From Candidatus Babeliales bacterium (GTDB lineage: Bacteria > Babelota > Babeliae > Babelales > RVW-14): a stretch of DNA of 64,000 bases. This document shows positions 1 to 64,000 of the stretch, piece after piece. The translations under genes were made by a program, and so were the position numbers. Position 1 is the stretch's first letter, and every line of letters starts with the position of its first letter. The stretch covers positions 118,718 through 182,717 of the forward strand of contig JAIERW010000001.1 in assembly GCA_019746485.1 (NCBI GenBank). The letters run 5' to 3'. The notes below the pieces were generated by a model, which was not told the origin of the DNA, made no database searches, and saw only the letters and a list, made by a program, of their open reading frames with translations.

Positions 1-866
1 CGCCATCCTTGCCATACACGTGAAAAATCAGTAGGAACAACATCTGCGTTAAAATTATAGCACCAGGTATTGCGCACATAACCAATAGTTGAGTTAAAGT
101 AGGGAATATTTTTTCTAGCAGCTATTATCTTTATAATAGACCACGGATAATAAAAACTACCATTGGAATAAATAACATCAGGATTAATATCATCAAGCGC
201 CTTATTTAAGGCCTCAATCATCAGAATAATATTAAATAAATATGCTCTTAACTTTTTTTCATAATTAATAACACATTCAATGTCTCCAACAAGCTCATTA
301 TTTTTTATAATATCTATAATCCACCTTCCAACAGGCATGGCATCATAATTCCAGCTTGCATAATCAGCAAGGTTATAGATTTCTACTGTTTGACGCACAA
401 TATTTTTTTGATTTTCAGAAATATACTGACTCAGCTCAAATGGAACAATATTAAGCCACTGTTGCCACAATTCAGTATCTGCTTCTTGAACAAGTTTGCT
501 ATTTTTTTCAAATTGTTTTCGGTTATGCTCTGGGTTATCATTATAACTCCCCCAAATACCTCCCAAAACACTCGTCTCTCCTTCCTGAACGACGCCCTCA
601 ACCAACGCGACTACCTTTGCTCCACGCAGTTTAAGCGCCTGAGCCAACATCCAATCATGGATACGATTCACTTCGCAGAAGGAAAATGAAAGTGCAAATA
701 AAATTTTTTGCTGCTTTTTCTCAAGTGATGGAATTTTTTTTACTAATGCATCAACCTGTTGATTAATTTTTTGAATCGATCTGCGTAATTGAGAACGCTT
801 TCGACTACGAAAAAATATCCTAATTCTCTTTTTTGCACCTAAAAAATTATCTTTTATTCCAAACAT
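1..866 (-). CDS. Capsular polysaccharide biosynthesis-like protein, 3'-partial (runs off the left edge)
   Basis: Own translation from ATG 866 (MFGIKDNFLG...LAQALKLRGAKV...NPDVIISNGSFY) stays open to the window edge; motif resembles ALALRLRGVNV of the neighbouring 553-aa gene. Confidence 0.65.
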   Translation of the reverse strand, partial: MFGIKDNFLGAKKRIRIFFRSRKRSQLRRSIQKINQQVDALVKKIPSLEKKQQKILFALSFSFCEVNRIHDWMLAQALKLRGAKVVALVEGVVQEGETSVLGGIWGSYNDNPEHNRKQFEKNSKLVQEADTELWQQWLNIVPFELSQYISENQKNIVRQTVEIYNLADYASWNYDAMPVGRWIIDIIKNNELVGDIECVINYEKKLRAYLFNIILMIEALNKALDDINPDVIYSNGSFYYPWSIIKIIAARKNIPYFNSTIGYVRNTWCYNFNADVVPTDFSRVWQGW

Positions 867-894
867 TACGCTCTCTTACTGCTCTTTTTTTCTA

Positions 895-2556
895 TTAATC
901 AAATACCTTGAACCATTTTTCAACCAAAGCATCATCCATAACAAAGTCTCGGCCAGCCATAATACTATCACAAATAAAATCGATAAAAGCGTTATTCCCA
1001 GGCAAGAGCATATCTGCTTGATCAAAGCGAAAATAACGATTTTTTGAGTGCTCTACAATGTCAAAAGGAATTTGACGTTGCAAAAAAAAGCAATAAGCAT
1101 ATTGACGCGCTAGATTTCTTTCAGCTTCGGTAAGTAAAGGTATATCTGAAACACGTCTTAAAAAATCTTGATAATCTTTTTTGGTAAACGAATCGCACGT
1201 AAATCCTTTTTGACCATAATGAGCTTGGCCGGCAAGGATAACAGGCTTACCCATTAATAAAAGCTCAAGACCAGGAGTTCCACAAACCGTAACCGCACCA
1301 TCAATGAGTTGATAAAAATTGAGAGGGCTTATTTCATCATGCATAGAAATTATCTTTATATGGTTTGGCAATGATGGAAAATTCTTTAGAATAAAACGCT
1401 CAAGACCACTCAAAGGATTTTCCCAAGCTTCGGCAGGATGAATTTTTATTAACCACGTGACATCAACAATTGAACTAATTTGAACAATTGTATCAAAAAT
1501 CCACTCACTAAAGTCCTCATATGGCATAGGAACATAATCACCAACATTATCCCAATTAATGTGACAAAAAATACCCCAAACCGGCTTGCTTTGATCTATT
1601 TTATAACGCTCTTTCAACATTTGAATATCATCTTGATAAACGCCAAATGACTTCATATCAAAACTTATTTGCTTCTTATAACGATTCGACAAAAATTGAT
1701 CCAACCGTTTTTTTTCAACTTCCATCAAAGAAAGAGACTTGCGTTGCTGCCACGTTTCTGCACTAATACTGTAAAAATCGATCGGCTCACTAGTAATATG
1801 CTTGAAGTAAAATTGATACGGCATATATGAAGACATCCAAGCAGTAACAGAAATATTTTGCGACAACGCGTTATGTAAAGCAGGACCCCAATCAACATAA
1901 GTACCATGAGACATGAACAACTGCTTTGGTTTATAACTTTTTATCGCAGCACGAGACGCTGCAGCCACAAGCAACCCCGCATAAGCATAATCGACTAAAA
2001 CATCAACCCGTTCCTTAATGTCGTGGCCACGAGAATAACGAATAAGTGCTGATAAAATATTTTTCCCAATATTTACACCCTCATATATCAAATCACCAAC
2101 GGTATCCCAGGTAACAGTCTTGGCCTGATCAAAAAGAAAAGCTCGGTCATCATCAGTAATAAAATCTCCAATAAATGAATATGACAAACCAAGCGTATCG
2201 ATGACCGATGCACATGATTGCTTGCAATCACTGCATCGTTTTTCTTTTTTTGAACATTGATAGTCCTGAAAAACTTCGCGCCGCACACAAGCAGGCAATG
2301 TACCATCACAAATAACTAAATGAACGTTTACACCGCGAAGACGAAGGGCAAGGGCAACAGCTCCTTCAATATTAAGCAACAAAGACATACCACCAGTAAC
2401 CCAAAAAAGCACTCGCTCAGATTTTTCTGTAACGGGTATTGCCAGAAGATTCTTATAAAGATTTGCTATCTGAGTTCGTTTATATTTTTTTTTTTGATAG
2501 TCATCCAAAACAATAGAGGCTCTCTTCTTAAGTCCCAAGATCTTGCTAAAAATCAT
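895..2556 (-). CDS. Capsular polysaccharide biosynthesis protein (KpsC/KpsS-like, GT-B type), candidate nonulosonate transferase
   Basis: LIKIHPAE and TVCGTPGLELLLMGKPVILAG motifs; located in the nonulosonate cluster. Confidence 0.7.
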   Translation of the reverse strand: MIFSKILGLKKRASIVLDDYQKKKYKRTQIANLYKNLLAIPVTEKSERVLFWVTGGMSLLLNIEGAVALALRLRGVNVHLVICDGTLPACVRREVFQDYQCSKKEKRCSDCKQSCASVIDTLGLSYSFIGDFITDDDRAFLFDQAKTVTWDTVGDLIYEGVNIGKNILSALIRYSRGHDIKERVDVLVDYAYAGLLVAAASRAAIKSYKPKQLFMSHGTYVDWGPALHNALSQNISVTAWMSSYMPYQFYFKHITSEPIDFYSISAETWQQRKSLSLMEVEKKRLDQFLSNRYKKQISFDMKSFGVYQDDIQMLKERYKIDQSKPVWGIFCHINWDNVGDYVPMPYEDFSEWIFDTIVQISSIVDVTWLIKIHPAEAWENPLSGLERFILKNFPSLPNHIKIISMHDEISPLNFYQLIDGAVTVCGTPGLELLLMGKPVILAGQAHYGQKGFTCDSFTKKDYQDFLRRVSDIPLLTEAERNLARQYAYCFFLQRQIPFDIVEHSKNRYFRFDQADMLLPGNNAFIDFICDSIMAGRDFVMDDALVEKWFKVFD

Positions 2557-3965
2557 AGAGAAACCTCTGAGTAATCAGCTTTGTTTTTTATTGCATTTTT
2601 AAGTGTCGGATTGGTTGAAGCAGGAAGTAAGCCCAATGAAACAAGATGGTCAATAAAAGTGAACAAATAAAGATCTTGATAACGACGCGCAAAAAGCTGT
2701 ATACCAAAAGGCAATCCTGAAGGCGCGGTAAAAACAGGCGCACTCACAACAGGAACATAGGTCATAGTCCACATCAACGCAGGATCAGGCAACTCTATTT
2801 CATCACGCAAAGGCGCCTGCCCTGCGGTGCTCAACGAAATAAGAACATCATATTCTTCAAAAACACTATCAACCAACTTAACCATTTCGCATTGCTGAGC
2901 TAATGCTTGTTGATAATCTTGCGGAGTAATTGTTAGACCATCTTCAATCAACTCAGCCATTCTATCAGACACCAATTCTCTTTGTTTGAATTCTTCTTGA
3001 AAATAGTATGCCAAGGATCTGTTATAAATTATTCGGTGAACGTCATGAGCATTACTCAACTGCTCAGATAGCTTAAGTTCTTCAACTTCAACACCATGCC
3101 CAGCAGCCAGTTTTTGTATCCAATTAATCATAGCTTCTTGAGCATAATCGTAAGCATAATTCCAGGTATGGGTACGCACAAAACCTACACGCCATGGCTT
3201 ACTACGAGGCGCTTCTGGTACATGATAGTTATCCAAAGCAGCATCAATAAATGGATAATCTTTACCAGAAACTCTTAGAGCATTTAAAACACTCGCCAAG
3301 TCATGTGCATGACTCACAAAAAAACCTACAGAATCAAGCGTGTCAGCAGTTTTTAAAATGCCTGTGCGCGGAATAAGCCCAAACGATGGCTTAACACCGT
3401 AAACACCACAAAAACTTGCTGGCCTTACAATTGAACCTGCCGTTTGTGTACCAAGTGCAACAGGAAGCATACCTGTTGCCACGGCAACTGCAGAACCACT
3501 TGATGACGTTCCGGGGGAAAAGGCAGCATGATGAGGATTGTTAGTTTTGCTCAACGCATGCACACCAAATTCAGCAGATGAAGTTTTGCCTGGCATTATG
3601 CCACCAGCACGCTCAACATGATACACAACACGTGCATCATTTCCTGGAAAAAAACCTTGCCACAAAGCACTTCCCATTTGCGTCTGAAAGCGCGTAGTAT
3701 TCATAATATCTTTTATACCAACAGGAATGCCTTCAAACGCCCTCAGCTGTCTCCTTTGAATATTTTCTCGCGCTAATCGAGCTTGTTGTAAAAAATATTC
3801 TGCGTCAAAATGTTCCCAGGCATGCAATATTGTATCAGTACTTTGTACAAAGCGAATAATTGACTCAGCAACATAAACAGGATCCAAAAGCTTATCGCGG
3901 TAAGCCTGAAGAGTTTGCTGAATACTATAATCTAAAAAAAAACCATGTTGCATAGTAACCACCAA
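2553..3965 (-). CDS. Amidase-signature family protein (GatA-like)
   Basis: GIPVGIKD, PGTSSSGSAVAVA and LGTQTAGSIVRPASFCGVYGVKPS give the Lys-Ser-Ser triad. Confidence 0.9.
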   Translation of the reverse strand: MVVTMQHGFFLDYSIQQTLQAYRDKLLDPVYVAESIIRFVQSTDTILHAWEHFDAEYFLQQARLARENIQRRQLRAFEGIPVGIKDIMNTTRFQTQMGSALWQGFFPGNDARVVYHVERAGGIMPGKTSSAEFGVHALSKTNNPHHAAFSPGTSSSGSAVAVATGMLPVALGTQTAGSIVRPASFCGVYGVKPSFGLIPRTGILKTADTLDSVGFFVSHAHDLASVLNALRVSGKDYPFIDAALDNYHVPEAPRSKPWRVGFVRTHTWNYAYDYAQEAMINWIQKLAAGHGVEVEELKLSEQLSNAHDVHRIIYNRSLAYYFQEEFKQRELVSDRMAELIEDGLTITPQDYQQALAQQCEMVKLVDSVFEEYDVLISLSTAGQAPLRDEIELPDPALMWTMTYVPVVSAPVFTAPSGLPFGIQLFARRYQDLYLFTFIDHLVSLGLLPASTNPTLKNAIKNKADYSEVSL

Positions 3966-3967
3966 TT

Positions 3968-5158
3968 CTAAAGGTTTTCTTTATTGGTTTTTTCAATCAA
4001 CTCTTCCACAAACGGTTTAATTGATTTTCTCTGTTCTTTGCTTTTAAAATTAATTGGCATGGCAATTTTCCCCAGTTTTTTTAGACGATGACCTTCCATA
4101 ATTTTATGAAATTCATCTTCTGTCAGGCCAGTAATTTTTAAATAATAATCGAGCGCATCGGGCCGCAAGGAATCATGTTTTTTGGCCAATTCAAAACCTT
4201 CTTCACGCGTCAACAACCCTGCTCGCACATCTACGCTCGCGTGAAAAGTCCCACGACCATAACCACGCTTGAGATAACAGGTAAAGTCGTGAACCCCTGG
4301 CATAATGCACTCAGCACTTTTATAGCGCTTATAAGTACCATCAATATTGGTTTCTTTCCAGGCATAGTTATCACGCACAAACTCCATTTGGCGCTCATCA
4401 TCCCAAAAAATGTAATCGCCCAAATGAATACCATGAACGCCAACTTTTAAGCATTCTTCTGGTGTAGGATTTTTGAATGGTGCCATATCTTTCATCGTCA
4501 AGTAATCACACACCATTTCTTCAGGTTTGCGCTTGGCAGAAACAGAAAGAAAATAATCTTTATCAAACTGCAAACGCTTACATTTGTATGAAGCACGTCC
4601 CGACGACTCAGATATCGATTCACCCCAAATAAGCAATGGAATTTTGTAAGCAACCGCTACTTGCAACGGAAAAGCCCCAACGCCAGCATGACAATGCCAA
4701 CAAGCATCACCAATAGCTTCAAGCGACCGACGAGCAGTACGGTTTACCAAACTACGATTTGGCGTAAACATAATGTGATCAACATTAAATTTTTCAAGTG
4801 AATTCAAAAGATTGTACATACCCGTACCACTAAACCAATTGTGGCTAAAAGTAACTGCCAAAGGCTTCATGCCGTAAACTTTGGTAAGCACATGAAGCTG
4901 AAAGGTACTATCTTTACCCCCGCTAATGGGAATTATACAATCATAGTTATCGCCAGATTTTGCTTTGGCATCTTCCAAGATTACTCTTAAATCTTTTTCA
5001 CGTTCAGCCCAATTAATATGCATCTTTTCTTCAGATGAACGACAAGCCTGGCAAATGCCCATTTCATCAAAATCAACGCCTTCTTGCGTTTCTGGAATAC
5101 AGCAACGAACGCAATATTGTAAATGTTGAAAAGGAGGAGTATTTTTTTGATCGTTCAT
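3968..5158 (-). CDS. N-acetyl sugar amidotransferase (PseA/WbuX family)
   Basis: N-terminal YCVRC..CQAC, PP-loop YDCIIPISGGKDS, DACWHCHAG, WGE and KSAEC motifs. Confidence 0.88.
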   Translation of the reverse strand: MNDQKNTPPFQHLQYCVRCCIPETQEGVDFDEMGICQACRSSEEKMHINWAEREKDLRVILEDAKAKSGDNYDCIIPISGGKDSTFQLHVLTKVYGMKPLAVTFSHNWFSGTGMYNLLNSLEKFNVDHIMFTPNRSLVNRTARRSLEAIGDACWHCHAGVGAFPLQVAVAYKIPLLIWGESISESSGRASYKCKRLQFDKDYFLSVSAKRKPEEMVCDYLTMKDMAPFKNPTPEECLKVGVHGIHLGDYIFWDDERQMEFVRDNYAWKETNIDGTYKRYKSAECIMPGVHDFTCYLKRGYGRGTFHASVDVRAGLLTREEGFELAKKHDSLRPDALDYYLKITGLTEDEFHKIMEGHRLKKLGKIAMPINFKSKEQRKSIKPFVEELIEKTNKENL

Positions 5159-5169
5159 AATGTTTCTTT

Positions 5170-5751
5170 CTAAAAAACAGTAGCACCCTGCACTACTGTT
5201 TGGTTAAATCTCGCAAGAAATTCTTCACGTAGAACGCCATAGTCAATAATGTCAACAAACTGCCCATGCTTAAATAAAGCTTGTCGGCGAGTCCCTTCTT
5301 CTTTCATCATCAAATGACCCGCTAACTTTTGCATCGCAACATTATTAACAGACGTTCCACAGTATACTCTGTGCAAATTAAGTTCCAAAAAACCATGCTT
5401 CAAAAGCATCATTGAAGCTTCTTTAGCATAGCCTTTCCCCCACGAATTTTTATCACCCAAAATAATGGCATACTCAGCACTTCTGCTAATATAATTAATA
5501 TTTTGCAAGGCAATATTTCCAATATGTTTATCATTATCTTTACGAACAATAGCACATACCAAAAAGGCTGGGTTTGCGGTTACCAAATCGAGATAACTCT
5601 GTGCAGCTTTTTTCCCGTAAGGAAAAACGTGATGCGAATTAAAACGACACACATCAGCATCGTTAAGCCAAGCAATATAATCACCATCTAAATCTTGCTC
5701 GCATAAACCACGCAAATAAATTTTTTCACTAATTAAAAAGGGGGTTTTCAT
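5170..5751 (-). CDS. GNAT (RimJ/PseH-like) N-acetyltransferase
   Basis: HIGNIAL, WGKGYAKEA, LELNLHRVY motifs; start 5751 forms an ATGA overlap with the upstream gene's stop. Confidence 0.85.
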   Translation of the reverse strand: MKTPFLISEKIYLRGLCEQDLDGDYIAWLNDADVCRFNSHHVFPYGKKAAQSYLDLVTANPAFLVCAIVRKDNDKHIGNIALQNINYISRSAEYAIILGDKNSWGKGYAKEASMMLLKHGFLELNLHRVYCGTSVNNVAMQKLAGHLMMKEEGTRRQALFKHGQFVDIIDYGVLREEFLARFNQTVVQGATVF

Positions 5752-7094
5752 AATAATTTTCTGTTCTCCCAAACTTTTTCAAAAGCGTGAAAAACATCGT
5801 CCAAGTCTTGCTTAGTCATACCAGAACGCATAAGTTCATGAACAATCAACTCGTTGTTGTGCATGCGCTCAGTAACTGGACATATACCTGGAGCATAGGA
5901 AGTTTCGGTACCCTTTGGTTGTAAGCTCCATGGATAACTTGAGGTGCCATACACCTGCTTTTTTTGATATATCGATTGAAGATACAGTGGCTTAACATAT
6001 CCAGCATTAACTTTAACGCCTTCGGTTTCACGCCACTCCGTCACTTCAAGTTCAGCTTTCACGGCATTAACAAATGCATTGCGAGAAACTCCCGCCACAC
6101 ATTCATCAAATTTTATAGCGTGAAGGTAATAAGCATGCGTACAATCTTTACGAATCTTTGGCATGGTTAGCGCAGGAATAGACGTTAATCTTTTTTCTAG
6201 ATAATGAACATTTTCAACACGTGCCTCAACAAGCGGATTTAAATGCTTAACCAAAACGAGGCCTATCGCTGCTTGCATTTCAGTCAAACGATAGTTAAAA
6301 CCAATCATGTTGGTAAAATGAGCATCACCTTTTGCATCAATCACCGCTTCAGCATGATTACGAATAAGCCGCAATCGCTCAGCTAATTCGTCGTTATCAG
6401 TTACCACTACACCACCCTCGCCGGTATGAATATGCTTATGATAATTAAGCGAATAAACACCCATATCGCCTAACGTGCCAGCACTTTTGTTTTTATAGAA
6501 CGCACCTGGCGCCTGCGCGCAATCTTCAATCACGAGCAGCTTGTGCTTGCGTGCAAGCTCATTAACTGCCTGAGTATCGTAAGGCAAGCCAAAAAGATCA
6601 ACTATGATAATCGCTTTAGTGCGCGACGTAATGCGTTGCTCAATTGATGCAACATCGAGACAAAAATAATCTTTTTCTATGTCTGCAAAAACAGGAATTG
6701 CATTATATACCAGCGGTGCCACTGCAGAAGCCGACATACTAAAAGGTGTTACAATAATTTCATCGCCCGGCTCAATACCAGCAGCACCAACAGCAGCGTA
6801 CAAACCAGAGGTTGCAGAATTTACTGCTATGGCATGTTTAACGCCAAAATGAGCTGCCCATGCCTCTTCAAAAGCACGAACCTGAGGCCCCCCGTAAAAA
6901 TCTTGGTGCCAGGAGCCAAGGTAGCGAGAAAGCACACCGGATCGTAAAACTTTCGATACAGCATCTTCAACTTCTTGATCAATCAACAAATACGGAGGAA
7001 ATTTTTTTGTTCGAATTTTTTGACCACCATGCACAGCCAGTGGCGATATAGCTTTGTATGCTTTTATTTTTTGCAATACTTGAACGTCATTCAT
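5748..7094 (-). CDS. DegT/DnrJ/EryC1/StrS PLP-dependent sugar aminotransferase (PseC-like)
   Basis: AVNSATSGL, VIEDCAQAPG, SLNYHKHIHTGEGG, GFNYRLTEMQAAIG. Confidence 0.92.
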   Translation of the reverse strand: MNDVQVLQKIKAYKAISPLAVHGGQKIRTKKFPPYLLIDQEVEDAVSKVLRSGVLSRYLGSWHQDFYGGPQVRAFEEAWAAHFGVKHAIAVNSATSGLYAAVGAAGIEPGDEIIVTPFSMSASAVAPLVYNAIPVFADIEKDYFCLDVASIEQRITSRTKAIIIVDLFGLPYDTQAVNELARKHKLLVIEDCAQAPGAFYKNKSAGTLGDMGVYSLNYHKHIHTGEGGVVVTDNDELAERLRLIRNHAEAVIDAKGDAHFTNMIGFNYRLTEMQAAIGLVLVKHLNPLVEARVENVHYLEKRLTSIPALTMPKIRKDCTHAYYLHAIKFDECVAGVSRNAFVNAVKAELEVTEWRETEGVKVNAGYVKPLYLQSIYQKKQVYGTSSYPWSLQPKGTETSYAPGICPVTERMHNNELIVHELMRSGMTKQDLDDVFHAFEKVWENRKLL

Positions 7095-8235
7095 CTCTCA
7101 TCTCTCCCCAGAGCAACGAATCTATAACGTGTGCAACATGCCCTGCTGCCTGCTGAATAACTAAAAAATCAGTCACAGGCATGGCTCCCTGATGCATTAC
7201 TACTGCCTGTAATGTAGCGAATAATTCCGTTTTATCCAAGATCGTTTTTATAAAATTACGACGAGAAAGAACAAAAGGATCTTGAGTCTTAAGCCCTATT
7301 TGCACGCTCAAGATAGGTATATCAAGCAAAGCAGCTTCCAAAAGAAACATTGAAGACATCCCACACACCACGTCAGACATCAGCATCGCTTCAGTCCCAG
7401 AAACATCACTTTGAACAACTATTTTGAGCAAAGATTCTTGATGCGACGCAACAAGATTATGGTAATACAAAAGATCTTCTTTGGGGTGTGGCCGTATTGC
7501 CAAGACAATTTTTTTTTGAGTGCTGTTGGCAAGTACAGTCAATGCATCAAGTATCTGCTGCAAAATTGTTTGCTCGGTATACCCAAGATAATCAGCGTCT
7601 TTAAAAATAAGAGAAAATGGCTCAGACGCAAAGGTAATAAGCGTATCTATATCACCATACAAAAATTTTTTAAGAGCTAAAATGTTCTCTTGCAACAATG
7701 TTTTTTTTCTTTTCTGAACAAGATCAAAATATGGCTGCCCGGTAACAACAACACGACTGCTATCAACACCCTCTAACTGCATTTGCGCCTGTGCATAGTC
7801 GTCCATCACACAAATTTTTGAAGGTAAATATGCATGAGTTTTATCTCGCAAATAAAACTCAATTTGGTCAATGCCATAGACAGAAAATCGAATACCATAA
7901 TTCATCCATTGGTCAAGCACAGCACAAGAAGGAATAGTAAGTTTTTCGCAAGCGTGCCAAAGATATTTTTCTGTTTTATCTGTTGCACTGGTACCCGTTA
8001 CCACGATATCTGGTTTTAACTCGGACACAAAATTGATCATTGCCTGCTGGGTAAAATCAGAAACAACAGCAGTTATATCGTTACCATTATAGCCAAACTC
8101 TTGGTAACGCTTGAGCGCAGCATTTTTGCCAAAAAGCACTACCTCATATTTTTTTTTCAGAATATCGATCAATGGAATAATCGTATTCGCCCCACCGGGG
8201 TCATGCGCGAAGAAGAGTATTTTTTTTTGCATCAA
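7087..8235 (-). CDS. GT-B fold protein (glycosyltransferase or UDP-sugar hydrolase-like)
   Basis: FAHDPGGAN, VVVTGQPYFD, IRPHPKE, GMSSMFLLEAALL. Confidence 0.6.
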   Translation of the reverse strand: MMQKKILFFAHDPGGANTIIPLIDILKKKYEVVLFGKNAALKRYQEFGYNGNDITAVVSDFTQQAMINFVSELKPDIVVTGTSATDKTEKYLWHACEKLTIPSCAVLDQWMNYGIRFSVYGIDQIEFYLRDKTHAYLPSKICVMDDYAQAQMQLEGVDSSRVVVTGQPYFDLVQKRKKTLLQENILALKKFLYGDIDTLITFASEPFSLIFKDADYLGYTEQTILQQILDALTVLANSTQKKIVLAIRPHPKEDLLYYHNLVASHQESLLKIVVQSDVSGTEAMLMSDVVCGMSSMFLLEAALLDIPILSVQIGLKTQDPFVLSRRNFIKTILDKTELFATLQAVVMHQGAMPVTDFLVIQQAAGHVAHVIDSLLWGEMRDE

Positions 8236-9181
8236 AGTCCTGCGTACACAACTTCATGACCGTATACGCATCATCAAGAGTGCAACGTAATGGTTGTTGA
8301 TCAGCCAAAAAATGAGCAATATTGTCAGCCGCGCAATATAAAGATTGAGCAAGTGACGAAGAGTACTTATTCATAAGTACAAGATTTGAATAACCTTGAA
8401 ACATAGTATTTGGTTGAACAGCATATTCTTCAATAAAAAAGCCACTGTCTATGATTCTCACACGGCGCTTTTCAAATAAAAAATCCATTTCAAAAATGGT
8501 AAACAGATTACAATCGACTGGTTGTAAAAAAAATGGTGCATCGTAATCTGCCACATGCACTTTTCCCATAATGCTGGGGTCATCATCGTAGCAATCAAAA
8601 ATTTTTTGCATGCAATCAACCACGGTTATGTCGCCCAGCAAAAATCTCACAAAATCAAGCATGTGCGATCCATTATGTAATAAACCCTTGCCATAATGCC
8701 CGGTACCAGCAACAAAACGCCCAAATTCTCCCGCCTGCACTCGTTGCCGTATTTCATGAAATTCAGGCACAAAGCGCCTTGAATAGTTGACCAAAACGGG
8801 AATCCCTACCTGTGCATACAATTGCTTAATTTTATACGCCTGCTCAAGTGTTTTGGTAAGCGGCTTTTCTGCAAAAACAAGTTTAACAGGATAACGTACC
8901 AATTGATTAAGAATATCGTAATGCGTTGGGTCTGGTGTTGCAACACAAACAACGTCAATACTACTCTGCATAAACGCCTGCTCAAGCGATGCAAAAGCTT
9001 GTACGTCCCACCGCTGGGCAGCTTGCACTGCGCGGTTGAAGTCTGCATCAACAAAGCCCACTAATTCAAACATTGCGTGCCTGGAAAATGCATGCGCATG
9101 GGTAAGAATATGGTGATCGCTGGAAGAATCAAAGAAAGCACCTATTCGCCCAGCACCAATAATTAAAACACGATAGTTCAT
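8201..9181 (-). CDS. Gfo/Idh/MocA family oxidoreductase
   Basis: IIGAGRIG, VATPDPTH, FAEKPL, VNYSRRF, HNGSHMLD. Confidence 0.92.
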   Translation of the reverse strand: MNYRVLIIGAGRIGAFFDSSSDHHILTHAHAFSRHAMFELVGFVDADFNRAVQAAQRWDVQAFASLEQAFMQSSIDVVCVATPDPTHYDILNQLVRYPVKLVFAEKPLTKTLEQAYKIKQLYAQVGIPVLVNYSRRFVPEFHEIRQRVQAGEFGRFVAGTGHYGKGLLHNGSHMLDFVRFLLGDITVVDCMQKIFDCYDDDPSIMGKVHVADYDAPFFLQPVDCNLFTIFEMDFLFEKRRVRIIDSGFFIEEYAVQPNTMFQGYSNLVLMNKYSSSLAQSLYCAADNIAHFLADQQPLRCTLDDAYTVMKLCTQDFDAKKNTLLRA

Positions 9182-9886
9182 TTATCCAACAAGATTATTG
9201 ATCACTCTGTATTTTAGTTCTGCAATTTTCCAATCTTCAAGCGAATCGATGTCTTGCACTTCAAGTTCAGAAAGCTTTATTGCCATGGTATTTTTAGCAA
9301 ACAACTGCTTTTGCTCGAGAAGGCTTTGCGATTTCATAAAGTAAAACTGGCCACAATCATGATAAACAGGCTCTAAATCTTGCGAGCGTTTATTATAATT
9401 TTCGGGCCACAACATACTTAATTTATCATCATCAACCCGCACCGCTCGCTGAACCGGGTAGCTAAACCGCACCACCGGCACTACTGAATCAACTTTCGAT
9501 TCAGTAAGCATGGCAAAGCCTTCTTTCAAGCGTTGAGCAGAAACAAAAGGTGCGGTTGGTAAAATGCAGCAAAAATAGGTAAAGTTTTTTCCTTGCTTTT
9601 GATACTCAAGCAAGACCTCTTCAATAACATCGGCCAACATTGCATGATCATCGGCATTGGGCGCAGAGCGAATGAAGGGAACCTGGGCTCCGGCATTTTT
9701 TGCAATACCCGCAATTTCAGCATCATCGGTCGAAACCATAACCTCATCAAAACAGCCAGCTTGCAAAGCAGCTTGAATTGAATAACTGATAATTGGCTGG
9801 CCTAAAAAGGATTTTATATTTTTTCTTGGAATGCGCTTACTACCGCCACGAGCAGGAATAATTGCAACACATGAATGATCACTCAT
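9182..9886 (-). CDS. pseF: Pseudaminic acid (acylneuraminate) cytidylyltransferase
   Basis: AIIPARGGSKRIPRKNIK, VSTDD, RSQDLEPVYHDCGQFY, QDIDSLEDW. Confidence 0.85.
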   Translation of the reverse strand: MSDHSCVAIIPARGGSKRIPRKNIKSFLGQPIISYSIQAALQAGCFDEVMVSTDDAEIAGIAKNAGAQVPFIRSAPNADDHAMLADVIEEVLLEYQKQGKNFTYFCCILPTAPFVSAQRLKEGFAMLTESKVDSVVPVVRFSYPVQRAVRVDDDKLSMLWPENYNKRSQDLEPVYHDCGQFYFMKSQSLLEQKQLFAKNTMAIKLSELEVQDIDSLEDWKIAELKYRVINNLVG

Positions 9887-9898
9887 TACACAATACCT

Positions 9899-10972
9899 TT
9901 ATAAATCTGAATGCAACAAACCATCTCCACAGACCTTAGCAACTTTTAAGGGCCTGCCAAAAATACTATCTTTCTCCCAAGGACTAAAGGCATTTTGAGG
10001 CGCTGGGCGCAAATATTCAACATCATGCTCGGTAATTATTTCGCCAGCGGCCATATCGCGCTTAAAACGAATGCAACGACGTTGTAAAATAACCGATTCT
10101 TGCTCATTGGCCTCAACACGCTTAATACCATCACCAAGGGCATATTCTAACTCTCTGGTTCTATCAACCATATCTCGCCAGGCTACCGGACTCATTGAAA
10201 ATAAATGGTCAGGACCAATTCGGTTATTATCATCAGTAAAATGCTTTTCAATAACACGAGCCCCCAGCGCTACTGCGCCAAGTACCGTTGCATGACCCGG
10301 CGTGTGGTCTGAAAGTCCTAAAATTATGCCAGGAAAAGCATGCGCATAGGTTTTAATAACGTTAAGATTGATATACTTAAAGTTCTCTAAAGAAGCGGTG
10401 TAGTTAGTATTACACTGCATCAAAACAATTTTTGAATTATGCTTTAAAACTGCCTCAACAGCACGCTCAACTTCTTGCATGCAAGAGGCACCCGTTGCCA
10501 AAAAAACAGGCTTATTTTTTTTTGCGATAGTTTCAATAAACGGTGTCCAGGTAACATCGCCAGACCCAATTTTAAAAGCTGGCGCATATTTGTCCCACAA
10601 ATCTACTGCATCATAATCATAGGGCGCCGTAAAAACAGTTATTTTTGCATCATGCGCAGTTTTCACCAACTCTTCAGTCCATTCTCGGCGACATTCATTT
10701 TCTTGATACGTTTCAAAAACAGTTTTTTTCCACGTAGCTTGGTGGCTGAGCTGACGCCCCAAGCTCTTAAAACCATAATCGCTCACAATACCATCGGCTA
10801 TAAAATGTTGAAATTTTGCAACGTCAGCACCAGCCTCTTTGGCTAAATAAATTAAATCTTTTGCACGAGAGAGGTCTCCATCGTGATTTGCTGCAATATC
10901 TGCTATAAAATAGGTAGGAGCGGTAGCCGAAACTTCGCGTTCATCAACAAAAAATTTATTTTCGTATTTCAT
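9899..10972 (-). CDS. Nonulosonic acid synthase (NeuB/PseI family) with C-terminal SAF domain
   Basis: IADIAANHDGD, FKIGSGD, GLSDHTPG, IEKHFT, GPDH; start moved to ATG 10972. Confidence 0.92.
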   Translation of the reverse strand: MKYENKFFVDEREVSATAPTYFIADIAANHDGDLSRAKDLIYLAKEAGADVAKFQHFIADGIVSDYGFKSLGRQLSHQATWKKTVFETYQENECRREWTEELVKTAHDAKITVFTAPYDYDAVDLWDKYAPAFKIGSGDVTWTPFIETIAKKNKPVFLATGASCMQEVERAVEAVLKHNSKIVLMQCNTNYTASLENFKYINLNVIKTYAHAFPGIILGLSDHTPGHATVLGAVALGARVIEKHFTDDNNRIGPDHLFSMSPVAWRDMVDRTRELEYALGDGIKRVEANEQESVILQRRCIRFKRDMAAGEIITEHDVEYLRPAPQNAFSPWEKDSIFGRPLKVAKVCGDGLLHSDL

Positions 10973-11849
10973 CCATTTTCCTTGTAGCTTGCGCAATTAA
11001 ACTTTTGAGTACCGCATCTTTGGTTGGTAATTGATAACCAAGAATTGCTTCTGCTCGACCAACATCTAAACCAAGGCTTTCGGCGCGAACAACCCCCTGA
11101 TAAGAACTTTTAATAACACTGCCACTATTCGCTTTGGTAAGAGATTTTCCAAGACCGCTTGATAAGCCCAAAATAAAATCTTTTTTACTTGAAACATCCC
11201 TGCAGGCAAGATTAATAACTCCAGAAGTGTTTTTATTTAAAAGATCAAACAATGCTTTTGAAAATTGGGTAACATCAATACTGGAAGTATAAAAATCATC
11301 AAAAAGAACGCATGGCTCGTCATTTTCTATAATCTTAAGCGCCCACTCAACAAAAGTAGGACTGTTTGGTTGCTGACGAAAGCCAACAATATTTGTTCGC
11401 ACAACAAGCGCATTATCATACGTTAGAGCAAGGCATTCTGCTAAATATTTGGTTCTTGCATACTCATTGAGCAAAGATATTTTCCCATTTTCATTGTGCT
11501 TACAATCAGCTCCGCCAGTGTAATAATGATCCGTAGAAATATGAATCAACCGAATAGCATAATTGCGACACATATTTGCCAAAATACCGGCAGGTCGCGT
11601 ATTAACACGGTACGCAAGACCAGGGTCTTGCTCACATACACCCAAATTTACCATTGCTACTGTATTAATTATTGTAGTAGGCTGGTAGTCATGAATCAAT
11701 TTAATAAGCTGCGCATCATTGCAAATATCAAAAAGAACATCGGCCTGCCCCATGTCTGCCATGCCCAAAGCTTCAATATTACGAACTTTTGCTTCTTTCA
11801 TAAGCGCTTGACCCAACATGCCTGTTGAGCCCAAAACTAATAATCGCAT
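10956..11849 (-). CDS. RmlD-like extended SDR (NDP-sugar reductase)
   Basis: LGSTGMLGQAL, IHISTD, YARTKYLAE (YxxxK); GAGG upstream of ATG 11849. Confidence 0.85.
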   Translation of the reverse strand: MRLLVLGSTGMLGQALMKEAKVRNIEALGMADMGQADVLFDICNDAQLIKLIHDYQPTTIINTVAMVNLGVCEQDPGLAYRVNTRPAGILANMCRNYAIRLIHISTDHYYTGGADCKHNENGKISLLNEYARTKYLAECLALTYDNALVVRTNIVGFRQQPNSPTFVEWALKIIENDEPCVLFDDFYTSSIDVTQFSKALFDLLNKNTSGVINLACRDVSSKKDFILGLSSGLGKSLTKANSGSVIKSSYQGVVRAESLGLDVGRAEAILGYQLPTKDAVLKSLIAQATRKMDEIRK

Positions 11850-11859
11850 TGCAACTTCC

Positions 11860-12675
11860 TCAACCAGCCATCTGCATACCACCGGCAGACAGTCTTTTTT
11901 CTATCGTTTTTAAAAAGGCAACATCTTGCTCAAAATCAGCCAGACTGTCTTGATATTTTTTTTCAGTTTCAATGGTCAGCAGGCTATTTGGCCGATATAT
12001 CGAAAAGATTTTACTTATGTCAAAAGTCCCTAAACCAAAATGCCAATGAACATCGTAAATACCCTTTTGATCGCCATCAGTCAAGTGATACATAGCCGGC
12101 TTGAGCGCGTTAAACTGATTAACAAATTCATACGGATCATAGCCCAAGGCATTAGCTGCACAAATAGCATGCCCCGCATCAAGGCAAAAACCAACACCAG
12201 AAAATTCCATAACTGCGGCTATCTGCGCTGGCAAATAGCCAACAGCAGTTTGGCCGTTGCCCAACTCTGGCACTATGTGATAGGGCTTGTTTTCAATTAA
12301 CATACGTTTATCAAAAAATTTCTTAAATTGTTGAGCTGTTTGTTCAATGTCTCCACCAACACCGGGATGAACAACCACAAACGACGCACTCAGTGAATCA
12401 GCCCAGCGTAGCGATTCGCTTAAAATTTTTTGATTACTTTGTTCGCATTCTTTTTTAGATAAATTGAGACCATGCGCAAAATGCGGCGCATGAATAACAA
12501 ACGGAATACCTAATGAAGCCCACAATGAAACATAGCGATCAAACGAGCCAGGAACAGCATAAAGCTCGATGTAAGAATAAAGCCCTTGCTCATAAAATTT
12601 TCTTGCATCGTTAATATAACGCTCATTAGTTGACCATACTTTTAGACCAAATTTATACATGTTCTCATACTCCAC
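11860..12675 (-). CDS. Sugar-phosphate isomerase/epimerase TIM barrel (AP endonuclease 2 superfamily)
   Basis: VIHAPH, VVVHPG, LIENKP, FCLDAGHA, YHLTDGD, DVHWHFG metal-binding motifs. Confidence 0.8.
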   Translation of the reverse strand: MEYENMYKFGLKVWSTNERYINDARKFYEQGLYSYIELYAVPGSFDRYVSLWASLGIPFVIHAPHFAHGLNLSKKECEQSNQKILSESLRWADSLSASFVVVHPGVGGDIEQTAQQFKKFFDKRMLIENKPYHIVPELGNGQTAVGYLPAQIAAVMEFSGVGFCLDAGHAICAANALGYDPYEFVNQFNALKPAMYHLTDGDQKGIYDVHWHFGLGTFDISKIFSIYRPNSLLTIETEKKYQDSLADFEQDVAFLKTIEKRLSAGGMQMAG

Positions 12676-12679
12676 TTAC

Positions 12680-13630
12680 TCAACTAGCCGGACTCAAATA
12701 CTGCTTGTATAACGATGCTTCAAGCGCAACACCCCCAAAAATAGCATAAAGCGCTTCTTGTGAAGCAAAGTAATGAAGAATTTCATCTTCATCAAAATTT
12801 AATTTACTCAGCTTACAGCGCAAGTTTTCGTAGTGGACAGAATCTTGCCAATTTTTTTCAGGGTCGGCAGCAATGCCTAAAAGCTCATGTCCAGCAAAAC
12901 TGTACTGCGCAAGTACTTTCATTTCGTTAGCAAGAGCACCATGAGCAATAAGATAATATTTGGGCGACAAGGTGCGATAAAAAGGGAAGCGCTCAAAGCA
13001 AACTTTGAACCAGTTAAGACAGTAGCTAACCGTAACAAATTCAACAGTAACCGCTTTCATTGTGTCTGCAAAGTGGCTAACCATCATATCTTGAAGTGTC
13101 CAAATCAAATCTTCATTAAGAATAAAAATGTACAACTTTGTGCAACTATAACCGTTATCTTGAAACAGCTTAAAACTGCGCAGCCCCAACAACGCTGCCT
13201 GCTCAGAATGCGCAAACATCAGCGCATCGCCTTCTCCTCTTTGTTCGGGCAGCATGACATGTCGCTTCCCAAAAACATAATCTAAAAAGGCTCGTGCTTT
13301 TTCAAGCGAAGCAAAGCGGTATCTGAGCGGCTTGCCTGTTTCATAGTCAAAAATGAGCGAATGAAAATAGGGCTTTATGGCATTATGAACATCAAGAATT
13401 TTGTAAGAGTCCGGCTTGATATCCAAAAGATTGAGAGCTTCTTGCAAAAAAAGACCTGCATTTCCCTGCTGGTCAAATAATGAAAGCTCAATTTTTGGTT
13501 TTTTTGCTGTTAGTTTTTGTAAATCAAAACGGCCAAAGACGCGAGTAGATCCAAGCGTGGGGTTTGCTGCGCAGAAACTGGTGTATAAGAGAAGTACGAT
13601 TCTCAAAAATATAAACTTTTTTATTTTCAT
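12680..13630 (-). CDS. Hypothetical protein with predicted signal peptide
   Basis: 316-aa ORF; MKIKKFIFLRIVLLLYTSFCAA N-terminus; no motif recognised. Confidence 0.7.
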   Translation of the reverse strand: MKIKKFIFLRIVLLLYTSFCAANPTLGSTRVFGRFDLQKLTAKKPKIELSLFDQQGNAGLFLQEALNLLDIKPDSYKILDVHNAIKPYFHSLIFDYETGKPLRYRFASLEKARAFLDYVFGKRHVMLPEQRGEGDALMFAHSEQAALLGLRSFKLFQDNGYSCTKLYIFILNEDLIWTLQDMMVSHFADTMKAVTVEFVTVSYCLNWFKVCFERFPFYRTLSPKYYLIAHGALANEMKVLAQYSFAGHELLGIAADPEKNWQDSVHYENLRCKLSKLNFDEDEILHYFASQEALYAIFGGVALEASLYKQYLSPAS

Positions 13631-13696
13631 AATTTTTCTTAATTTTTTATCTTCTTACAATCTCGGACTTTTCTTATTCTAGTTAAGCCCGCTGCA

Positions 13697-13908
13697 CCCT
13701 TCGAGACGCTCTTCGTAAACTCAGAGCTCCTCAGGGAGAACGGGGATGGGTAACATTTTTTCAAATTTCAGAGACACTTCACAACACTCACTCCGTTCTC
13801 CCTGAGGAACAACTCGCAGAGTTGTGTCTCGAAGGGCCTCTTCAGGCCCGCACCTTCTCCCTCCCGATCGCCCTGAGGAGTACTGCGTAAGCAGTGCGTC
13901 TCGAAGGG
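13697..13908. repeat. Cluster of three palindromic REP-like elements (13697-13745 +, 13793-13836 -, 13864-13908 -)
   Basis: Consensus CCCTTCGAGAC-[variable hairpin]-TCCTCAGGG(A/C)GAACGG; inner stems gctct/agagc, acaactc/gagttgt, actgc/gcagt. Confidence 0.9.
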
Positions 13909-13945
13909 CACGAGTGTTTTTCCGCAGGAAAAATGTATCGAGGGA

Positions 13946-14938
13946 TCACAAAGAATCAATCATCGTACGCATTTGATCAACCGTAAGCCACTCGTTATTA
14001 TTCCCACTGTGATACTCAAAATCTGGCGCCACCGGCCGAGCATATTTGTGCAACACACTTGTTGCGCCCAGTATTTTATATTCAGGCTCTATCACATAAT
14101 AATTATCATATTCGTACGTATGACGCGCATCTTCGCTGGTAATCATCATTTCATGAATTTTCTCGCCAGGCCTAATGCCAACATTGCGCAATGAAATTGC
14201 TGGCGCAATTGCTTGAACCAAGTCAGTCACACGCATTGAAGGAATTTTTTTTACAAAAAGCTCGCCGCCTTCCATAATTTCAAACGCTTGCAAAACCATT
14301 TCTACTGCATCTTCAAGCTTAAGCCAAAAGCGCGTCATGCGCGTGTCGGTAATAGGAAGCTCATCGGCACCAGCTTTAATTAAATGTTGAAAGTAGGGAA
14401 TAACTGAACCACGACTGCCTGCAACATTGCCATAGCGCACTACAGCAAAGCGCGTATCATGCCCACCGCTGTAAACATTGCCAGCAATAAAAAGTTTATC
14501 TGAGCACAATTTGGTGGCACCGTACAAGTTTATGGGCGCACAGGCTTTGTCAGTACTCAACGCAATAACTTTTTTAACTTTGCAATCAATAGCTGCATCA
14601 ATAACATTTTGAGCGCCAAGAATATTGGTCTTTACTGCCTCAAATGGATTGTATTCGCATGACGGAACTTGTTTGAGTGCTGCAGCATGAACAACAACAT
14701 CAATACCATCAAACGCACGATATAAACGATCTTTGTCACGCACATCGCCAATAAAAAAACGCAGCTTTTTGTTGCCACGAAATTCAGGCTTATTAGACAT
14801 AATAAACTGTTTGTATTCATCACGAGAAAGAACAACAATGCGCTCTAGATTTGGGTACCGCTGAAGCACCATTTCAATAAATGCGTTACCAAAAGACCCT
14901 GTTCCGCCTGTTACCAACAATGAACGTGCCGTTTTCAT
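13946..14938 (-). CDS. pseB: UDP-N-acetylglucosamine 4,6-dehydratase (inverting)
   Basis: LVTGGTGSFG, HAAALKQVP, ALSTDKA, NLYGATKL, VRYGNVAGSRGSVIP, MTRFW, GIRPGEKIHE. Confidence 0.93.
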   Translation of the reverse strand: MKTARSLLVTGGTGSFGNAFIEMVLQRYPNLERIVVLSRDEYKQFIMSNKPEFRGNKKLRFFIGDVRDKDRLYRAFDGIDVVVHAAALKQVPSCEYNPFEAVKTNILGAQNVIDAAIDCKVKKVIALSTDKACAPINLYGATKLCSDKLFIAGNVYSGGHDTRFAVVRYGNVAGSRGSVIPYFQHLIKAGADELPITDTRMTRFWLKLEDAVEMVLQAFEIMEGGELFVKKIPSMRVTDLVQAIAPAISLRNVGIRPGEKIHEMMITSEDARHTYEYDNYYVIEPEYKILGATSVLHKYARPVAPDFEYHSGNNNEWLTVDQMRTMIDSL

Positions 14939-14970
14939 AACTTCCCTTCTCTCTTTTTTTTCATTCCTAT

Positions 14971-16053
14971 TTACATGCACTTTTCAGCGTGTGAGACAAT
15001 GTTATGCACTAATGCTACAGGGTTTTTATATGCAGCATATGATGCAACAAGCCCTTCTTGAAGACTCACACGTGCCTGCCAACCAAGCGTATTGATGCGC
15101 GCAACGTCAAGCAGCTTGCGCGGCGTACCATCAGGTTTGCTGCTGTCCCAATGAATAGCACCTTTAAAACCTACAACTTTTTTTACCAACTGTGCCAACT
15201 CACTAATTTGTATATCGATGCCCGCCCCAATATTTAACAACTCGCCAACATCTTTATACGAATGATTCTGCATTAAAAAAACCAGCGCTTGCGCTAAATC
15301 GTCTACATACAAAAATTCACGATACGGCATGCCACTGCCCCACAACGTTACACAATCTTTAGTAACGCCAAGCTGGCCAAGCAAATCTACCCATGTTGCC
15401 GCTTGCACTTCAAAACCAACCGGGTACATGAGCAGGTCGCGCTCAACCTCTGCCATTTTACCCGCGCTCAATAACTTGGCAAGATGAAACTTACGAATGA
15501 GAGCCGGCACCACGTGCGATGTTTCAAGATTAAAATTGTCGCCCGGTCCGTACAAGTTGGTGGGCATGACCGAAAAAAAATCGGCGCCATACTGCTCGTG
15601 ATAATAACGGCACAATTTTATGGCCGCAATTTTGGCAATAGCATACGGCTCATTGGTTGGCTCCAGCGGGCCAGATAACAAATATTCTTCTTTGAGTGGC
15701 TGCGGTGCGTATTTTGGATAAATGCACGAAGAGCCAAGATTGATTAATTTTTTAACACCAGAGCGATGAGCCGCATGAATTACGTTGGTAGCAATCGTCA
15801 GATTATCGTACAAAAATTCTGCTTTGTAGTTTTGGTTAGCAAGAATGCCACCCACTTTTGCTGCTGCTAAAAAAACATACTCAGGCTGTTCTTGCTCAAA
15901 AAAAAGCTCTACCGCACTTTGACAGCGCAAATCAAGCTCATAAACTGCACGCGTGACAATGTTATGATAGCCCTTGCTCTGCAACGTTTTAATCAGCGCA
16001 GAACCAACAAGCCCGGCATGCCCGGCAACATAAATTTTTGAGGAGTGCTGCAT
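14971..16053 (-). CDS. fcl: GDP-L-fucose synthase
   Basis: YVAGHAGLVGSA, AAAKVGGILAN, LGSSCIYP, YAIAKIAA, MPTNLYGP, KPDGTPRK. Confidence 0.95.
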   Translation of the reverse strand: MQHSSKIYVAGHAGLVGSALIKTLQSKGYHNIVTRAVYELDLRCQSAVELFFEQEQPEYVFLAAAKVGGILANQNYKAEFLYDNLTIATNVIHAAHRSGVKKLINLGSSCIYPKYAPQPLKEEYLLSGPLEPTNEPYAIAKIAAIKLCRYYHEQYGADFFSVMPTNLYGPGDNFNLETSHVVPALIRKFHLAKLLSAGKMAEVERDLLMYPVGFEVQAATWVDLLGQLGVTKDCVTLWGSGMPYREFLYVDDLAQALVFLMQNHSYKDVGELLNIGAGIDIQISELAQLVKKVVGFKGAIHWDSSKPDGTPRKLLDVARINTLGWQARVSLQEGLVASYAAYKNPVALVHNIVSHAEKCM

Positions 16054-16059
16054 AAGTAC

Positions 16060-17208
16060 CTATCCAACGGTATGTTGTTGAAATGAAACACTGTGCGTTG
16101 TGTACGCAAAATCTTTTTGTTTGCAAGCAAAAATACCCGCACCCACAGGAGTAAGGTCAGCAAATTTTAAATCATAGTCAACCATAATGTTAACCAACTC
16201 ATCAAACGAAACACGCGGCTGCCAACCTAAATTTTTTTGCGCTTTGCTAATGTCCGCTTGTAAAAAATCTACCTCGCACGGCCTAAAATAACGCGGGTCA
16301 AGGTGAATAACGGCATCGCCGGTTTTAAAAAAGCGCGCCCAGGCACTGGTACAACTTTTAATTAAACCCTTTTGCATCACGCCCTCGCCCCGCCACTCAA
16401 GCTCTAGACCAGCGTACGTAAAAGCCTTTTCAACAAATTCTTTAACAGAATGACTGGTGCCGGTGCCCACCACATAATCGTCTGGCTTGCCGTCTTGCAG
16501 CATTAACCACATCATTTCAACATATTCTGGCGCAAAGCCCCAATCACGTTTTGCATCAAGGTTGCCCAAATACAAAACATGCTGCTTGCCCGCAAGCATG
16601 TTGGCCACCGCTCTGGTAATTTTGCGCGTTACAAACGTTTCACCACGGCGCGGACTTTCGTGATTAAATAAAATACCGTTGCAAGCAAACATGTTGTACG
16701 AAGCACGATAATTAACGGTCATCCAATAACTATAAACTTTTGCCGCCGCATAAGGACTTTGTGGCGCAAACTGCGTTGCTTCGTGCTGGGGCGGGCAGGC
16801 TGAGCCAAACATTTCTGATGATGATGCCTGATAAAAACGAGCGGTACTGCCACTGCGACGCAACGCTTCCAGCAAGCGCGTGGTACCAAGGCCGGTCACA
16901 TTACCGGTGTATTCGGGCATATCAAATGAAACTTTAACATGCGACTGAGCACCCAAATTATATACTTCGTCAGGCTGAATTGAATAAATAAGTTGCGTAA
17001 GCACGCCTGCATCGCTTAAATCGCCATAATGCAAAAAAAGACGTGGTTGCGCTTCGTGCGGATCTTGGTAAATATGATCGATACGTTGTGTGTTAAAACT
17101 TGAAGCGCGGCGAATAATGCCATGAACGTGGTACCCTTTTGAAAGTAAAAACTCGGCCAGGTACGAACCGTCTTGACCGGTAATACCGGTAATCAATGCT
17201 TTTTTCAT
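16060..17208 (-). CDS. gmd: GDP-mannose 4,6-dehydratase
   Basis: [46 protein letters not shown]; AAGGAGAGG RBS before ATG 17208. Confidence 0.96.
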
Positions 17209-17396
17209 GAGCCTCTCCTTGCAGATGCATGGTTTTTGGTTGTTTCGAATGTAGCGCAATCGCACTGCGTTGTCCATGAGGCGCAGATTCAAAAAAATCT
17301 CATTTTTTTGAATGTCTTGAATTTTACTGGCTCCTTCAAGTATTTTTTTTAAATGAGTCTCATTTTTTTTAAAAATATCTTGAGAAGGAAATAGCC

Positions 17397-18383
17397 ATGA
17401 AGCGTCACCGTGTCTTTTTTTTGTTTTTTTTATCTGTTGCTGCAAACTTGCAGGGCATGGGAAGGCATCAATCTGGTAGCACAATGCCTTCACCAGTTGC
17501 CCCAACGCCACCACCAAGGCGTTCTTCGCAACTACCAACTATGCCACCCACGCCACCAACCTCTATGCAGCCAACATCACCGGTACGCCCTGGCCAACCA
17601 ATGAGCCCACCTCAATCTCCAGCAAAATTCAGCACACCCCTCCAACAACACCAAACATCTCCATCCCAAACAACACCAACGTCTTACCAAGCACCACACT
17701 ATAAATTTCCCACCTGGAAAAACCCTATCGCGCTCTGGCAAGAACGAAGAGCAACTTCGTACATGGAAAAACAAGCTATAGACCCTAAATTTTCGACAGA
17801 GATGGCAAAACTCAAAGACGCACCCGCAACAGTACAAAAAAAAGGTCTTGAAACTTTACAAGCAATTGAAAAAAATAACGCTAAATTAGAAAAAATTAAA
17901 ACCGCTGAAGCTGCTTTACGTCCAATACAAGATCACCCACATTTTCAGCAATACCTTGAAAGACGTAATGATCGTATAACCAAATTCATCAACTATGTTG
18001 ATGGTATAACTGATCGTTCTATTCCAAAAGATGAGCAGCTTTCATATAAAGAACGAAATAAAACTTTACTTGATTTTGCAAGCGATAAAGAAATTGCCAT
18101 AATGAGAAAATATAAAGACAACAATTTTTCCAGTAGCGGATTTAACCGAGAAGAACGCTTTAAAATAGACAATTTAATCAAAAATTCTATCGACAAAGGC
18201 ATTGTTTCTAAAGAATTGCAAAAAGAACAAATGAAATTTTCACGCATCAATCAACAAAAAAAATTAGCGGAATTTGAAGCACAAAAATTGCAAAATCAAC
18301 ACAAGCAACTCTTTGGACAACCCAAAGAACAACAAAGAAAAATAGATGAAGGACAAACACAGCGGCAGAGCAACCAGCAATAG
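17397..18383 (+). CDS. Secreted orphan protein: Pro/Ser/Thr/Gln-rich N-region plus Lys/Gln/Glu-rich coiled coil
   Basis: Signal-like [28 protein letters not shown], low-complexity PTPPP/PTSP tract. Confidence 0.75.
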
Positions 18384-18459
18384 ATCGCGCAAAGGCAGAA
18401 ATAGCAACAGCTGCTTCTGTACCCAGACAGCACCAACACAACCGTAACTTTAAATAACT

Positions 18460-20211
18460 TTATGCAGATACAACGGGCGGCTGTAAAAAGTCGCCCGTAA
18501 TTATTTGGCCACGCACCTGCGTCACACACCCACCATCAACTTTATACACCACATCGCAGCGCTCAATCGTGGACAAACGATGCGCAATAATAATTAATGT
18601 CTTGTTGCGATCAACCTGATAAATCTCGTCCATAATGTGCTCTTCAGTTTCGTTGTCCAACGACGATGTTGCTTCATCAAGAACCAGAACTTCTGGGTTG
18701 GCATACAGCGCGCGCGCAATGGCAATCCGTTGCTTTTGCCCACCACTCACATTAATACCACCCTCGCCAAGGCGCGTGTAAATACCATCTTTGCTCATTA
18801 AAAAGTCGTACATCCGAGCTTTTTTGAGCGCATCAATAATCATCGCTTCGTCAAACACGCGCCCGCACACCACATTTTCAGCCACCGTACCATGAAACAA
18901 ATAAACATCTTGCGGAATATAACCAATTTTACGTCGCCAGCATTTTAAATTTTCTTGCGTCAGCTGCACATTGTCAACATAAACGCCACCTTCTTGCGGC
19001 ACAAACAGGCCCATAATAATGTCGGCAATGGTGCTCTTGCCTGCACCACTTTCGCCAACCAAACCAACGCGCAAGCCTTTGTTTAAAACCAAGTTAACAT
19101 TGTTCAAGATATGCGCTTTGGCATCGTAAGCAAAAGAAACATCTCTGAAAGAAATTGAACAATTAAAAGCAATTTCTTTATTACCTAACTGCTCATAATC
19201 ATGCTGCAAAAAATCATATACCGGCTCCAAAACATGCTTATTAAACATCAGTTGGTTGTAGCCAGTTACCAGTTTATTAATTGACGGTAAAAAGCGATAA
19301 AACGCAAGCGCGTACATTGAAACCATGGGAATAACAAATTGCGCATCGTTGTAGCAATACACAACGTACATAATAGCGCCCACCAATAATGAAAATCCTA
19401 TTGTTTCCAAAATAAACCGCGGCAAAGCCTGCCACACGGCATTAACCGTATTGGCCCGCGCAAGGCCCAGTGTAGCAAACGAAAAACGACCTTGAATCAG
19501 TTTATTATTCGAAATAAGCTTCAGAAATTTAAAATTACAAAAAGAAGCAGTATAAGCAACTGCCATTTGTTCTGAATATTTTTTACTTTCAAGCCCAGCT
19601 TGGGTAATTTTGTGAGTAAATGCTTTGAGAACGATAATAACTTTTGCAACAAGCACAACACTCAAAACCAGCGTCATCTTCCAATTAACGTAAAACAACA
19701 TACTGTAGATACAAATTACCGTAAAAATTTCTGCAAACATCATCAACAACGTAGAAATTATCTGCGTCACATTTGACGAATATGCCAAAATAACCTGACT
19801 CATTGATGTTGAGGTTTTTTGCACAAAGTCACGATACGTAAACTGTAGATAACGCTCAAACAAGCGGCTAGCAAAGTAATGCTGACGCATATGAGAAAAT
19901 TTGTTGGTGTAATAAATATGGATTACATTGAGTATCGCGCGCACCAGATAAAAAACCAATAAACCAAAGCCTAAAAATAGCACCAACTCGCTGGGCCGTG
20001 AAAAACCAAAGAGTGCAGAAAACTTACCCAAAAAGCGACCAGTTAATGCCGAATTAAAATTGGTGGCAATGGAGATAAAAACCATAATTGCTGAAAGGCT
20101 CAGCGTTTCAACAATCGAGATAACAACTGAAGAAAGTAACAAAACAATAATAACTTTTTTATCACGTCGCGTAAAAAGCTTGCGTAAAACGCTAAACAAA
20201 GAAACATTCAT
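18460..20211 (-). CDS. ABC transporter, fused permease and ATPase (PglK/Wzk-like glycan flippase)
   Basis: N-terminal TM segments; GESGAGKST, VSGGQKQRIAIARAL, LVLDEATS, IAHRLST; glycan-cluster context. Confidence 0.88.
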   Translation of the reverse strand: MNVSLFSVLRKLFTRRDKKVIIVLLLSSVVISIVETLSLSAIMVFISIATNFNSALTGRFLGKFSALFGFSRPSELVLFLGFGLLVFYLVRAILNVIHIYYTNKFSHMRQHYFASRLFERYLQFTYRDFVQKTSTSMSQVILAYSSNVTQIISTLLMMFAEIFTVICIYSMLFYVNWKMTLVLSVVLVAKVIIVLKAFTHKITQAGLESKKYSEQMAVAYTASFCNFKFLKLISNNKLIQGRFSFATLGLARANTVNAVWQALPRFILETIGFSLLVGAIMYVVYCYNDAQFVIPMVSMYALAFYRFLPSINKLVTGYNQLMFNKHVLEPVYDFLQHDYEQLGNKEIAFNCSISFRDVSFAYDAKAHILNNVNLVLNKGLRVGLVGESGAGKSTIADIIMGLFVPQEGGVYVDNVQLTQENLKCWRRKIGYIPQDVYLFHGTVAENVVCGRVFDEAMIIDALKKARMYDFLMSKDGIYTRLGEGGINVSGGQKQRIAIARALYANPEVLVLDEATSSLDNETEEHIMDEIYQVDRNKTLIIIAHRLSTIERCDVVYKVDGGCVTQVRGQIITGDFLQPPVVSA

Positions 20212-20333
20212 AGCAACTCTCCCACTCCTTTTCAAAAAGGACAAATTCGTTATGCTGTTTTTTAAATAACCCCTCAAGAGAAAGATGATAGAATGGAGCA
20301 TATCGCGTTCACGAAAAAAAGAAAGGCAGCCTC

Positions 20334-21338
20334 ATGAAAAGCCCTTTGATCACGAATAAAAAAATTTTAGTCGCTGGCGGTGTAGGCTTTTTGGGCACCA
20401 CGCTGTGTAAAAAACTTCTGGCCACGGGCAACCAAGTTATAGCACTGGACAATCTTTATACCGGCCGACAAGACAATGTTGCGCTGCTACAAAATTATCC
20501 AGAGTTTAGTTTTATTAATCATGATATTATTGAACCAATTGATATTTCTGCCGATCTTATTTTTAACCTGGCCTGCCCCGCTTCACCGCCACATTACCAA
20601 CGCGATCCAATTTTTACCACCAAAACAAGCGTGCTGGGCTCGCTCAACCTGCTCGAACTTGCACGCACAAACAATGCCCGCATTTTGCAAGCTTCAACCA
20701 GCGAGGTTTACGGCGACCCTGAACAGCATCCACAAACCGAAAGCTACCGCGGCAGCGTAAACCCAATTGGCATTCGCGCGTGCTACGACGAAGGTAAACG
20801 CTGCGCCGAATCACTTTTTTTTGATTACCACCGCATGCACGGCGTTGCCATAAAAATGATACGCATTTTTAATACCTACGGCCCACACATGGACCCAAAC
20901 GACGGCCGCGTGGTCAGCAATTTTATTATGCAGGCGCTCAGCAATGAACCGCTTACCATGTACGGCACCGGCGCACAAACACGCTCATTTTGTTTTGTTG
21001 ACGATTTGGTTGATGGCATTATTGCCATGATGGCAAGCCCGCAAGAGTTTACCGGTCCGGTTAACCTGGGCAACCCAACAGAATTTAATTTGCTTGAACT
21101 TGCCCACATGATTATTGAACTGACGGGCAGCACATCTCAGCTCGTTTTTTTACCGCTGCCGCAAGATGACCCGCAACAGCGCAAGCCTGATATCTCGCTT
21201 GCGCGTGAAAAGCTTGGGTGGGTGCCGCGCGTGGCGCTGCGCGAGGGGCTTGAGAAAACAATCCCGTATTTTGCTGAATTTTTAGGGCAACAACAGCAAA
21301 GTTCTGTTAATTTTTTTAGGAGCGAGCAATTAATTTGA
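20334..21338 (+). CDS. UDP-glucuronate decarboxylase (UDP-xylose synthase family)
   Basis: [58 protein letters not shown]. Confidence 0.93.
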
Positions 21339-22498
21339 ATATTGCCATTGCAGCCGGCGGGCGCTTCCATGCCTTCCAGCTAGCCAACCAGCTGGCCCAG
21401 CGCAACAGCCTAAAAAAATTATTTACGTTTTATTATACAAAAAAAGACCGCACACTCGTGCCTGAAAACTTGGTTTCAAACAACTCATGGTGCCAATTTA
21501 TTGACACCTGCTTTTGTAAATTACGCTTAGCACGCGTCATTAATCCATCAACCTTTAATAACATTAAAGACAATTTTTTTGATTTCTGCATGAGTAAAGA
21601 AATACCAAACTTAGGCAAGCTTGATCTTTTTGTTGGTTGGGCAAACTACACGCTTTATAGCATGCCAGCGATAAGAAAAACCGGTGCAAAAATTATTATT
21701 GAGTCGGGCTCGTGCCACATTCTTGCACAGATGCGCATTTTGCAACAAGAGTATGCCAAGCATGGTCTCATGTTCCCGCCCATCAACCAGCGCGTTATTG
21801 ATAAAATGATGGCAGAGTACGAACAAGCAGATTATATCATGACACTTTCTAGTTTTGCCCGCCAAAGCTTTATTGACCAGGGAATAAAAGCAGAAAAAGT
21901 TTTGTGCGTGCCCTGCGGTATGGATGTTTCTTATTTTGCAGCGCAGCCACAAAAAAAAGACCCATCAAATTTTCGTGTAATTTTTGTAGGCTTGGCGGGC
22001 GTGCGCAAGGGCGTGCACTATTTAATTGAAGCGTGGGCAAGTCTTGACTTGCCTGCAAGATCAACTGAGCTTTTAATTGTGGGCAATGTGCAAAAAGATT
22101 TAAAGCAGGTACTTGCCGGCATGAAAATACCGGCCAATGTTAATTTCTTTGGCTCAACCACGCGTGAAACACTGCGTAATCTTTACCATAGCTCAGATCT
22201 GTTTGTACTGCCTTCACTTGAAGATGGTTTTGGCATGGTGATTGGCGAGGCCATGGCCGCCGGCCTGCCTGTTGTGTGCACCACCAGCACGGGAGCTCCA
22301 GACATCATCACGCATGGCAAAGAAGGCTTTTTGGTGCCACCGGCAAACAGCACGGCACTGGCTGAAAAAATTTTAGAGCTTTATCAAAATGCAGAAATGC
22401 GATGTGCCATGGGCCGAGCCGGACAAGAAACTATTCAACATTTTACCTGGGACATTTACGGCACACGAATTTATGACGTGTACAAAACATTAGTTTAA
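21335..22498 (+). CDS. Glycosyltransferase family 4
   Basis: [33 protein letters not shown]. Confidence 0.9.
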
Positions 22499-22522
22499 TC
22501 GCTGTACAGGATCATTATTTTT

Positions 22523-23476
22523 CTATTTTAAAAACCAGGCCAGATAAGGCAAAGATGCTCCATAATCCTTAGACTCTTTAAGTATTAGAAGCTCTTTTAG
22601 ACTGTCGCCGCTCAATTTTTCTACGTCTAAACAGGGGAAACTTTCAGTAATTTTTGAAAAAAAAGCTATATGATCATTGATGCGTACAGCAATAAAAAAA
22701 TTACCCTCTAAATAAACCATCACCCTCCAAGGCGCTGGCCCAAATAAATCTTTTGCCTGCGCAAAGGAAAGCTCAAATACTTTATCGTTCAGAAAATGTA
22801 ACTGCATGCCATCATCTTCAAGCGTCATAATATCATCAAAAAATCTATTCCTCTCGCGCGCAAAAAAAAGCGAACCACCTTCACGATCAAGCCTCAATTG
22901 AAAGTTGTTAGCCTGCCAACCGCTAAATTTGAAAAGACTCTCGTCACCATCCGAAACAGTAATGCCTTCATATTCCTGCAAAGAACTGTCTACCGGAAAG
23001 AAAATGGTGCAATAACCGTTTTGAAAAAACATAACAAGATTATCTCTTTCTCGATATGCATGAACAGATCTGACGCGAAATTTTTGTCCGGCTGGCGTGG
23101 TAAAATCATAGTCAAAAAAACCCCTGAACACTGAACCCACACGCGTTACAAACGGTTTAGTAATTTTGGTAAGATACTTACGCCAGTGGAAGGACTGAGC
23201 TGGAACTTCTGAATCAGCCAAGCAAAGATCAACGGCTTGATCCAAACTCAATGAGCTTGTTTCGTCAACAGTCGGCTCATCGTCGCAAAGTCCCCAGTCA
23301 GGAATAAAATCATCACCAAACTCTCGAGGTCCGGATGAAGGAGCTAGTTGCTGCGCTGCACATTCTTGAAAAAAAGCAGCATTCTTGCGCCAGCTACGAT
23401 CAGAGCCTTTTTCAGACGCCGCACCCTGCGCCTGCACAGCCCACAACAAAAAAAAGAGCGCGTAAAAAATGTTCAT
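22523..23476 (-). CDS. Secreted hypothetical protein
   Basis: Signal-like MNIFYALFFLLWAVQAQGAA; 317 aa; no family recognised. Confidence 0.7.
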   Translation of the reverse strand: MNIFYALFFLLWAVQAQGAASEKGSDRSWRKNAAFFQECAAQQLAPSSGPREFGDDFIPDWGLCDDEPTVDETSSLSLDQAVDLCLADSEVPAQSFHWRKYLTKITKPFVTRVGSVFRGFFDYDFTTPAGQKFRVRSVHAYRERDNLVMFFQNGYCTIFFPVDSSLQEYEGITVSDGDESLFKFSGWQANNFQLRLDREGGSLFFARERNRFFDDIMTLEDDGMQLHFLNDKVFELSFAQAKDLFGPAPWRVMVYLEGNFFIAVRINDHIAFFSKITESFPCLDVEKLSGDSLKELLILKESKDYGASLPYLAWFLK

Positions 23477-23534
23477 GTGTGGTAACCTTTTTTATCGAAA
23501 ATTACTAAATAAAAAAATATTAAAAAATAATGTG

Positions 23535-24572
23535 ATGGACACTATAAACTCAATTTTGTTAGTAGGCAAGATTAGCTCAACGGCTTATACCTATGCATCG
23601 TCATTTGAACGTGCTTTTCAAACACTTGGCTACAACGTTGCCACGTTCAATACTAAACAACATTTTGTTCCAAACTACAAACTATTGGCACCACTAAACA
23701 ATTATTTGTGCAACGTTCAGCTCATTCGCACGGTTAAGCAGCACAAACCAGATCTGATATTTTTTTTAAAAGCAGACAGTATTTCGCACAAAACACTGCG
23801 CACCATCAAACAGATATCCAAAGCCAAGTTGGTGCACTTTTATCCCGACAACCCTTTTTCATTTTGGAATGGCAACTCAAACAAAAACGTCTTACTCTCA
23901 TTGCCACTTTTTGATGATTTTTTAATCTGGTCCAACATGCTCATGCCAGCGCTTGAAGCGGCTGGCGCTCAGCATGTTTCTTACTTTCCCTTTGCGTACG
24001 ACCAAACTATTTTTGAACAAGAAATTACAATTTCAGAGCACGAACGCGAACGCTACACGGCCGATGTCAGTTTTGTGGGCACGTGGGAGCCTGAACGGGC
24101 TTGGTGGCTGAAACAACTGCGCAAGCGCATGCCACACATCAAACTGGCAATTTGGGGCAACGGCTGGGGGCACGAGCAGTGCGGCCCGCTGGGGCCGTAT
24201 ATCAAAGGACCGGCGATCTACCCGCCTGAAAGTATTAAAGCTTTTCGCATGAGTACGATTAATCTTAATTTTATTAGAAAACAAAACAGAACGTCACACA
24301 ACATGCGAACGTTTGAGCTGCCGGCAAGCAAAAGTTTTATGCTCACGCAGCACAGCTTTGAGCAGGCACATGAGCTTTTTGAAGAAAATAAATCGATTGT
24401 TTGTTTTGAAACGATTGATGAGTTGGTAGAAAAAATAACCTTTTATTTAGCGCACGATGTCGAACGCCAAGCAATTATTAAGCGTGCATTTGCGCAAGCG
24501 CAGCACTATTGGCTTTCAGTGGTTTTGCAAAATTTTTTGCTCAAGTTCGGCGATAAAAAACCTAACCCATAA
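23535..24572 (+). CDS. CgeB-family glycosyltransferase
   Basis: HFYPDNP, DVSFVGT, IWGNGW, NMRTFE motifs; start uncertain. Confidence 0.8.
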   Translation: MDTINSILLVGKISSTAYTYASSFERAFQTLGYNVATFNTKQHFVPNYKLLAPLNNYLCNVQLIRTVKQHKPDLIFFLKADSISHKTLRTIKQISKAKLVHFYPDNPFSFWNGNSNKNVLLSLPLFDDFLIWSNMLMPALEAAGAQHVSYFPFAYDQTIFEQEITISEHERERYTADVSFVGTWEPERAWWLKQLRKRMPHIKLAIWGNGWGHEQCGPLGPYIKGPAIYPPESIKAFRMSTINLNFIRKQNRTSHNMRTFELPASKSFMLTQHSFEQAHELFEENKSIVCFETIDELVEKITFYLAHDVERQAIIKRAFAQAQHYWLSVVLQNFLLKFGDKKPNP

Positions 24573-24962
24573 AAGACCATCTTTAATCACGCACAGCTCA
24601 GCCGGGCGGCCAACCTCATACACAACCTCAAGATTAAGACGGCTAAAATGACTATCTATACATGGTAATTCGATCACTTTGGTAAATTGGCCTCTGAGGC
24701 AATAAACAGCCAGCGAGCCAAATTCAATTTCTGCTTCATCATCTGCGCGTTTTTTACCTGGATAATATTTAACTGCCCATTGCCGATCTTCTGAATAAAT
24801 AATGTCTAAAATACCACGTGGGCTTATTTTAATGTCTGACAATAATGCTTCTCTACGCCCAAAGAGTTTTTTAATTTTATGAGCAACAAAAGCCGCACCT
24901 GAAACATTAGAAAAGATTGAAGTAAACAGAAAAACGAGCACCACTAGCTTTTTCATAAACAT
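24516..24962 (-). CDS. Secreted hypothetical protein, paralog of 24973-25737
   Basis: Signal-like MKKLVVLVFLFTSIFSNVSGAA; shares ISPRG..YS.DR.W with the neighbour. Confidence 0.7.
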   Translation of the reverse strand: MFMKKLVVLVFLFTSIFSNVSGAAFVAHKIKKLFGRREALLSDIKISPRGILDIIYSEDRQWAVKYYPGKKRADDEAEIEFGSLAVYCLRGQFTKVIELPCIDSHFSRLNLEVVYEVGRPAELCVIKDGLLWVRFFIAELEQKILQNH

Positions 24963-24972
24963 CCCACCACTT

Positions 24973-25737
24973 TCACGCGCTCAACGCTTCTTCAAGCTCA
25001 TGCCAAGGAAACAAGATCCAAGATTCTTGATTTTTATAAAGCTCTAAAACCCGTATCCCATTTTCGTCAAAATACCTGGCAAGCGACAATTCTCCTGGCT
25101 CTGTATCAGCAGGAAGTTGGATTTTTTTTATAAGATGCGTATCTATACCCGAGGCATCTCCGGCAAAAAAAACAAAAAGATGTCCATGCCCAATAGAGAC
25201 AGACCATCTTGTATCGTCGTCAAGATAGATGCAGTCTTCCCACACATACGGCTGAACAGGTTGTTTTTTTAGAGAAGATATTGCTGGCAAGGCACATTCT
25301 GCTTTAGTCTTCATAATAGCCAAGAGTTTCTGTTTTGATATCTGATAGCAACACAGGCTATCCACTATAACATACAACATCTCAACACCATCTTCCTGTC
25401 CCAGTTCCAACTGCACCACAGCAGGACGACCTTCACCAAAACCCTCAATTTTATGTGTCAGTATGGGACCATAAAGATCAATGCCCTTTTCAAGATACAT
25501 TATTACAAGCGTTGTCCCACTTAAGCTGGCACACCAGTTTCGATCTTTTGAGTAAACAGTCTCACCACGTGGACTTATGCGAATAGCAGAATCTGAGTTA
25601 CTTCGTGGCAGTTTTGTTTTTTTCTTCCCAAACCAACGTAATGGCTCCCACGAGGAAGATTTTGGCATTCTTGCGGCAGCAAAAAGAAATCCATCGGTAC
25701 AAACAACAACAAATAGAAGCAAAAATATTTTTTTCAT
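24973..25737 (-). CDS. Secreted hypothetical protein with two internal repeat units
   Basis: MKKIFLLLFVVVCTDGFLFAAA signal; VYSKDRNWCASL versus IYLDDDTRWSVSI. Confidence 0.7.
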   Translation of the reverse strand: MKKIFLLLFVVVCTDGFLFAAARMPKSSSWEPLRWFGKKKTKLPRSNSDSAIRISPRGETVYSKDRNWCASLSGTTLVIMYLEKGIDLYGPILTHKIEGFGEGRPAVVQLELGQEDGVEMLYVIVDSLCCYQISKQKLLAIMKTKAECALPAISSLKKQPVQPYVWEDCIYLDDDTRWSVSIGHGHLFVFFAGDASGIDTHLIKKIQLPADTEPGELSLARYFDENGIRVLELYKNQESWILFPWHELEEALSA

Positions 25738-25804
25738 GACACTTACTCGCAATACATCATATGAAATAGTTAAACAAAAAGAGAAATGGGACGAGAACAA
25801 TACC

Positions 25805-26347
25805 CTATTCATACATTTTTTGCAACACTACTCGCACATAATTTAAAGCGATAAAAGGCAAAACAGCGACAAGAATCATCGACTGCGGGCCTTTCCAAGC
25901 AAACAGAAATGCCGCAAACGTAGCCAGCAACAAGATGCAGGAAGCACGCACTACGCGCTCACGCGGCGCACCAGGCAGGCCAACAAAACCGGCCGGCGAG
26001 TAAATTGTTTGCAAACAGCCAACAATAAAAAGCCATAAAAAAAGCGTAGCATACAAAAAGTGGGCGTAAATATTTTGCAACCAGTCGATTTCAAGCAAAA
26101 ACATGCACGCACCACCAAGTAAAAAGCAGTGGATGGCCAACATGAACGATTGTTCAGTTTTTTTGGCATGAAGCGATACAACGATATAAACAAGCGAGAG
26201 AAGCCCACCAATCTCAAAAGCATGCTCCCAGTTGCCCAAAAAGCGAAATGCCCAGACAAAAGCAATGAGTGGCAAAACATTGGCAATAAACATTAAGCGG
26301 TCATTAAAAAACTTTGTAATCATGCTGGTTCCTACAATAAATCTCAA
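25805..26347 (-). CDS. Integral membrane protein (about 6 TM)
   Basis: Hydrophobic segments throughout; start uncertain. Confidence 0.65.
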   Translation of the reverse strand: MRFIVGTSMITKFFNDRLMFIANVLPLIAFVWAFRFLGNWEHAFEIGGLLSLVYIVVSLHAKKTEQSFMLAIHCFLLGGACMFLLEIDWLQNIYAHFLYATLFLWLFIVGCLQTIYSPAGFVGLPGAPRERVVRASCILLLATFAAFLFAWKGPQSMILVAVLPFIALNYVRVVLQKMYE

Positions 26348-26427
26348 AATAACAAAACTATCTTTTCATAGTGGTACCAAAACAGTACAAACTTGTAAAA
26401 ATAATCTTTTCGTTGTATCTATTTCTT

Positions 26428-27696
26428 ATGAAGAAACCAAAAATTGCAATCATAACCCTGCGCAACCAGTATAAATATGGTGGCACGCACGCCAGCCAGC
26501 GGGCAGTGTTTAACTTTTGCAAACTCTATTTTGAGCCAACGCTCTTTTTCTTAAGTTTTGAAAAAGATATTTCGGCGCATCTACGCCCGTTCAAAACGAC
26601 CTCACGCAACAGAACCGGCACCCACAACGGCATGCCGTGCGTAGAAATTGGTGCCCGCTGGGCCTTTTGGGAACCGGCGCATTATGCAGCAACGCTTGAG
26701 CAATGGCAAGAAGCGCTTGCCAGCTACGATTATTTCTTTGTCGTCAGCGGCACGCCAATTGCCGCCCACCACTTGGCGCTCATGAACAAACGCTTTGTTT
26801 TGTGGCCCGCCTCAACGTATCAGCACGACCGCCAGCAGCGCGCAGAAAAAATGCGTGGCTTGAGAAAATTTATTGACCGGCTGGCACAACCTTTGATGCT
26901 GGCAATAGAGCGGCTCGTTTTGAAAAAAGTCTCTTTTGTATGGCCGTTAAGCTCATACACACACCAACTGATCAAAGACGTTGTGCCAAACTTTAACCGG
27001 CCTTACGCCGTGTGCGGTTTTCCAATCGATTACCAACCGACAACACTACACACACCAACTAACGAAAAAATTATTATTGCTATTGGCCGCTTTAACGACC
27101 CACGCAAAAACCCGCGCATGCTCTTTAGAGCTTTTGAAAAAATCTATCAACAATGCCCAGACGCCAAACTTTTTATTATTGGCAGCGAGCCGCACCCCTT
27201 TGATACACTGCCATTTGTTAACCAGCCGTCATTTAAAAACATTGTTTTTACGGGCGAGCTTGATCGCACAAGTTTGCTTGTTTTTTACCAACGCGCAACG
27301 CTCATGCTCATTTCGTCGTACCAAGAAGGTTTAAATATTGCCGGCCTTGAAGCACTGGCTCACGGCGTGCCAGTAATCTCAACAGACTGTGGGGGCATTC
27401 GAGATTATGTAATCAATGACAGAACCGGCTATGTGGTAGCACTTGATGATGACGCGCTAATGGCAGACCATGCGTGCGCATTACTCAAAGACAATAAAAA
27501 AATTGAAGAGCTCAAAAGTGCCATCAGCATCTTTATGAAAAATAACTTCTCACTTGAACAAATTCATGCCATATTTAAAAGAGGCTTGCTTTGCGCTTAT
27601 CCCGAGTTAAAGCCATGGTTTGAAAGGGTAGAGAAGGTGAATCATGAAGATACTCGTCATCAGCCACACGTACATAACACAGATCAACCGCGATAA
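26428..27696 (+). CDS. Glycosyltransferase family 4
   Basis: IGRFNDPRKN, SSYQEGLNIAGLEALAHGVPVISTDCGG. Confidence 0.9.
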   Translation: MKKPKIAIITLRNQYKYGGTHASQRAVFNFCKLYFEPTLFFLSFEKDISAHLRPFKTTSRNRTGTHNGMPCVEIGARWAFWEPAHYAATLEQWQEALASYDYFFVVSGTPIAAHHLALMNKRFVLWPASTYQHDRQQRAEKMRGLRKFIDRLAQPLMLAIERLVLKKVSFVWPLSSYTHQLIKDVVPNFNRPYAVCGFPIDYQPTTLHTPTNEKIIIAIGRFNDPRKNPRMLFRAFEKIYQQCPDAKLFIIGSEPHPFDTLPFVNQPSFKNIVFTGELDRTSLLVFYQRATLMLISSYQEGLNIAGLEALAHGVPVISTDCGGIRDYVINDRTGYVVALDDDALMADHACALLKDNKKIEELKSAISIFMKNNFSLEQIHAIFKRGLLCAYPELKPWFERVEKVNHEDTRHQPHVHNTDQPR

Positions 27697-28780
27697 ATGG
27701 AAAATTTTTGCACAAGATTATCCAGACATATCGCTGACGGTTGCTTTCCCGCGCTCATGGCCGGGTTCTCTGTACCATCATCACGCAGAAAATTTAGAAA
27801 AAGAGCAGTTAAAAAATTGTAAGTTTGTTGCACTTAAAGCCTTTGGCGCTGGCAATGAAGTTCGCTATGGCTACTACCCCAGCGGCTTGATGAGCATTAT
27901 GCGCAACTTTAAGCCCGACATAATTCACGTTGAGCAAGGCGACAACGCACTCAGCCTTTTTCAAAGCATTATTTTTGCTAAATTGTTTTGCCGAAAAGCA
28001 AAGTTGTCATTTTTTACCTGGGTCAACTGGCAGCACAAATTTTCTCTCAAGTACCGCATGTTCTGGGGCTGGATAGAAAAATTTAACCGTTTCTTTACCC
28101 ACGGCGCTATTGCCGGCAATCAGGATGCACAAAAAATATTGGCAGAAAAAGGCTTTGTCAAAACAACAACCGTATGCCCACAGCTGGGTATCAACCTCAA
28201 AACGTTTAAGCCCGCACAGGTTGAGCACCATCGCCACCGCTACATTGGTTACATTGGCAGAATTGTTGAAGAAAAAGGCGTTATGCTGCTCGCACAAGCA
28301 TTCCATTCGCTGTATAGCTTGTTCCCCGACTGGCGGTTAATTTTTATTGGCTCGGGGCCCTTTGAAAAACAACTCATCGATTATGTCATTACGCACAAAC
28401 TGATTGATGTCGTTGAATTTCGCGACCCCATCACGCACGACAAAGTTCCCAACGCGCTTTCGTTTATTGATATTTTAGTGCTGCCATCGTACGACACTAA
28501 CCACTGGAAAGAGCAATTTGGGCACGTTTTAATTGAAGCTATGGCCTGCAAAGTTCCCGTTATTGCAAGTTCTGCCGGGGAAATTCCCAACGTGGTAGCG
28601 CAAGCCGGCCTAATCTTTGAACAGAAAAATGAAAAATCATTAACCAGCTATTTGCACACACTCATGAGCGACGCACAACTGCGCAATCAACTCGGAGAAA
28701 AAGGATATCAGCGAGTAAAAAATCATTATTCGCATCAAGCAATTGCCAAAACAACACATGACTTTTGGCAATCTCTTTAA
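27644..28780 (+). CDS. Glycosyltransferase family 4
   Basis: GYIGRIVEEKGV, WKEQFGHVLIEAMACKVPVI. Confidence 0.92.
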   Translation: MKILVISHTYITQINRDKWKIFAQDYPDISLTVAFPRSWPGSLYHHHAENLEKEQLKNCKFVALKAFGAGNEVRYGYYPSGLMSIMRNFKPDIIHVEQGDNALSLFQSIIFAKLFCRKAKLSFFTWVNWQHKFSLKYRMFWGWIEKFNRFFTHGAIAGNQDAQKILAEKGFVKTTTVCPQLGINLKTFKPAQVEHHRHRYIGYIGRIVEEKGVMLLAQAFHSLYSLFPDWRLIFIGSGPFEKQLIDYVITHKLIDVVEFRDPITHDKVPNALSFIDILVLPSYDTNHWKEQFGHVLIEAMACKVPVIASSAGEIPNVVAQAGLIFEQKNEKSLTSYLHTLMSDAQLRNQLGEKGYQRVKNHYSHQAIAKTTHDFWQSL

Positions 28781-28796
28781 AAAAAGGAGAGAGACT

Positions 28797-30197
28797 GTGA
28801 AGATTACCGTTATTGGTGCCGGGTACGTAGGCCTGGTCACCGCCGCTTGCTTTGCGCAAAAAGACAACGACGTAACGATTGTTGAAAACAATCAAGCAAA
28901 AATTACCGCGCTCTTGCAAGGCATTGTTCCGTTTTATGAACCGGGCCTGGAGCAGCTGGTTGCCAACGGCATCGCTGATAAAAAAATCAACTTTGTTGCC
29001 GACGTTGCGCAAGCACTTAAAAAAAACCAACCTGATGTTATTTTTTCCTGCGTTGGCACGCCATCACGCGAAGACGGCTCTGCCGATCTTTCATTTGTTT
29101 GGCAGGTAGCACAAGAAATTGGGCAGCAGATTAATGGGTACACGCTGGTTGTTAATAAATCAACGGTACCGGTAGGCACGGCAGAAAATGTTAAAGCAAT
29201 TATTCAAGAACAGCTGCGCCTGCGCTCTGCCAACGTGCCATTTGATGTTGCTTCTAACCCAGAATTTTTAAAAGAAGGCGATGCGCTGAGCGATTTTACC
29301 AATCCAGACCGCGTAGTTATTGGCGTTGATTCAGAAAAAGCGGCGCAGATTTTGGCACAACTTTATAAACCATTTTTAAAAAATCCCGAAGAACAACTAG
29401 TCTGCATGGACATTCCGTCGGCCGAGCTAACCAAATATGCTTCAAACGCCATGCTGGCAACACGCATTAGTTTTATGAACCAGCTGGCACTCTTGGCAGA
29501 CAAAGTGGGTGCTGACATTGAAGATGTAAAAAAAGGTATGGCTCTGGACCAGCGCATTGGCAAACATTTTCTTAATGCTGGAATTGGATACGGGGGTAGC
29601 TGCTTTCCCAAAGATGTTAAAGCACTTATTCACACCGGCAAAGAGCACCACCTACCCATGACCTTAATACAAGAAGTTGATGCCGTAAATATGCAGCAGC
29701 GCCAACTTTTTTTTAATAAAATAATCGACTTTTATGGCGATACTATTGTCAACAAACAGGTTGGCATTTGGGGGCTTGCTTTTAAGCCAGAAACTGACGA
29801 CATTCGCTGCGCACCAGCTATCGACATTATTGCCCAGCTCATTGCCCATGGCGCACAAGTAATTGCCTACGACCCAGTTGCCACCAGCAACATGCAACAG
29901 CTTTTCAAAAACACGGTTACCTTTGCTCAATCGGCCCAAGAAGTAGTTAAAGCAGCAGACTTTTTAATTATTCTAACCGAATGGCACGAGTTTAAAGCCT
30001 ACGATATTACCAAGCTTACCCAACTCAAAGACCAAGTTATCTTTGACGGCCGCAACTGCTTTGACCCCGAGCTTATGCAGGAACAGGGTTTTTGCTACAT
30101 CAATGTTGGCCGCAACGTGCACCATCAAAATACAAAGAAACTTTTTTTAACAAAAAAACAAGCACGCACGTGCCAACCACCATGCCAAACAGCCTAA
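28797..30197 (+). CDS. ugd: UDP-glucose 6-dehydrogenase
   Basis: IGAGYVGL, NKSTVPVGT, SNPEFLKEG, GYGGSCFPKD, GLAFKPETDD; GTG start after AGGAG. Confidence 0.95.
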   Translation: MKITVIGAGYVGLVTAACFAQKDNDVTIVENNQAKITALLQGIVPFYEPGLEQLVANGIADKKINFVADVAQALKKNQPDVIFSCVGTPSREDGSADLSFVWQVAQEIGQQINGYTLVVNKSTVPVGTAENVKAIIQEQLRLRSANVPFDVASNPEFLKEGDALSDFTNPDRVVIGVDSEKAAQILAQLYKPFLKNPEEQLVCMDIPSAELTKYASNAMLATRISFMNQLALLADKVGADIEDVKKGMALDQRIGKHFLNAGIGYGGSCFPKDVKALIHTGKEHHLPMTLIQEVDAVNMQQRQLFFNKIIDFYGDTIVNKQVGIWGLAFKPETDDIRCAPAIDIIAQLIAHGAQVIAYDPVATSNMQQLFKNTVTFAQSAQEVVKAADFLIILTEWHEFKAYDITKLTQLKDQVIFDGRNCFDPELMQEQGFCYINVGRNVHHQNTKKLFLTKKQARTCQPPCQTA

Positions 30198-31402
30198 AAA
30201 AAAAGATCTTATTTGTTCATCACGGCAAAGGACTGGGCGGCGCACCGCTCAGCCTGCTCTACCTGGTCAAAGGGCTTGATCCTGAAAAATACCAAGCCGA
30301 AGTTCTTTTTTTGCACAACTCAGACGCCCTACAACTTTTTAAAGAGCACGGCATCACCTGCCATGGCCCCGTCAACCGGCACGACTTTGCTCATACAAAA
30401 ATTTGGTGGTTCCGGTGGTACCATGCCCTCTCGCTGGCACGAGCGTGTCTGGATACCCTGAAAACAATACACTCAATTGCCCGCCATTGGCTGGAACTAA
30501 TAAAGCCAGACCTGGTACACTTGAACACGAGCTCACTTATTGCCTGGGGCAAAATTGCTCACAAAATTGGCATACCAGTTGTTTGGCACATCCGCGAGCC
30601 ACTGGCACCTGGGTACCTGGGCGCACGCAGGGCACTCATCAAGCACAGCGTTGAGCATTACGCAGCAGCAATTGTACCCATTTGCAACAACGACGCCCTG
30701 CCCTGGCACCACAACCCCAAAACGCATGTTGTGTACAACGCCGTTAACCAAACCGTTTTTGATGCCAACTTAAACCCACATGATTTTCTGGAATACCACC
30801 AGCTCGATACCTACTCACCAAAAATTTTATTTGTGGGCGGTCTTTCGCAAGAAAAAGGGACCTTGGTTTTATTAAACATTTTTGAAAAAATTTTGACGCG
30901 CGTGCCACAAGCCCAACTCGTGATTGCCGGGTACTTCGACTTGCAAAGACCTGGCACTCTAAACCCAAAACGCTTCATGCCATCAGCACAGTTTAAGCGT
31001 GCGGTCAGCACGCAATTAAAAAAAGTTAAACAATCGGTTCATCTTTTGGGCGCTATCAAAACAGTACCTGCTGCCATGGCAGCGGCTGATGTTATTGTCT
31101 TTCCAGCAACGGTTGGCCACTTTGCTCGCCCAATTATTGAAGCCGGTTTTATGAAAAAGCCAGTTGTTGCTTCTCAACTTGCCCCACTTGACGAACTGAT
31201 TATCGACAAAAAAACAGGATACCTGATTGCACCTGAAAATATTGACGAGTGGGCCAGCAAAATCAGCCTGTTGTTACTCGATAAAAATAAACAAAAAGCT
31301 ATGGGCCAAGCAGGGTTTGATTTTTGTTCACAAACATTTAGCCTGCCCAGCCAAATTACCAAAATTCAAAAAATTTATAACCAGCTTTTAAAGGAACAGT
31401 AA
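30182..31402 (+). CDS. Glycosyltransferase family 4
   Basis: GGAPLSL, VHLNTS, VWHIRE, HFARPIIEAGFMKKPVVAS. Confidence 0.88.
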   Translation: MPNSLKKKILFVHHGKGLGGAPLSLLYLVKGLDPEKYQAEVLFLHNSDALQLFKEHGITCHGPVNRHDFAHTKIWWFRWYHALSLARACLDTLKTIHSIARHWLELIKPDLVHLNTSSLIAWGKIAHKIGIPVVWHIREPLAPGYLGARRALIKHSVEHYAAAIVPICNNDALPWHHNPKTHVVYNAVNQTVFDANLNPHDFLEYHQLDTYSPKILFVGGLSQEKGTLVLLNIFEKILTRVPQAQLVIAGYFDLQRPGTLNPKRFMPSAQFKRAVSTQLKKVKQSVHLLGAIKTVPAAMAAADVIVFPATVGHFARPIIEAGFMKKPVVASQLAPLDELIIDKKTGYLIAPENIDEWASKISLLLLDKNKQKAMGQAGFDFCSQTFSLPSQITKIQKIYNQLLKEQ

Positions 31403-32214
31403 TGTCGAGGCACAACACCGCCAAAGAATCGGTTGCGCGCTATTGGAACCAGGCAAGCTGCGGCACCGAATTTATTGAAGAAATAAAACATTCACGAGAG
31501 TATTTTGAAGCGATTGAGCAATTTCGTTACACCATTGAACCTGAAATATTTGCATTTGCGCAGTTTACCCGATTTCACGGCAAAAAAGTGCTTGAGGTTG
31601 GTGTTGGCGCCGGGACCGACTTTTTGCAGTGGGTGCGCGCAGGCGCTCAAGCTTACGGCGTAGACTTAACACACGAAGCGGTTACCAATGTTTTACATCG
31701 CTTAGCAACCTACAACGTTGCTGCCTGCGATGTACAGGTTGCCGATGCTGAAAAGCTCAACTTTGCCGACAATAATTTTGACTTGGTTTACTCATGGGGC
31801 GTTATTCACCACTCGCCAGACCCGGTGCAGTGCCTGCGTGAAATTGTACGCGTCACAAAGCCAGGCGGCAGCATAAAAATTATGGTTTACAACCGTCGCT
31901 CTCTTTTTGCTTTCTATCAATATTTGCAACACGGCCTGTTGCGTGGTAAGCCTTTTGCGAGCATGAAAAAAATATTGGCACAGCACCAAGAAAGCCCGGG
32001 AACGCAGGCTTATACCTTTAAAGAAATTAAAAATATCTTAAAAGATTTCCCGGTACGCATTAACAAGCTCCAGGCAAGCACCACCAGCCATGATTTGCTG
32101 TACTACAAAAAAAGTAAGTTTATTAAAGCGTGCGCTTATATTGCTGCGTGCTTAAGCGGCTGGGATCGGCGGGGCTGGTTTATGACACTGGATCTTACGA
32201 AAAGAGAAGATTAA
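31402..32214 (+). CDS. Class I SAM-dependent methyltransferase
   Basis: VLEVGVGAGTD, ADAEKL, FDLVYSWGVIHHSP. Confidence 0.92.
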   Translation: MSRHNTAKESVARYWNQASCGTEFIEEIKHSREYFEAIEQFRYTIEPEIFAFAQFTRFHGKKVLEVGVGAGTDFLQWVRAGAQAYGVDLTHEAVTNVLHRLATYNVAACDVQVADAEKLNFADNNFDLVYSWGVIHHSPDPVQCLREIVRVTKPGGSIKIMVYNRRSLFAFYQYLQHGLLRGKPFASMKKILAQHQESPGTQAYTFKEIKNILKDFPVRINKLQASTTSHDLLYYKKSKFIKACAYIAACLSGWDRRGWFMTLDLTKRED

Positions 32215-32660
32215 GAAGGACGCATTGTTTCTAGAATTTTCTTGATAACCACAATATATTTTGCCATTTTTGTTGCAATAAGATTTGCAATTTCTTCTTT
32301 ATAAATGTGCGATGCTTCGTTTCGACTATCAAGCATTTCCAAGCATATTTCTACATCATCAGGTGATAAAAGTAGCACTTCCAAGCTCGCTCGAAAAACA
32401 TCCCGTGGACCACCTTGAACAGTTACATCATGATATAGTTCCATATACAGACGAACATATTTCCACAAAGAATCAAATGTATAATTAAATCGTGTAATTA
32501 GTGAATCACGATACGTCAAAAAACGACGCTCATATTTCTCATCGTCAGCATCTACAATGTTGTCAAAATCATTATAATCTTCGTAAGCATAAATTAACGT
32601 CTGTGCGGCTTGCTCCAAACGCTGGTATTTATATTGTATTTTGCCACTATCTTTGAACAT
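32211..32660 (-). CDS. HEPN ribonuclease toxin (HI0074/HepT-like)
   Basis: RDSLITRFNYTF..LWK and RNEASHIY (Rx4HxY). Confidence 0.85.
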   Translation of the reverse strand: MFKDSGKIQYKYQRLEQAAQTLIYAYEDYNDFDNIVDADDEKYERRFLTYRDSLITRFNYTFDSLWKYVRLYMELYHDVTVQGGPRDVFRASLEVLLLSPDDVEICLEMLDSRNEASHIYKEEIANLIATKMAKYIVVIKKILETMRPS

Positions 32661-32943
32661 CTTCTAGCTCTTTCCATCTATTTTTTATATTTTTCAAAAA
32701 TTCTGCATCAACATCCCAAACATCAATAACATCAACTTTACAGGGAATCGTCGAGTCATAAATATCATTTTTTATCGCACGCATCAAAGATTCTTCTACT
32801 TTATGCCCACAATCTAAAGCCAAATCAATATCAGAATATGGCTGAACATTTTCAGTCACTTGAGAACCAAATAAGTAAATCTTTGCTTGAGGCAGATGAT
32901 TTTTAATAATTGAAATAAGAATTTCTTTGTAACGTTCTTTCAT
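32647..32943 (-). CDS. Minimal nucleotidyltransferase antitoxin (MntA/HI0073-like)
   Basis: YLFGS-x10-DID motif; overlaps the HEPN gene start. Confidence 0.88.
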   Translation of the reverse strand: MKERYKEILISIIKNHLPQAKIYLFGSQVTENVQPYSDIDLALDCGHKVEESLMRAIKNDIYDSTIPCKVDVIDVWDVDAEFLKNIKNRWKELEDVQR

Positions 32944-33039
32944 AACAACGCCCTTTAAGCCTTCAAAAAAGTAGCTTATCTTTCTAAAGCAAGATAAAAC
33001 ATTGCAAAAAAAAGTCCATTACCATAAAAAAAAGATAAA

Positions 33040-33888
33040 CTATAAGCTCTTTTGTATCTTCAAAATCATGGTCTCTGCATTTTTTTCGTTATTGTACCGT
33101 GCTTCATAACGGTTCACGAGCCAACCAAGACCATTAAAAAAGCCATTGATTAGCGGCAAGAACGGGTACGAAATAACTTTGTACAACCAACGCAACACAC
33201 CAGGAACTTTTTTAGAGTGCAACAGCTTGGCGTCCAGACGGGCAACTGGGTAATAAAAACGATTGTAAACTTTTGCCTTCAGCTGATGGCACTCAAACCA
33301 CCCTTCAACAATTTCCAGCCCGTGCTTAGCAAGTAATGTTTTTACCTCTTCAAACGAATAGTGCTTGTAGTGCCCGTACGGCTGATGCCGGTACCACCGC
33401 GGGCTCTTTTCAGCTGGGCCTTGCACCACAAAGTTGGGTGTGGTTAAAAAAATAACCCCGTCACTGGCAAGAACCTTGGGCAAAGCACTTAAAAAATTGT
33501 CTACATCTTCCAGCGGAATATGCTCAAAAACTTCGGCCAGCAAAATAAAGTCGAAAGGCTTTTCTTGCTCCAGCGCGGGGACCAAGTCTTGTAACAAGCC
33601 CTCGCGCAACATAACGTTGGGGCAGGCCTGGCGCACGCGGTCCCAACTGTGCTTGTTGCCTTGAACCTCAATGGCAACCCCCTGCTTAAAAAACTCAGCC
33701 AACAGCCTGGTCAGGCGGCCGTCCCCTGCGCCCACGTCTAAAAACCGACCCCGCTTGGCGCCAAATATAACCTTTTCAAGCTGCCCAAGCCAAAACCTCA
33801 CAGCGTAGTCAGGCAGACGGTTTGAAAAGCCGGTATGAATTTGACCTTGCTTGTACAATGAAGTATAACGGGTATACAGCATAAGCAC
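33040..33888 (-). CDS. Class I SAM-dependent methyltransferase
   Basis: FLDVGAGDG, FDFILLAEVFEHI, FLTTPN. Confidence 0.88.
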   Translation of the reverse strand: MLMLYTRYTSLYKQGQIHTGFSNRLPDYAVRFWLGQLEKVIFGAKRGRFLDVGAGDGRLTRLLAEFFKQGVAIEVQGNKHSWDRVRQACPNVMLREGLLQDLVPALEQEKPFDFILLAEVFEHIPLEDVDNFLSALPKVLASDGVIFLTTPNFVVQGPAEKSPRWYRHQPYGHYKHYSFEEVKTLLAKHGLEIVEGWFECHQLKAKVYNRFYYPVARLDAKLLHSKKVPGVLRWLYKVISYPFLPLINGFFNGLGWLVNRYEARYNNEKNAETMILKIQKSL

Positions 33889-34015
33889 GCTCCTTTTTGG
33901 TGGTTTTTAGGCTAGATGACGAAGTTTTTTTTTCATGGTAAACTTAAGTCTAGATCGTATAAATAAGCAAGTAAATACACCTGAATTTTGATGATAAACC
34001 AAGGAGCCACCAGCG

Positions 34016-34522
34016 ATGGAAGCAGAAGATATAAAAAACGAAGAACTTAACGATCAAACCGAAGAACAAACTCAGGCAGTTGAGCCACAACAAGCACACG
34101 AAACATTTCAAGAAAAGTTCATAAAACTCAGCGCTGATTTAGAAAACTACAAACGCCGTGTAAGTAGAGAACGTGCTGAATGGATGGATATGGCGCAAGT
34201 ACATCTTTTGGTTGCCCTGTTGCCTATTTTTGACGAACTTGACCGCGCTCTTGCCTTGGCAAGCGCTGCACAAACAGACAGCACTAACAATGCCTGGCTT
34301 GATGGCTTGAAATTAATTCAAAAAAATTGGCAGAAAAAGCTTGAAGAAATTCATGTTAAAGTGATTGATGCAACAGGTATTTTTAACCCTGAATTGCATG
34401 AAGCGTTGATGCAAGTTGAAGACCCTGAAAAAGAATCTGGTCAAATTGTCCAAGTGTTTCACAAAGGCTATACCTTTAAAGACAAAGCAATTGTGCATGC
34501 AAAGGTAAGCGTCGCTAAATAA
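34016..34522 (+). CDS. grpE: Nucleotide exchange factor GrpE
   Basis: ADLENYKRR, LLPIFDELDRAL, FNPELHEA, KGY, AKVSV. Confidence 0.93.
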   Translation: MEAEDIKNEELNDQTEEQTQAVEPQQAHETFQEKFIKLSADLENYKRRVSRERAEWMDMAQVHLLVALLPIFDELDRALALASAAQTDSTNNAWLDGLKLIQKNWQKKLEEIHVKVIDATGIFNPELHEALMQVEDPEKESGQIVQVFHKGYTFKDKAIVHAKVSVAK

Positions 34523-34529
34523 AAAGATT

Positions 34530-35294
34530 ATGATTGTGCGCATACTGCGAAAAAAAATCTCTTCGTCAGCCCGCCCTTACCGGCGGGTTATTAGCTTTAA
34601 GCGATTTACCAGGCGCGCAAACCTTAATCAACTTCCCAACTTAATAACGCTGGGCAACGCTTTTTTTGGCTTTACTTCAATGGTTTTTGCAGCACACGGC
34701 AACTTTGCCGCAGCAAGCTATTTCATTTTGCTGGGCGCGCTGATGGACGCTCTGGATGGCCGCGTTGCGCGCTATGTTGGCGTTACCAGCGAGCTGGGTT
34801 TACAACTCGATTCACTCAGTGATGCCATTTCATTTTGCATGGCACCCGCCTTTTTAACTTACTTTTGGGTCTTGCGCAAGGTTGGCTTTTTTGGCTACCT
34901 TGCCTGCGCCTTTTTTTTGCTGGCAGGCATTGCCCGCTTGGCAAAGTTTAATATCACCAGCCACGAGCAAGTAACTTCGTTTGGCGGCATGCCTACCACA
35001 TTGGCAGGCTGTTTTTTGGTGACCGTGCTGCTCAATAGCAAAACAGCGTTACTGCAGCCACCGTTTATTTTTTTTATTTTAGGACTTATTATTTTTCTTG
35101 GGCTGCTCATGGTCAGCCCAATACGCTTTCCCAGCTTTAAAAAAATGAGCAAAAATTGGTATGTGCTGGGCAGCTTACTCTGTGCAGCCTTCGTTATTAG
35201 CATGGGTTTTCTTAAAGTATTACTTTTACTTTTTCTTGCCTACTTTGCTTTTACGTTTATTCAGCCATTTGTTACCATCGTACGAAAACAATAA
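34530..35294 (+). CDS. pssA: CDP-diacylglycerol-serine O-phosphatidyltransferase
   Basis: LPNLITLGN, DALDGRVAR..SELGLQLDSLSDAISF, RLAKFN, GMPT. Confidence 0.9.
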   Translation: MIVRILRKKISSSARPYRRVISFKRFTRRANLNQLPNLITLGNAFFGFTSMVFAAHGNFAAASYFILLGALMDALDGRVARYVGVTSELGLQLDSLSDAISFCMAPAFLTYFWVLRKVGFFGYLACAFFLLAGIARLAKFNITSHEQVTSFGGMPTTLAGCFLVTVLLNSKTALLQPPFIFFILGLIIFLGLLMVSPIRFPSFKKMSKNWYVLGSLLCAAFVISMGFLKVLLLLFLAYFAFTFIQPFVTIVRKQ

Positions 35295-35315
35295 TTCTTG
35301 AAAAGGAGATCGTTC

Positions 35316-36980
35316 ATGCAATCACGCATCACCAAATTTCTTGCTTTGCCAATACTTGTCAGCCTTGCGCTGATTGGTGGCGGCATTTATTATCTTCACG
35401 AGCGGCACAAAAAATTTGATCATCTGGAAAGCTTACTTGGTCAGTATGCATCAATGAAAGACTCACTAGAAAAAGCACTTGCGCATAAGCACGCGCCCAC
35501 GAGCACAGCAACAGTTGCCGAGCCTCAAGACGAAACAGCAATACCTTCCAGCTGGATCGACATTCAGAAAAAAGTAAAAAACACCGTCGTTCAGGTATTT
35601 GCTCAAGTTAATGAATTTAACTGGCTGGAACCTTACAAAACGCCCCGCCAAGGCGAGGGCGCCGGCAGTGGCTTTTTTATTAACAATCAAGGCCATGTAA
35701 TTACCAACTACCACGTTGTCATGCAGTCAACCAACATCGAAATTCAAATTCCCTTGTTTGGCATGGAGCGTTTTGATGCAAAACTTATTGGCGCCAGTCC
35801 CGAGCGCGATATTGCTTTACTTAAAGTTACCGATGAAGCGCTTGAAAAAATTAAACAAAAACTCGACCCAATCCCCTTTTTAGCATTTGATGATTCTGAT
35901 GCCGTTATCCGTTCGCAAGAAATCTTGGCACTTGGCTATCCACTCGCCCAAAGCAGGCTTAAAAGCACGCTGGGCATTGTAAGCGGACGCGAAACACTTG
36001 GCTATTTTGGCTACATTCAAGTAACCACACCACTCAATCCAGGTAACTCGGGCGGACCTGCACTCAACAACGCTGGCAAGGTGGTAGGCATTAACTCTCG
36101 CGGCGTTATGGGCGCACAAAGCGTTGGCTACATAATCCCCATCAACGAAGTTAAAAGCGCACTGAATGACCTGTATCGCGTTCCGTTACTGCGCAAGCCA
36201 ACGCTGGGCTGCATCTTTACGTATGCAACACCAGAAATGGTGAGCTACCTGGGCAACCCAGATCAAGGCGGTTGGTACATTGCCAAAGTTTTTGACAACA
36301 CGCTGTTAAAAAAAGCAGGCCTTAAAAAAGATGATATGCTCTACAAAGTTAATGGCTACCGCATAGACATGTACGGCGAGCTGGATGTGCCGTGGAGCGA
36401 AGATAAAGTATCGCTGTTTGAGCTACTCAACCGCTTCAAAATTGGTGATTCATTAAACTTTTCAATTTACCGACATGGCAAGCCGATGGAATTTGCCTTC
36501 AAACTGGACGACAGTTACTTGCCACCAATCCGCACCATTTATTCTGAGTTTGAACCACAAGCAACCGATTACGAAATTGTTGGCGGCATGGTGGTTATGC
36601 CACTTTCGCTCAACCACGTGGGCATTATGATTTCTGGCGTTCCAAGCTTGGTAAAATACGCCCAGCCCGATAAGCAGCACACGCCGGCATTGGTTATTAC
36701 CCACGTTTTACCAAACTCACAAGCATCGCGCGCACGCGTTTTGCGCCCTGGTGAGATTATTGCTGCAATCAATAACGAAAAAGTACAAACCTTGGACGAC
36801 TTGCGCAAAGCGGTTATGAAAAGCAAAGACAAAGAATTTTTAACGGTAAGAACCGACAATAACTTGTATGGCGTTTTATCGGTTGACCGCATTGTTAAAG
36901 ACGAACCAATGCTTTCAGCGCAGTATTTTTATAAATCGTCACCACTCATTGAACAATTGCGAGAAGAAAAACGTGGCTAA
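35316..36980 (+). CDS. HtrA/DegP-family serine protease with PDZ domains and N-terminal TM anchor
   Basis: GSGFFI, TNYHVV, DIALLKV, NPGNSGGP catalytic triad; two PDZ-like regions. Confidence 0.92.
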   Translation: MQSRITKFLALPILVSLALIGGGIYYLHERHKKFDHLESLLGQYASMKDSLEKALAHKHAPTSTATVAEPQDETAIPSSWIDIQKKVKNTVVQVFAQVNEFNWLEPYKTPRQGEGAGSGFFINNQGHVITNYHVVMQSTNIEIQIPLFGMERFDAKLIGASPERDIALLKVTDEALEKIKQKLDPIPFLAFDDSDAVIRSQEILALGYPLAQSRLKSTLGIVSGRETLGYFGYIQVTTPLNPGNSGGPALNNAGKVVGINSRGVMGAQSVGYIIPINEVKSALNDLYRVPLLRKPTLGCIFTYATPEMVSYLGNPDQGGWYIAKVFDNTLLKKAGLKKDDMLYKVNGYRIDMYGELDVPWSEDKVSLFELLNRFKIGDSLNFSIYRHGKPMEFAFKLDDSYLPPIRTIYSEFEPQATDYEIVGGMVVMPLSLNHVGIMISGVPSLVKYAQPDKQHTPALVITHVLPNSQASRARVLRPGEIIAAINNEKVQTLDDLRKAVMKSKDKEFLTVRTDNNLYGVLSVDRIVKDEPMLSAQYFYKSSPLIEQLREEKRG

Positions 36981-37713
36981 AGAAAAGAAGCGCTTAGACG
37001 CCCTGATACAAGAGCTCTATCCTCATTTGACGCGCAACCAGATACAAAGCTTTATTGTGCAGGGCAAAGTTAAAGTTAACGACATTGTTAATACAAAACC
37101 AGGAACTCAGGTTGGCCTTGATGCCGTTATTGGCATGGAGGCCGACCAACCAAAATTTGCCAGCCGTGCCGGCTTTAAGCTTGAAGCAGCACTGGAGCAT
37201 TTTAAGGTTGATGTTGCAGGCCTGGTTGCGCTTGACGCCGGCATTTCAACCGGTGGATTTACCGACTGCTTGCTGCAAAACGGTATTAAGCGCGTTTACG
37301 GCATTGACGTTGGCTATGGCCAAGTGCATGAAAAAGTGCGCACCGACCCACGGTTGATTTTGATGGAAAAAACGAACCTGCGCCTTCTTGAAGGCCTGCC
37401 CGAAAAAGTAGACCTGGTCACGCTTGATTTGTCGTTTATCTCAATTTTAAAGGTCATGCCGGCACTGGTTAACGTTATCAAACCAACGAGCAAAATTATC
37501 ACACTCATCAAGCCTCAATTTGAAGCCGAACGGGAAGATATTCAACGCGGTGGCGTGGTGCGCGATGCAAGGGTTCATGAGCGCGTTATTGAAAAAGTTA
37601 AACAAGGCATGAAGGAATTTGGCTTTACCATGGTTGGCGTTATTGAATCGCCGATTGTTGGCGCTACTTCTGGCAATAAAGAGTTTCTTGCTTTGTTTAC
37701 TCAAGAAAATTAA
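36973..37713 (+). CDS. tlyA: TlyA-family rRNA 2'-O-methyltransferase (S4 plus FtsJ domains)
   Basis: KKRLD, SRAGFKL, DAGISTGGFTDCLLQ, DLSFIS, LIKPQFE, GNKEFL. Confidence 0.93.
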   Translation: MAKEKKRLDALIQELYPHLTRNQIQSFIVQGKVKVNDIVNTKPGTQVGLDAVIGMEADQPKFASRAGFKLEAALEHFKVDVAGLVALDAGISTGGFTDCLLQNGIKRVYGIDVGYGQVHEKVRTDPRLILMEKTNLRLLEGLPEKVDLVTLDLSFISILKVMPALVNVIKPTSKIITLIKPQFEAEREDIQRGGVVRDARVHERVIEKVKQGMKEFGFTMVGVIESPIVGATSGNKEFLALFTQEN

Positions 37714-37738
37714 TTTTAACTTTATGTGAGGAAATACA

Positions 37739-38077
37739 ATGTTAGTTCACCATAAAGATCTAAAGCCTGAGCGCTGGTACAGATTCACGCTCATGGAACA
37801 GTTAGGAAATATTGGCAGCGACGTTATCAGGGCCATTGATTGGAAAAACAAGGGTCGTCTTGAAGACAGCAGATTTGCTATTGAACGCGCTCTTGAGCTG
37901 ATCGACCTTACCGTTTCAGACCCTAAAAACAGAAAACGGCTCAGAGAAGTTTTGCGCACGCGAGAAGCTCTGGTAGATTATTTTTTCTGCGACAATGAAT
38001 ATTCTACTTCAGATAAAATCTGGGAAGATTACTTTAATGACTTTGGCTATATCGCGGCAATGCAGCGCGGTAGATAA
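37739..38077 (+). CDS. Small helical hypothetical protein
   Basis: GAGG RBS; W..FTLMEQLGNIGSDV.RAI, ERALELIDLT. Confidence 0.75.
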   Translation: MLVHHKDLKPERWYRFTLMEQLGNIGSDVIRAIDWKNKGRLEDSRFAIERALELIDLTVSDPKNRKRLREVLRTREALVDYFFCDNEYSTSDKIWEDYFNDFGYIAAMQRGR

Positions 38078-38094
38078 AAACGAGGGAGCAGACC

Positions 38095-38517
38095 ATGAAA
38101 TGGTCAGAATTTTCTTTTATGCTCAAACCATCATCTTTGGGCGGCGTTGGCGTGTTTGCCGTGCATGATATCCCGGCGGGAACCCTACTTTTTAATAAAA
38201 ACTTTGAACTGAGAACCATGAAAATAGCAGATGTTCCTGAGGCGTTGCGGCGATACTGCATTTACACCAGCGACACAGAATGCTTGTGCCCTGAGCGGTT
38301 TGATCGCATGGAAATTGGTTGGTACATCAATCATTCTGACACACCCAACATTGCAAAAAAGATCGATGATCAAAACCCCGACTTGCCAGCTTCAGTTGAT
38401 AGCATTAAAGCTCGTACCGTTTATGCCATTAAAGATATTAAATCTGGTGATGAAATTTTGATTGATTATAACTATCTTAATGAACCGGAACATTTGAAAG
38501 AAGATTATTATAAATAG
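38095..38517 (+). CDS. SET-domain protein (putative lysine methyltransferase)
   Basis: GVGVFAVHDIPAG, YINHSDTPN, AIKDIKSGDEILIDY. Confidence 0.9.
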   Translation: MKWSEFSFMLKPSSLGGVGVFAVHDIPAGTLLFNKNFELRTMKIADVPEALRRYCIYTSDTECLCPERFDRMEIGWYINHSDTPNIAKKIDDQNPDLPASVDSIKARTVYAIKDIKSGDEILIDYNYLNEPEHLKEDYYK

Positions 38518-38529
38518 CTTGCACAACGA

Positions 38530-38704
38530 CCCTTCGAGACGTCCAGCTTCGCTAATGCTACGCCGGACTCCTCAGGGAGAGCGGTGGTGTAGTAGCAACC
38601 AGAACAAAAACATGCAAAATATAATACCGCTACACTTGCCAAAAAGTTATTTCTCCCCCGTCCTCCCTGAGGAGCTCTGAGTTTACGAAGAGCGTCTCGA
38701 AGGG
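38530..38704. repeat. Inverted pair of palindromic REP-like elements (38530-38584 +, 38656-38704 -)
   Basis: Same consensus as the 13.7-kb copies; 38656-38704 is the reverse complement of 13697-13745 with one mismatch. Confidence 0.9.
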
Positions 38705-38711
38705 CAAAAAT

Positions 38712-38746
38712 AAAAAAAAGCCGCAGTGTTTACTGCGGCTTTTTTT
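38712..38746. terminator. Bidirectional intrinsic terminator
   Basis: A8-GCCGCAGT-gttt-ACTGCGGC-T7 between convergent genes. Confidence 0.85.
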
Positions 38747-38770
38747 ATTAACTTAATTTAAGAGAAAAGC

Positions 38771-39901
38771 TTACGCTTGTACCTCTTCTTCAACTTCTGC
38801 ATCAATGCTCATTTCAGCATCAAGATGAGCATCAGCTTCTTTTTGATTCTGTGCTTGAACAACTTTGTACGTAATCCATGCGCCAAGACCAACAGCAAGC
38901 GTGCCAGCAATAAGAGCTTCATGGCCTTCTATTTTTGCTTTGCACTCACTAACCTTTTTGCTTACTTTATTTCTTACTGGATCATAGACATTGCTCTTTA
39001 AAGCTTCTTTGCATGAATCAAAGAGTATCATGGTAGCAAGAGTAGCAATAATAGCACCGGCATAATCAACTGCCTTGAAATCATCGCTTCTTTTTTCAAT
39101 TGCATCAAATACAATTTCACCAAAGCTTCTACCAACTACTTTTGGGCTGCTAAATTTATGCTGAGTTTCCATGAAAATTTCTTGGCACGCCTTAAAAAAT
39201 GCACACACTTCTGGGTTTGCAGGATCTGCCAACTCAAAATAAGTTTCTAAGAAATCAACATCAGCTTGCGAAAGACCTTCAAGTCCTCGTGCATTTTCAA
39301 ACAAATCTAGGCTATCGGTAATTTCAAGTACTAACAAAGGTTTCTTGCTTGGCAGAACCATAGTGTCGAATTTTTTTTCAAGATAGGTTCTAACCGCACG
39401 AAAATCTTGCATATCACGCAAAACCCACTTCATAGGCATGCCTGTTTGATATTCATCTACCAATACGGACCCTGAATACTTTCTGTCTGGCAAAAAGCTA
39501 ATTGTTTTAAGCGCATCATCCAAGAATTTACCAACAACAGTTTTGCGATAGCCACGGAACTTTTGATCAAGCTTCAAACCTGGATCGGCAAAAATAACCG
39601 TATTACGAATTGCTACCAAATTTTCCAAATCAGCAGCTTTTTTAGCACGACGAGGACCTTGTGCTTTATCAGTTGTTCCACACGCTACCGTAACAATTTC
39701 ATTTTTTCCTGGATAAAAAGTAATCATGTACGGATCTTCACTGATCGTTTTGAAGAAACAAAATGATTGATCCAACGTTTTAAATTGCTTTCTCGATTCT
39801 TCAGACAACTCGCGACCTGCCATTAACGCTTGAACATCATAAGCAGACAACGTGCTCATAAAAAGAGCTGCAGATAAGGCAAAAAGATTTCTCATATTCA
39901 T
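38771..39901 (-). CDS. Secreted or membrane-anchored hypothetical protein
   Basis: Signal MNMRNLFALSAALFMSTLSA; two C-terminal hydrophobic helices and an acidic tail. Confidence 0.75.
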   Translation of the reverse strand: MNMRNLFALSAALFMSTLSAYDVQALMAGRELSEESRKQFKTLDQSFCFFKTISEDPYMITFYPGKNEIVTVACGTTDKAQGPRRAKKAADLENLVAIRNTVIFADPGLKLDQKFRGYRKTVVGKFLDDALKTISFLPDRKYSGSVLVDEYQTGMPMKWVLRDMQDFRAVRTYLEKKFDTMVLPSKKPLLVLEITDSLDLFENARGLEGLSQADVDFLETYFELADPANPEVCAFFKACQEIFMETQHKFSSPKVVGRSFGEIVFDAIEKRSDDFKAVDYAGAIIATLATMILFDSCKEALKSNVYDPVRNKVSKKVSECKAKIEGHEALIAGTLAVGLGAWITYKVVQAQNQKEADAHLDAEMSIDAEVEEEVQA

Positions 39902-39973
39902 AATAATTCCACCGTAAAAAAACAAACTGACCCACAACGAAATAAATGCCCACAAGCATTTTGCATCGCTCAT

Positions 39974-40001
39974 AGTGTAAGCAAACAATAATATTTTTCA
40001 A
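39974..40001 (-). promoter_or_regulatory. Putative sigma70 promoter for 38771-39901
   Basis: TTGAAA-16 bp-TACACT on the minus strand. Confidence 0.5.
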
Positions 40002-41140
40002 GCGAATGCTTGGAATAAGCACAGAATAAACAGGCTTAAGAAAGCAAAAACTGGATAAACCAAGAGAATGACAACCCATCTTGCGTACACATAATGTTGA
40101 CAGGCCATAAAAAGACCGGCAGTCAAAAGCGGATATAAAGCAATTTGAAAATAAAACAAAAGCCGCTCGGCCAACGCAAGCAGCAACTCACGCCAGGCAT
40201 CATATGCAAGCAGCGCACGGTAAACAAAAAATCGCTGCATAAGAACAAAAAGAGACGGCTGTTCTTGCTGCATTGAAAGCTTCAAAAACAAACTGGGCAG
40301 CGCAATAACTTCGCTTACAAATTTTTTCTGTTCGTTTGTATCAGCAACAAAAAGCTCGCCATCACAAAGCGTTACTTGCTGATTTTGATAATCAAGTGAA
40401 AATGTGGGCGCAGTTATGAGCTTTTCCAGCGAACCGTTGGCATTGCGATAAACGAGCAACAGGTCTTTGCCGGTGGCTAAGTTTTTTGACCCCTCATCCC
40501 TCGACCCTTCGAGACAGAACTCTGCGAGTTCTTCCTCAGGGCAGGCGGGGATGGTTTTTGACTCGCTCTCTGTAGCCAGTTCTTCTTGGAACCCGGCATT
40601 TCCTACCCGTTCTCCCTGAGGAGCCCGTAGGGCGTCTCGAAGGGCGGGCGTAGACGGATCCAAAAAACCAATATAACAAAAAAGATGCTCTTCAAGCATG
40701 AACCAACTAGCGGTAATGCGACCAGAAAGGCCGCCTTTAAATGTTTCTTTCCTAAACGTCTCAGCACGTTCAACGGCTGTAAGCACACCAATTTCATAAA
40801 GCGGTACAGCACAAGCAACCAACAACAAGCCAGTACCTAAAAAAAGTGCAAGCACACGCGCCCTGCCCGCACCAAGCAACTGCAACGTTTGCCACTCACC
40901 GCGCTGCCACAACTCACGCACCACCAAGCACGTAGCAAGCCAACAGGCAACAGGCCACATCCGCGCAAACGTGGGCACCAAGTTCAGGGCAGTAAAGTAA
41001 ACCACCTGCCAAAAAGTTGCCTGTTGCACACGCACAAGCTTTTCGAAAAATTCGAGAAAGTTGTAGAGCAGGGACAAAACAAAACTGATGCTCAAAAAAG
41101 CTGTAAAAAACCGTTTGTAAAAGTAGCGAATAAAAACCAT
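39998..41140 (-). CDS. LptF/LptG-family permease with a repeat-derived in-frame insertion
   Basis: RYF start, LEFFEK, P...WP...LA, GEW..L..LG motifs; TM-periplasmic-TM layout. Confidence 0.8.
   Translation of the reverse strand: MVFIRYFYKRFFTAFLSISFVLSLLYNFLEFFEKLVRVQQATFWQVVYFTALNLVPTFARMWPVACWLATCLVVRELWQRGEWQTLQLLGAGRARVLALFLGTGLLLVACAVPLYEIGVLTAVERAETFRKETFKGGLSGRITASWFMLEEHLFCYIGFLDPSTPALRDALRAPQGERVGNAGFQEELATESESKTIPACPEEELAEFCLEGSRDEGSKNLATGKDLLLVYRNANGSLEKLITAPTFSLDYQNQQVTLCDGELFVADTNEQKKFVSEVIALPSLFLKLSMQQEQPSLFVLMQRFFVYRALLAYDAWRELLLALAERLLFYFQIALYPLLTAGLFMACQHYVYARWVVILLVYPVFAFLSLFILCLFQAFA
40505..40644. repeat. Inverted pair of REP-like elements inside the LptF/G coding sequence (40505-40550 +, 40606-40644 -)
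   Basis: cccttcgagac-agaactc/gagttct-tcctcagggcaggcgg and ccgttctccctgagga-gccc/gggc-gtctcgaaggg. Confidence 0.9.
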
Positions 41141-41151
41141 TGGTTAAAAAA

Positions 41152-41835
41152 CTACTTTTGTTGCTCGCCTGGCTGATAGTTGATCAAGGATTCTGGCGTA
41201 ATCAACCCGCACGAAACCAACGTTTTTACCGCTTCTTCAAAGGTAATGTTGGTATGAATCAAATCGCTTTCAGGCAAAATGAAAAAATACCCGGTTGTTG
41301 GATTTGGTGAGTTGGGCATGAAAACTTTGTAATAACGCTCATCAGGCGTTTTTTTAAGATGATGCGGAATAATCTTTTGGTAGCTATCGTCTGCCGGTTC
41401 AAGCAAAAACGCCAAATGATAATTGCCTGGACGTGGATAGGTAATCAAAACTACTTCGCGCGATTTTGTATTTCCTTTCTTGGATATTCTAAAGAAATCT
41501 ACCAACATCTTGGCTGAAGAATAAACAATTCTGATAAAAGGAATTTTGACAATCAGACGTTCAAAATAATGCACTACGCTATGCACAATAACAATCTTGA
41601 GAACAAAACCAAGGAGCAAAATAAAACCCGTTACCACAATAAATTCTGAACCGTACATGCGATGAAAACTCTCTGGTCCAAACTCACGCAACGGCTCAAG
41701 AAGCCTGAATGCAAAATCGTACGTGAACTTGATAACAAATACGGTAAGCGCAATAGGAATTATAGTAAACAAGCCATTCAAGAAAAGCGATCGCAAAAAC
41801 GATCCAAGATCATGTAACTTTTTAACAATTTTCAT
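41152..41835 (-). CDS. DUF502 family membrane protein
   Basis: FLNGL..IIPIALT, KIPFIRIVYSSAK, VFMPNSPNPTTGY, EEAVKTLVSCG. Confidence 0.85.
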   Translation of the reverse strand: MKIVKKLHDLGSFLRSLFLNGLFTIIPIALTVFVIKFTYDFAFRLLEPLREFGPESFHRMYGSEFIVVTGFILLLGFVLKIVIVHSVVHYFERLIVKIPFIRIVYSSAKMLVDFFRISKKGNTKSREVVLITYPRPGNYHLAFLLEPADDSYQKIIPHHLKKTPDERYYKVFMPNSPNPTTGYFFILPESDLIHTNITFEEAVKTLVSCGLITPESLINYQPGEQQK

Positions 41836-43186
41836 AAACATTCTCCTCATCAGAAAGCGCTTGTTGCAAGTTGGTAGCCAAACTTTGAGCAACGCTCAGC
41901 GCTCGATCATTAGTTGGGGCTTCTGTCATAACACGCAATAAATTTTCGGTACCTGAATAACGTACTAAAATCCGACCTTTTTGCAACTCTTGCTCATGTT
42001 GTGCAATAATCTGGGCAAAAGGCTGGTCAGTAAGATCGTGTTTTCGCTCAACTGGTACATTTACCAGCACCTGCGGATACTTTTCCGTCGAAACCATATC
42101 CCAGTTTTGGGTTGATAGCATTGATTCTAAAATTTTAAGTGCTACAAAAATGCCATCACCGGTGCGGGAATAATCTTTAACAATAATGTGGCCCGACGTT
42201 TCTCCGCCGAGCAAAATGTCGCACTCTTCCATTTTTGCTGAAACATATTTGTCGCCAACCGACGTACGGATCAACTGCACGCCAGCTTGATTAATTGACT
42301 GCTCAAAGCCGCTGTTGGTCATAACCGTACCCACAACTTGTTTAGAAAGAGCGTAGCGCGGCAAGCGCAATAACAAACTTAACGCGTCATCACCATCTTT
42401 AACCTGCCCCAACCGGTTAACCGCAATCACACGGTCGCCGTCACCATCAAAAGCAAAACCGGCATGCGCTTGGCGCGCAACAACTTCTGCTTGCAAGCTT
42501 TGTGGATGCAGAGCACCACAATTGTTATTGATATTAACGCCATCTGGACTGGCGTTAAGCACGATAACACGTGCACCAAAGCTTTCAAAAATCATGGGCG
42601 CCAGTTGGTAGGTAGCGCCGTGAGCGCAGTCTAAAACTATGGTGGTACCAGCCAAAAAGTTTTCAGTAAAAAAAGTTGCCATCAGTTTTCCATATTCAGC
42701 ACCCGCGCCTGCCCACACCGCACGCTCGTGTGCGCCCATCGGCAACTCGCTTGGCTCGCTCATGGCCATAAAATTATCTACAATGTCCTGCTCGTCAAGC
42801 TTTGTCAGCTTGCACTCACGCGCATCAAAAATTTTTAAACCGTTGTCATGGTGCGGGTTATGCGAAGCAGAAATCATTAAACCACAATCAAAAGCCTGAT
42901 CGTGATTGATCAGTTGAAACACCGCTGGAGTTGGTACCACACCAGCATCAATCACCTGCACGCCCACTTGCTCAAGGCCAGTCCATACTGCATGCTTAAT
43001 GCGCGGGCACGATTCACGCGTATCGCTTGCCATTAAAAGCTGCGGCATTTGTTTTGCATATTTTTTTATAGCCCACAACCCCAGTGCTTTGCCAAATTTT
43101 TGCAAAGCACTGGCAGTAAACGGATACTGATTTGCGCGGCCACGAATGCCATCGGTACCAAAAGTAATCAAATGTTTCACTCTCAT
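41822..43186 (-). CDS. glmM: Phosphoglucosamine mutase
   Basis: FGTDGIRG, MISASHNP, AFDGDGDR, VGDKYV, GGETSGH, RYSGTENLLRVM. Confidence 0.93.
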   Translation of the reverse strand: MRVKHLITFGTDGIRGRANQYPFTASALQKFGKALGLWAIKKYAKQMPQLLMASDTRESCPRIKHAVWTGLEQVGVQVIDAGVVPTPAVFQLINHDQAFDCGLMISASHNPHHDNGLKIFDARECKLTKLDEQDIVDNFMAMSEPSELPMGAHERAVWAGAGAEYGKLMATFFTENFLAGTTIVLDCAHGATYQLAPMIFESFGARVIVLNASPDGVNINNNCGALHPQSLQAEVVARQAHAGFAFDGDGDRVIAVNRLGQVKDGDDALSLLLRLPRYALSKQVVGTVMTNSGFEQSINQAGVQLIRTSVGDKYVSAKMEECDILLGGETSGHIIVKDYSRTGDGIFVALKILESMLSTQNWDMVSTEKYPQVLVNVPVERKHDLTDQPFAQIIAQHEQELQKGRILVRYSGTENLLRVMTEAPTNDRALSVAQSLATNLQQALSDEENVYENC

Positions 43187-43307
43187 GATTCCTTTTTTGT
43201 AATATAAAAAAATAACAGATCTAGGGAAGTTTTTTTGAACGATTTTCTTAATCGTACCGATTATGTTATAATAAAACAAGACTTCAGTCGTAACAAACGA
43301 GGTAATT

Positions 43308-43952
43308 ATGAGCTTTTGGTTTTTGGTATCATGCTTTTTTATTGGCATTGCCGTTTCTTCATCAGTCGGCCCTATTTTTATTTGGACCTTTAACCGCGGC
43401 GCCCGCTACGGTTTTTTTCAAGCGTTTCCAATCGCGCTGGGCGCGGCACTGGTTGACGGTATCTATTTTTCTTTGGGCTTGCTGGGCGGACTCAAATTGC
43501 TCGAAACTTCACGCAATATTTTGCTGGGTATGGACATTATTGGCGGTATCATTTTGGTGGTACTTGGTGCCAGAACTATTATGGAACACCAAAAACAGAT
43601 TCAAAACATTCAGGTCAGCGGCTTTTTTAAATCAGTCAGCAAGTCATTTTTAGTCACGCTCTTTAATCCGTTTACCGCCCTCTTTTTTATGTTTGTCAGC
43701 GTTCAGTTGCTGCCGGCCGGCATGCTCAGCCTTTCGGCCTGGCAGGTTGCCATGGGCAGTACCATGGTCTTTGGCGGTTCATTGTGCATTCTTTCAACGG
43801 TCGGCTTAATCGCCAGCTACGTGGGCAATGCTATTAGCCACCGAGCACTGCGCCTGGTTTCTTTGTGCACCGGCACCCTCTTTTTAATTGCCGGGGTTTA
43901 TTTGCTGTGTGACTTTGTGCTGAATATGATTAAGATTATTCGCGCTTGGTAA
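43308..43952 (+). CDS. LysE-family translocator
   Basis: VGPI, G...ALGAALVD, FLVTLFNP. Confidence 0.85.
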   Translation: MSFWFLVSCFFIGIAVSSSVGPIFIWTFNRGARYGFFQAFPIALGAALVDGIYFSLGLLGGLKLLETSRNILLGMDIIGGIILVVLGARTIMEHQKQIQNIQVSGFFKSVSKSFLVTLFNPFTALFFMFVSVQLLPAGMLSLSAWQVAMGSTMVFGGSLCILSTVGLIASYVGNAISHRALRLVSLCTGTLFLIAGVYLLCDFVLNMIKIIRAW

Positions 43953-44127
43953 AAAAGTACTCATCAAAAATCACCTATTTTTCAATCTCGCTGATCGCGA
44001 GAAATGCCTTGCTTACCGGCATTATCTTGCATAAATTTGACATTATTTCGATACATGGGAAAATTAACCATTAAATCAATGTTAATGGCTTAGCCTTGGG
44101 GGGCTTTTTATTTTTTAGGGGTTTTTC

Positions 44128-45384
44128 ATGAAGCGCATTTTATCATTTTTACTTTTCGCTTTTACGCTCACAGCACCAGCACAGGCCGTCATGGAGCCAA
44201 AATCATTAAAACAGCTGGCTTTTAATGCAATACCAACCACTTTAAGCTCCATAGATCTTACACAATCGCCAACAGCTTATGATAACTATGCCCTTAAGAT
44301 CCTTTGCAACAAGAACCTCTGTCCATCACTCAATTCAAGGCTTGAGTTTTATGAGCAAAATAATTTCCTAAAAACTCAAAGTTTTGCACCTCCGTGCGTT
44401 ACTTTGGCAGGCTTTCTCTATGATGCAACATTCTCGCATTTAACCATGCTTAATCCCAACACGTTCTTTGCCATCCAACACGGCGCCAATAGATTAGACC
44501 TTGCCGGCCGAATGGTAATGTTTTATCGTGGCATCAAAAAATGGAGAACTATAGATACAGACGCCCAAGCCTCTGGCATTGCCATTCTTGACCCTCACAC
44601 AATTGCCGTTATCAATTCCTCAAATACAGTAAAAATATTTACTTACGCTCAAAGAAGCGACATTGAGTGCATCCGCCTCGCCCGTCCTACTATTTTTCTA
44701 GCACAATATGGTCTAGAAGATCCCGTTTATGGTCATCGTCCATTTCCTTTTTGCTCGCGCTGGAATCACCAAACCGATCCTGAGACCGCTACGCTTAACG
44801 AACAAAGCGTCAGGGTCTGGGAAGACGTACCGGGAGCTAACAACTACCCGTCAAATGAACATCCGCTTTATAAAGAAGCACTTCGTGCCGACTATTCTGA
44901 TAAAACGCATGCAATCATGCTTGATAAAAGCACGCTTGTTACCAACTATGACCAAGAACCTCTAAAAATATATACATTCCCCTCCTCCCTTGAACTTGCC
45001 CTTATCGTTAAACTACGCGCTATGATTGCCCAAGGCATTAGTCAAATTTCTATGCATCCAGAATGGCAAGAAGTTTTTGAAAAGCTTGCGCCACCACTTA
45101 AAGAAGAGTTTGAACATCTCGAAATTGTCAACGAGATCGACTACTTACGAGATCCTATTTTTATCTCCAATGCCCACTTTCTCGCACTAGATTTTCCAGA
45201 CGTCATGCCAACAGCAGCATACGACTTTGACGATGAAGGCCTTGTTTTACCAACTCTTTGGGACGATAACCAAGACTATCAACCAAGCAACTCGAGCTCA
45301 TCAAGTTCAATGCTTGATCCAAAACGAGAACAACCAGAATCCCGTGAAGACTTTGAAGAAGGCGCTAAACGACGACGCAGATAG
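44128..45384 (+). CDS. Secreted orphan protein, candidate host effector
   Basis: Signal MKRILSFLLFAFTLTAPAQA; PKSLKQLAFNAI; WD-like strand ends; C-terminal KRRRR. Confidence 0.75.
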   Translation: MKRILSFLLFAFTLTAPAQAVMEPKSLKQLAFNAIPTTLSSIDLTQSPTAYDNYALKILCNKNLCPSLNSRLEFYEQNNFLKTQSFAPPCVTLAGFLYDATFSHLTMLNPNTFFAIQHGANRLDLAGRMVMFYRGIKKWRTIDTDAQASGIAILDPHTIAVINSSNTVKIFTYAQRSDIECIRLARPTIFLAQYGLEDPVYGHRPFPFCSRWNHQTDPETATLNEQSVRVWEDVPGANNYPSNEHPLYKEALRADYSDKTHAIMLDKSTLVTNYDQEPLKIYTFPSSLELALIVKLRAMIAQGISQISMHPEWQEVFEKLAPPLKEEFEHLEIVNEIDYLRDPIFISNAHFLALDFPDVMPTAAYDFDDEGLVLPTLWDDNQDYQPSNSSSSSSMLDPKREQPESREDFEEGAKRRRR

Positions 45385-45403
45385 AAAATAAGTCACTCAA
45401 ACT

Positions 45404-45443
45404 AAAAAAGGCACCCGCTCAAATTAAGAGCGGGTGCTTTTTT
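45404..45443. terminator. Intrinsic terminator
   Basis: GCACCCGCTC-aaattaa-GAGCGGGTGC-T6. Confidence 0.88.
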
Positions 45444-45574
45444 ATCTCATTTTCTAATCTTTTCACGCTTTTTCAGGCCCTCCAAAAATCCACCACTTTG
45501 GACTCTTTTTTAAGGCCTTACCCTTAATTTCTTTAAAAAACCTCATTTTTATATGACTTCAAAAATTTAGCCAT

Positions 45575-45602
45575 TTGACATTATTTTATAAACATATACA
45601 CT
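45575..45602 (+). promoter_or_regulatory. Putative sigma70 promoter
   Basis: TTGACA-16 bp-TACACT; AGGAGG RBS before 45649. Confidence 0.6.
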
Positions 45603-45648
45603 AGTAATTATGTAATTGTAATTTTTATTTATTGTTCAGGAGGTTATC

Positions 45649-46338
45649 ATGAAATTTACATACAAATCAATTGCTTTTTCTTTTGTTATCATGTTTACTG
45701 GCAACGTTTTTGGTGCCGCAACAGGTTTGCCAGCTGAACTTACTCAATTAAGCATTGATGTTACAGCAGGGAACGTAGATGCAAAACTTCGAAGATTTGC
45801 TAATATCATCAGGGCAATACCTCAAGATCACCAATTTAGTACAGAAGATGCAAACATACTTCTTCACGAAGCAGCAGCTCTTATTAAAGCAACACTTACT
45901 TTGAGCATCAGTGAAACAAACTTGCAAGACAAGAAGATAAAATTGAACGGTTGGATTATTGATCCGCTTAACACTTTCACAAGAATGCAAATTTATAATG
46001 CTACGAATGGCAATAGTCCCATCTGGTTTCAAAGACAATTTCAATTGATCCAACACACAACCTTTGCCAAAATACAATTCGAGCAAAATTGTTGGCCCGC
46101 AAGAGAGCGAGATGATAAACTCAGGTCACATCGAACTTTTGAATTTGACGAGGCACCAATTATTTGGCCGTTATGTCCTCCAGTTCCTAATTATCCAACA
46201 TGTTCAAGCTCAACAGCATTTGAAGAAAACGAACAAGCAACAGGAATAAGCCCTGAACATGAGCTTCCAGAAACTCAACTAGTGCGCCCAGAAGATGAAG
46301 AGGCTTTAAGCCCAGAATATGAGAATGCTAACGATTAA
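45649..46338 (+). CDS. Secreted orphan protein with acidic tail
   Basis: Signal MKFTYKSIAFSFVIMFTGNVFGAA; own promoter, RBS and terminator. Confidence 0.78.
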   Translation: MKFTYKSIAFSFVIMFTGNVFGAATGLPAELTQLSIDVTAGNVDAKLRRFANIIRAIPQDHQFSTEDANILLHEAAALIKATLTLSISETNLQDKKIKLNGWIIDPLNTFTRMQIYNATNGNSPIWFQRQFQLIQHTTFAKIQFEQNCWPARERDDKLRSHRTFEFDEAPIIWPLCPPVPNYPTCSSSTAFEENEQATGISPEHELPETQLVRPEDEEALSPEYENAND

Positions 46339-46365
46339 AAAACAACCTATCCCACTCAAAACCAG

Positions 46366-46404
46366 AAAAAAGCACCCGCTCTTAATTTGAGCGGGTGCTT
46401 TTTT
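46366..46404. terminator. Bidirectional intrinsic terminator
   Basis: A6-GCACCCGCTC-ttaattt-GAGCGGGTGC-T6. Confidence 0.88.
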
Positions 46405-46437
46405 AATCTCATTTTTTCAAAAATGAAAGAATAACTT

Positions 46438-47109
46438 CTAGCTAAGCTTTTGGTAACGATGCGTTACTTTGCCCACAACACGGAAATTATCTTTACCACG
46501 AATCAAGGCCACAGGCGGGTGCTTGTGGTTGACTGATTCAAGCACAATAAAATCTTCCATGTAGGTAACTTGCAAAATCCCTTTGATAGGGTTTTCGTTG
46601 CCGTATTCAACGGCAGCAATATCACCAGAGCGAGTCCACGTTTCAGGAGAGATAATCAAATAATCTCCTTTTACAAACGTTGGCGCCATAGCGTTGCTTT
46701 CAACATTTAAGCAAAACATTGAATCATCAGAGCTATTAAAAACTGGCACAAAAATATCTTTGTAGCCCGTTGTTACCTGCGTCAACTGATTGTTGTAGGG
46801 AGAAGGATTTGACGGAATGTCACCCATCACCGGAACAATTTTGAGTTGAAGGTCAACTGCAGTTGTTTCAGGAATTTTGACCGTGGTGTCTACATTGTCG
46901 GTTCTGCTTCGACGTTGTGCAAACAAATCGACAGGATGAATATCAAACGCATTAGCAAGTTTTTTTAACGCGTCCTCATTCCAACGGCGCGTACCATTTT
47001 TGATATGCGTCAAATAACTTTCGGACATACCGGTCTTTTCTGCAAGAACTTTGGTAGTCCACCCTCGTTCCCTCAGCAACTCTTTAACCCGTAACTCTGT
47101 TGATGACAT
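46438..47109 (-). CDS. XRE-family HTH plus S24-like (LexA/CI-type) transcriptional regulator
   Basis: LRERGWTTKVLAEKTGMSESYL HTH; C-domain PTFVKGD.LII.P, GDIAAV, LESVN, VVGKV; AAGGAG RBS before 47109. Confidence 0.85.
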   Translation of the reverse strand: MSSTELRVKELLRERGWTTKVLAEKTGMSESYLTHIKNGTRRWNEDALKKLANAFDIHPVDLFAQRRSRTDNVDTTVKIPETTAVDLQLKIVPVMGDIPSNPSPYNNQLTQVTTGYKDIFVPVFNSSDDSMFCLNVESNAMAPTFVKGDYLIISPETWTRSGDIAAVEYGNENPIKGILQVTYMEDFIVLESVNHKHPPVALIRGKDNFRVVGKVTHRYQKLS

Positions 47110-47352
47110 AAATACTCCTTTCCACATAATGTAGCCAAGACAAAGATTATGTAGTGTTAACTCGACAGCCTAGCCATATAAATCTGTTAAAATAATATAA
47201 ACCATGTCAAATAGAAATGCTATCAAAAATTCAAGATGAATGAGAAAAAAAAATGTTTCTTTGTGACAATTTTGTTCCAAAACTAATAATTTTTTTTTAA
47301 ACTCGCTCAAAGACTAAGATAGTTTGAGCAAAAAACATGAGAGATAAAAGCT

Positions 47353-48615
47353 ATGATGAAGTTTATACGCATATTTTTTTTAACACTTTTCGCGGTTATC
47401 AGCATTTCAATTATCACGGCTCTTGCCTATACAAACATACTGGTCGGCCAAGCTCAACAGTTTTCCAAAAAAACGAGCAAAAACCCTGGGGGCAATAAAT
47501 CCTCAAAGAAAATATTTATGATAACCGGTGAGGTTTCGGGCGATAAACTTGGCGCCTGGTACCTGCAAAAAATTAAAGAACAAAGAATTGCCGTTGAGTG
47601 CCACGCACTGGGACAAAAGTTTTTAAAGGCTCAGGGCGCACAAATACTTGAAGGCTTTGACGAGCTCTATATTGGCAATGGGCTTTTGTCACTGGCACTC
47701 ACGCTACCGCGCCAGCTTAAGCACTTCAACCGCCTGGTTGAGTACGTTTTAACTAACAACTTTGATGAAGTGGTGCTTATTGACTTTCCACTCATCAACA
47801 TCCCATTTGCGCGCGCGCTCAAAAACCACAAACCAGATATCAACATTACTTTTATTGCACCACCAGAGCTCTGGTTTTGGGGCAGTTGGAACATTGACGA
47901 ATTTTTAAAAGCATATTGCGACAACATTATTGTTTTGTATCCGCACGAAGTTGCCTGGTACCAATCCATTGGTATGCAAACTACCTGGCTTGGCTACCCG
48001 TACCTTGATGAGTTTGAGCCGTATCTACAAAACACACGTGACAAAAAGCCAACCATTGCCCTGCTTCCCGGCTCGCGAGCTGGCGAGCTAAAAACCATGA
48101 TGCCCATTTTTGTAAAGTTTATAAAACAATTCTCACAACAGTTCCCACAAGCGCACTATCTATTTCCCATTGCGTCATCGTTTCAACCCAGCGCGATACA
48201 TGATTATTTAGACAAAGCAGGCATCCCAACCAACATTACTTCAATCATTCAAAACGAAGAAGCAAAAAAAGATGCGCTGAGCACCTGCTGCCTTGCTATC
48301 AGCAAGCCGGGCACCATTACGCTTGAACTAGCGTTACTGGGCGTACCAACCATTGTTACCTACAAAGTTTCATGGCTCTCTCATAAAATCCTTAAAACAT
48401 TCGTCAACCCAACGCACATAAGCCTGCCCAACCTGCTCACCGGCAAAGAACTATGTATTGAGCTGCTGCAAGACGAATGTAACGCAACAGCACTTGGTAA
48501 ACAAGCAGCTTTGTTGTATACAAGCTTTCTTGAGAGCAGCTCGCTGTACCAACGCAAGCTGTATGAACTTGATGAATTTAGAAAACTTTTTGTGAGCCAA
48601 GCTCAGAAAATTTGA
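47353..48615 (+). CDS. lpxB: Lipid-A-disaccharide synthase
   Basis: ITGEVSGDKLG, LIDFP, PPELWFW, ALLPGSR, KPGTITLELALLGVP, ISLPNLL; lies upstream of rnhB. Confidence 0.88.
   Translation: MMKFIRIFFLTLFAVISISIITALAYTNILVGQAQQFSKKTSKNPGGNKSSKKIFMITGEVSGDKLGAWYLQKIKEQRIAVECHALGQKFLKAQGAQILEGFDELYIGNGLLSLALTLPRQLKHFNRLVEYVLTNNFDEVVLIDFPLINIPFARALKNHKPDINITFIAPPELWFWGSWNIDEFLKAYCDNIIVLYPHEVAWYQSIGMQTTWLGYPYLDEFEPYLQNTRDKKPTIALLPGSRAGELKTMMPIFVKFIKQFSQQFPQAHYLFPIASSFQPSAIHDYLDKAGIPTNITSIIQNEEAKKDALSTCCLAISKPGTITLELALLGVPTIVTYKVSWLSHKILKTFVNPTHISLPNLLTGKELCIELLQDECNATALGKQAALLYTSFLESSSLYQRKLYELDEFRKLFVSQAQKI
48493..48602 (+). repeat. 110-bp direct repeat, copy 1 (3' end of lpxB)
   Basis: 104/110 identical to 49362-49471 by manual alignment. 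Confidence 0.93.
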
Positions 48616-49034
48616 AGCTCTTGCTTCATTTTTTGAAGAAGCTGAGACATCAGCTGATAGTACCCAGCAACATGGTCAGCAATTTGTGCTGCAACGTCTT
48701 CTTGGTAGGCGTGCGCCGTCATGTTTCGATCATTAACCGAAGCCAAAAGTTGCTCGTACTGATCTTCATTGATCAAGTAAACGTCCAACGCTTGCTGAAT
48801 AACTTTTTTTGAACTTACCGGTAATTCAATACCATGGCACTCCGCAATAAACTCGCGAATGGTCTTCCAAAACATATCAGTGCAATATTCAAAGCGTTTA
48901 ATCAAAGAATCTCTGAAAAAAACGTAATCTTCGTGAGCTTCTGACGTCTTGCCATGTTTCACCATCGCAAGATGCAAAGTCTTTAATGCCTTCTCAAGCT
49001 GTTCTAATTTTTTTGTTATTTTTTCTTTGCCCAC
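48603..49034 (-). CDS. HEPN ribonuclease toxin (HI0074/HepT-like)
   Basis: RDSLIKRFEYC..MFWK and RNMTAHAY (Rx4HxY). Confidence 0.87.
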   Translation of the reverse strand: MGKEKITKKLEQLEKALKTLHLAMVKHGKTSEAHEDYVFFRDSLIKRFEYCTDMFWKTIREFIAECHGIELPVSSKKVIQQALDVYLINEDQYEQLLASVNDRNMTAHAYQEDVAAQIADHVAGYYQLMSQLLQKMKQELQIF

Positions 49035-49318
49035 AAGACCCCCTCTGTGCGAATATCATTTTTCAAATCATCACCAACATTGTGCACATCAACAACATCA
49101 AAATGGTAAGGCATATTGGAAGCCTCGAGCAGCTCGCGCACTTCGGCAACTGCCAATCGATCAAGCCTTTTGCCAGCATCAAGCGCCAAATCAATGTCTG
49201 AACGGGCATGATGCTGACCAGTCGCTCGAGAGCCAAACAAATAGATGTCTGCCTCCGGGACAAGTGCATGAACAATCGCAATAATTTTTTCTTTGATTTT
49301 TATATCTAATTCTTTCAT
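49016..49318 (-). CDS. Minimal nucleotidyltransferase antitoxin (MntA/HI0073-like)
   Basis: YLFGSRATG....SDIDLALD (GSx10DxD). Confidence 0.9.
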   Translation of the reverse strand: MKELDIKIKEKIIAIVHALVPEADIYLFGSRATGQHHARSDIDLALDAGKRLDRLAVAEVRELLEASNMPYHFDVVDVHNVGDDLKNDIRTEGVLWAKKK

Positions 49319-49324
49319 GCCCTC

Positions 49325-49355
49325 AGCCTATCACAAAAATTGTTGCTTGCAAGCA
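49325..49355 (-). promoter_or_regulatory. Putative toxin-antitoxin promoter with palindromic operator
   Basis: TTGCAA-16 bp-TAGGCT with TG extension; TGCTTGCAAGCA palindrome (49344-49355) covers the -35. Confidence 0.55.
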
Positions 49356-49361
49356 TACTCC

Positions 49362-49471
49362 CTTGGTAAACAAACAGCTTTGTTGTATACTAGCTTTCTT
49401 GATAACAGCTCGCTATACCAACGCAAGCTTTATGAACTTGATGAATTTAGAAAACTTTTTGTGAGCCAAGC
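49362..49471 (+). pseudogene. 110-bp direct repeat, copy 2: detached lpxB 3' fragment
   Basis: Encodes LGKQTALLYTSFLDNSSLYQRKLYELDEFRKLFVSQA; ends 5 bp before the rnhB ATG. Confidence 0.88.
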
Positions 49472-49476
49472 AAACC

Positions 49477-50181
49477 ATGTCGCACCAACAATCAACCAAG
49501 AAAAAGCACCTCTTCCCCAAGCAGTTTTTTGAAAAAGACGCCTGGGAAAACGGCTTGCGCGTGTGCGGTATTGATGAAGCTGGCCGAGGGCCACTAGCTG
49601 GACCGGTGGTTGTAGCCGCTGTTGTTTTGCCAGCCAACACAACGTATAAATTGCTCAAAGACTCTAAAATTATGACAGAAGAAGAGCGCGAGCAGGCCTA
49701 TGCCTGGATTATAAAAAATTGTCTTTTCTCAGTTGCTCAGTCCGACCATCACAGCATTGACGCAATCAATATTTATCAGGCAACGCTGCGCGCCATGCGC
49801 AAAGCATATGTGCAACTGATCAGCATGATGGGCAGCCAGTTTGAAACGCTACGCTACGTGGTGGTAGACGCCATGCCCGTTTTTATGCACGAGCCGTACA
49901 AGCACGCCAATTTAGACTTTCATAACTTTACGTTTGGCGAAAGCTACTCTCGCTCTATTGCCGCTGCATCAATTGTTGCAAAGGTTACCCGCGACCGACT
50001 GATGACAACAACACAAAAACTTTTCCCTGCCTATGCTTTTGATCAACACAAGGGCTATGCAACCAAAGAGCACATTAACACCATAAAAACACACGGGCCC
50101 AGCATTGTACACCGCACCAGTTATTTGTCTAACATTACAAAAAGCAAGCAGGACCATGAGCACCAAAGCCCCCTCTTCTAA
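49477..50181 (+). CDS. rnhB: Ribonuclease HII
   Basis: GIDEAGRGPLAGPVV, DSK, SIAAASIVAKVTRD, HKGYAT, HRTSY. Confidence 0.95.
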   Translation: MSHQQSTKKKHLFPKQFFEKDAWENGLRVCGIDEAGRGPLAGPVVVAAVVLPANTTYKLLKDSKIMTEEEREQAYAWIIKNCLFSVAQSDHHSIDAINIYQATLRAMRKAYVQLISMMGSQFETLRYVVVDAMPVFMHEPYKHANLDFHNFTFGESYSRSIAAASIVAKVTRDRLMTTTQKLFPAYAFDQHKGYATKEHINTIKTHGPSIVHRTSYLSNITKSKQDHEHQSPLF

Positions 50182-50797
50182 AACGCAGGCAAGCACCTAC
50201 AATCATTTTGCAGAAGTAATTCAAAGCAGCCTAGAAACATTTACCGCTCAATGCTGGTCATGGAATTTTTTTCCAAACTTTGGTTCATTGGTACAAGTTG
50301 AAAGCAATGAGCACATAATTTTGGGCTGCGTGGTACAAATACAAACCGGCTCCATGGACCCAATGCGCTATCCCTTTCCCTACCAAAAAACTGAAGAAGA
50401 GCTTTTGGCTGAACAGCCACAAATTTTTGAATTTTTAAAAACAACGTTTGACGTGCAAATTCTTGGCTACGCAGACAAAGACAATCTTGAAAAGGTTTTG
50501 TATGCGCTCCCGCCCAAGCCAAGCAAAATTCACGCATTTGTTAAAGAATGCGCACCGGAACTTTCCGCTCAGTTCCTGAGTAATCCGATCTTTTTACCAA
50601 TGTTGTTTTCTTTTCAGCACAAAATATCTAACCTGGATGAGTTGTTGTTGGCAATATTGCACAACTTAACGACACAAAAGAAACTCACACAGAAGGTATT
50701 TCATGATTTTTGCCAAACATTTTCTCTGTTGTCGGGCAATGATTATAGACGGCTGAAGCTTTTTTTAAAGCGCGTAGAACACATCATCAACAACTAA
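50156..50797 (+). CDS. HAS-barrel-like domain protein
   Basis: FGSLVQV, TGSMDP.R.P, EEEL..EQPQIFEFL.T, LPPKP..IH pattern recalled from this family. Confidence 0.6.
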   Translation: MSTKAPSSKTQASTYNHFAEVIQSSLETFTAQCWSWNFFPNFGSLVQVESNEHIILGCVVQIQTGSMDPMRYPFPYQKTEEELLAEQPQIFEFLKTTFDVQILGYADKDNLEKVLYALPPKPSKIHAFVKECAPELSAQFLSNPIFLPMLFSFQHKISNLDELLLAILHNLTTQKKLTQKVFHDFCQTFSLLSGNDYRRLKLFLKRVEHIINN

Positions 50798-50838
50798 CAG
50801 CTTTTGCCACTATCCCTTTTTTCATAAGGAGTCTCATC

Positions 50839-51483
50839 ATGAACTATTCAACCCGCACCCCTTTCAGCTTTGCACTCATTCTCGCTTTTAGTTTAATATC
50901 GTCAGCACAAGCGTGGCGCGTTGCACACATTGAAAACGAAATGACAACAGAAATATCAATAGAACTCGTACTGAACAACCAATCGATATTCACGCAAACA
51001 ATTCCGGCACATTTGTTTCTCAATAAAGAAACATTTATTGCTGACAGCTCATTGCCAGATACAGAACCATCATCCAGCACCGCACCTTCAACGGCACCAG
51101 CATTACCGTTATCACCATTTCACGGCTCCTCTTCAAGTACCGAGTCATTTGAAGATTACCCAGAAACAACATTCAGATGGCCTTTTTATTTTCCAAGTAT
51201 CACCAATTTACGCGGCGAACTACAACAACTTAGCTTCCCAGCACTACCGCCAAGCTATCTTTTAATAACAACGCCCCTTGGAGCAATTTATTGCGTTGAA
51301 GGTCTCTTTTCAGGCATGCCAGGTTCTTGGTATCACCACACTCCCAGCAATCCAAGAAAACCAGCAAGTACCAAAATTTTGTACTACTCTCGAGGACTTT
51401 CGGGCACCGGCGGCACCCCAGAAAGACCCTGCATTATTTCCATTGGAAAAACTGGGCTTTTAGGTATCAAATCCGGTGATTAA
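50839..51483 (+). CDS. Secreted orphan protein with Ser/Thr/Pro-rich linker
   Basis: AAGGAG RBS; signal ...FALILAFSLISSAQA. Confidence 0.72.
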   Translation: MNYSTRTPFSFALILAFSLISSAQAWRVAHIENEMTTEISIELVLNNQSIFTQTIPAHLFLNKETFIADSSLPDTEPSSSTAPSTAPALPLSPFHGSSSSTESFEDYPETTFRWPFYFPSITNLRGELQQLSFPALPPSYLLITTPLGAIYCVEGLFSGMPGSWYHHTPSNPRKPASTKILYYSRGLSGTGGTPERPCIISIGKTGLLGIKSGD

Positions 51484-51525
51484 TATTTTCATATAGAAAA
51501 TTTAAATAATATTTGCGCGCAGGTA

Positions 51526-51553
51526 TTGATAAAAAACACGAAGGCGCTATATT
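51526..51553 (+). promoter_or_regulatory. Putative sigma70 promoter
   Basis: TTGATA-16 bp-TATATT. Confidence 0.45.
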
Positions 51554-51614
51554 TCTCTTATAACAGCCCACAAGGGCCCGTAATAACAAGAATTGTCCAG
51601 AAAGACTACAAAGC

Positions 51615-51809
51615 ATGAACCGCGTACCAGAAACACATAACACACCCAGCATTTCATACCAGTTCTCTTACGATAACGTTTACGACGAAATCTATGAAAC
51701 GTCGTATGGCACGCATTTTGTCTTTTGCGATGATGAAGAAGAATCAGTCAGCGCTCAAGAAGGCAACCACTTACCGCTGCCTTCTCCAAATTCTATTTTC
51801 CACGCTTAA
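51615..51809 (+). CDS. Possible small acidic protein (64 aa)
   Basis: ATG start downstream of a promoter-like sequence; weak RBS; 17-bp convergent overlap with the MCE gene. Confidence 0.35.
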   Translation: MNRVPETHNTPSISYQFSYDNVYDEIYETSYGTHFVFCDDEEESVSAQEGNHLPLPSPNSIFHA

Positions 51810-53343
51810 AGCCGCCAATTGGCAGCGATCCCAAGAAATACTTTAAATCGTCGTCACCAAAACGCAAGCCACCACCAAAAAATGGGTTTGCATTGTCACG
51901 ACTAATAAAGTCGTCCAGACCAAATGTTGTATAAAGATTATTTAAAAAGAACACACGGTTCAGCCATTTAAGATGTGGACGACCGGCCTCTACACGGTTG
52001 CGGCCTCTAAAGTCGAAGCCTTCAAATGTGGTAATCCAATGGAACTTATCAGTATTAAGCGGCACATTAAAGTCTACGCCGGCACCAAAGGTATTTTCAA
52101 AAAGACCCACACGCAACGCAAGCTTGTTAAAGCGCTTACCAAATTGCAAACCAAATAGCACATCATCTTTTTTCTGTACCGTGCGCTCAACTTGGTCGGC
52201 CCACTCAATTTTTCGTTCTGTTGGAACAGGCAGCTCACTGGCGCGCAAGATAGTACCTTTGTCGTCACGACGCGTAATGAACTCAACCTCACGAGACACA
52301 CTACCACGCTCATCGCCCACCAATTGAATCAGATAGAAATAATCTGAACTTGGTCGCAGCTTAAGCTCCAAATATCCCTTTGAAGTGCTGTGGCGTAACA
52401 TTGTTTCTGAATGCATGTCAATATTGAGCATGAGCGACTGCGTTTTGCCCACATAATTTTTGAAGCCACGAATAGTCTTTTTAAGATCGCCATACGTTTC
52501 GTCTTCATTAATAAGCTTACCAATAACGCCCTTGCCGGTGTTAATTTTGTCGACTACTTCGGTAGCACCTCTAAACGTTCCACGTGCCTCTTCCGCCGTA
52601 TCGCCAAATTTACCAAATGCATCACCAGCCTTTTCACCGGATTCTTTAAATGTTCCAGCAACTTCGTGCACATCTTTGGTAATTTCAGGAATGCTGGTTT
52701 TTAAATGCACCACTGTTTCTCTAAAATCTGAAACAATCATATTTAAATTGTTTTCATTACTCTTCATTGTCCGCTGCAGAATTTCTGAAAAATCTGCCAT
52801 ACGGTCTGAAGCTTTGGCAACCGATTCCAACGTACTACGCAAATTATCTTCGCCCTTGCGTGAAGCAAAGACTGTTTTAAACGACGACGTTATATCTTGA
52901 ATGCCGGTTGCAATATCGCGAAATTGCTCAAGAAGTTCGCCAACTGTCGCTGGCGTTTTGCCCGGCATAGAGAGCGTACTGCCCGGCAATAAAACCCCGG
53001 TGGTGGGGTCCCCCGGATCTATTTCAACATTTTTAGTACCAATCAAACCATCTTGGTTAATCATGGCATAAGAATTTTTTGCCAGTTTATTTTTTTTGTG
53101 AATGCGCAAAACAAACTCAGCCTTGCCGCCAGAGAGCAGGTTAACTTGGTCTATCCAACCAACTTCAACACCAGCAATTCTGACAACAGCTTTTGATACA
53201 ACGCCACCAGCATCATCAAAATATGCTTTGTACTCATTATATTTATCTTTGTTAAAGCGGAACGCTCTGATGTTAATGCTTAAATATAAAAAGATACCAA
53301 TGGCTGCTAAAATGAATAATCCAACACGTGTTTCGGTTCTCAC
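51793..53343 (-). CDS. MlaD/MCE-domain protein with coiled coil and C-terminal beta-rich domain
   Basis: ETRVGLF TM, F.DAGG..SKAVVRIAGVEVG, GLIGTKNVEI.PG, GKGVIGKLINED. Confidence 0.88.
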   Translation of the reverse strand: MRTETRVGLFILAAIGIFLYLSINIRAFRFNKDKYNEYKAYFDDAGGVVSKAVVRIAGVEVGWIDQVNLLSGGKAEFVLRIHKKNKLAKNSYAMINQDGLIGTKNVEIDPGDPTTGVLLPGSTLSMPGKTPATVGELLEQFRDIATGIQDITSSFKTVFASRKGEDNLRSTLESVAKASDRMADFSEILQRTMKSNENNLNMIVSDFRETVVHLKTSIPEITKDVHEVAGTFKESGEKAGDAFGKFGDTAEEARGTFRGATEVVDKINTGKGVIGKLINEDETYGDLKKTIRGFKNYVGKTQSLMLNIDMHSETMLRHSTSKGYLELKLRPSSDYFYLIQLVGDERGSVSREVEFITRRDDKGTILRASELPVPTERKIEWADQVERTVQKKDDVLFGLQFGKRFNKLALRVGLFENTFGAGVDFNVPLNTDKFHWITTFEGFDFRGRNRVEAGRPHLKWLNRVFFLNNLYTTFGLDDFISRDNANPFFGGGLRFGDDDLKYFLGSLPIGGFKRGK

Positions 53344-53373
53344 GAGGGTACCCTACGTTATAATGAGTATTTT

Positions 53374-54537
53374 TTAGAGCCAGTATGATCTGACAATTCT
53401 GAAAGATTTTTGAGGCTGAGCAGGAGCTTTTTTGTCGGGCTCTGGCTGCTGCTTGGTATCAGCGTGTTTTTCATCGTTTGAATTTTTCTGCTCTACTTTT
53501 TTTTCCTCTTCTTGCACAATTGCCAGCAACTGTTGCTCAACATTGCCAACTTTTCCATAACATAACACAGAATATACTTTTGGCCCAAATTGTTTAGAAA
53601 AAATATCTTTCACATCAGAAAGAAACTTGGGCTTATCTCCGTAAATGGGCTCTAAATGCTGCCAATTACCATCAACATTTTGCCCCCAGTTTTCTGTAAA
53701 CTCACTCACCACCTTCTTAAATTTTTCGGCCAGAGTCTGAGCATCGTCTGCCATGGGCCTACGAATGCCCAAAATGGCACACAACGCATCTGAAAGAAAA
53801 AGCAGCTCAACTTCTGCTGCCGGTGTCCATAGCGTAAAAATATCTTGGAGTGCAAGGTCAAGATTTGGTGTATTTTTCTCTCCTTTTGCCCGTGCAAGGC
53901 GAGGCGGCTTATAAAAAGCATCAAGCTGTGTAAAGTCTGCAATCTCGCCTAATTCAGAAATATCGTCCAACTTGCGGCGACGCTTTTTCAAAAATTCGTC
54001 CAAGCGCTGCAAAATCTCTCCAGCTGCCAACTTGCCTTTAATTTCTAAACCTTTTAACAAGGTTTGGTACACTGGCTTAAACTCTTGTTTTTCAAAATCG
54101 TACGCTTCGTTAATATTTATTTTGCCATGCTCGCAACAAATACACATCTTAACTTGGCCAGCCATGCCATCGTTCTCTTCTGTCAAATTAATAGTCTGCC
54201 AACGATTTAAGTACGGCAGCACACGCGCTAAAAATTTTTGTTTGGGCGTTTGTGCTTTCTTTTTTTCTTTTGTCTCTTTTTTATCAGCTTCAGGCTCAGC
54301 TACTTGTGACGCTTGCTCATCTTTTTTTGCTTCTTCCTTTTCATCACCAATCGTCAACTTGGTCAGCGCAATGTTAAGCGCACCAAGTACCAACATTTCG
54401 GCACGTTCACGGTCTACCATGGTGCGACTGAAATGCGCACCAACATACACACCGCGCACCAGCTGCTGCGTAAGTACCAGCATAATCGAAATAATAATCA
54501 GCGAAAAAATTAATATGAAACCGGGCTGCTTTTTCAT
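53374..54537 (-). CDS. gspK: Type II secretion minor pseudopilin GspK-like
   Basis: KQPG|FILIFSL prepilin-like start lacking E5; E.GKININ motif; position in operon. Confidence 0.75.
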   Translation of the reverse strand: MKKQPGFILIFSLIIISIMLVLTQQLVRGVYVGAHFSRTMVDRERAEMLVLGALNIALTKLTIGDEKEEAKKDEQASQVAEPEADKKETKEKKKAQTPKQKFLARVLPYLNRWQTINLTEENDGMAGQVKMCICCEHGKININEAYDFEKQEFKPVYQTLLKGLEIKGKLAAGEILQRLDEFLKKRRRKLDDISELGEIADFTQLDAFYKPPRLARAKGEKNTPNLDLALQDIFTLWTPAAEVELLFLSDALCAILGIRRPMADDAQTLAEKFKKVVSEFTENWGQNVDGNWQHLEPIYGDKPKFLSDVKDIFSKQFGPKVYSVLCYGKVGNVEQQLLAIVQEEEKKVEQKNSNDEKHADTKQQPEPDKKAPAQPQKSFRIVRSYWL

Positions 54538-55529
54538 TCATTTACTCCGTGCACGGTACCACCATCAACTTCAACCGGTTCTTTTTTGTCAGCATGCTCT
54601 TGCTTGTCATCTTTTTCATGCTCAGGTTTTTCTTGCGGCGTTGGGTAGGTAAGAATGGGAAACAAAATTTCAAAAGTATCTTCACCACGCATAGTTCGGT
54701 TCCAAAAAGAAATGGTAACTTCTATCCAGCGCGGCACCACCCCCTTGGTAAAAGGCTCTTCACCCCACTTAGTCAACCGCACCTCTTCCTCTTCTTCTTT
54801 TTGCTTTGATGCCGGGCCTTTTTGCTGCTTTGGCTTTCTAAACGTTACGTACGTCACACTCATGTGCTTAATATTGTCGGCCACCACATGCGTTTGAATT
54901 GGCTGCTTTTGCTGCTTTTCATAATCAAAGTCACTAATACGCATCTTAAAATTTTCGATATCGCGCGTCTCTTTGCGCATCAACAGGTATTTGTCATGCC
55001 CATCTTTGCTGTTTTCTTTGTCTTTGACCAGCTCGTACATCACCCGCACAAAACGGACCTTGTGCTCGCCATAAACCTGCAAAGCACCCGTGGTAAGAAA
55101 CGTAAGATTTTTGAATAAATAGCGGCGCTTACCTTGAATTTGAATAAATTGATCTTCGTCGACCGTACCAAAGAAATACTCTTTTAATTTCTCTAATTTT
55201 TTTTCATGAGCTTTCTTTTTATCTTCAGCGCTCATAGCTTTTTCTTTTTCCTGCTCTTCGCGCTTCTTTTGCTTATTCTTTTCGTGGTCCTTATCTTTTT
55301 CAGGAAAAATCTCTTCCTGTGGTTGTGCCACAAATGCCGTCATAATATCGCGCTCAAGCTGATTAAAGAGCAGGCAAACCGTGCGGTTAACGCCCATCAT
55401 CACGCGACTACGCTCAAGATAGTCCATCAAACTTTGGTAACCCTTCATGAGGCCCAAAATCACAAAACTTGAAAGTGAAAGCGCTATGAGCAGCTCCATA
55501 ATTGCAAACGCGCGGCGCTTTGGCATCAT
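54534..55529 (-). CDS. gspJ: Type II secretion minor pseudopilin GspJ-like
   Basis: KRRA|FAIMELLIAL, LERDI, VPRWIEVTI. Confidence 0.72.
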   Translation of the reverse strand: MMPKRRAFAIMELLIALSLSSFVILGLMKGYQSLMDYLERSRVMMGVNRTVCLLFNQLERDIMTAFVAQPQEEIFPEKDKDHEKNKQKKREEQEKEKAMSAEDKKKAHEKKLEKLKEYFFGTVDEDQFIQIQGKRRYLFKNLTFLTTGALQVYGEHKVRFVRVMYELVKDKENSKDGHDKYLLMRKETRDIENFKMRISDFDYEKQQKQPIQTHVVADNIKHMSVTYVTFRKPKQQKGPASKQKEEEEEVRLTKWGEEPFTKGVVPRWIEVTISFWNRTMRGEDTFEILFPILTYPTPQEKPEHEKDDKQEHADKKEPVEVDGGTVHGVNE

Positions 55530-55945
55530 TTGGCGCCCTTCTTCTTTTGCTTTTCTTTCTCTTCTTCAGTTTTTGGCGTAAAGCTTATCATGTCCAGCTG
55601 ACCGCTCATAAATTCACTTTTCCATAAACATTCAGTTTTGAGTAAGTTAAGATCTTGTGCAAACTTGCGCAGTGCCGACTTTTTGCCAAGCTCACTGATT
55701 TCAGTCACAAACGTTGCCGGCGGCTGTTCAACTTTAACTACCAGCTTCTTGCCAGCAGACAGCGGCTTTAAATGCGCACGATAGATATGCCGCTTGGTAA
55801 GAAAAACTTTTTCGATTTGTTCACGATCTTTGATAATGCGATAGAGCGATCTGATTTGCAAGCTTGAAAGAGTGTACATGGTAGTGGCCAAAATACCCAG
55901 CGCCAACACCACTTCAATAAGCGTAAAACCTTGTGAACAGCGCAT
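55526..55945 (-). CDS. gspI: Type II secretion minor pseudopilin GspI-like
   Basis: SQG|FTLIEVVLALGIL; size and position. Confidence 0.72.
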   Translation of the reverse strand: MRCSQGFTLIEVVLALGILATTMYTLSSLQIRSLYRIIKDREQIEKVFLTKRHIYRAHLKPLSAGKKLVVKVEQPPATFVTEISELGKKSALRKFAQDLNLLKTECLWKSEFMSGQLDMISFTPKTEEEKEKQKKKGAK

Positions 55946-55946
55946 A

Positions 55947-56501
55947 TTACTTCTCCGGCTTTACGTGGCCATCCAACAACGTAAACGTACCCAAAAATGG
56001 ATTCATTTTGAGGCTTACCTGCGACACTTTTTTATCTTCCTGACGCGAAAGGTGCAGCAAAACATCTTGCACCAGGCCATCAGAAATAACATAACAAAAA
56101 GCTTCACGGCTTTGAGCAAAGAGCTCACGCTTACCCACAAAAACAGCATTGACCGCAATTTCTGGCGCCACATCGTAACGCGTTTCAAAAAAATCTGATG
56201 CAACTTGGTTATAAATTTTTTTCTGAGGATTTTCTGGATCGGTCCGCTCGTCTTCAACCACCACAAACGTGGTCGTCTCTTTGGTTGCCTTAATGCGCAA
56301 GCGGTGTACGCGCTGGGTGCAGATAGCTTCTTGACGAGCAAAAGAGACGAGATTATTCATCTCGTCTACAATATTTGGCCACTCAATTGAGGGGCTGCGC
56401 CGCATAAGACGCGGAATTGTCATGGTTGCTATTATGCCTATCAGCACAATAACAACCAACATTTCAATCAGCGTAAATGCGTAAGGTTTTTTCATGATCA
56501 A
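55947..56501 (-). CDS. gspH: Type II secretion minor pseudopilin GspH-like
   Basis: KPYA|FTLIEMLVVIVLIGII, FARQEAI. Confidence 0.75.
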   Translation of the reverse strand: MIMKKPYAFTLIEMLVVIVLIGIIATMTIPRLMRRSPSIEWPNIVDEMNNLVSFARQEAICTQRVHRLRIKATKETTTFVVVEDERTDPENPQKKIYNQVASDFFETRYDVAPEIAVNAVFVGKRELFAQSREAFCYVISDGLVQDVLLHLSRQEDKKVSQVSLKMNPFLGTFTLLDGHVKPEK

Positions 56502-56939
56502 TTAAGATCCTGATGCAATCCATTTATTTTGAGGAGTATCTTGACCTTCATCACTGCCGTACGAAAAGACTTCATACGTTTTATATTTGCTCGTAAAAAC
56601 TTGTGGCGGTCTGTTATAAACATAATCGTTGCTCCACGGGTCTTTAGGTACTTCAGTTTGACCTTCAAGATATGGGCCATTCCACTTTGGATTATTGTTT
56701 ATATTTTGAACCAACGCTTGCAGGCCTTCGCGCTGACTTGGCAAAGCGCCCATGTCCATACGATAGTCAGCTAATGCTGCTTTAAATGAAGTAACCATTG
56801 ATTTTGCAGCACTCGTTTGGCCACCAGTCATTAACTTCATAACGTTTGGACCAACCAATGTTGCCAACAAACCAATAATGAACACCACAACCAAAATTTC
56901 GATCATCGAAAATGCACTACTTTTTTTTGCAAAATTCAT
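56502..56939 (-). CDS. gspG: Type II secretion major pseudopilin GspG
   Basis: SSA|FSMIEILVVVFIIGLLA, EGLQALV, KWNGPYL, VPKDPW..DY, SYGSD; GAGG RBS before 56939. Confidence 0.92.
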   Translation of the reverse strand: MNFAKKSSAFSMIEILVVVFIIGLLATLVGPNVMKLMTGGQTSAAKSMVTSFKAALADYRMDMGALPSQREGLQALVQNINNNPKWNGPYLEGQTEVPKDPWSNDYVYNRPPQVFTSKYKTYEVFSYGSDEGQDTPQNKWIASGS

Positions 56940-56972
56940 ACATACCTCGTTATTAAAATAATCATACATTTG

Positions 56973-58196
56973 CTACAAATTAGTAATATCACCCATCTTG
57001 AGCACTGGCAAGAAGATGGACATGATAATAAACCCAACAATAAGCCCCATCACCACGGTCATGATAGGACCAATCTTTGCCGTCAGGCCGTCAGTCAACT
57101 CTTTCAGCTCAACGTCGTAGTCGTGCCCAACGGTCAGCAGCATAGCACCAAGCTTGCCCGACTCTTCCCCCGTGCTAATCATATAGCTTGCAATACTGGG
57201 AAAAATGCCCGTCTGCTTAAGATACTTTGCTATCTTACCTTCTTTTATAATTTTATCACGCGCATCGCGCAATTTCTGTACCAGTACTCGATTTTCGACA
57301 ATATTACACACAATGTCAAGCGCCTCGGCCAGGTTAACGCCGCTGTTAATCAGCATGCCCAGCGTTTTGCTAAATTGCACAATAGCTTTGGTACGCGAAA
57401 AATAAGCAGTCACGGGAAACTTTAATAAGATCTCATCAAACTTGTAGGCACCACTTTTGGTAGATTTCCAATACGTAAAGAGCACCACAATCAACAGCAA
57501 GCCACCTGCAATTTCAAGAAAGTGGTGCACCAAAAGATTCGACAGTGCCACCAAAATTTTGGTTGGAACAGGCAAGTCAGTCTTCATGCGCTTAAACATA
57601 TCTTGCAACCGCGGTACCAACACCGTCAATAGCCCCACTACCACTAAGCCAGCAAATGACAACATCATAATTGGTTGCGACATTGCTTTCTTTACTTTTT
57701 TGCGCGTCTCTTCAGCACGTTCTAAATAATCGGTCAAGCTTTCTAAAATTGAATCTAAGTTACCGCTCGCTTCACCAGCGCGCACCAGCTGCACATAAAC
57801 ATTGGAAAAAACTTTGGGATATTTAGAAAGCTCTTTTGCAAACGGCTCACCAGATTTAACACCGTCGCGCACGCGAATAAGCAAGCGGTTAAAGCGCCCT
57901 TCAAATTGTTCAATCAACAACTCAAGTGCTTGCAACAGCGGGATACCCGCACGCAACAACACCGCCAGCTGCTTGGTAAACAACACAACAACTTTTACTT
58001 CAATAGGCCTTTCAAAAAGCATTTTGAGCGAAAAGCCACCGGCAGCAGCTGAGCCAGCCGTTATCTCTTTAATATTGACCGGCATGAGCCCCTGGCCTTG
58101 CAAAATTTCTTTGGCTGCGTGCAGAGACACTGCGTCGATGGTACCCGTCACACGGCCGCCCCGCCGATTAAAAGAATCATACTTATAAAGAGGCAT
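56973..58196 (-). CDS. gspF: Type II secretion inner-membrane platform protein GspF/PilC
   Basis: FTKQLAVLLRAGIPL, VRAGEASGNL, MISTGEESGKL. Confidence 0.92.
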   Translation of the reverse strand: MPLYKYDSFNRRGGRVTGTIDAVSLHAAKEILQGQGLMPVNIKEITAGSAAAGGFSLKMLFERPIEVKVVVLFTKQLAVLLRAGIPLLQALELLIEQFEGRFNRLLIRVRDGVKSGEPFAKELSKYPKVFSNVYVQLVRAGEASGNLDSILESLTDYLERAEETRKKVKKAMSQPIMMLSFAGLVVVGLLTVLVPRLQDMFKRMKTDLPVPTKILVALSNLLVHHFLEIAGGLLLIVVLFTYWKSTKSGAYKFDEILLKFPVTAYFSRTKAIVQFSKTLGMLINSGVNLAEALDIVCNIVENRVLVQKLRDARDKIIKEGKIAKYLKQTGIFPSIASYMISTGEESGKLGAMLLTVGHDYDVELKELTDGLTAKIGPIMTVVMGLIVGFIIMSIFLPVLKMGDITNL

Positions 58197-58343
58197 TGCT
58201 CACGTGCTCCTCAACTCGTTTGAAATTCATATGGTAATTTCTTGCAAAGGTAGATAGTTCTCTGGTATGTTTTCGTAATTAATACACTATTTTAGCGTAT
58301 TGTTACCAACCGCCAACCCCACTTTAGCAGAAAGGATTCCTGA

Positions 58344-59483
58344 ATGAAAAGAAAAAAACTCTTTTTTCTTTCTCTTCTTTTCACAGCTCTTTTCTTACCG
58401 CTGCACTCACCACTGCTGCTTGCCCGCAAAACATCAATAAAAAAAGTAAAGCACCTACCCAAGCAACTCGACTTTGACGATGTTTTAGGAAAAGATGTAA
58501 CGCCCTTGCAGTTTAGTACCAACAGCATTCGCAACTACTTTCGCAGCTTAAACTGCTCGCAACTTGCCTTGCGAAGCAGAACCAAGAAAGCAAAAGAGCA
58601 CGACTTTAATTTATCAATGAATAAATTTATTAAAGAAATGTACAACACACGAAGCTATGCTCAAACACTCTCGCAAGACGGAACCAACATTGTTGAATTT
58701 TTAACACTTGCGCACGAGCTGAATCTGGGGGCCCATGAAGTTTATGTTGGCATGCGCTTGTTTAACCAAAAGTTAAAAGCGTGGGACTGCGAACTGGTTG
58801 ATAACACCGTTGTCTTGCAAATTTTGCCCGCTTTTGCCGAAGCACTACCGCACTATTTGAACAAAAAAATAGCAAAAAATAATAAGAAAAACGATTTGCG
58901 CTTTATCCGCCGCCACACCGAAAGCTTGCTCATTTCGCGCTTTACCGAAAAGTTTAGATCGTTTAAAAAAGACCCAGACGTCTTTTTATCTGATCTTTCG
59001 TACGACATTGCAGCAAGTATTAAAAAGCAGCTGCGCATTCACGAGCAAAAGTCGGCACAGGAAGAAGAAGAGCATGAAGTACGCTCACGCCTGCGCCAAC
59101 AAACGGTTCGCTTTTTAGAAACCATGCTTACCAAACAAATTTGGAATTTTAGATCGCCAGAAGGCGTGTGGGATTCTTTCTTAACCGTTGCCAACGACCT
59201 ACAACTACTTGGTACTAACGGCGTTATTGACCACATGGACGATCTTGACGGCCTGCTGTGGGACCACACCAACCGCTTTTGCTATTATCTCGACCTGACC
59301 GGCGGCGCCCAGCCAATGGACTTTTTTGACGAAATTGAACAAGATCTTGCTAATGGCGTTATCTACTTTTTAGAAGCTGATGAGCAAGATGATGGTATAA
59401 AAACTAAAAAAGAAACATTGCTTGATGCACTGGCTCAAGCAAAAACGAAAGCTATTGCTTTTGAACGCGGCATTATTTGCTAG
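58344..59483 (+). CDS. Secreted hypothetical protein
   Basis: Signal MKRKKLFFLSLLFTALFLPLHS; 379 aa; divergent from gspF. Confidence 0.75.
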   Translation: MKRKKLFFLSLLFTALFLPLHSPLLLARKTSIKKVKHLPKQLDFDDVLGKDVTPLQFSTNSIRNYFRSLNCSQLALRSRTKKAKEHDFNLSMNKFIKEMYNTRSYAQTLSQDGTNIVEFLTLAHELNLGAHEVYVGMRLFNQKLKAWDCELVDNTVVLQILPAFAEALPHYLNKKIAKNNKKNDLRFIRRHTESLLISRFTEKFRSFKKDPDVFLSDLSYDIAASIKKQLRIHEQKSAQEEEEHEVRSRLRQQTVRFLETMLTKQIWNFRSPEGVWDSFLTVANDLQLLGTNGVIDHMDDLDGLLWDHTNRFCYYLDLTGGAQPMDFFDEIEQDLANGVIYFLEADEQDDGIKTKKETLLDALAQAKTKAIAFERGIIC

Positions 59484-59513
59484 TTTTAACCTTTTCTTCA
59501 AGGAGTTTTTTTA

Positions 59514-59957
59514 ATGAAGAATTTTTTTAAGAATTTACAGCACGCAGCACTCACTATATTTGTTGTAACTACTCTTGGTAACCAAGCACAAGCTGCTGCC
59601 AACAACACTACTATTGCCAATGCAAAAAATGCGCTTAACAGCGTAGTATCACAAGTAGAATCGTCACTAAAAAGAGTTGGTTATACCGGCTCTACAATAT
59701 CTGCGATACTGGCAAACTTAACAGACTTTGGTATCAGTGGCCCAAAAAACATAACAAATCCCAATGCCGATGCCGTTACCCAAGCTCAGCAAATTGCTAA
59801 AGATTTAAGAACTCAAATAATTATTAATGATAGCAAGTTGGCTTATACAACCAACCAAAATATACAAGCCGTAATTGCCGCCGCTGCGCCAACAGGTACT
59901 CTGGGTGTACTTGCCAACCAATATGAAACAGCAATCAATGGCATAACTGCTTCATAA
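59514..59957 (+). CDS. Secreted helical paralog 1 (unknown family)
   Basis: AAGGAG RBS, signal peptide ending AQA, VGYTG..LANLT.F..GP. Confidence 0.8.
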   Translation: MKNFFKNLQHAALTIFVVTTLGNQAQAAANNTTIANAKNALNSVVSQVESSLKRVGYTGSTISAILANLTDFGISGPKNITNPNADAVTQAQQIAKDLRTQIIINDSKLAYTTNQNIQAVIAAAAPTGTLGVLANQYETAINGITAS

Positions 59958-59976
59958 AAATTTTATAGTTTTTTTA

Positions 59977-60019
59977 AAAGAGAGGCTGCTTTAGACAAAT
60001 TCTAAAGCAGCCTCTCTTT
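59977..60019. terminator. Long hairpin, probable terminator
   Basis: Perfect 19-bp stem AAAGAGAGGCTGCTTTAGA-caaat-TCTAAAGCAGCCTCTCTTT. Confidence 0.8.
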
Positions 60020-60100
60020 GCTTTACAGCCCTTATTTTTACAACCAAAAAGCCTTAAAAATGAGTTTGGGGGATTGTGGAAATATTTTCTAATAGAATTA

Positions 60101-60130
60101 TTGACTTTGTTTATTATGAGTCTTTATAAT
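60101..60130 (+). promoter_or_regulatory. Putative sigma70 promoter for paralogs 2-5
   Basis: TTGACT-18 bp-TATAAT. Confidence 0.55.
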
Positions 60131-60187
60131 AAGTAATAACACAAAAAATTACGTATTAATTGTAAAAAATACCCAAAAGGAGATTTT

Positions 60188-60652
60188 ATGAATAGTGCCA
60201 AAAGCGTACGCTTTACCACCCTTGCCCTGCTCATTGCAGCAGCAATTACCAGCCAGGCTCAGCCTGCAGCAACAAGTACCAACATTACTGTCGCCACCAA
60301 TGCTTTTAACAGTATAATTTCAAGAACAAATAGCAGTCTCAAAAACGTTGGTTATACCGGTACAACTACCGCACAGGCTCTAGCAAACTTAACAGCTTTC
60401 ATTCAGAATGGTCTGAATATAGACCTACAAAATGCAAACCAAACAGCAGTTGCACAAGCTCAAACGGCAGCAAAAAATCTTAAAACACAGATTGCGCTTG
60501 ATAAAGGTTATCTTGACAGCAAAACCGCCATCAACATTCAAAAGGTAATAAGCGATACCGCATCAACCGGCGCCTTGGGTAAACTTTCGATAGGTTTTTT
60601 TCAGTCAGTGAGAGCTATAACAATGCCACAAGCAGCGCCAATACAACCATAA
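60188..60652 (+). CDS. Secreted helical paralog 2
   Basis: AAGGAG RBS, signal peptide, SSLKNVGYTG..LANLTAF. Confidence 0.8.
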   Translation: MNSAKSVRFTTLALLIAAAITSQAQPAATSTNITVATNAFNSIISRTNSSLKNVGYTGTTTAQALANLTAFIQNGLNIDLQNANQTAVAQAQTAAKNLKTQIALDKGYLDSKTAINIQKVISDTASTGALGKLSIGFFQSVRAITMPQAAPIQP

Positions 60653-60667
60653 TCCTGGAGATTTATT

Positions 60668-61576
60668 ATGAACTTTGTAAAAAATTTACAGATGACTGTC
60701 CTTTCCGTACTTGTTGCAACAGCTAGTGCTTGTCAGCTCAATGCAGCTGCATCGCTTGAGTCGTTGCAAGAAAGTGCTAACAATAATCAAGATAAGCTCA
60801 ACATGCTCTGCTCGAAAGCCGACAACTCACTCAATCTTTGCGGCGTAGTTCCCGTTACTATTGTGGCGCGTACAACTAACTGCCAAGAAACCATCAATTT
60901 TTTAGAAACTTTTATTGAGCAAGGACCACGCTCAACCAACCTTAACCCGCAAGCAATGAGCGCAGCACAAAGCTCCGCACAGGTCTTGCGCAACTTTTTA
61001 CAAACTTCGTATAACGAACTTCAGGCCATACAGCAAGAGCTTCAGCAAAATCCCGACGAACAAGAACGCGACGCTCTTCAACTCCGCATTAACAAACAAG
61101 TAAACTCATTCAGCACAAGAAGCTCATCTGGGCCTGCAACAACCATTTTAATAGACCCAAGGCCGTTGAGCAATTTCCAATCTGATGTTGATGCAATGGT
61201 AAGCGGAAGAATGACCAAGCCATATGGCCTGCCGACACCCACAATACCAAGGACATTTACATTTGACAGATTGATCAGCGACGTAAAGATAGCCCTCGAC
61301 AAATGTTCTTACGGCTACCCAATGGTCAAAGTAGCAAATGAATACGACGCCACCATGTTCTTTCTTAATTACTTCATTGAAAATGGCCCAGGACTTTCTC
61401 CAGACAACACTCACAAGCCAAATAAAAAGGTGACAAAGAAAACCAAACAAATCGCTCAAAAACTTAAATCAGGGCTCGAGCAAGCTAAGCAAGACAATGT
61501 TGTTAGCCAAGAATTACGCCAGCTTGTTGATGAGTTTAAAAACTTAATCACAAAAATTGCGCCAACACAACATTAA
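60668..61576 (+). CDS. Secreted helical paralog 3 (two domain copies)
   Basis: FLETFIEQGP and FLNYFIENGP repeats. Confidence 0.8.
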   Translation: MNFVKNLQMTVLSVLVATASACQLNAAASLESLQESANNNQDKLNMLCSKADNSLNLCGVVPVTIVARTTNCQETINFLETFIEQGPRSTNLNPQAMSAAQSSAQVLRNFLQTSYNELQAIQQELQQNPDEQERDALQLRINKQVNSFSTRSSSGPATTILIDPRPLSNFQSDVDAMVSGRMTKPYGLPTPTIPRTFTFDRLISDVKIALDKCSYGYPMVKVANEYDATMFFLNYFIENGPGLSPDNTHKPNKKVTKKTKQIAQKLKSGLEQAKQDNVVSQELRQLVDEFKNLITKIAPTQH

Positions 61577-61609
61577 TCGAAATTTTACTTTAATAAGAAA
61601 GGAAAGATA

Positions 61610-62044
61610 ATGATAACATTCAAAAGGATATCAATCTCCATGCTCGCTGTTGTTGCAGCGCTCACCATAAATACCCACGTTCAAGCGTCAGATTATGACA
61701 CTGCAGAAAGAAAACTACAAATAGTTCTTGTCACCATGACTAATGCTATTCTTAAATATTACAAAGAAAGGCCTCTGACCAGTGAGCAGACAAGGGGCTA
61801 TGTAGCCACTACCTGCCTTTCTCCTCAGGGAACGAATGGTGCCTTCGGGCCAATCAACCGATTCACAGAGCAATTCAAAGATGAAAAAAATCCGGCGTAC
61901 ACCGTGGCAAAACAGCTATCGAGAAAGTTGAGACAAGTTATTTATACCTACAACATAAACAGTGATTACGCAGGAACAGTAGCAGCCGTACCAGAACTTA
62001 TGAACTTGATAAAACAACTTCAAACGGAACTTGCAAAGCTGTAA
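61610..62044 (+). CDS. Secreted helical protein, probable divergent paralog 4
   Basis: Signal ending VQA; C-terminal ELMNLIKQL resembles ELRNLSKQF. Confidence 0.75.
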   Translation: MITFKRISISMLAVVAALTINTHVQASDYDTAERKLQIVLVTMTNAILKYYKERPLTSEQTRGYVATTCLSPQGTNGAFGPINRFTEQFKDEKNPAYTVAKQLSRKLRQVIYTYNINSDYAGTVAAVPELMNLIKQLQTELAKL

Positions 62045-62087
62045 CACGCCCGATAATCAAAAATAGGTAAAAAACAGGAGATTTATT

Positions 62088-62576
62088 ATGAATTTTTCTA
62101 AAAACTTAAAACTTGCCGCCCTTGCTCTACTCGTTGCAACAGCAGTTGGTAGCGAATTGAACGCTCTAGACATTATGCCTAAGCCAGCAATTATTACCGG
62201 CCCAGCGCAAAACGCAGTCAATAACATTATTGACGAAATACGAGTAGCTCTTGATAAATGCCGCACTGGCTACCCTATGGTCAAGGTAGCTTCCCGACGT
62301 GATGAGACTATGTTCTTTCTTGGGTGCTTTGTTAACAATGGCCCAGGCTTACCAAAAGGCACACAACGACGAGAAGGGAAAATTGCTCAAGCAAAAAATA
62401 TAGCAGGAAAGATAAAAACACTAATCGAATCTTATAATTCAACTCTGAAAAGCTCATCGGTCACCGCCAGCGAAACGCATAGAATAGAACAATCTGCAAC
62501 CAGCGGCGAGTTACGCAACCTTAGCAAGCAGTTTAAAAATTTAATTGCAGAAATCGCTCCATCACAAGGTTGGTAA
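62088..62576 (+). CDS. Secreted helical paralog 5
   Basis: ALDKC..GYPMVKVA...TMFFL..F..NGPGL and FKNLI.EIAP shared with paralog 3. Confidence 0.8.
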   Translation: MNFSKNLKLAALALLVATAVGSELNALDIMPKPAIITGPAQNAVNNIIDEIRVALDKCRTGYPMVKVASRRDETMFFLGCFVNNGPGLPKGTQRREGKIAQAKNIAGKIKTLIESYNSTLKSSSVTASETHRIEQSATSGELRNLSKQFKNLIAEIAPSQGW

Positions 62577-62588
62577 AAAAGTTTAGTT

Positions 62589-62622
62589 AAAAAAGGCACC
62601 GCAAAATTGCGGTGCCTTTTTT
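62589..62622. terminator. Bidirectional intrinsic terminator
   Basis: A6-GGCACCGCA-aaat-TGCGGTGCC-T6. Confidence 0.88.
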
Positions 62623-62633
62623 ATTTCTTACTT

Positions 62634-63350
62634 TTATTCTTGAAACCGCTGCACCACAACCGACCGCACACCCTGCGCATCCACAACTAATTCAAAATAA
62701 CTTTGCTGCGCGTAGCGCATAACCAACTCGCGGTCGTGACAAATAATCAAAACGGTAAGCCCAGTAGTCTGCACCAGATCATGTAAAAACGACATTACCA
62801 TCTCAGCATTTTGCTCATCAAGTGCCGCTGTTGGTTCGTCGAGCAACAAAATATTAGTCGACTTTTGTAGCGCCATCAATATTGCCAAAATTTGCCGCTG
62901 CCCACCAGAAAGTAAGTGTACCGGTTTTTTTATATCAATACCAAAGCGCTCTACAAAAGCTGGCACTGGCTTGTGGGCCGGCAACGCAGCCAAGCCGGGT
63001 TGTGACGGCAGATTAGCAAGGCGCAAGTTTTGTTCAAACGACAGTTGATCAGCCAGCATGACATCAAACTTTTGCTGAACCATATTAATGGTATTTAGTG
63101 CGTCGTATTGCTCTTTGCCCGTCGCTAGCATTTGCACGCTGCTCTCAACAACCACCGTGCCCTCAACAAGTTCTTGCTTTTCCAGCTTGCCGCGCAGCAA
63201 TCTAAACAGCGTAGATTTACCCGCGCCATTAAAACCTCTGATAAAATGAATGCGCCCTTTTTCAAAACTAACCGTTAAATCTTTGAAAAAGTCTGGCGCT
63301 TGTGGTGCAAATTTAAAATTAAGATTTTTAATTTCAAGTGCGTATGTCAT
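62634..63350 (-). CDS. ABC transporter ATP-binding protein
   Basis: GFNGAGKST, LSGGQRQ, LLLDEPTAALD, ICHD. Confidence 0.92.
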   Translation of the reverse strand: MTYALEIKNLNFKFAPQAPDFFKDLTVSFEKGRIHFIRGFNGAGKSTLFRLLRGKLEKQELVEGTVVVESSVQMLATGKEQYDALNTINMVQQKFDVMLADQLSFEQNLRLANLPSQPGLAALPAHKPVPAFVERFGIDIKKPVHLLSGGQRQILAILMALQKSTNILLLDEPTAALDEQNAEMVMSFLHDLVQTTGLTVLIICHDRELVMRYAQQSYFELVVDAQGVRSVVVQRFQE

Positions 63351-63353
63351 GGT

Positions 63354-64000
63354 TTAAACCCCCAAATCATTAACGTTTTTATTCGTGCGGCTGGTGCGAA
63401 AGCGGTTGATAACCATCAACAAAACCAGGAGCGACTGCATCATGGTAAAATATTTTAAATTAAAACCAACTTTGAGCAGCAGCTGCTGCAGCGCACAATA
63501 AACAACCAAGCCAACCAGCGGCACATTGACAGAAAATGAACGCACAAAAAAGCACAATGATTTTCCCAAAATAAGCGCCGTAATACAAAACAACGCCATA
63601 CCAAAACCAGCGTTAGTATCTACAAAGCCACTTGATTGTGCCACCAAATAGCCCGAAACACCGGCAAGCCCGTTGGCAAGTGCCACGCCAGTCAGCACCA
63701 CAAAGTTGGTAGAGATACCATAATTTTCGAAAAATTTTGGGTTGTAACCAAACACCGCGCATGCGTAACCAAGCTGTGTGCGTAACAACAAAAACAAACC
63801 AACCAGCAGCACCAAGCAGACCACCAGCAACATAATCAGCTCTGGATTTTTTACAAAATATTCAGAAATAACGAGCGGGTTACGCAAGCCACTCAGCGAG
63901 CGGTGCGCGTTGCCCAAAACAAATTGATTCACACCATGAAAAATACCGATCGTTAAAATGCTTGAAAGCAAGTGCGGCACGCGGCCGTACTGCGTCAGCA
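63354..64000 (-). CDS. ABC transporter permease, 5'-partial
   Basis: LLSSIL, RTQLG, LANGLAGVSGYL.AQ..GFVD...G.G; frame stays open to the window edge. Confidence 0.82.
   Translation of the reverse strand, partial: LTQYGRVPHLLSSILTIGIFHGVNQFVLGNAHRSLSGLRNPLVISEYFVKNPELIMLLVVCLVLLVGLFLLLRTQLGYACAVFGYNPKFFENYGISTNFVVLTGVALANGLAGVSGYLVAQSSGFVDTNAGFGMALFCITALILGKSLCFFVRSFSVNVPLVGLVVYCALQQLLLKVGFNLKYFTMMQSLLVLLMVINRFRTSRTNKNVNDLGV

Follow-up and report, generated by a model that had tools for sequence, protein, structure and literature searches.

Usual substrates of the T2SS are small, soluble, Sec-dependent folded proteins, whose folding takes place in the periplasm. The Spy/CpxP (LTXXQ) proteins, which are small, basic and helical and carry a signal peptide, are widely conserved, and the Borrelia OspC and PFam12 proteins are lipoproteins that form small all-helical bundles and belong to variable paralog families of host-associated bacteria. 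In tripartite alpha-pore-forming toxins adjacent paralogs carry signal peptides, and components of the ClyA/Hbl/Nhe type are long helical bundles of about 300-400 aa with a hydrophobic membrane-insertion hairpin. Dependentiae have ORFans and putative effectors that are characterised, in the available text of Deeg et al. 2019 (PMC6561590), by a Sec signal, no known domain, a narrow range and a presumed host role; according to the same text, 44% of the CDS of Chromulinavorax destructans carry signal peptides, and ORFans and putative effectors are over-represented among these.

The locus studied here lies in a window of 64,000 nucleotides (the whole stretch of DNA that was analysed) from an uncultured, protist-dependent bacterium (Babeliales). 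A sequence-only reading had proposed an array of five secreted paralogs, led by a 379-aa protein and divergent from gspF, and all six open reading frames were found at the positions it gave on the plus strand, with gspF on the minus strand at the head of a run of pseudopilin genes (gspG, gspH-like and others; Table 1). Like the ORFans described above, the array proteins combine Sec-type signals with the lack of any known domain and a restriction to a narrow lineage, and the number of paralogs varies; in kind, though not as a sequence family, the locus is an orphan exported tandem paralog array of Dependentiae. It has no sequence relation to anything described, and its fold, two subtypes, operon layout and evolutionary rates are worked out here. 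The explanation we prefer, with a probability of roughly 0.5, is that the products are exported binding proteins without enzymatic function that have an accessory role at the symbiont-host interface.

Table 1. Features of the array and its flanks (positions in the window; p302 domains also as residues)
Feature	Position	Strand	Description
gspG	56502-56969	in minus-strand pseudopilin run	GspG, TIGR01710 E 1.2e-30, above cut-off
gspF	56973-58196	-	T2SS/T4P platform protein, context gene; Pfam T2SSF E 2.2e-59
p379	58344-59483	+	conserved Dependentiae-wide hypothetical protein, signal-peptide-like N-terminus; putative first gene of unit 1
p147	59514-59957	+	type A paralog, without Cys, Ala/Asn/Thr-rich
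Terminator-like hairpin	59977-60019	+	19-bp stem, would close unit 1
Sigma-70-like promoter	60101-60130	+	TTGACT-18-TATAAT, putatively for unit 2
p154	60188-60652	+	type A paralog, putative first gene of unit 2
p302	60668-61576	+	two-domain member
p302 N domain (residues 1-165)	60668-61162	+	
p302 C domain (residues 166-302)	61163-61576	+	
p144	61610-62044	+	signal-peptide protein of similar size; candidate family member
p162	62088-62576	+	type B paralog, basic, Cys-containing; putative last gene of unit 2
Bidirectional terminator	62588-62623	+	16-bp stem, common to convergent ABC-transporter gene

In BLASTP comparisons p147 and p154 were 43% identical across 141 aa (E = 3e-23), and the C domain of p302 was 40% identical to p162 across 133 aa (E = 4e-29). 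HMMs built from one type only, with signal peptides removed, and searched against 4,013 genome ORFs connected the two types in both directions, the type A profile finding p162 (E = 8.7e-8) and the type B profile finding p147 (E = 3.7e-6), and the N domain of p302 was recovered by leave-one-out HMMs (E = 2.7e-6 and 1.5e-7). On these sequence comparisons a shared domain of roughly 120-130 aa, present in four genes as five domains (p147, p154, p302 twice and p162), is statistically sound. For p144 the leave-one-out HMM gave E = 1.3-1.5 and hhalign a probability of 33.5% over 53 columns, and this gene fits the family by position, size and signal peptide only. The proposed five-gene paralog array therefore holds for p147, p154, both copies in p302, and p162, but not for p144.

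The motif listed in the sequence-only reading agreed with the MAFFT consensus, in which only three columns were invariant (G, F and G), all within the GY and F..NGP motifs. These turn motifs are the only family-wide conserved residues and are structural, and conserved catalytic-type residues were not seen in the family. The division into two subtypes stands as a split in Cys and composition (type A without Cys and rich in Ala, Thr and Asn, type B with Cys), but basicity is no separator since the mature pI values overlap (8.3 and 9.9 for type A, 7.8 for p302 and 9.7 for p162 in type B, with an overall range of 7.8-10.0).

The AF2 model of mature p162 had five helices (pLDDT 88.9, pTM 0.83), and as confidently modelled the mature domain of 120-136 aa is a compact soluble helical bundle, in agreement with the helical nature predicted earlier. 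The family proteins had no match in Pfam or NCBIfam or among PDB sequences, and the structural matches obtained with Foldseek and VIA were generic helical ones that pointed to no characterised family; a fold as generic as this helical bundle is uninformative on function. BBH37 (PFam12, PDB 8s2p) gave Z 7.3 (rmsd 4.3, 113 aligned) where the generic helical-bundle range is Z under about 13, and OspC fell inside the same generic range (Foldseek E 0.22, TM about 0.3). The array resembles these Borrelia proteins in its predicted small helical bundles and its variable paralogs in a host-associated bacterium, but there is no sequence similarity between them and the Cys equivalent to that of the lipoproteins is present in one member and not conserved.

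Signal-peptide features (a basic N-terminus, a hydrophobic core and a small residue at -1) were found in all five genes of the window and in the three genes of the congener G124 by a heuristic of our own rather than SignalP, with the core defined as a mean Kyte-Doolittle value of at least 2.0 over 12 residues; the claim of signal peptides on every member is consistent with this result. By the same heuristic the N-termini of the six proteins are classical signal peptides and not prepilin leaders, and the prepilin leader (G-F-x-x-x-E) profile TIGR02532 matched neighbouring pseudopilin genes and 0/6 of these proteins. A lipobox with an invariant +1 Cys was not found, the paralogs having G, T or S at this position and p302 alone having a Cys in the signal region, and no TM-like stretch was seen in any mature part (highest 19-residue Kyte-Doolittle mean at most 1.5). 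The window also contains diderm envelope genes (LpxB, E = 2.3e-64; LptF/G; MlaD-like). Each product would carry a cleavable Sec signal peptide (SPase I type), which in this diderm bacterium implies that it leaves the cytoplasm, and secretion of the array proteins is predicted on this basis. Export beyond the periplasm and host binding are further steps that we infer, by a route that might use the T2SS secretin, vesicles or neither. Signal-peptide-like N-termini were found on 528 of 1,070 ORFs genome-wide, about half by a crude heuristic, so that an exported gene beside gsp genes is expected by chance.

The start of p147 lies 30 nt downstream of p379 with no terminator in between, and p147 is followed by a hairpin of -32.8 kcal/mol (z -7.7), a stability equalled in 0/200 shuffles. 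A second hairpin follows p162 (-28.8 kcal/mol, z -8.0), and both are in keeping with the closing terminators that had been suggested. The proposed internal promoter corresponds to a promoter-like site with 11/12 matches, the best among 13 regional sites, although this is a consensus match only and shuffled sequence averages 7.8 sites. Related RBS contexts ahead of p302 and p162 were also recovered, as the 16-mer GGAGATTTATTATGAA occurred exactly twice, at 60657 and 62077, compared with 0.05 expected occurrences. These signals suggest two units, of which the first would run from p379 through p147 to the hairpin and the second from the promoter through p154, p302, p144 and p162 to the terminator. 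Exact-match contigs in one lake metatranscriptome covered parts of p147, the 3' end of p144 and p162, and one contig bridged p379 and p147; these are assembled contigs from a single library, possibly containing DNA, and the runs were located using this same stretch.

Several paralogs of two subtypes that are kept together and apparently co-transcribed, one of them a tandem two-domain fusion, might be co-assembling subunits of a single surface coat, filament or alpha-helical pore former, and the tripartite toxins offer a precedent for adjacent paralogs with signal peptides. The shared domain, with lengths of 118-139 aa, is however far shorter than ClyA/Hbl-type subunits, the hydrophobic hairpin is missing, no Pfam match to such families was obtained and the set of subunits is unequal between the two genomes (5 genes vs 3). 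Nothing was seen in support of the filament, coat or pore-former roles put forward earlier, and we regard an assembly of this kind as very improbable. The sequence-only reading also suggested that Ser/Thr-rich members might accept the nonulosonate glycan; the NeuB cluster is located about 47 kb from the array.

When 1.84 billion representative proteins were searched with a profile, 5 matches were returned, all from the window or from G124, and among 136 candidates two were related, the protein itself and a 66%-identical G124 protein. The family was present in 2/261 Dependentiae genomes and missing from 259, including the complete congener G123. By these searches the family is genus-restricted and orphan, which bears out the description of an undescribed, diversified family. 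Among the three congeners there were six domain matches in five genes here, three genes in G124 and none in G123, with the qualification that the genome of the window (G000) is 59% complete and further copies might be located elsewhere in it; p302 and p144 had no counterpart in G124.

Amino acid identity to the G124 ortholog was 77% for p154 (dN/dS 0.26) and 66% for p162 (dN/dS 0.34), and p147 was 47.6% identical to its positional counterpart (dN/dS 0.33). The eight flanking genes with any substitutions had dN/dS of 0.04-0.11, so the array evolves 3-8 times faster, but these ratios come from two sequences per gene, and a value near 0.3 is equally compatible with relaxed constraint and with diversifying selection. 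Among 55 collinear ortholog pairs (median identity 90.3%) p147 was the least conserved, p162 the 6th lowest and p154 the 14th, and dS was about 0.5 for collinear genes of the two genomes. An orphan family that evolves fast and is missing from a congener could consist of decaying or spurious ORFs without function, but the frames are intact in two genomes at this dS and dN/dS is well under 1, which indicates real genes. Given also an RBS at each gene, the confident fold prediction, the ordered promoter and terminator architecture and the exact-match contigs in the RNA library, such an explanation is extremely improbable.

The same distribution and rates bear on the idea that the proteins are residents of the periplasm or envelope without direct host contact, e.g. 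Spy/CpxP-like chaperones, envelope-stress or structural proteins, which we consider rather unlikely. The array proteins are similar to Spy/CpxP in size, signal peptide, helical structure and basic character, the Sec signal without TM segment or lipobox fits a periplasmic location, and the Spy/CpxP cluster came first in an Atlas structure search with p162. The TM score was however 0.38 and below the bar of the tool, Spy/CpxP was absent from the best rows of the VIA search, which still allows a shared fold, and no member matched Pfam LTXXQ (PF07813) at E up to 1. Conservation would moreover be the expectation for housekeeping envelope proteins, but only two genomes carry this family and it evolves several-fold faster than the adjacent envelope genes (MlaD-like, pseudopilins).

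Fast evolution and copy-number variation between close relatives are the grounds on which we favour an accessory, host-adaptive role at the symbiont-host interface. A small-protein family restricted to one genus would have expanded through old tandem duplications, and its products would be non-enzymatic binding modules acting outside the cytoplasm, either released or surface-associated. The absence from G123 indicates that the family is dispensable, a finding that a minor or redundant role in the periplasm would explain too. Taken alone the array adds another orphan exported family, specific to its lineage, to a phylum in which export signals are carried by about half of the genes. It is nevertheless a well-delimited example (old duplication, two subtypes, domain fusion, gain or loss among congeners, elevated dN/dS and a confident fold) and a tractable case for studying the origin of new host-interface proteins in obligate intracellular bacteria.

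The gene p379 is separate and phylum-wide, being found in 252 of the 261 Dependentiae genomes. The sequence-only reading described it as leading the block; it appears to be the first gene of unit 1 and is divergent from gspF, but it stands outside the family. No Pfam match was obtained for p379, its AF2 model is all helical (pLDDT 83.7) and its dN/dS is 0.04. It was divergent from gspF in 10/10 close loci and in 19/20 distant loci, the 20th of which stops at a contig end (29/30 in total). The neighbouring position is variable: G124 has its three array genes in the same place, in G123 the array is replaced by two WD40-like, eukaryote-like signal-peptide proteins, and in other genera the slot beyond p379 is occupied by other genes. 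The array thus occupies a variable accessory slot between the conserved pair gspF/p379 and an ABC-transporter operon, and it adjoins T2SS-like genes only because this slot borders the conserved pair. The synteny comparison near gspF suggested in the sequence-only reading hence gave a divided result, with linkage kept where the family exists but the family dispensable within the genus, and the proposed tie of the array itself to the T2SS was not upheld, the conserved divergent partner of gspF being p379.

It also appears unlikely that the array encodes dedicated cargo of the T2SS with a functional coupling to the gsp genes next to it, the secretin exporting folded bundles. The array adjoins gspF-p379 in both genomes bearing it, p379 is tightly linked to gspF and probably shares a transcript with p147, and the genus encodes the required parts (gspF, gspG-K-like pseudopilins, three secretin genes and two T2SSE ATPases). 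In being, as predicted, Sec-dependent and soluble the proteins are like the usual substrates, but their genes are not linked to the system in a conserved way. Directly following p379, the next gene was signal-peptide-like in 19/29 loci compared with a base rate of 49% in G000, which is no clear enrichment. To our knowledge T2SS substrates have no recognisable sequence signal, and a role as T2SS cargo can therefore not be confirmed from sequence. According to the available text of PMC4776705, furthermore, the system of Dependentiae might be either a T2SS or a type IV pilus, a question that is not yet settled.

A wider speculation, which we consider quite improbable, is that p379 might be an unrecognised phylum-specific component or partner of the T2SS/type IV pilus machine, with the next position serving as a lineage-specific cargo slot and the array representing effectors that arose within one genus, diversify rapidly, bind the host and are delivered by the T2SS. 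The lineage clients would then be, as part of the same speculation, helical bundles in the present genome, WD40-like proteins in that of G123, and further signal-peptide arrays in other genera. Given its conservation and its link to gspF, p379 is a candidate for a missing part of this poorly understood apparatus and a more useful lead than the array.

The sequence-only reading had described a tandem array of secreted paralogs, and the six plus-strand ORFs on which it was based are all present (see table). In BLASTP comparisons among the ORFs, p147 and p154 (type A, without Cys) were 43% identical (E = 3e-23), and p162 was 40% identical to the C-terminal half of p302 (type B, Cys-containing; E = 4e-29). 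To exclude similarity due to signal peptides alone, the mature parts were aligned (alignment A3) and leave-out HMMs were compared with each of the 4,013 ORFs of 60 aa or more of the source genome G000, an assembly of 1.26 Mb and 59% completeness in which the window spans C37:118718-182717. The type A-only model found p162 (E = 8.7e-8), the type B-only model found p147 (E = 3.7e-6), and no further ORF among the 4,013 scored with either; the N-terminal domain of p302, left out of the model, gave E = 2.7e-6 and 1.5e-7. p144 was rejected as a member on sequence (left-out E = 1.3-1.5, hhalign probability 33.5% over 53 columns). Given that p144 fails and the other domains pass, the family proven at the level of sequence consists of four genes and five domains, and the tandem array is largely confirmed except for p144, an exported neighbour of like size whose kinship to the family is unproven.

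Locations of the features discussed. Plain numbers are window positions; L-numbers are p379/gspF loci of other genomes.
Feature	Location	Strand	Remark
gspF	56973-58196	-	
p379	58344-59483	+	379 aa
p147	start 59514	+	type A
p154	start 60188	+	type A
p302	start 60668	+	type B, domains N and C
p144	start 61610	+	
p162	start 62088	+	type B
Sigma-70-like site	60101-60130		11/12 consensus positions
Block identical in G000 and G124	~56450-58400		~1.95 kb
HTH/S24 repressor-like gene	46438-47127		
Nonulosonic-acid-type sugar cluster	5748-16053		
CMP-sugar cytidylyltransferase	9182-9886		in sugar cluster
NeuB	9899-10996		in sugar cluster
Glycosyltransferases	21335-31402		after sugar cluster
NTase_sub_bind (HEPN-type) protein	32211-32660		
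SET-domain protein	38095-38517		140 aa
NTase_sub_bind (HEPN-type) protein	48603-49034		
Two signal-peptide proteins of G123	L014:8973-11420	-	399 and 409 aa
Two tandem signal-peptide paralogs	L028:4946-8354	p379 set as +	412-505 aa
Four tandem signal-peptide paralogs	L029:4906-7119	p379 set as +	167-188 aa
Two tandem signal-peptide paralogs	L030:4729-6386	p379 set as +	261-279 aa
Two tandem signal-peptide paralogs	L033:5188-7856	p379 set as +	441-448 aa

Dependentiae (TM6) are a phylum of intracellular bacteria dependent on protists. A six-frame search of 261 Dependentiae genomes detected the family in two, G000 (six domain matches, all in the array) and the same-genus genome G124 (three), and in 1 of the 189 high-quality genomes. 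Searching 1.84 billion representatives exhaustively with the family profile (hmmsearch) gave five matches, all of them proteins of the G000 window or of G124, and a word-index search with p162 returned two proteins among 136 candidates, p162 itself and a 66%-identical G124 protein annotated as hypothetical protein, 'Candidatus Babeliales bacterium', which places the organism in Dependentiae. When the A3 HMM was compared with 127 ORFs downstream of p379 homologues at 30 loci, the best match had 8.7 bits (E = 0.014), and thus gave no sign of hidden relatives in other genera. In G124, gspF and p379 are followed by genes for proteins of 148, 153 and 163 aa and then by the ABC transporter. The congeneric genome G123, complete and in a single contig, has between these flanks two signal-peptide proteins with WD40-type/beta-propeller Pfam matches of 24.5 and 26.1 bits, just below the WD40 cut-off of 27; these slot proteins are eukaryote-like.

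In a FastTree phylogeny of nine domains the p162/G124 ortholog pair excludes the C-terminal domain of p302 (support 0.86), which makes the array duplications older than the split between the two genomes, and we infer that p302 and p144 were most likely lost from G124. Recent gene conversion among the paralogs was ruled out by the absence of long identical DNA tracts between array copies; the best direct repeat between copies spans the RBS and signal peptide (67 nt, 76%). A 16-mer across the RBS and start codon is identical in p302 and p162 (2 exact occurrences in 64 kb, 0.05 expected).

In the comparison of G000 with G124, flanking genes with any substitutions had dN/dS of 0.04-0.11 and dS of 0.37-0.81, and the dN/dS of the array genes was 0.33 for p147 (47.6% identity, dS 1.04), 0.26 for p154 (77% identity) and 0.34 for p162 (66% identity). 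Identities were ranked among 55 collinear ORF pairs, three rows with an out-of-synteny best match and seven ORFs without a match having been excluded beforehand. The median identity was 90.3%; p147 ranked lowest, p162 6th lowest and p154 14th lowest. Large signal-peptide proteins just downstream are among the other fast genes of the set, so the array evolves fast but not uniquely so. A separate observation concerns the block spanning gspG and gspF together with the intergenic region and the initial ~50 nt of p379, in which the DNA is 100% identical between the two genomes, with just 81-96% identity per 100 nt on both flanks. The HTH/S24 repressor-like gene and further genes on another contig also show 100% protein identity, and the same DNA runs seem to contain both strains. 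The identical gspG-gspF block reflects either recent recombination between the two strains or a chimeric assembly.

By our own heuristic, all members have signal-peptide features and their mature parts lack a TM-like stretch; the mature pI is 7.8-10.0. The AlphaFold2 model of mature p162 (nine-sequence alignment; pLDDT 88.9, pTM 0.83) has helices at residues 12-30, 44-58, 70-95, 101-112 and 115-130, and lone bridge residues lie in the GY and NGP loops. The only invariant columns are G, F and G, all within the GY and NGP turn motifs, which points to a structural and not a catalytic scaffold. Pfam and NCBIfam gave sub-threshold noise only on the array proteins, the A3 profile had a best E of 0.29 against PDB sequences, and Foldseek of the p162 model against PDB gave no match at E ≤ 0.001 (best E 0.12). 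A wide, exhaustive VIA search with p162 reached Z of at least 8 for 2 of 48,161 chains; the top Z of 8.5, on coiled-coil and designed bundles (a designed three-helix bundle and a subunit of Mis12), is generic. By the tool's own guidance, Z under ~13 is uninformative for helical bundles. In the ESM Atlas the best feature scores (p162 0.81, p147 0.82) were in the shuffled-protein range and structure matches were below the bar. The family had been called unrecognised, and this held: it is new, without a Pfam/NCBIfam family and, in the protein and genome sets searched, without relatives beyond G000 and G124. Its kind is familiar, that of the lineage-restricted exported ORFans of the phylum.

The 379-aa gene, previously read as the leader of the block, proved to be a separate gene that is phylum-wide, present in 252/261 genomes and 188/189 high-quality ones. 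Over loci L013 and L015-L043, it adjoins gspF divergently in 10/10 close loci and in 19/20 loci of distant families, the 20th ending 570 bases past the gene at a contig end. By eye, all 30 homologues start with a hydrophobic signal-like N-terminus, a stricter heuristic flagged a signal in 22 of the 29 scored, and the gene is strongly constrained (dN/dS 0.04). No Pfam domain was found in p379, and its database relatives (47 matches among 8,000 scored candidates) are named only 'hypothetical protein'. Its AF2 model (30-sequence alignment, pLDDT 83.7) is all-helical, with no Foldseek match at E ≤ 0.001 and generic top VIA matches to designed helical-repeat proteins (Z 11.1); the best profile match in PDB (E = 0.0084 over 61 residues) was not credible. 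We regard p379 as a candidate unrecognised partner of the T2SS/type IV pilus genes of the phylum, and its pairing with gspF is the lead most worth following. The full-text literature covered mentions neither this pairing nor the array family; the p379 group may be listed among the orthologous groups of PMC4776705.

The window contains diderm envelope genes (LpxB, LptF/G-like, MlaD-like). On its minus strand, gspF, gspG and four more pseudopilin-like genes form a run. Elsewhere, each of the three genomes of the genus encodes three secretins and two T2SSE-type ATPases of full length. The part of the comparative work covered here calls the Dependentiae system a T2SS or, alternatively, perhaps a type IV pilus, and does not choose between them (PMC4776705). 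Since the p379-gspF pair is conserved, the closeness of the array to T2SS-like genes is inherited from that pair. The genes after p379 vary from genus to genus, and the idea of a cargo slot gained no clear support. The first downstream gene was signal-peptide-like in 19/29 loci, and the same crude heuristic flags 528/1,070 ORFs (49%) in the whole genome, so that an enrichment is not evident; the loci, being related, are also not independent. The proposed link between array and T2SS is thus not supported, and that the proteins are dedicated T2SS cargo, ranked third among the readings considered, is doubtful. In other genera, different tandem groups of signal-peptide paralogs come directly after the p379 homologue (L028, L029, L030 and L033), none related to the present family by the A3 HMM. 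Many Dependentiae families (L026, L027, L029-L032, L039, L040 and L042) share, downstream of p379, a conserved exported protein of ~416-447 aa whose N-terminal part bears the motif '...F(R/P)INxFRPYDINLR...'; in most of these loci a 600-790-aa protein comes after it.

The array proteins are small, evolve fast and are dispensable within the genus, and they are predicted to be exported, soluble and non-enzymatic. A binding role at the host interface ranks first, with a probability of roughly 0.5. According to the portion of the C. destructans work covered here, 44% of CDS have signal peptides, and ORFans and putative host-modifying proteins are over-represented in that set (PMC6561590). Residence in the periplasm ranks second and is unlikely, if less so than the cargo reading. 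A multi-subunit assembly ranks fourth and is improbable; the predicted complex of mature p154 and mature p162 scored 0.00 twice, without controls, and gives no evidence either way. The nonulosonate genes, proposed as the source of a glycan for the array proteins, are real, yet lie ~47 kb from the array.

A gap of 30 nt separates p379 from p147, a hairpin follows p147 (19-bp stem, -32.8 kcal/mol, z -7.7) with the sigma-70-like site after it, and a second hairpin follows p162 (16-bp stem, z -8.0); this spacing and these signals imply two putative transcription units. A sequence-run search with the stretch found 14 runs in seven studies, and four drinking-water DNA runs, which may include the source sample, contain 76-87% of the sampled words. 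Contigs of four runs were mapped onto 56,000-64,000. The lake-water metatranscriptome X5 gave six zero-mismatch contigs, which fall on the stretch from the end of p379 to the start of p147 (59257-59555), on p147, on the 3' end of p144, on p162, and over the terminator of p162 into the ABC gene; p154 and p302 were uncovered, which is not evidence of silence. Exact contigs numbered one or two in each of two further runs whose RNA status is a guess, X6 (the p379/p147 junction and the p302 N-terminal domain) and X9 (p154). The assembled contigs of X5, from a library that may contain DNA and a run located using this same stretch, give a weak hint of expression of the array genes and of co-transcription of p379 with p147.

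Elsewhere in the window, the sugar cluster also contains a DegT aminotransferase, a PseB/Polysacc_synt_2-like dehydratase and a GDP-mannose dehydratase. The SET-domain protein is eukaryote-like, and the two small NTase_sub_bind proteins are possibly halves of toxin-antitoxin-like pairs.
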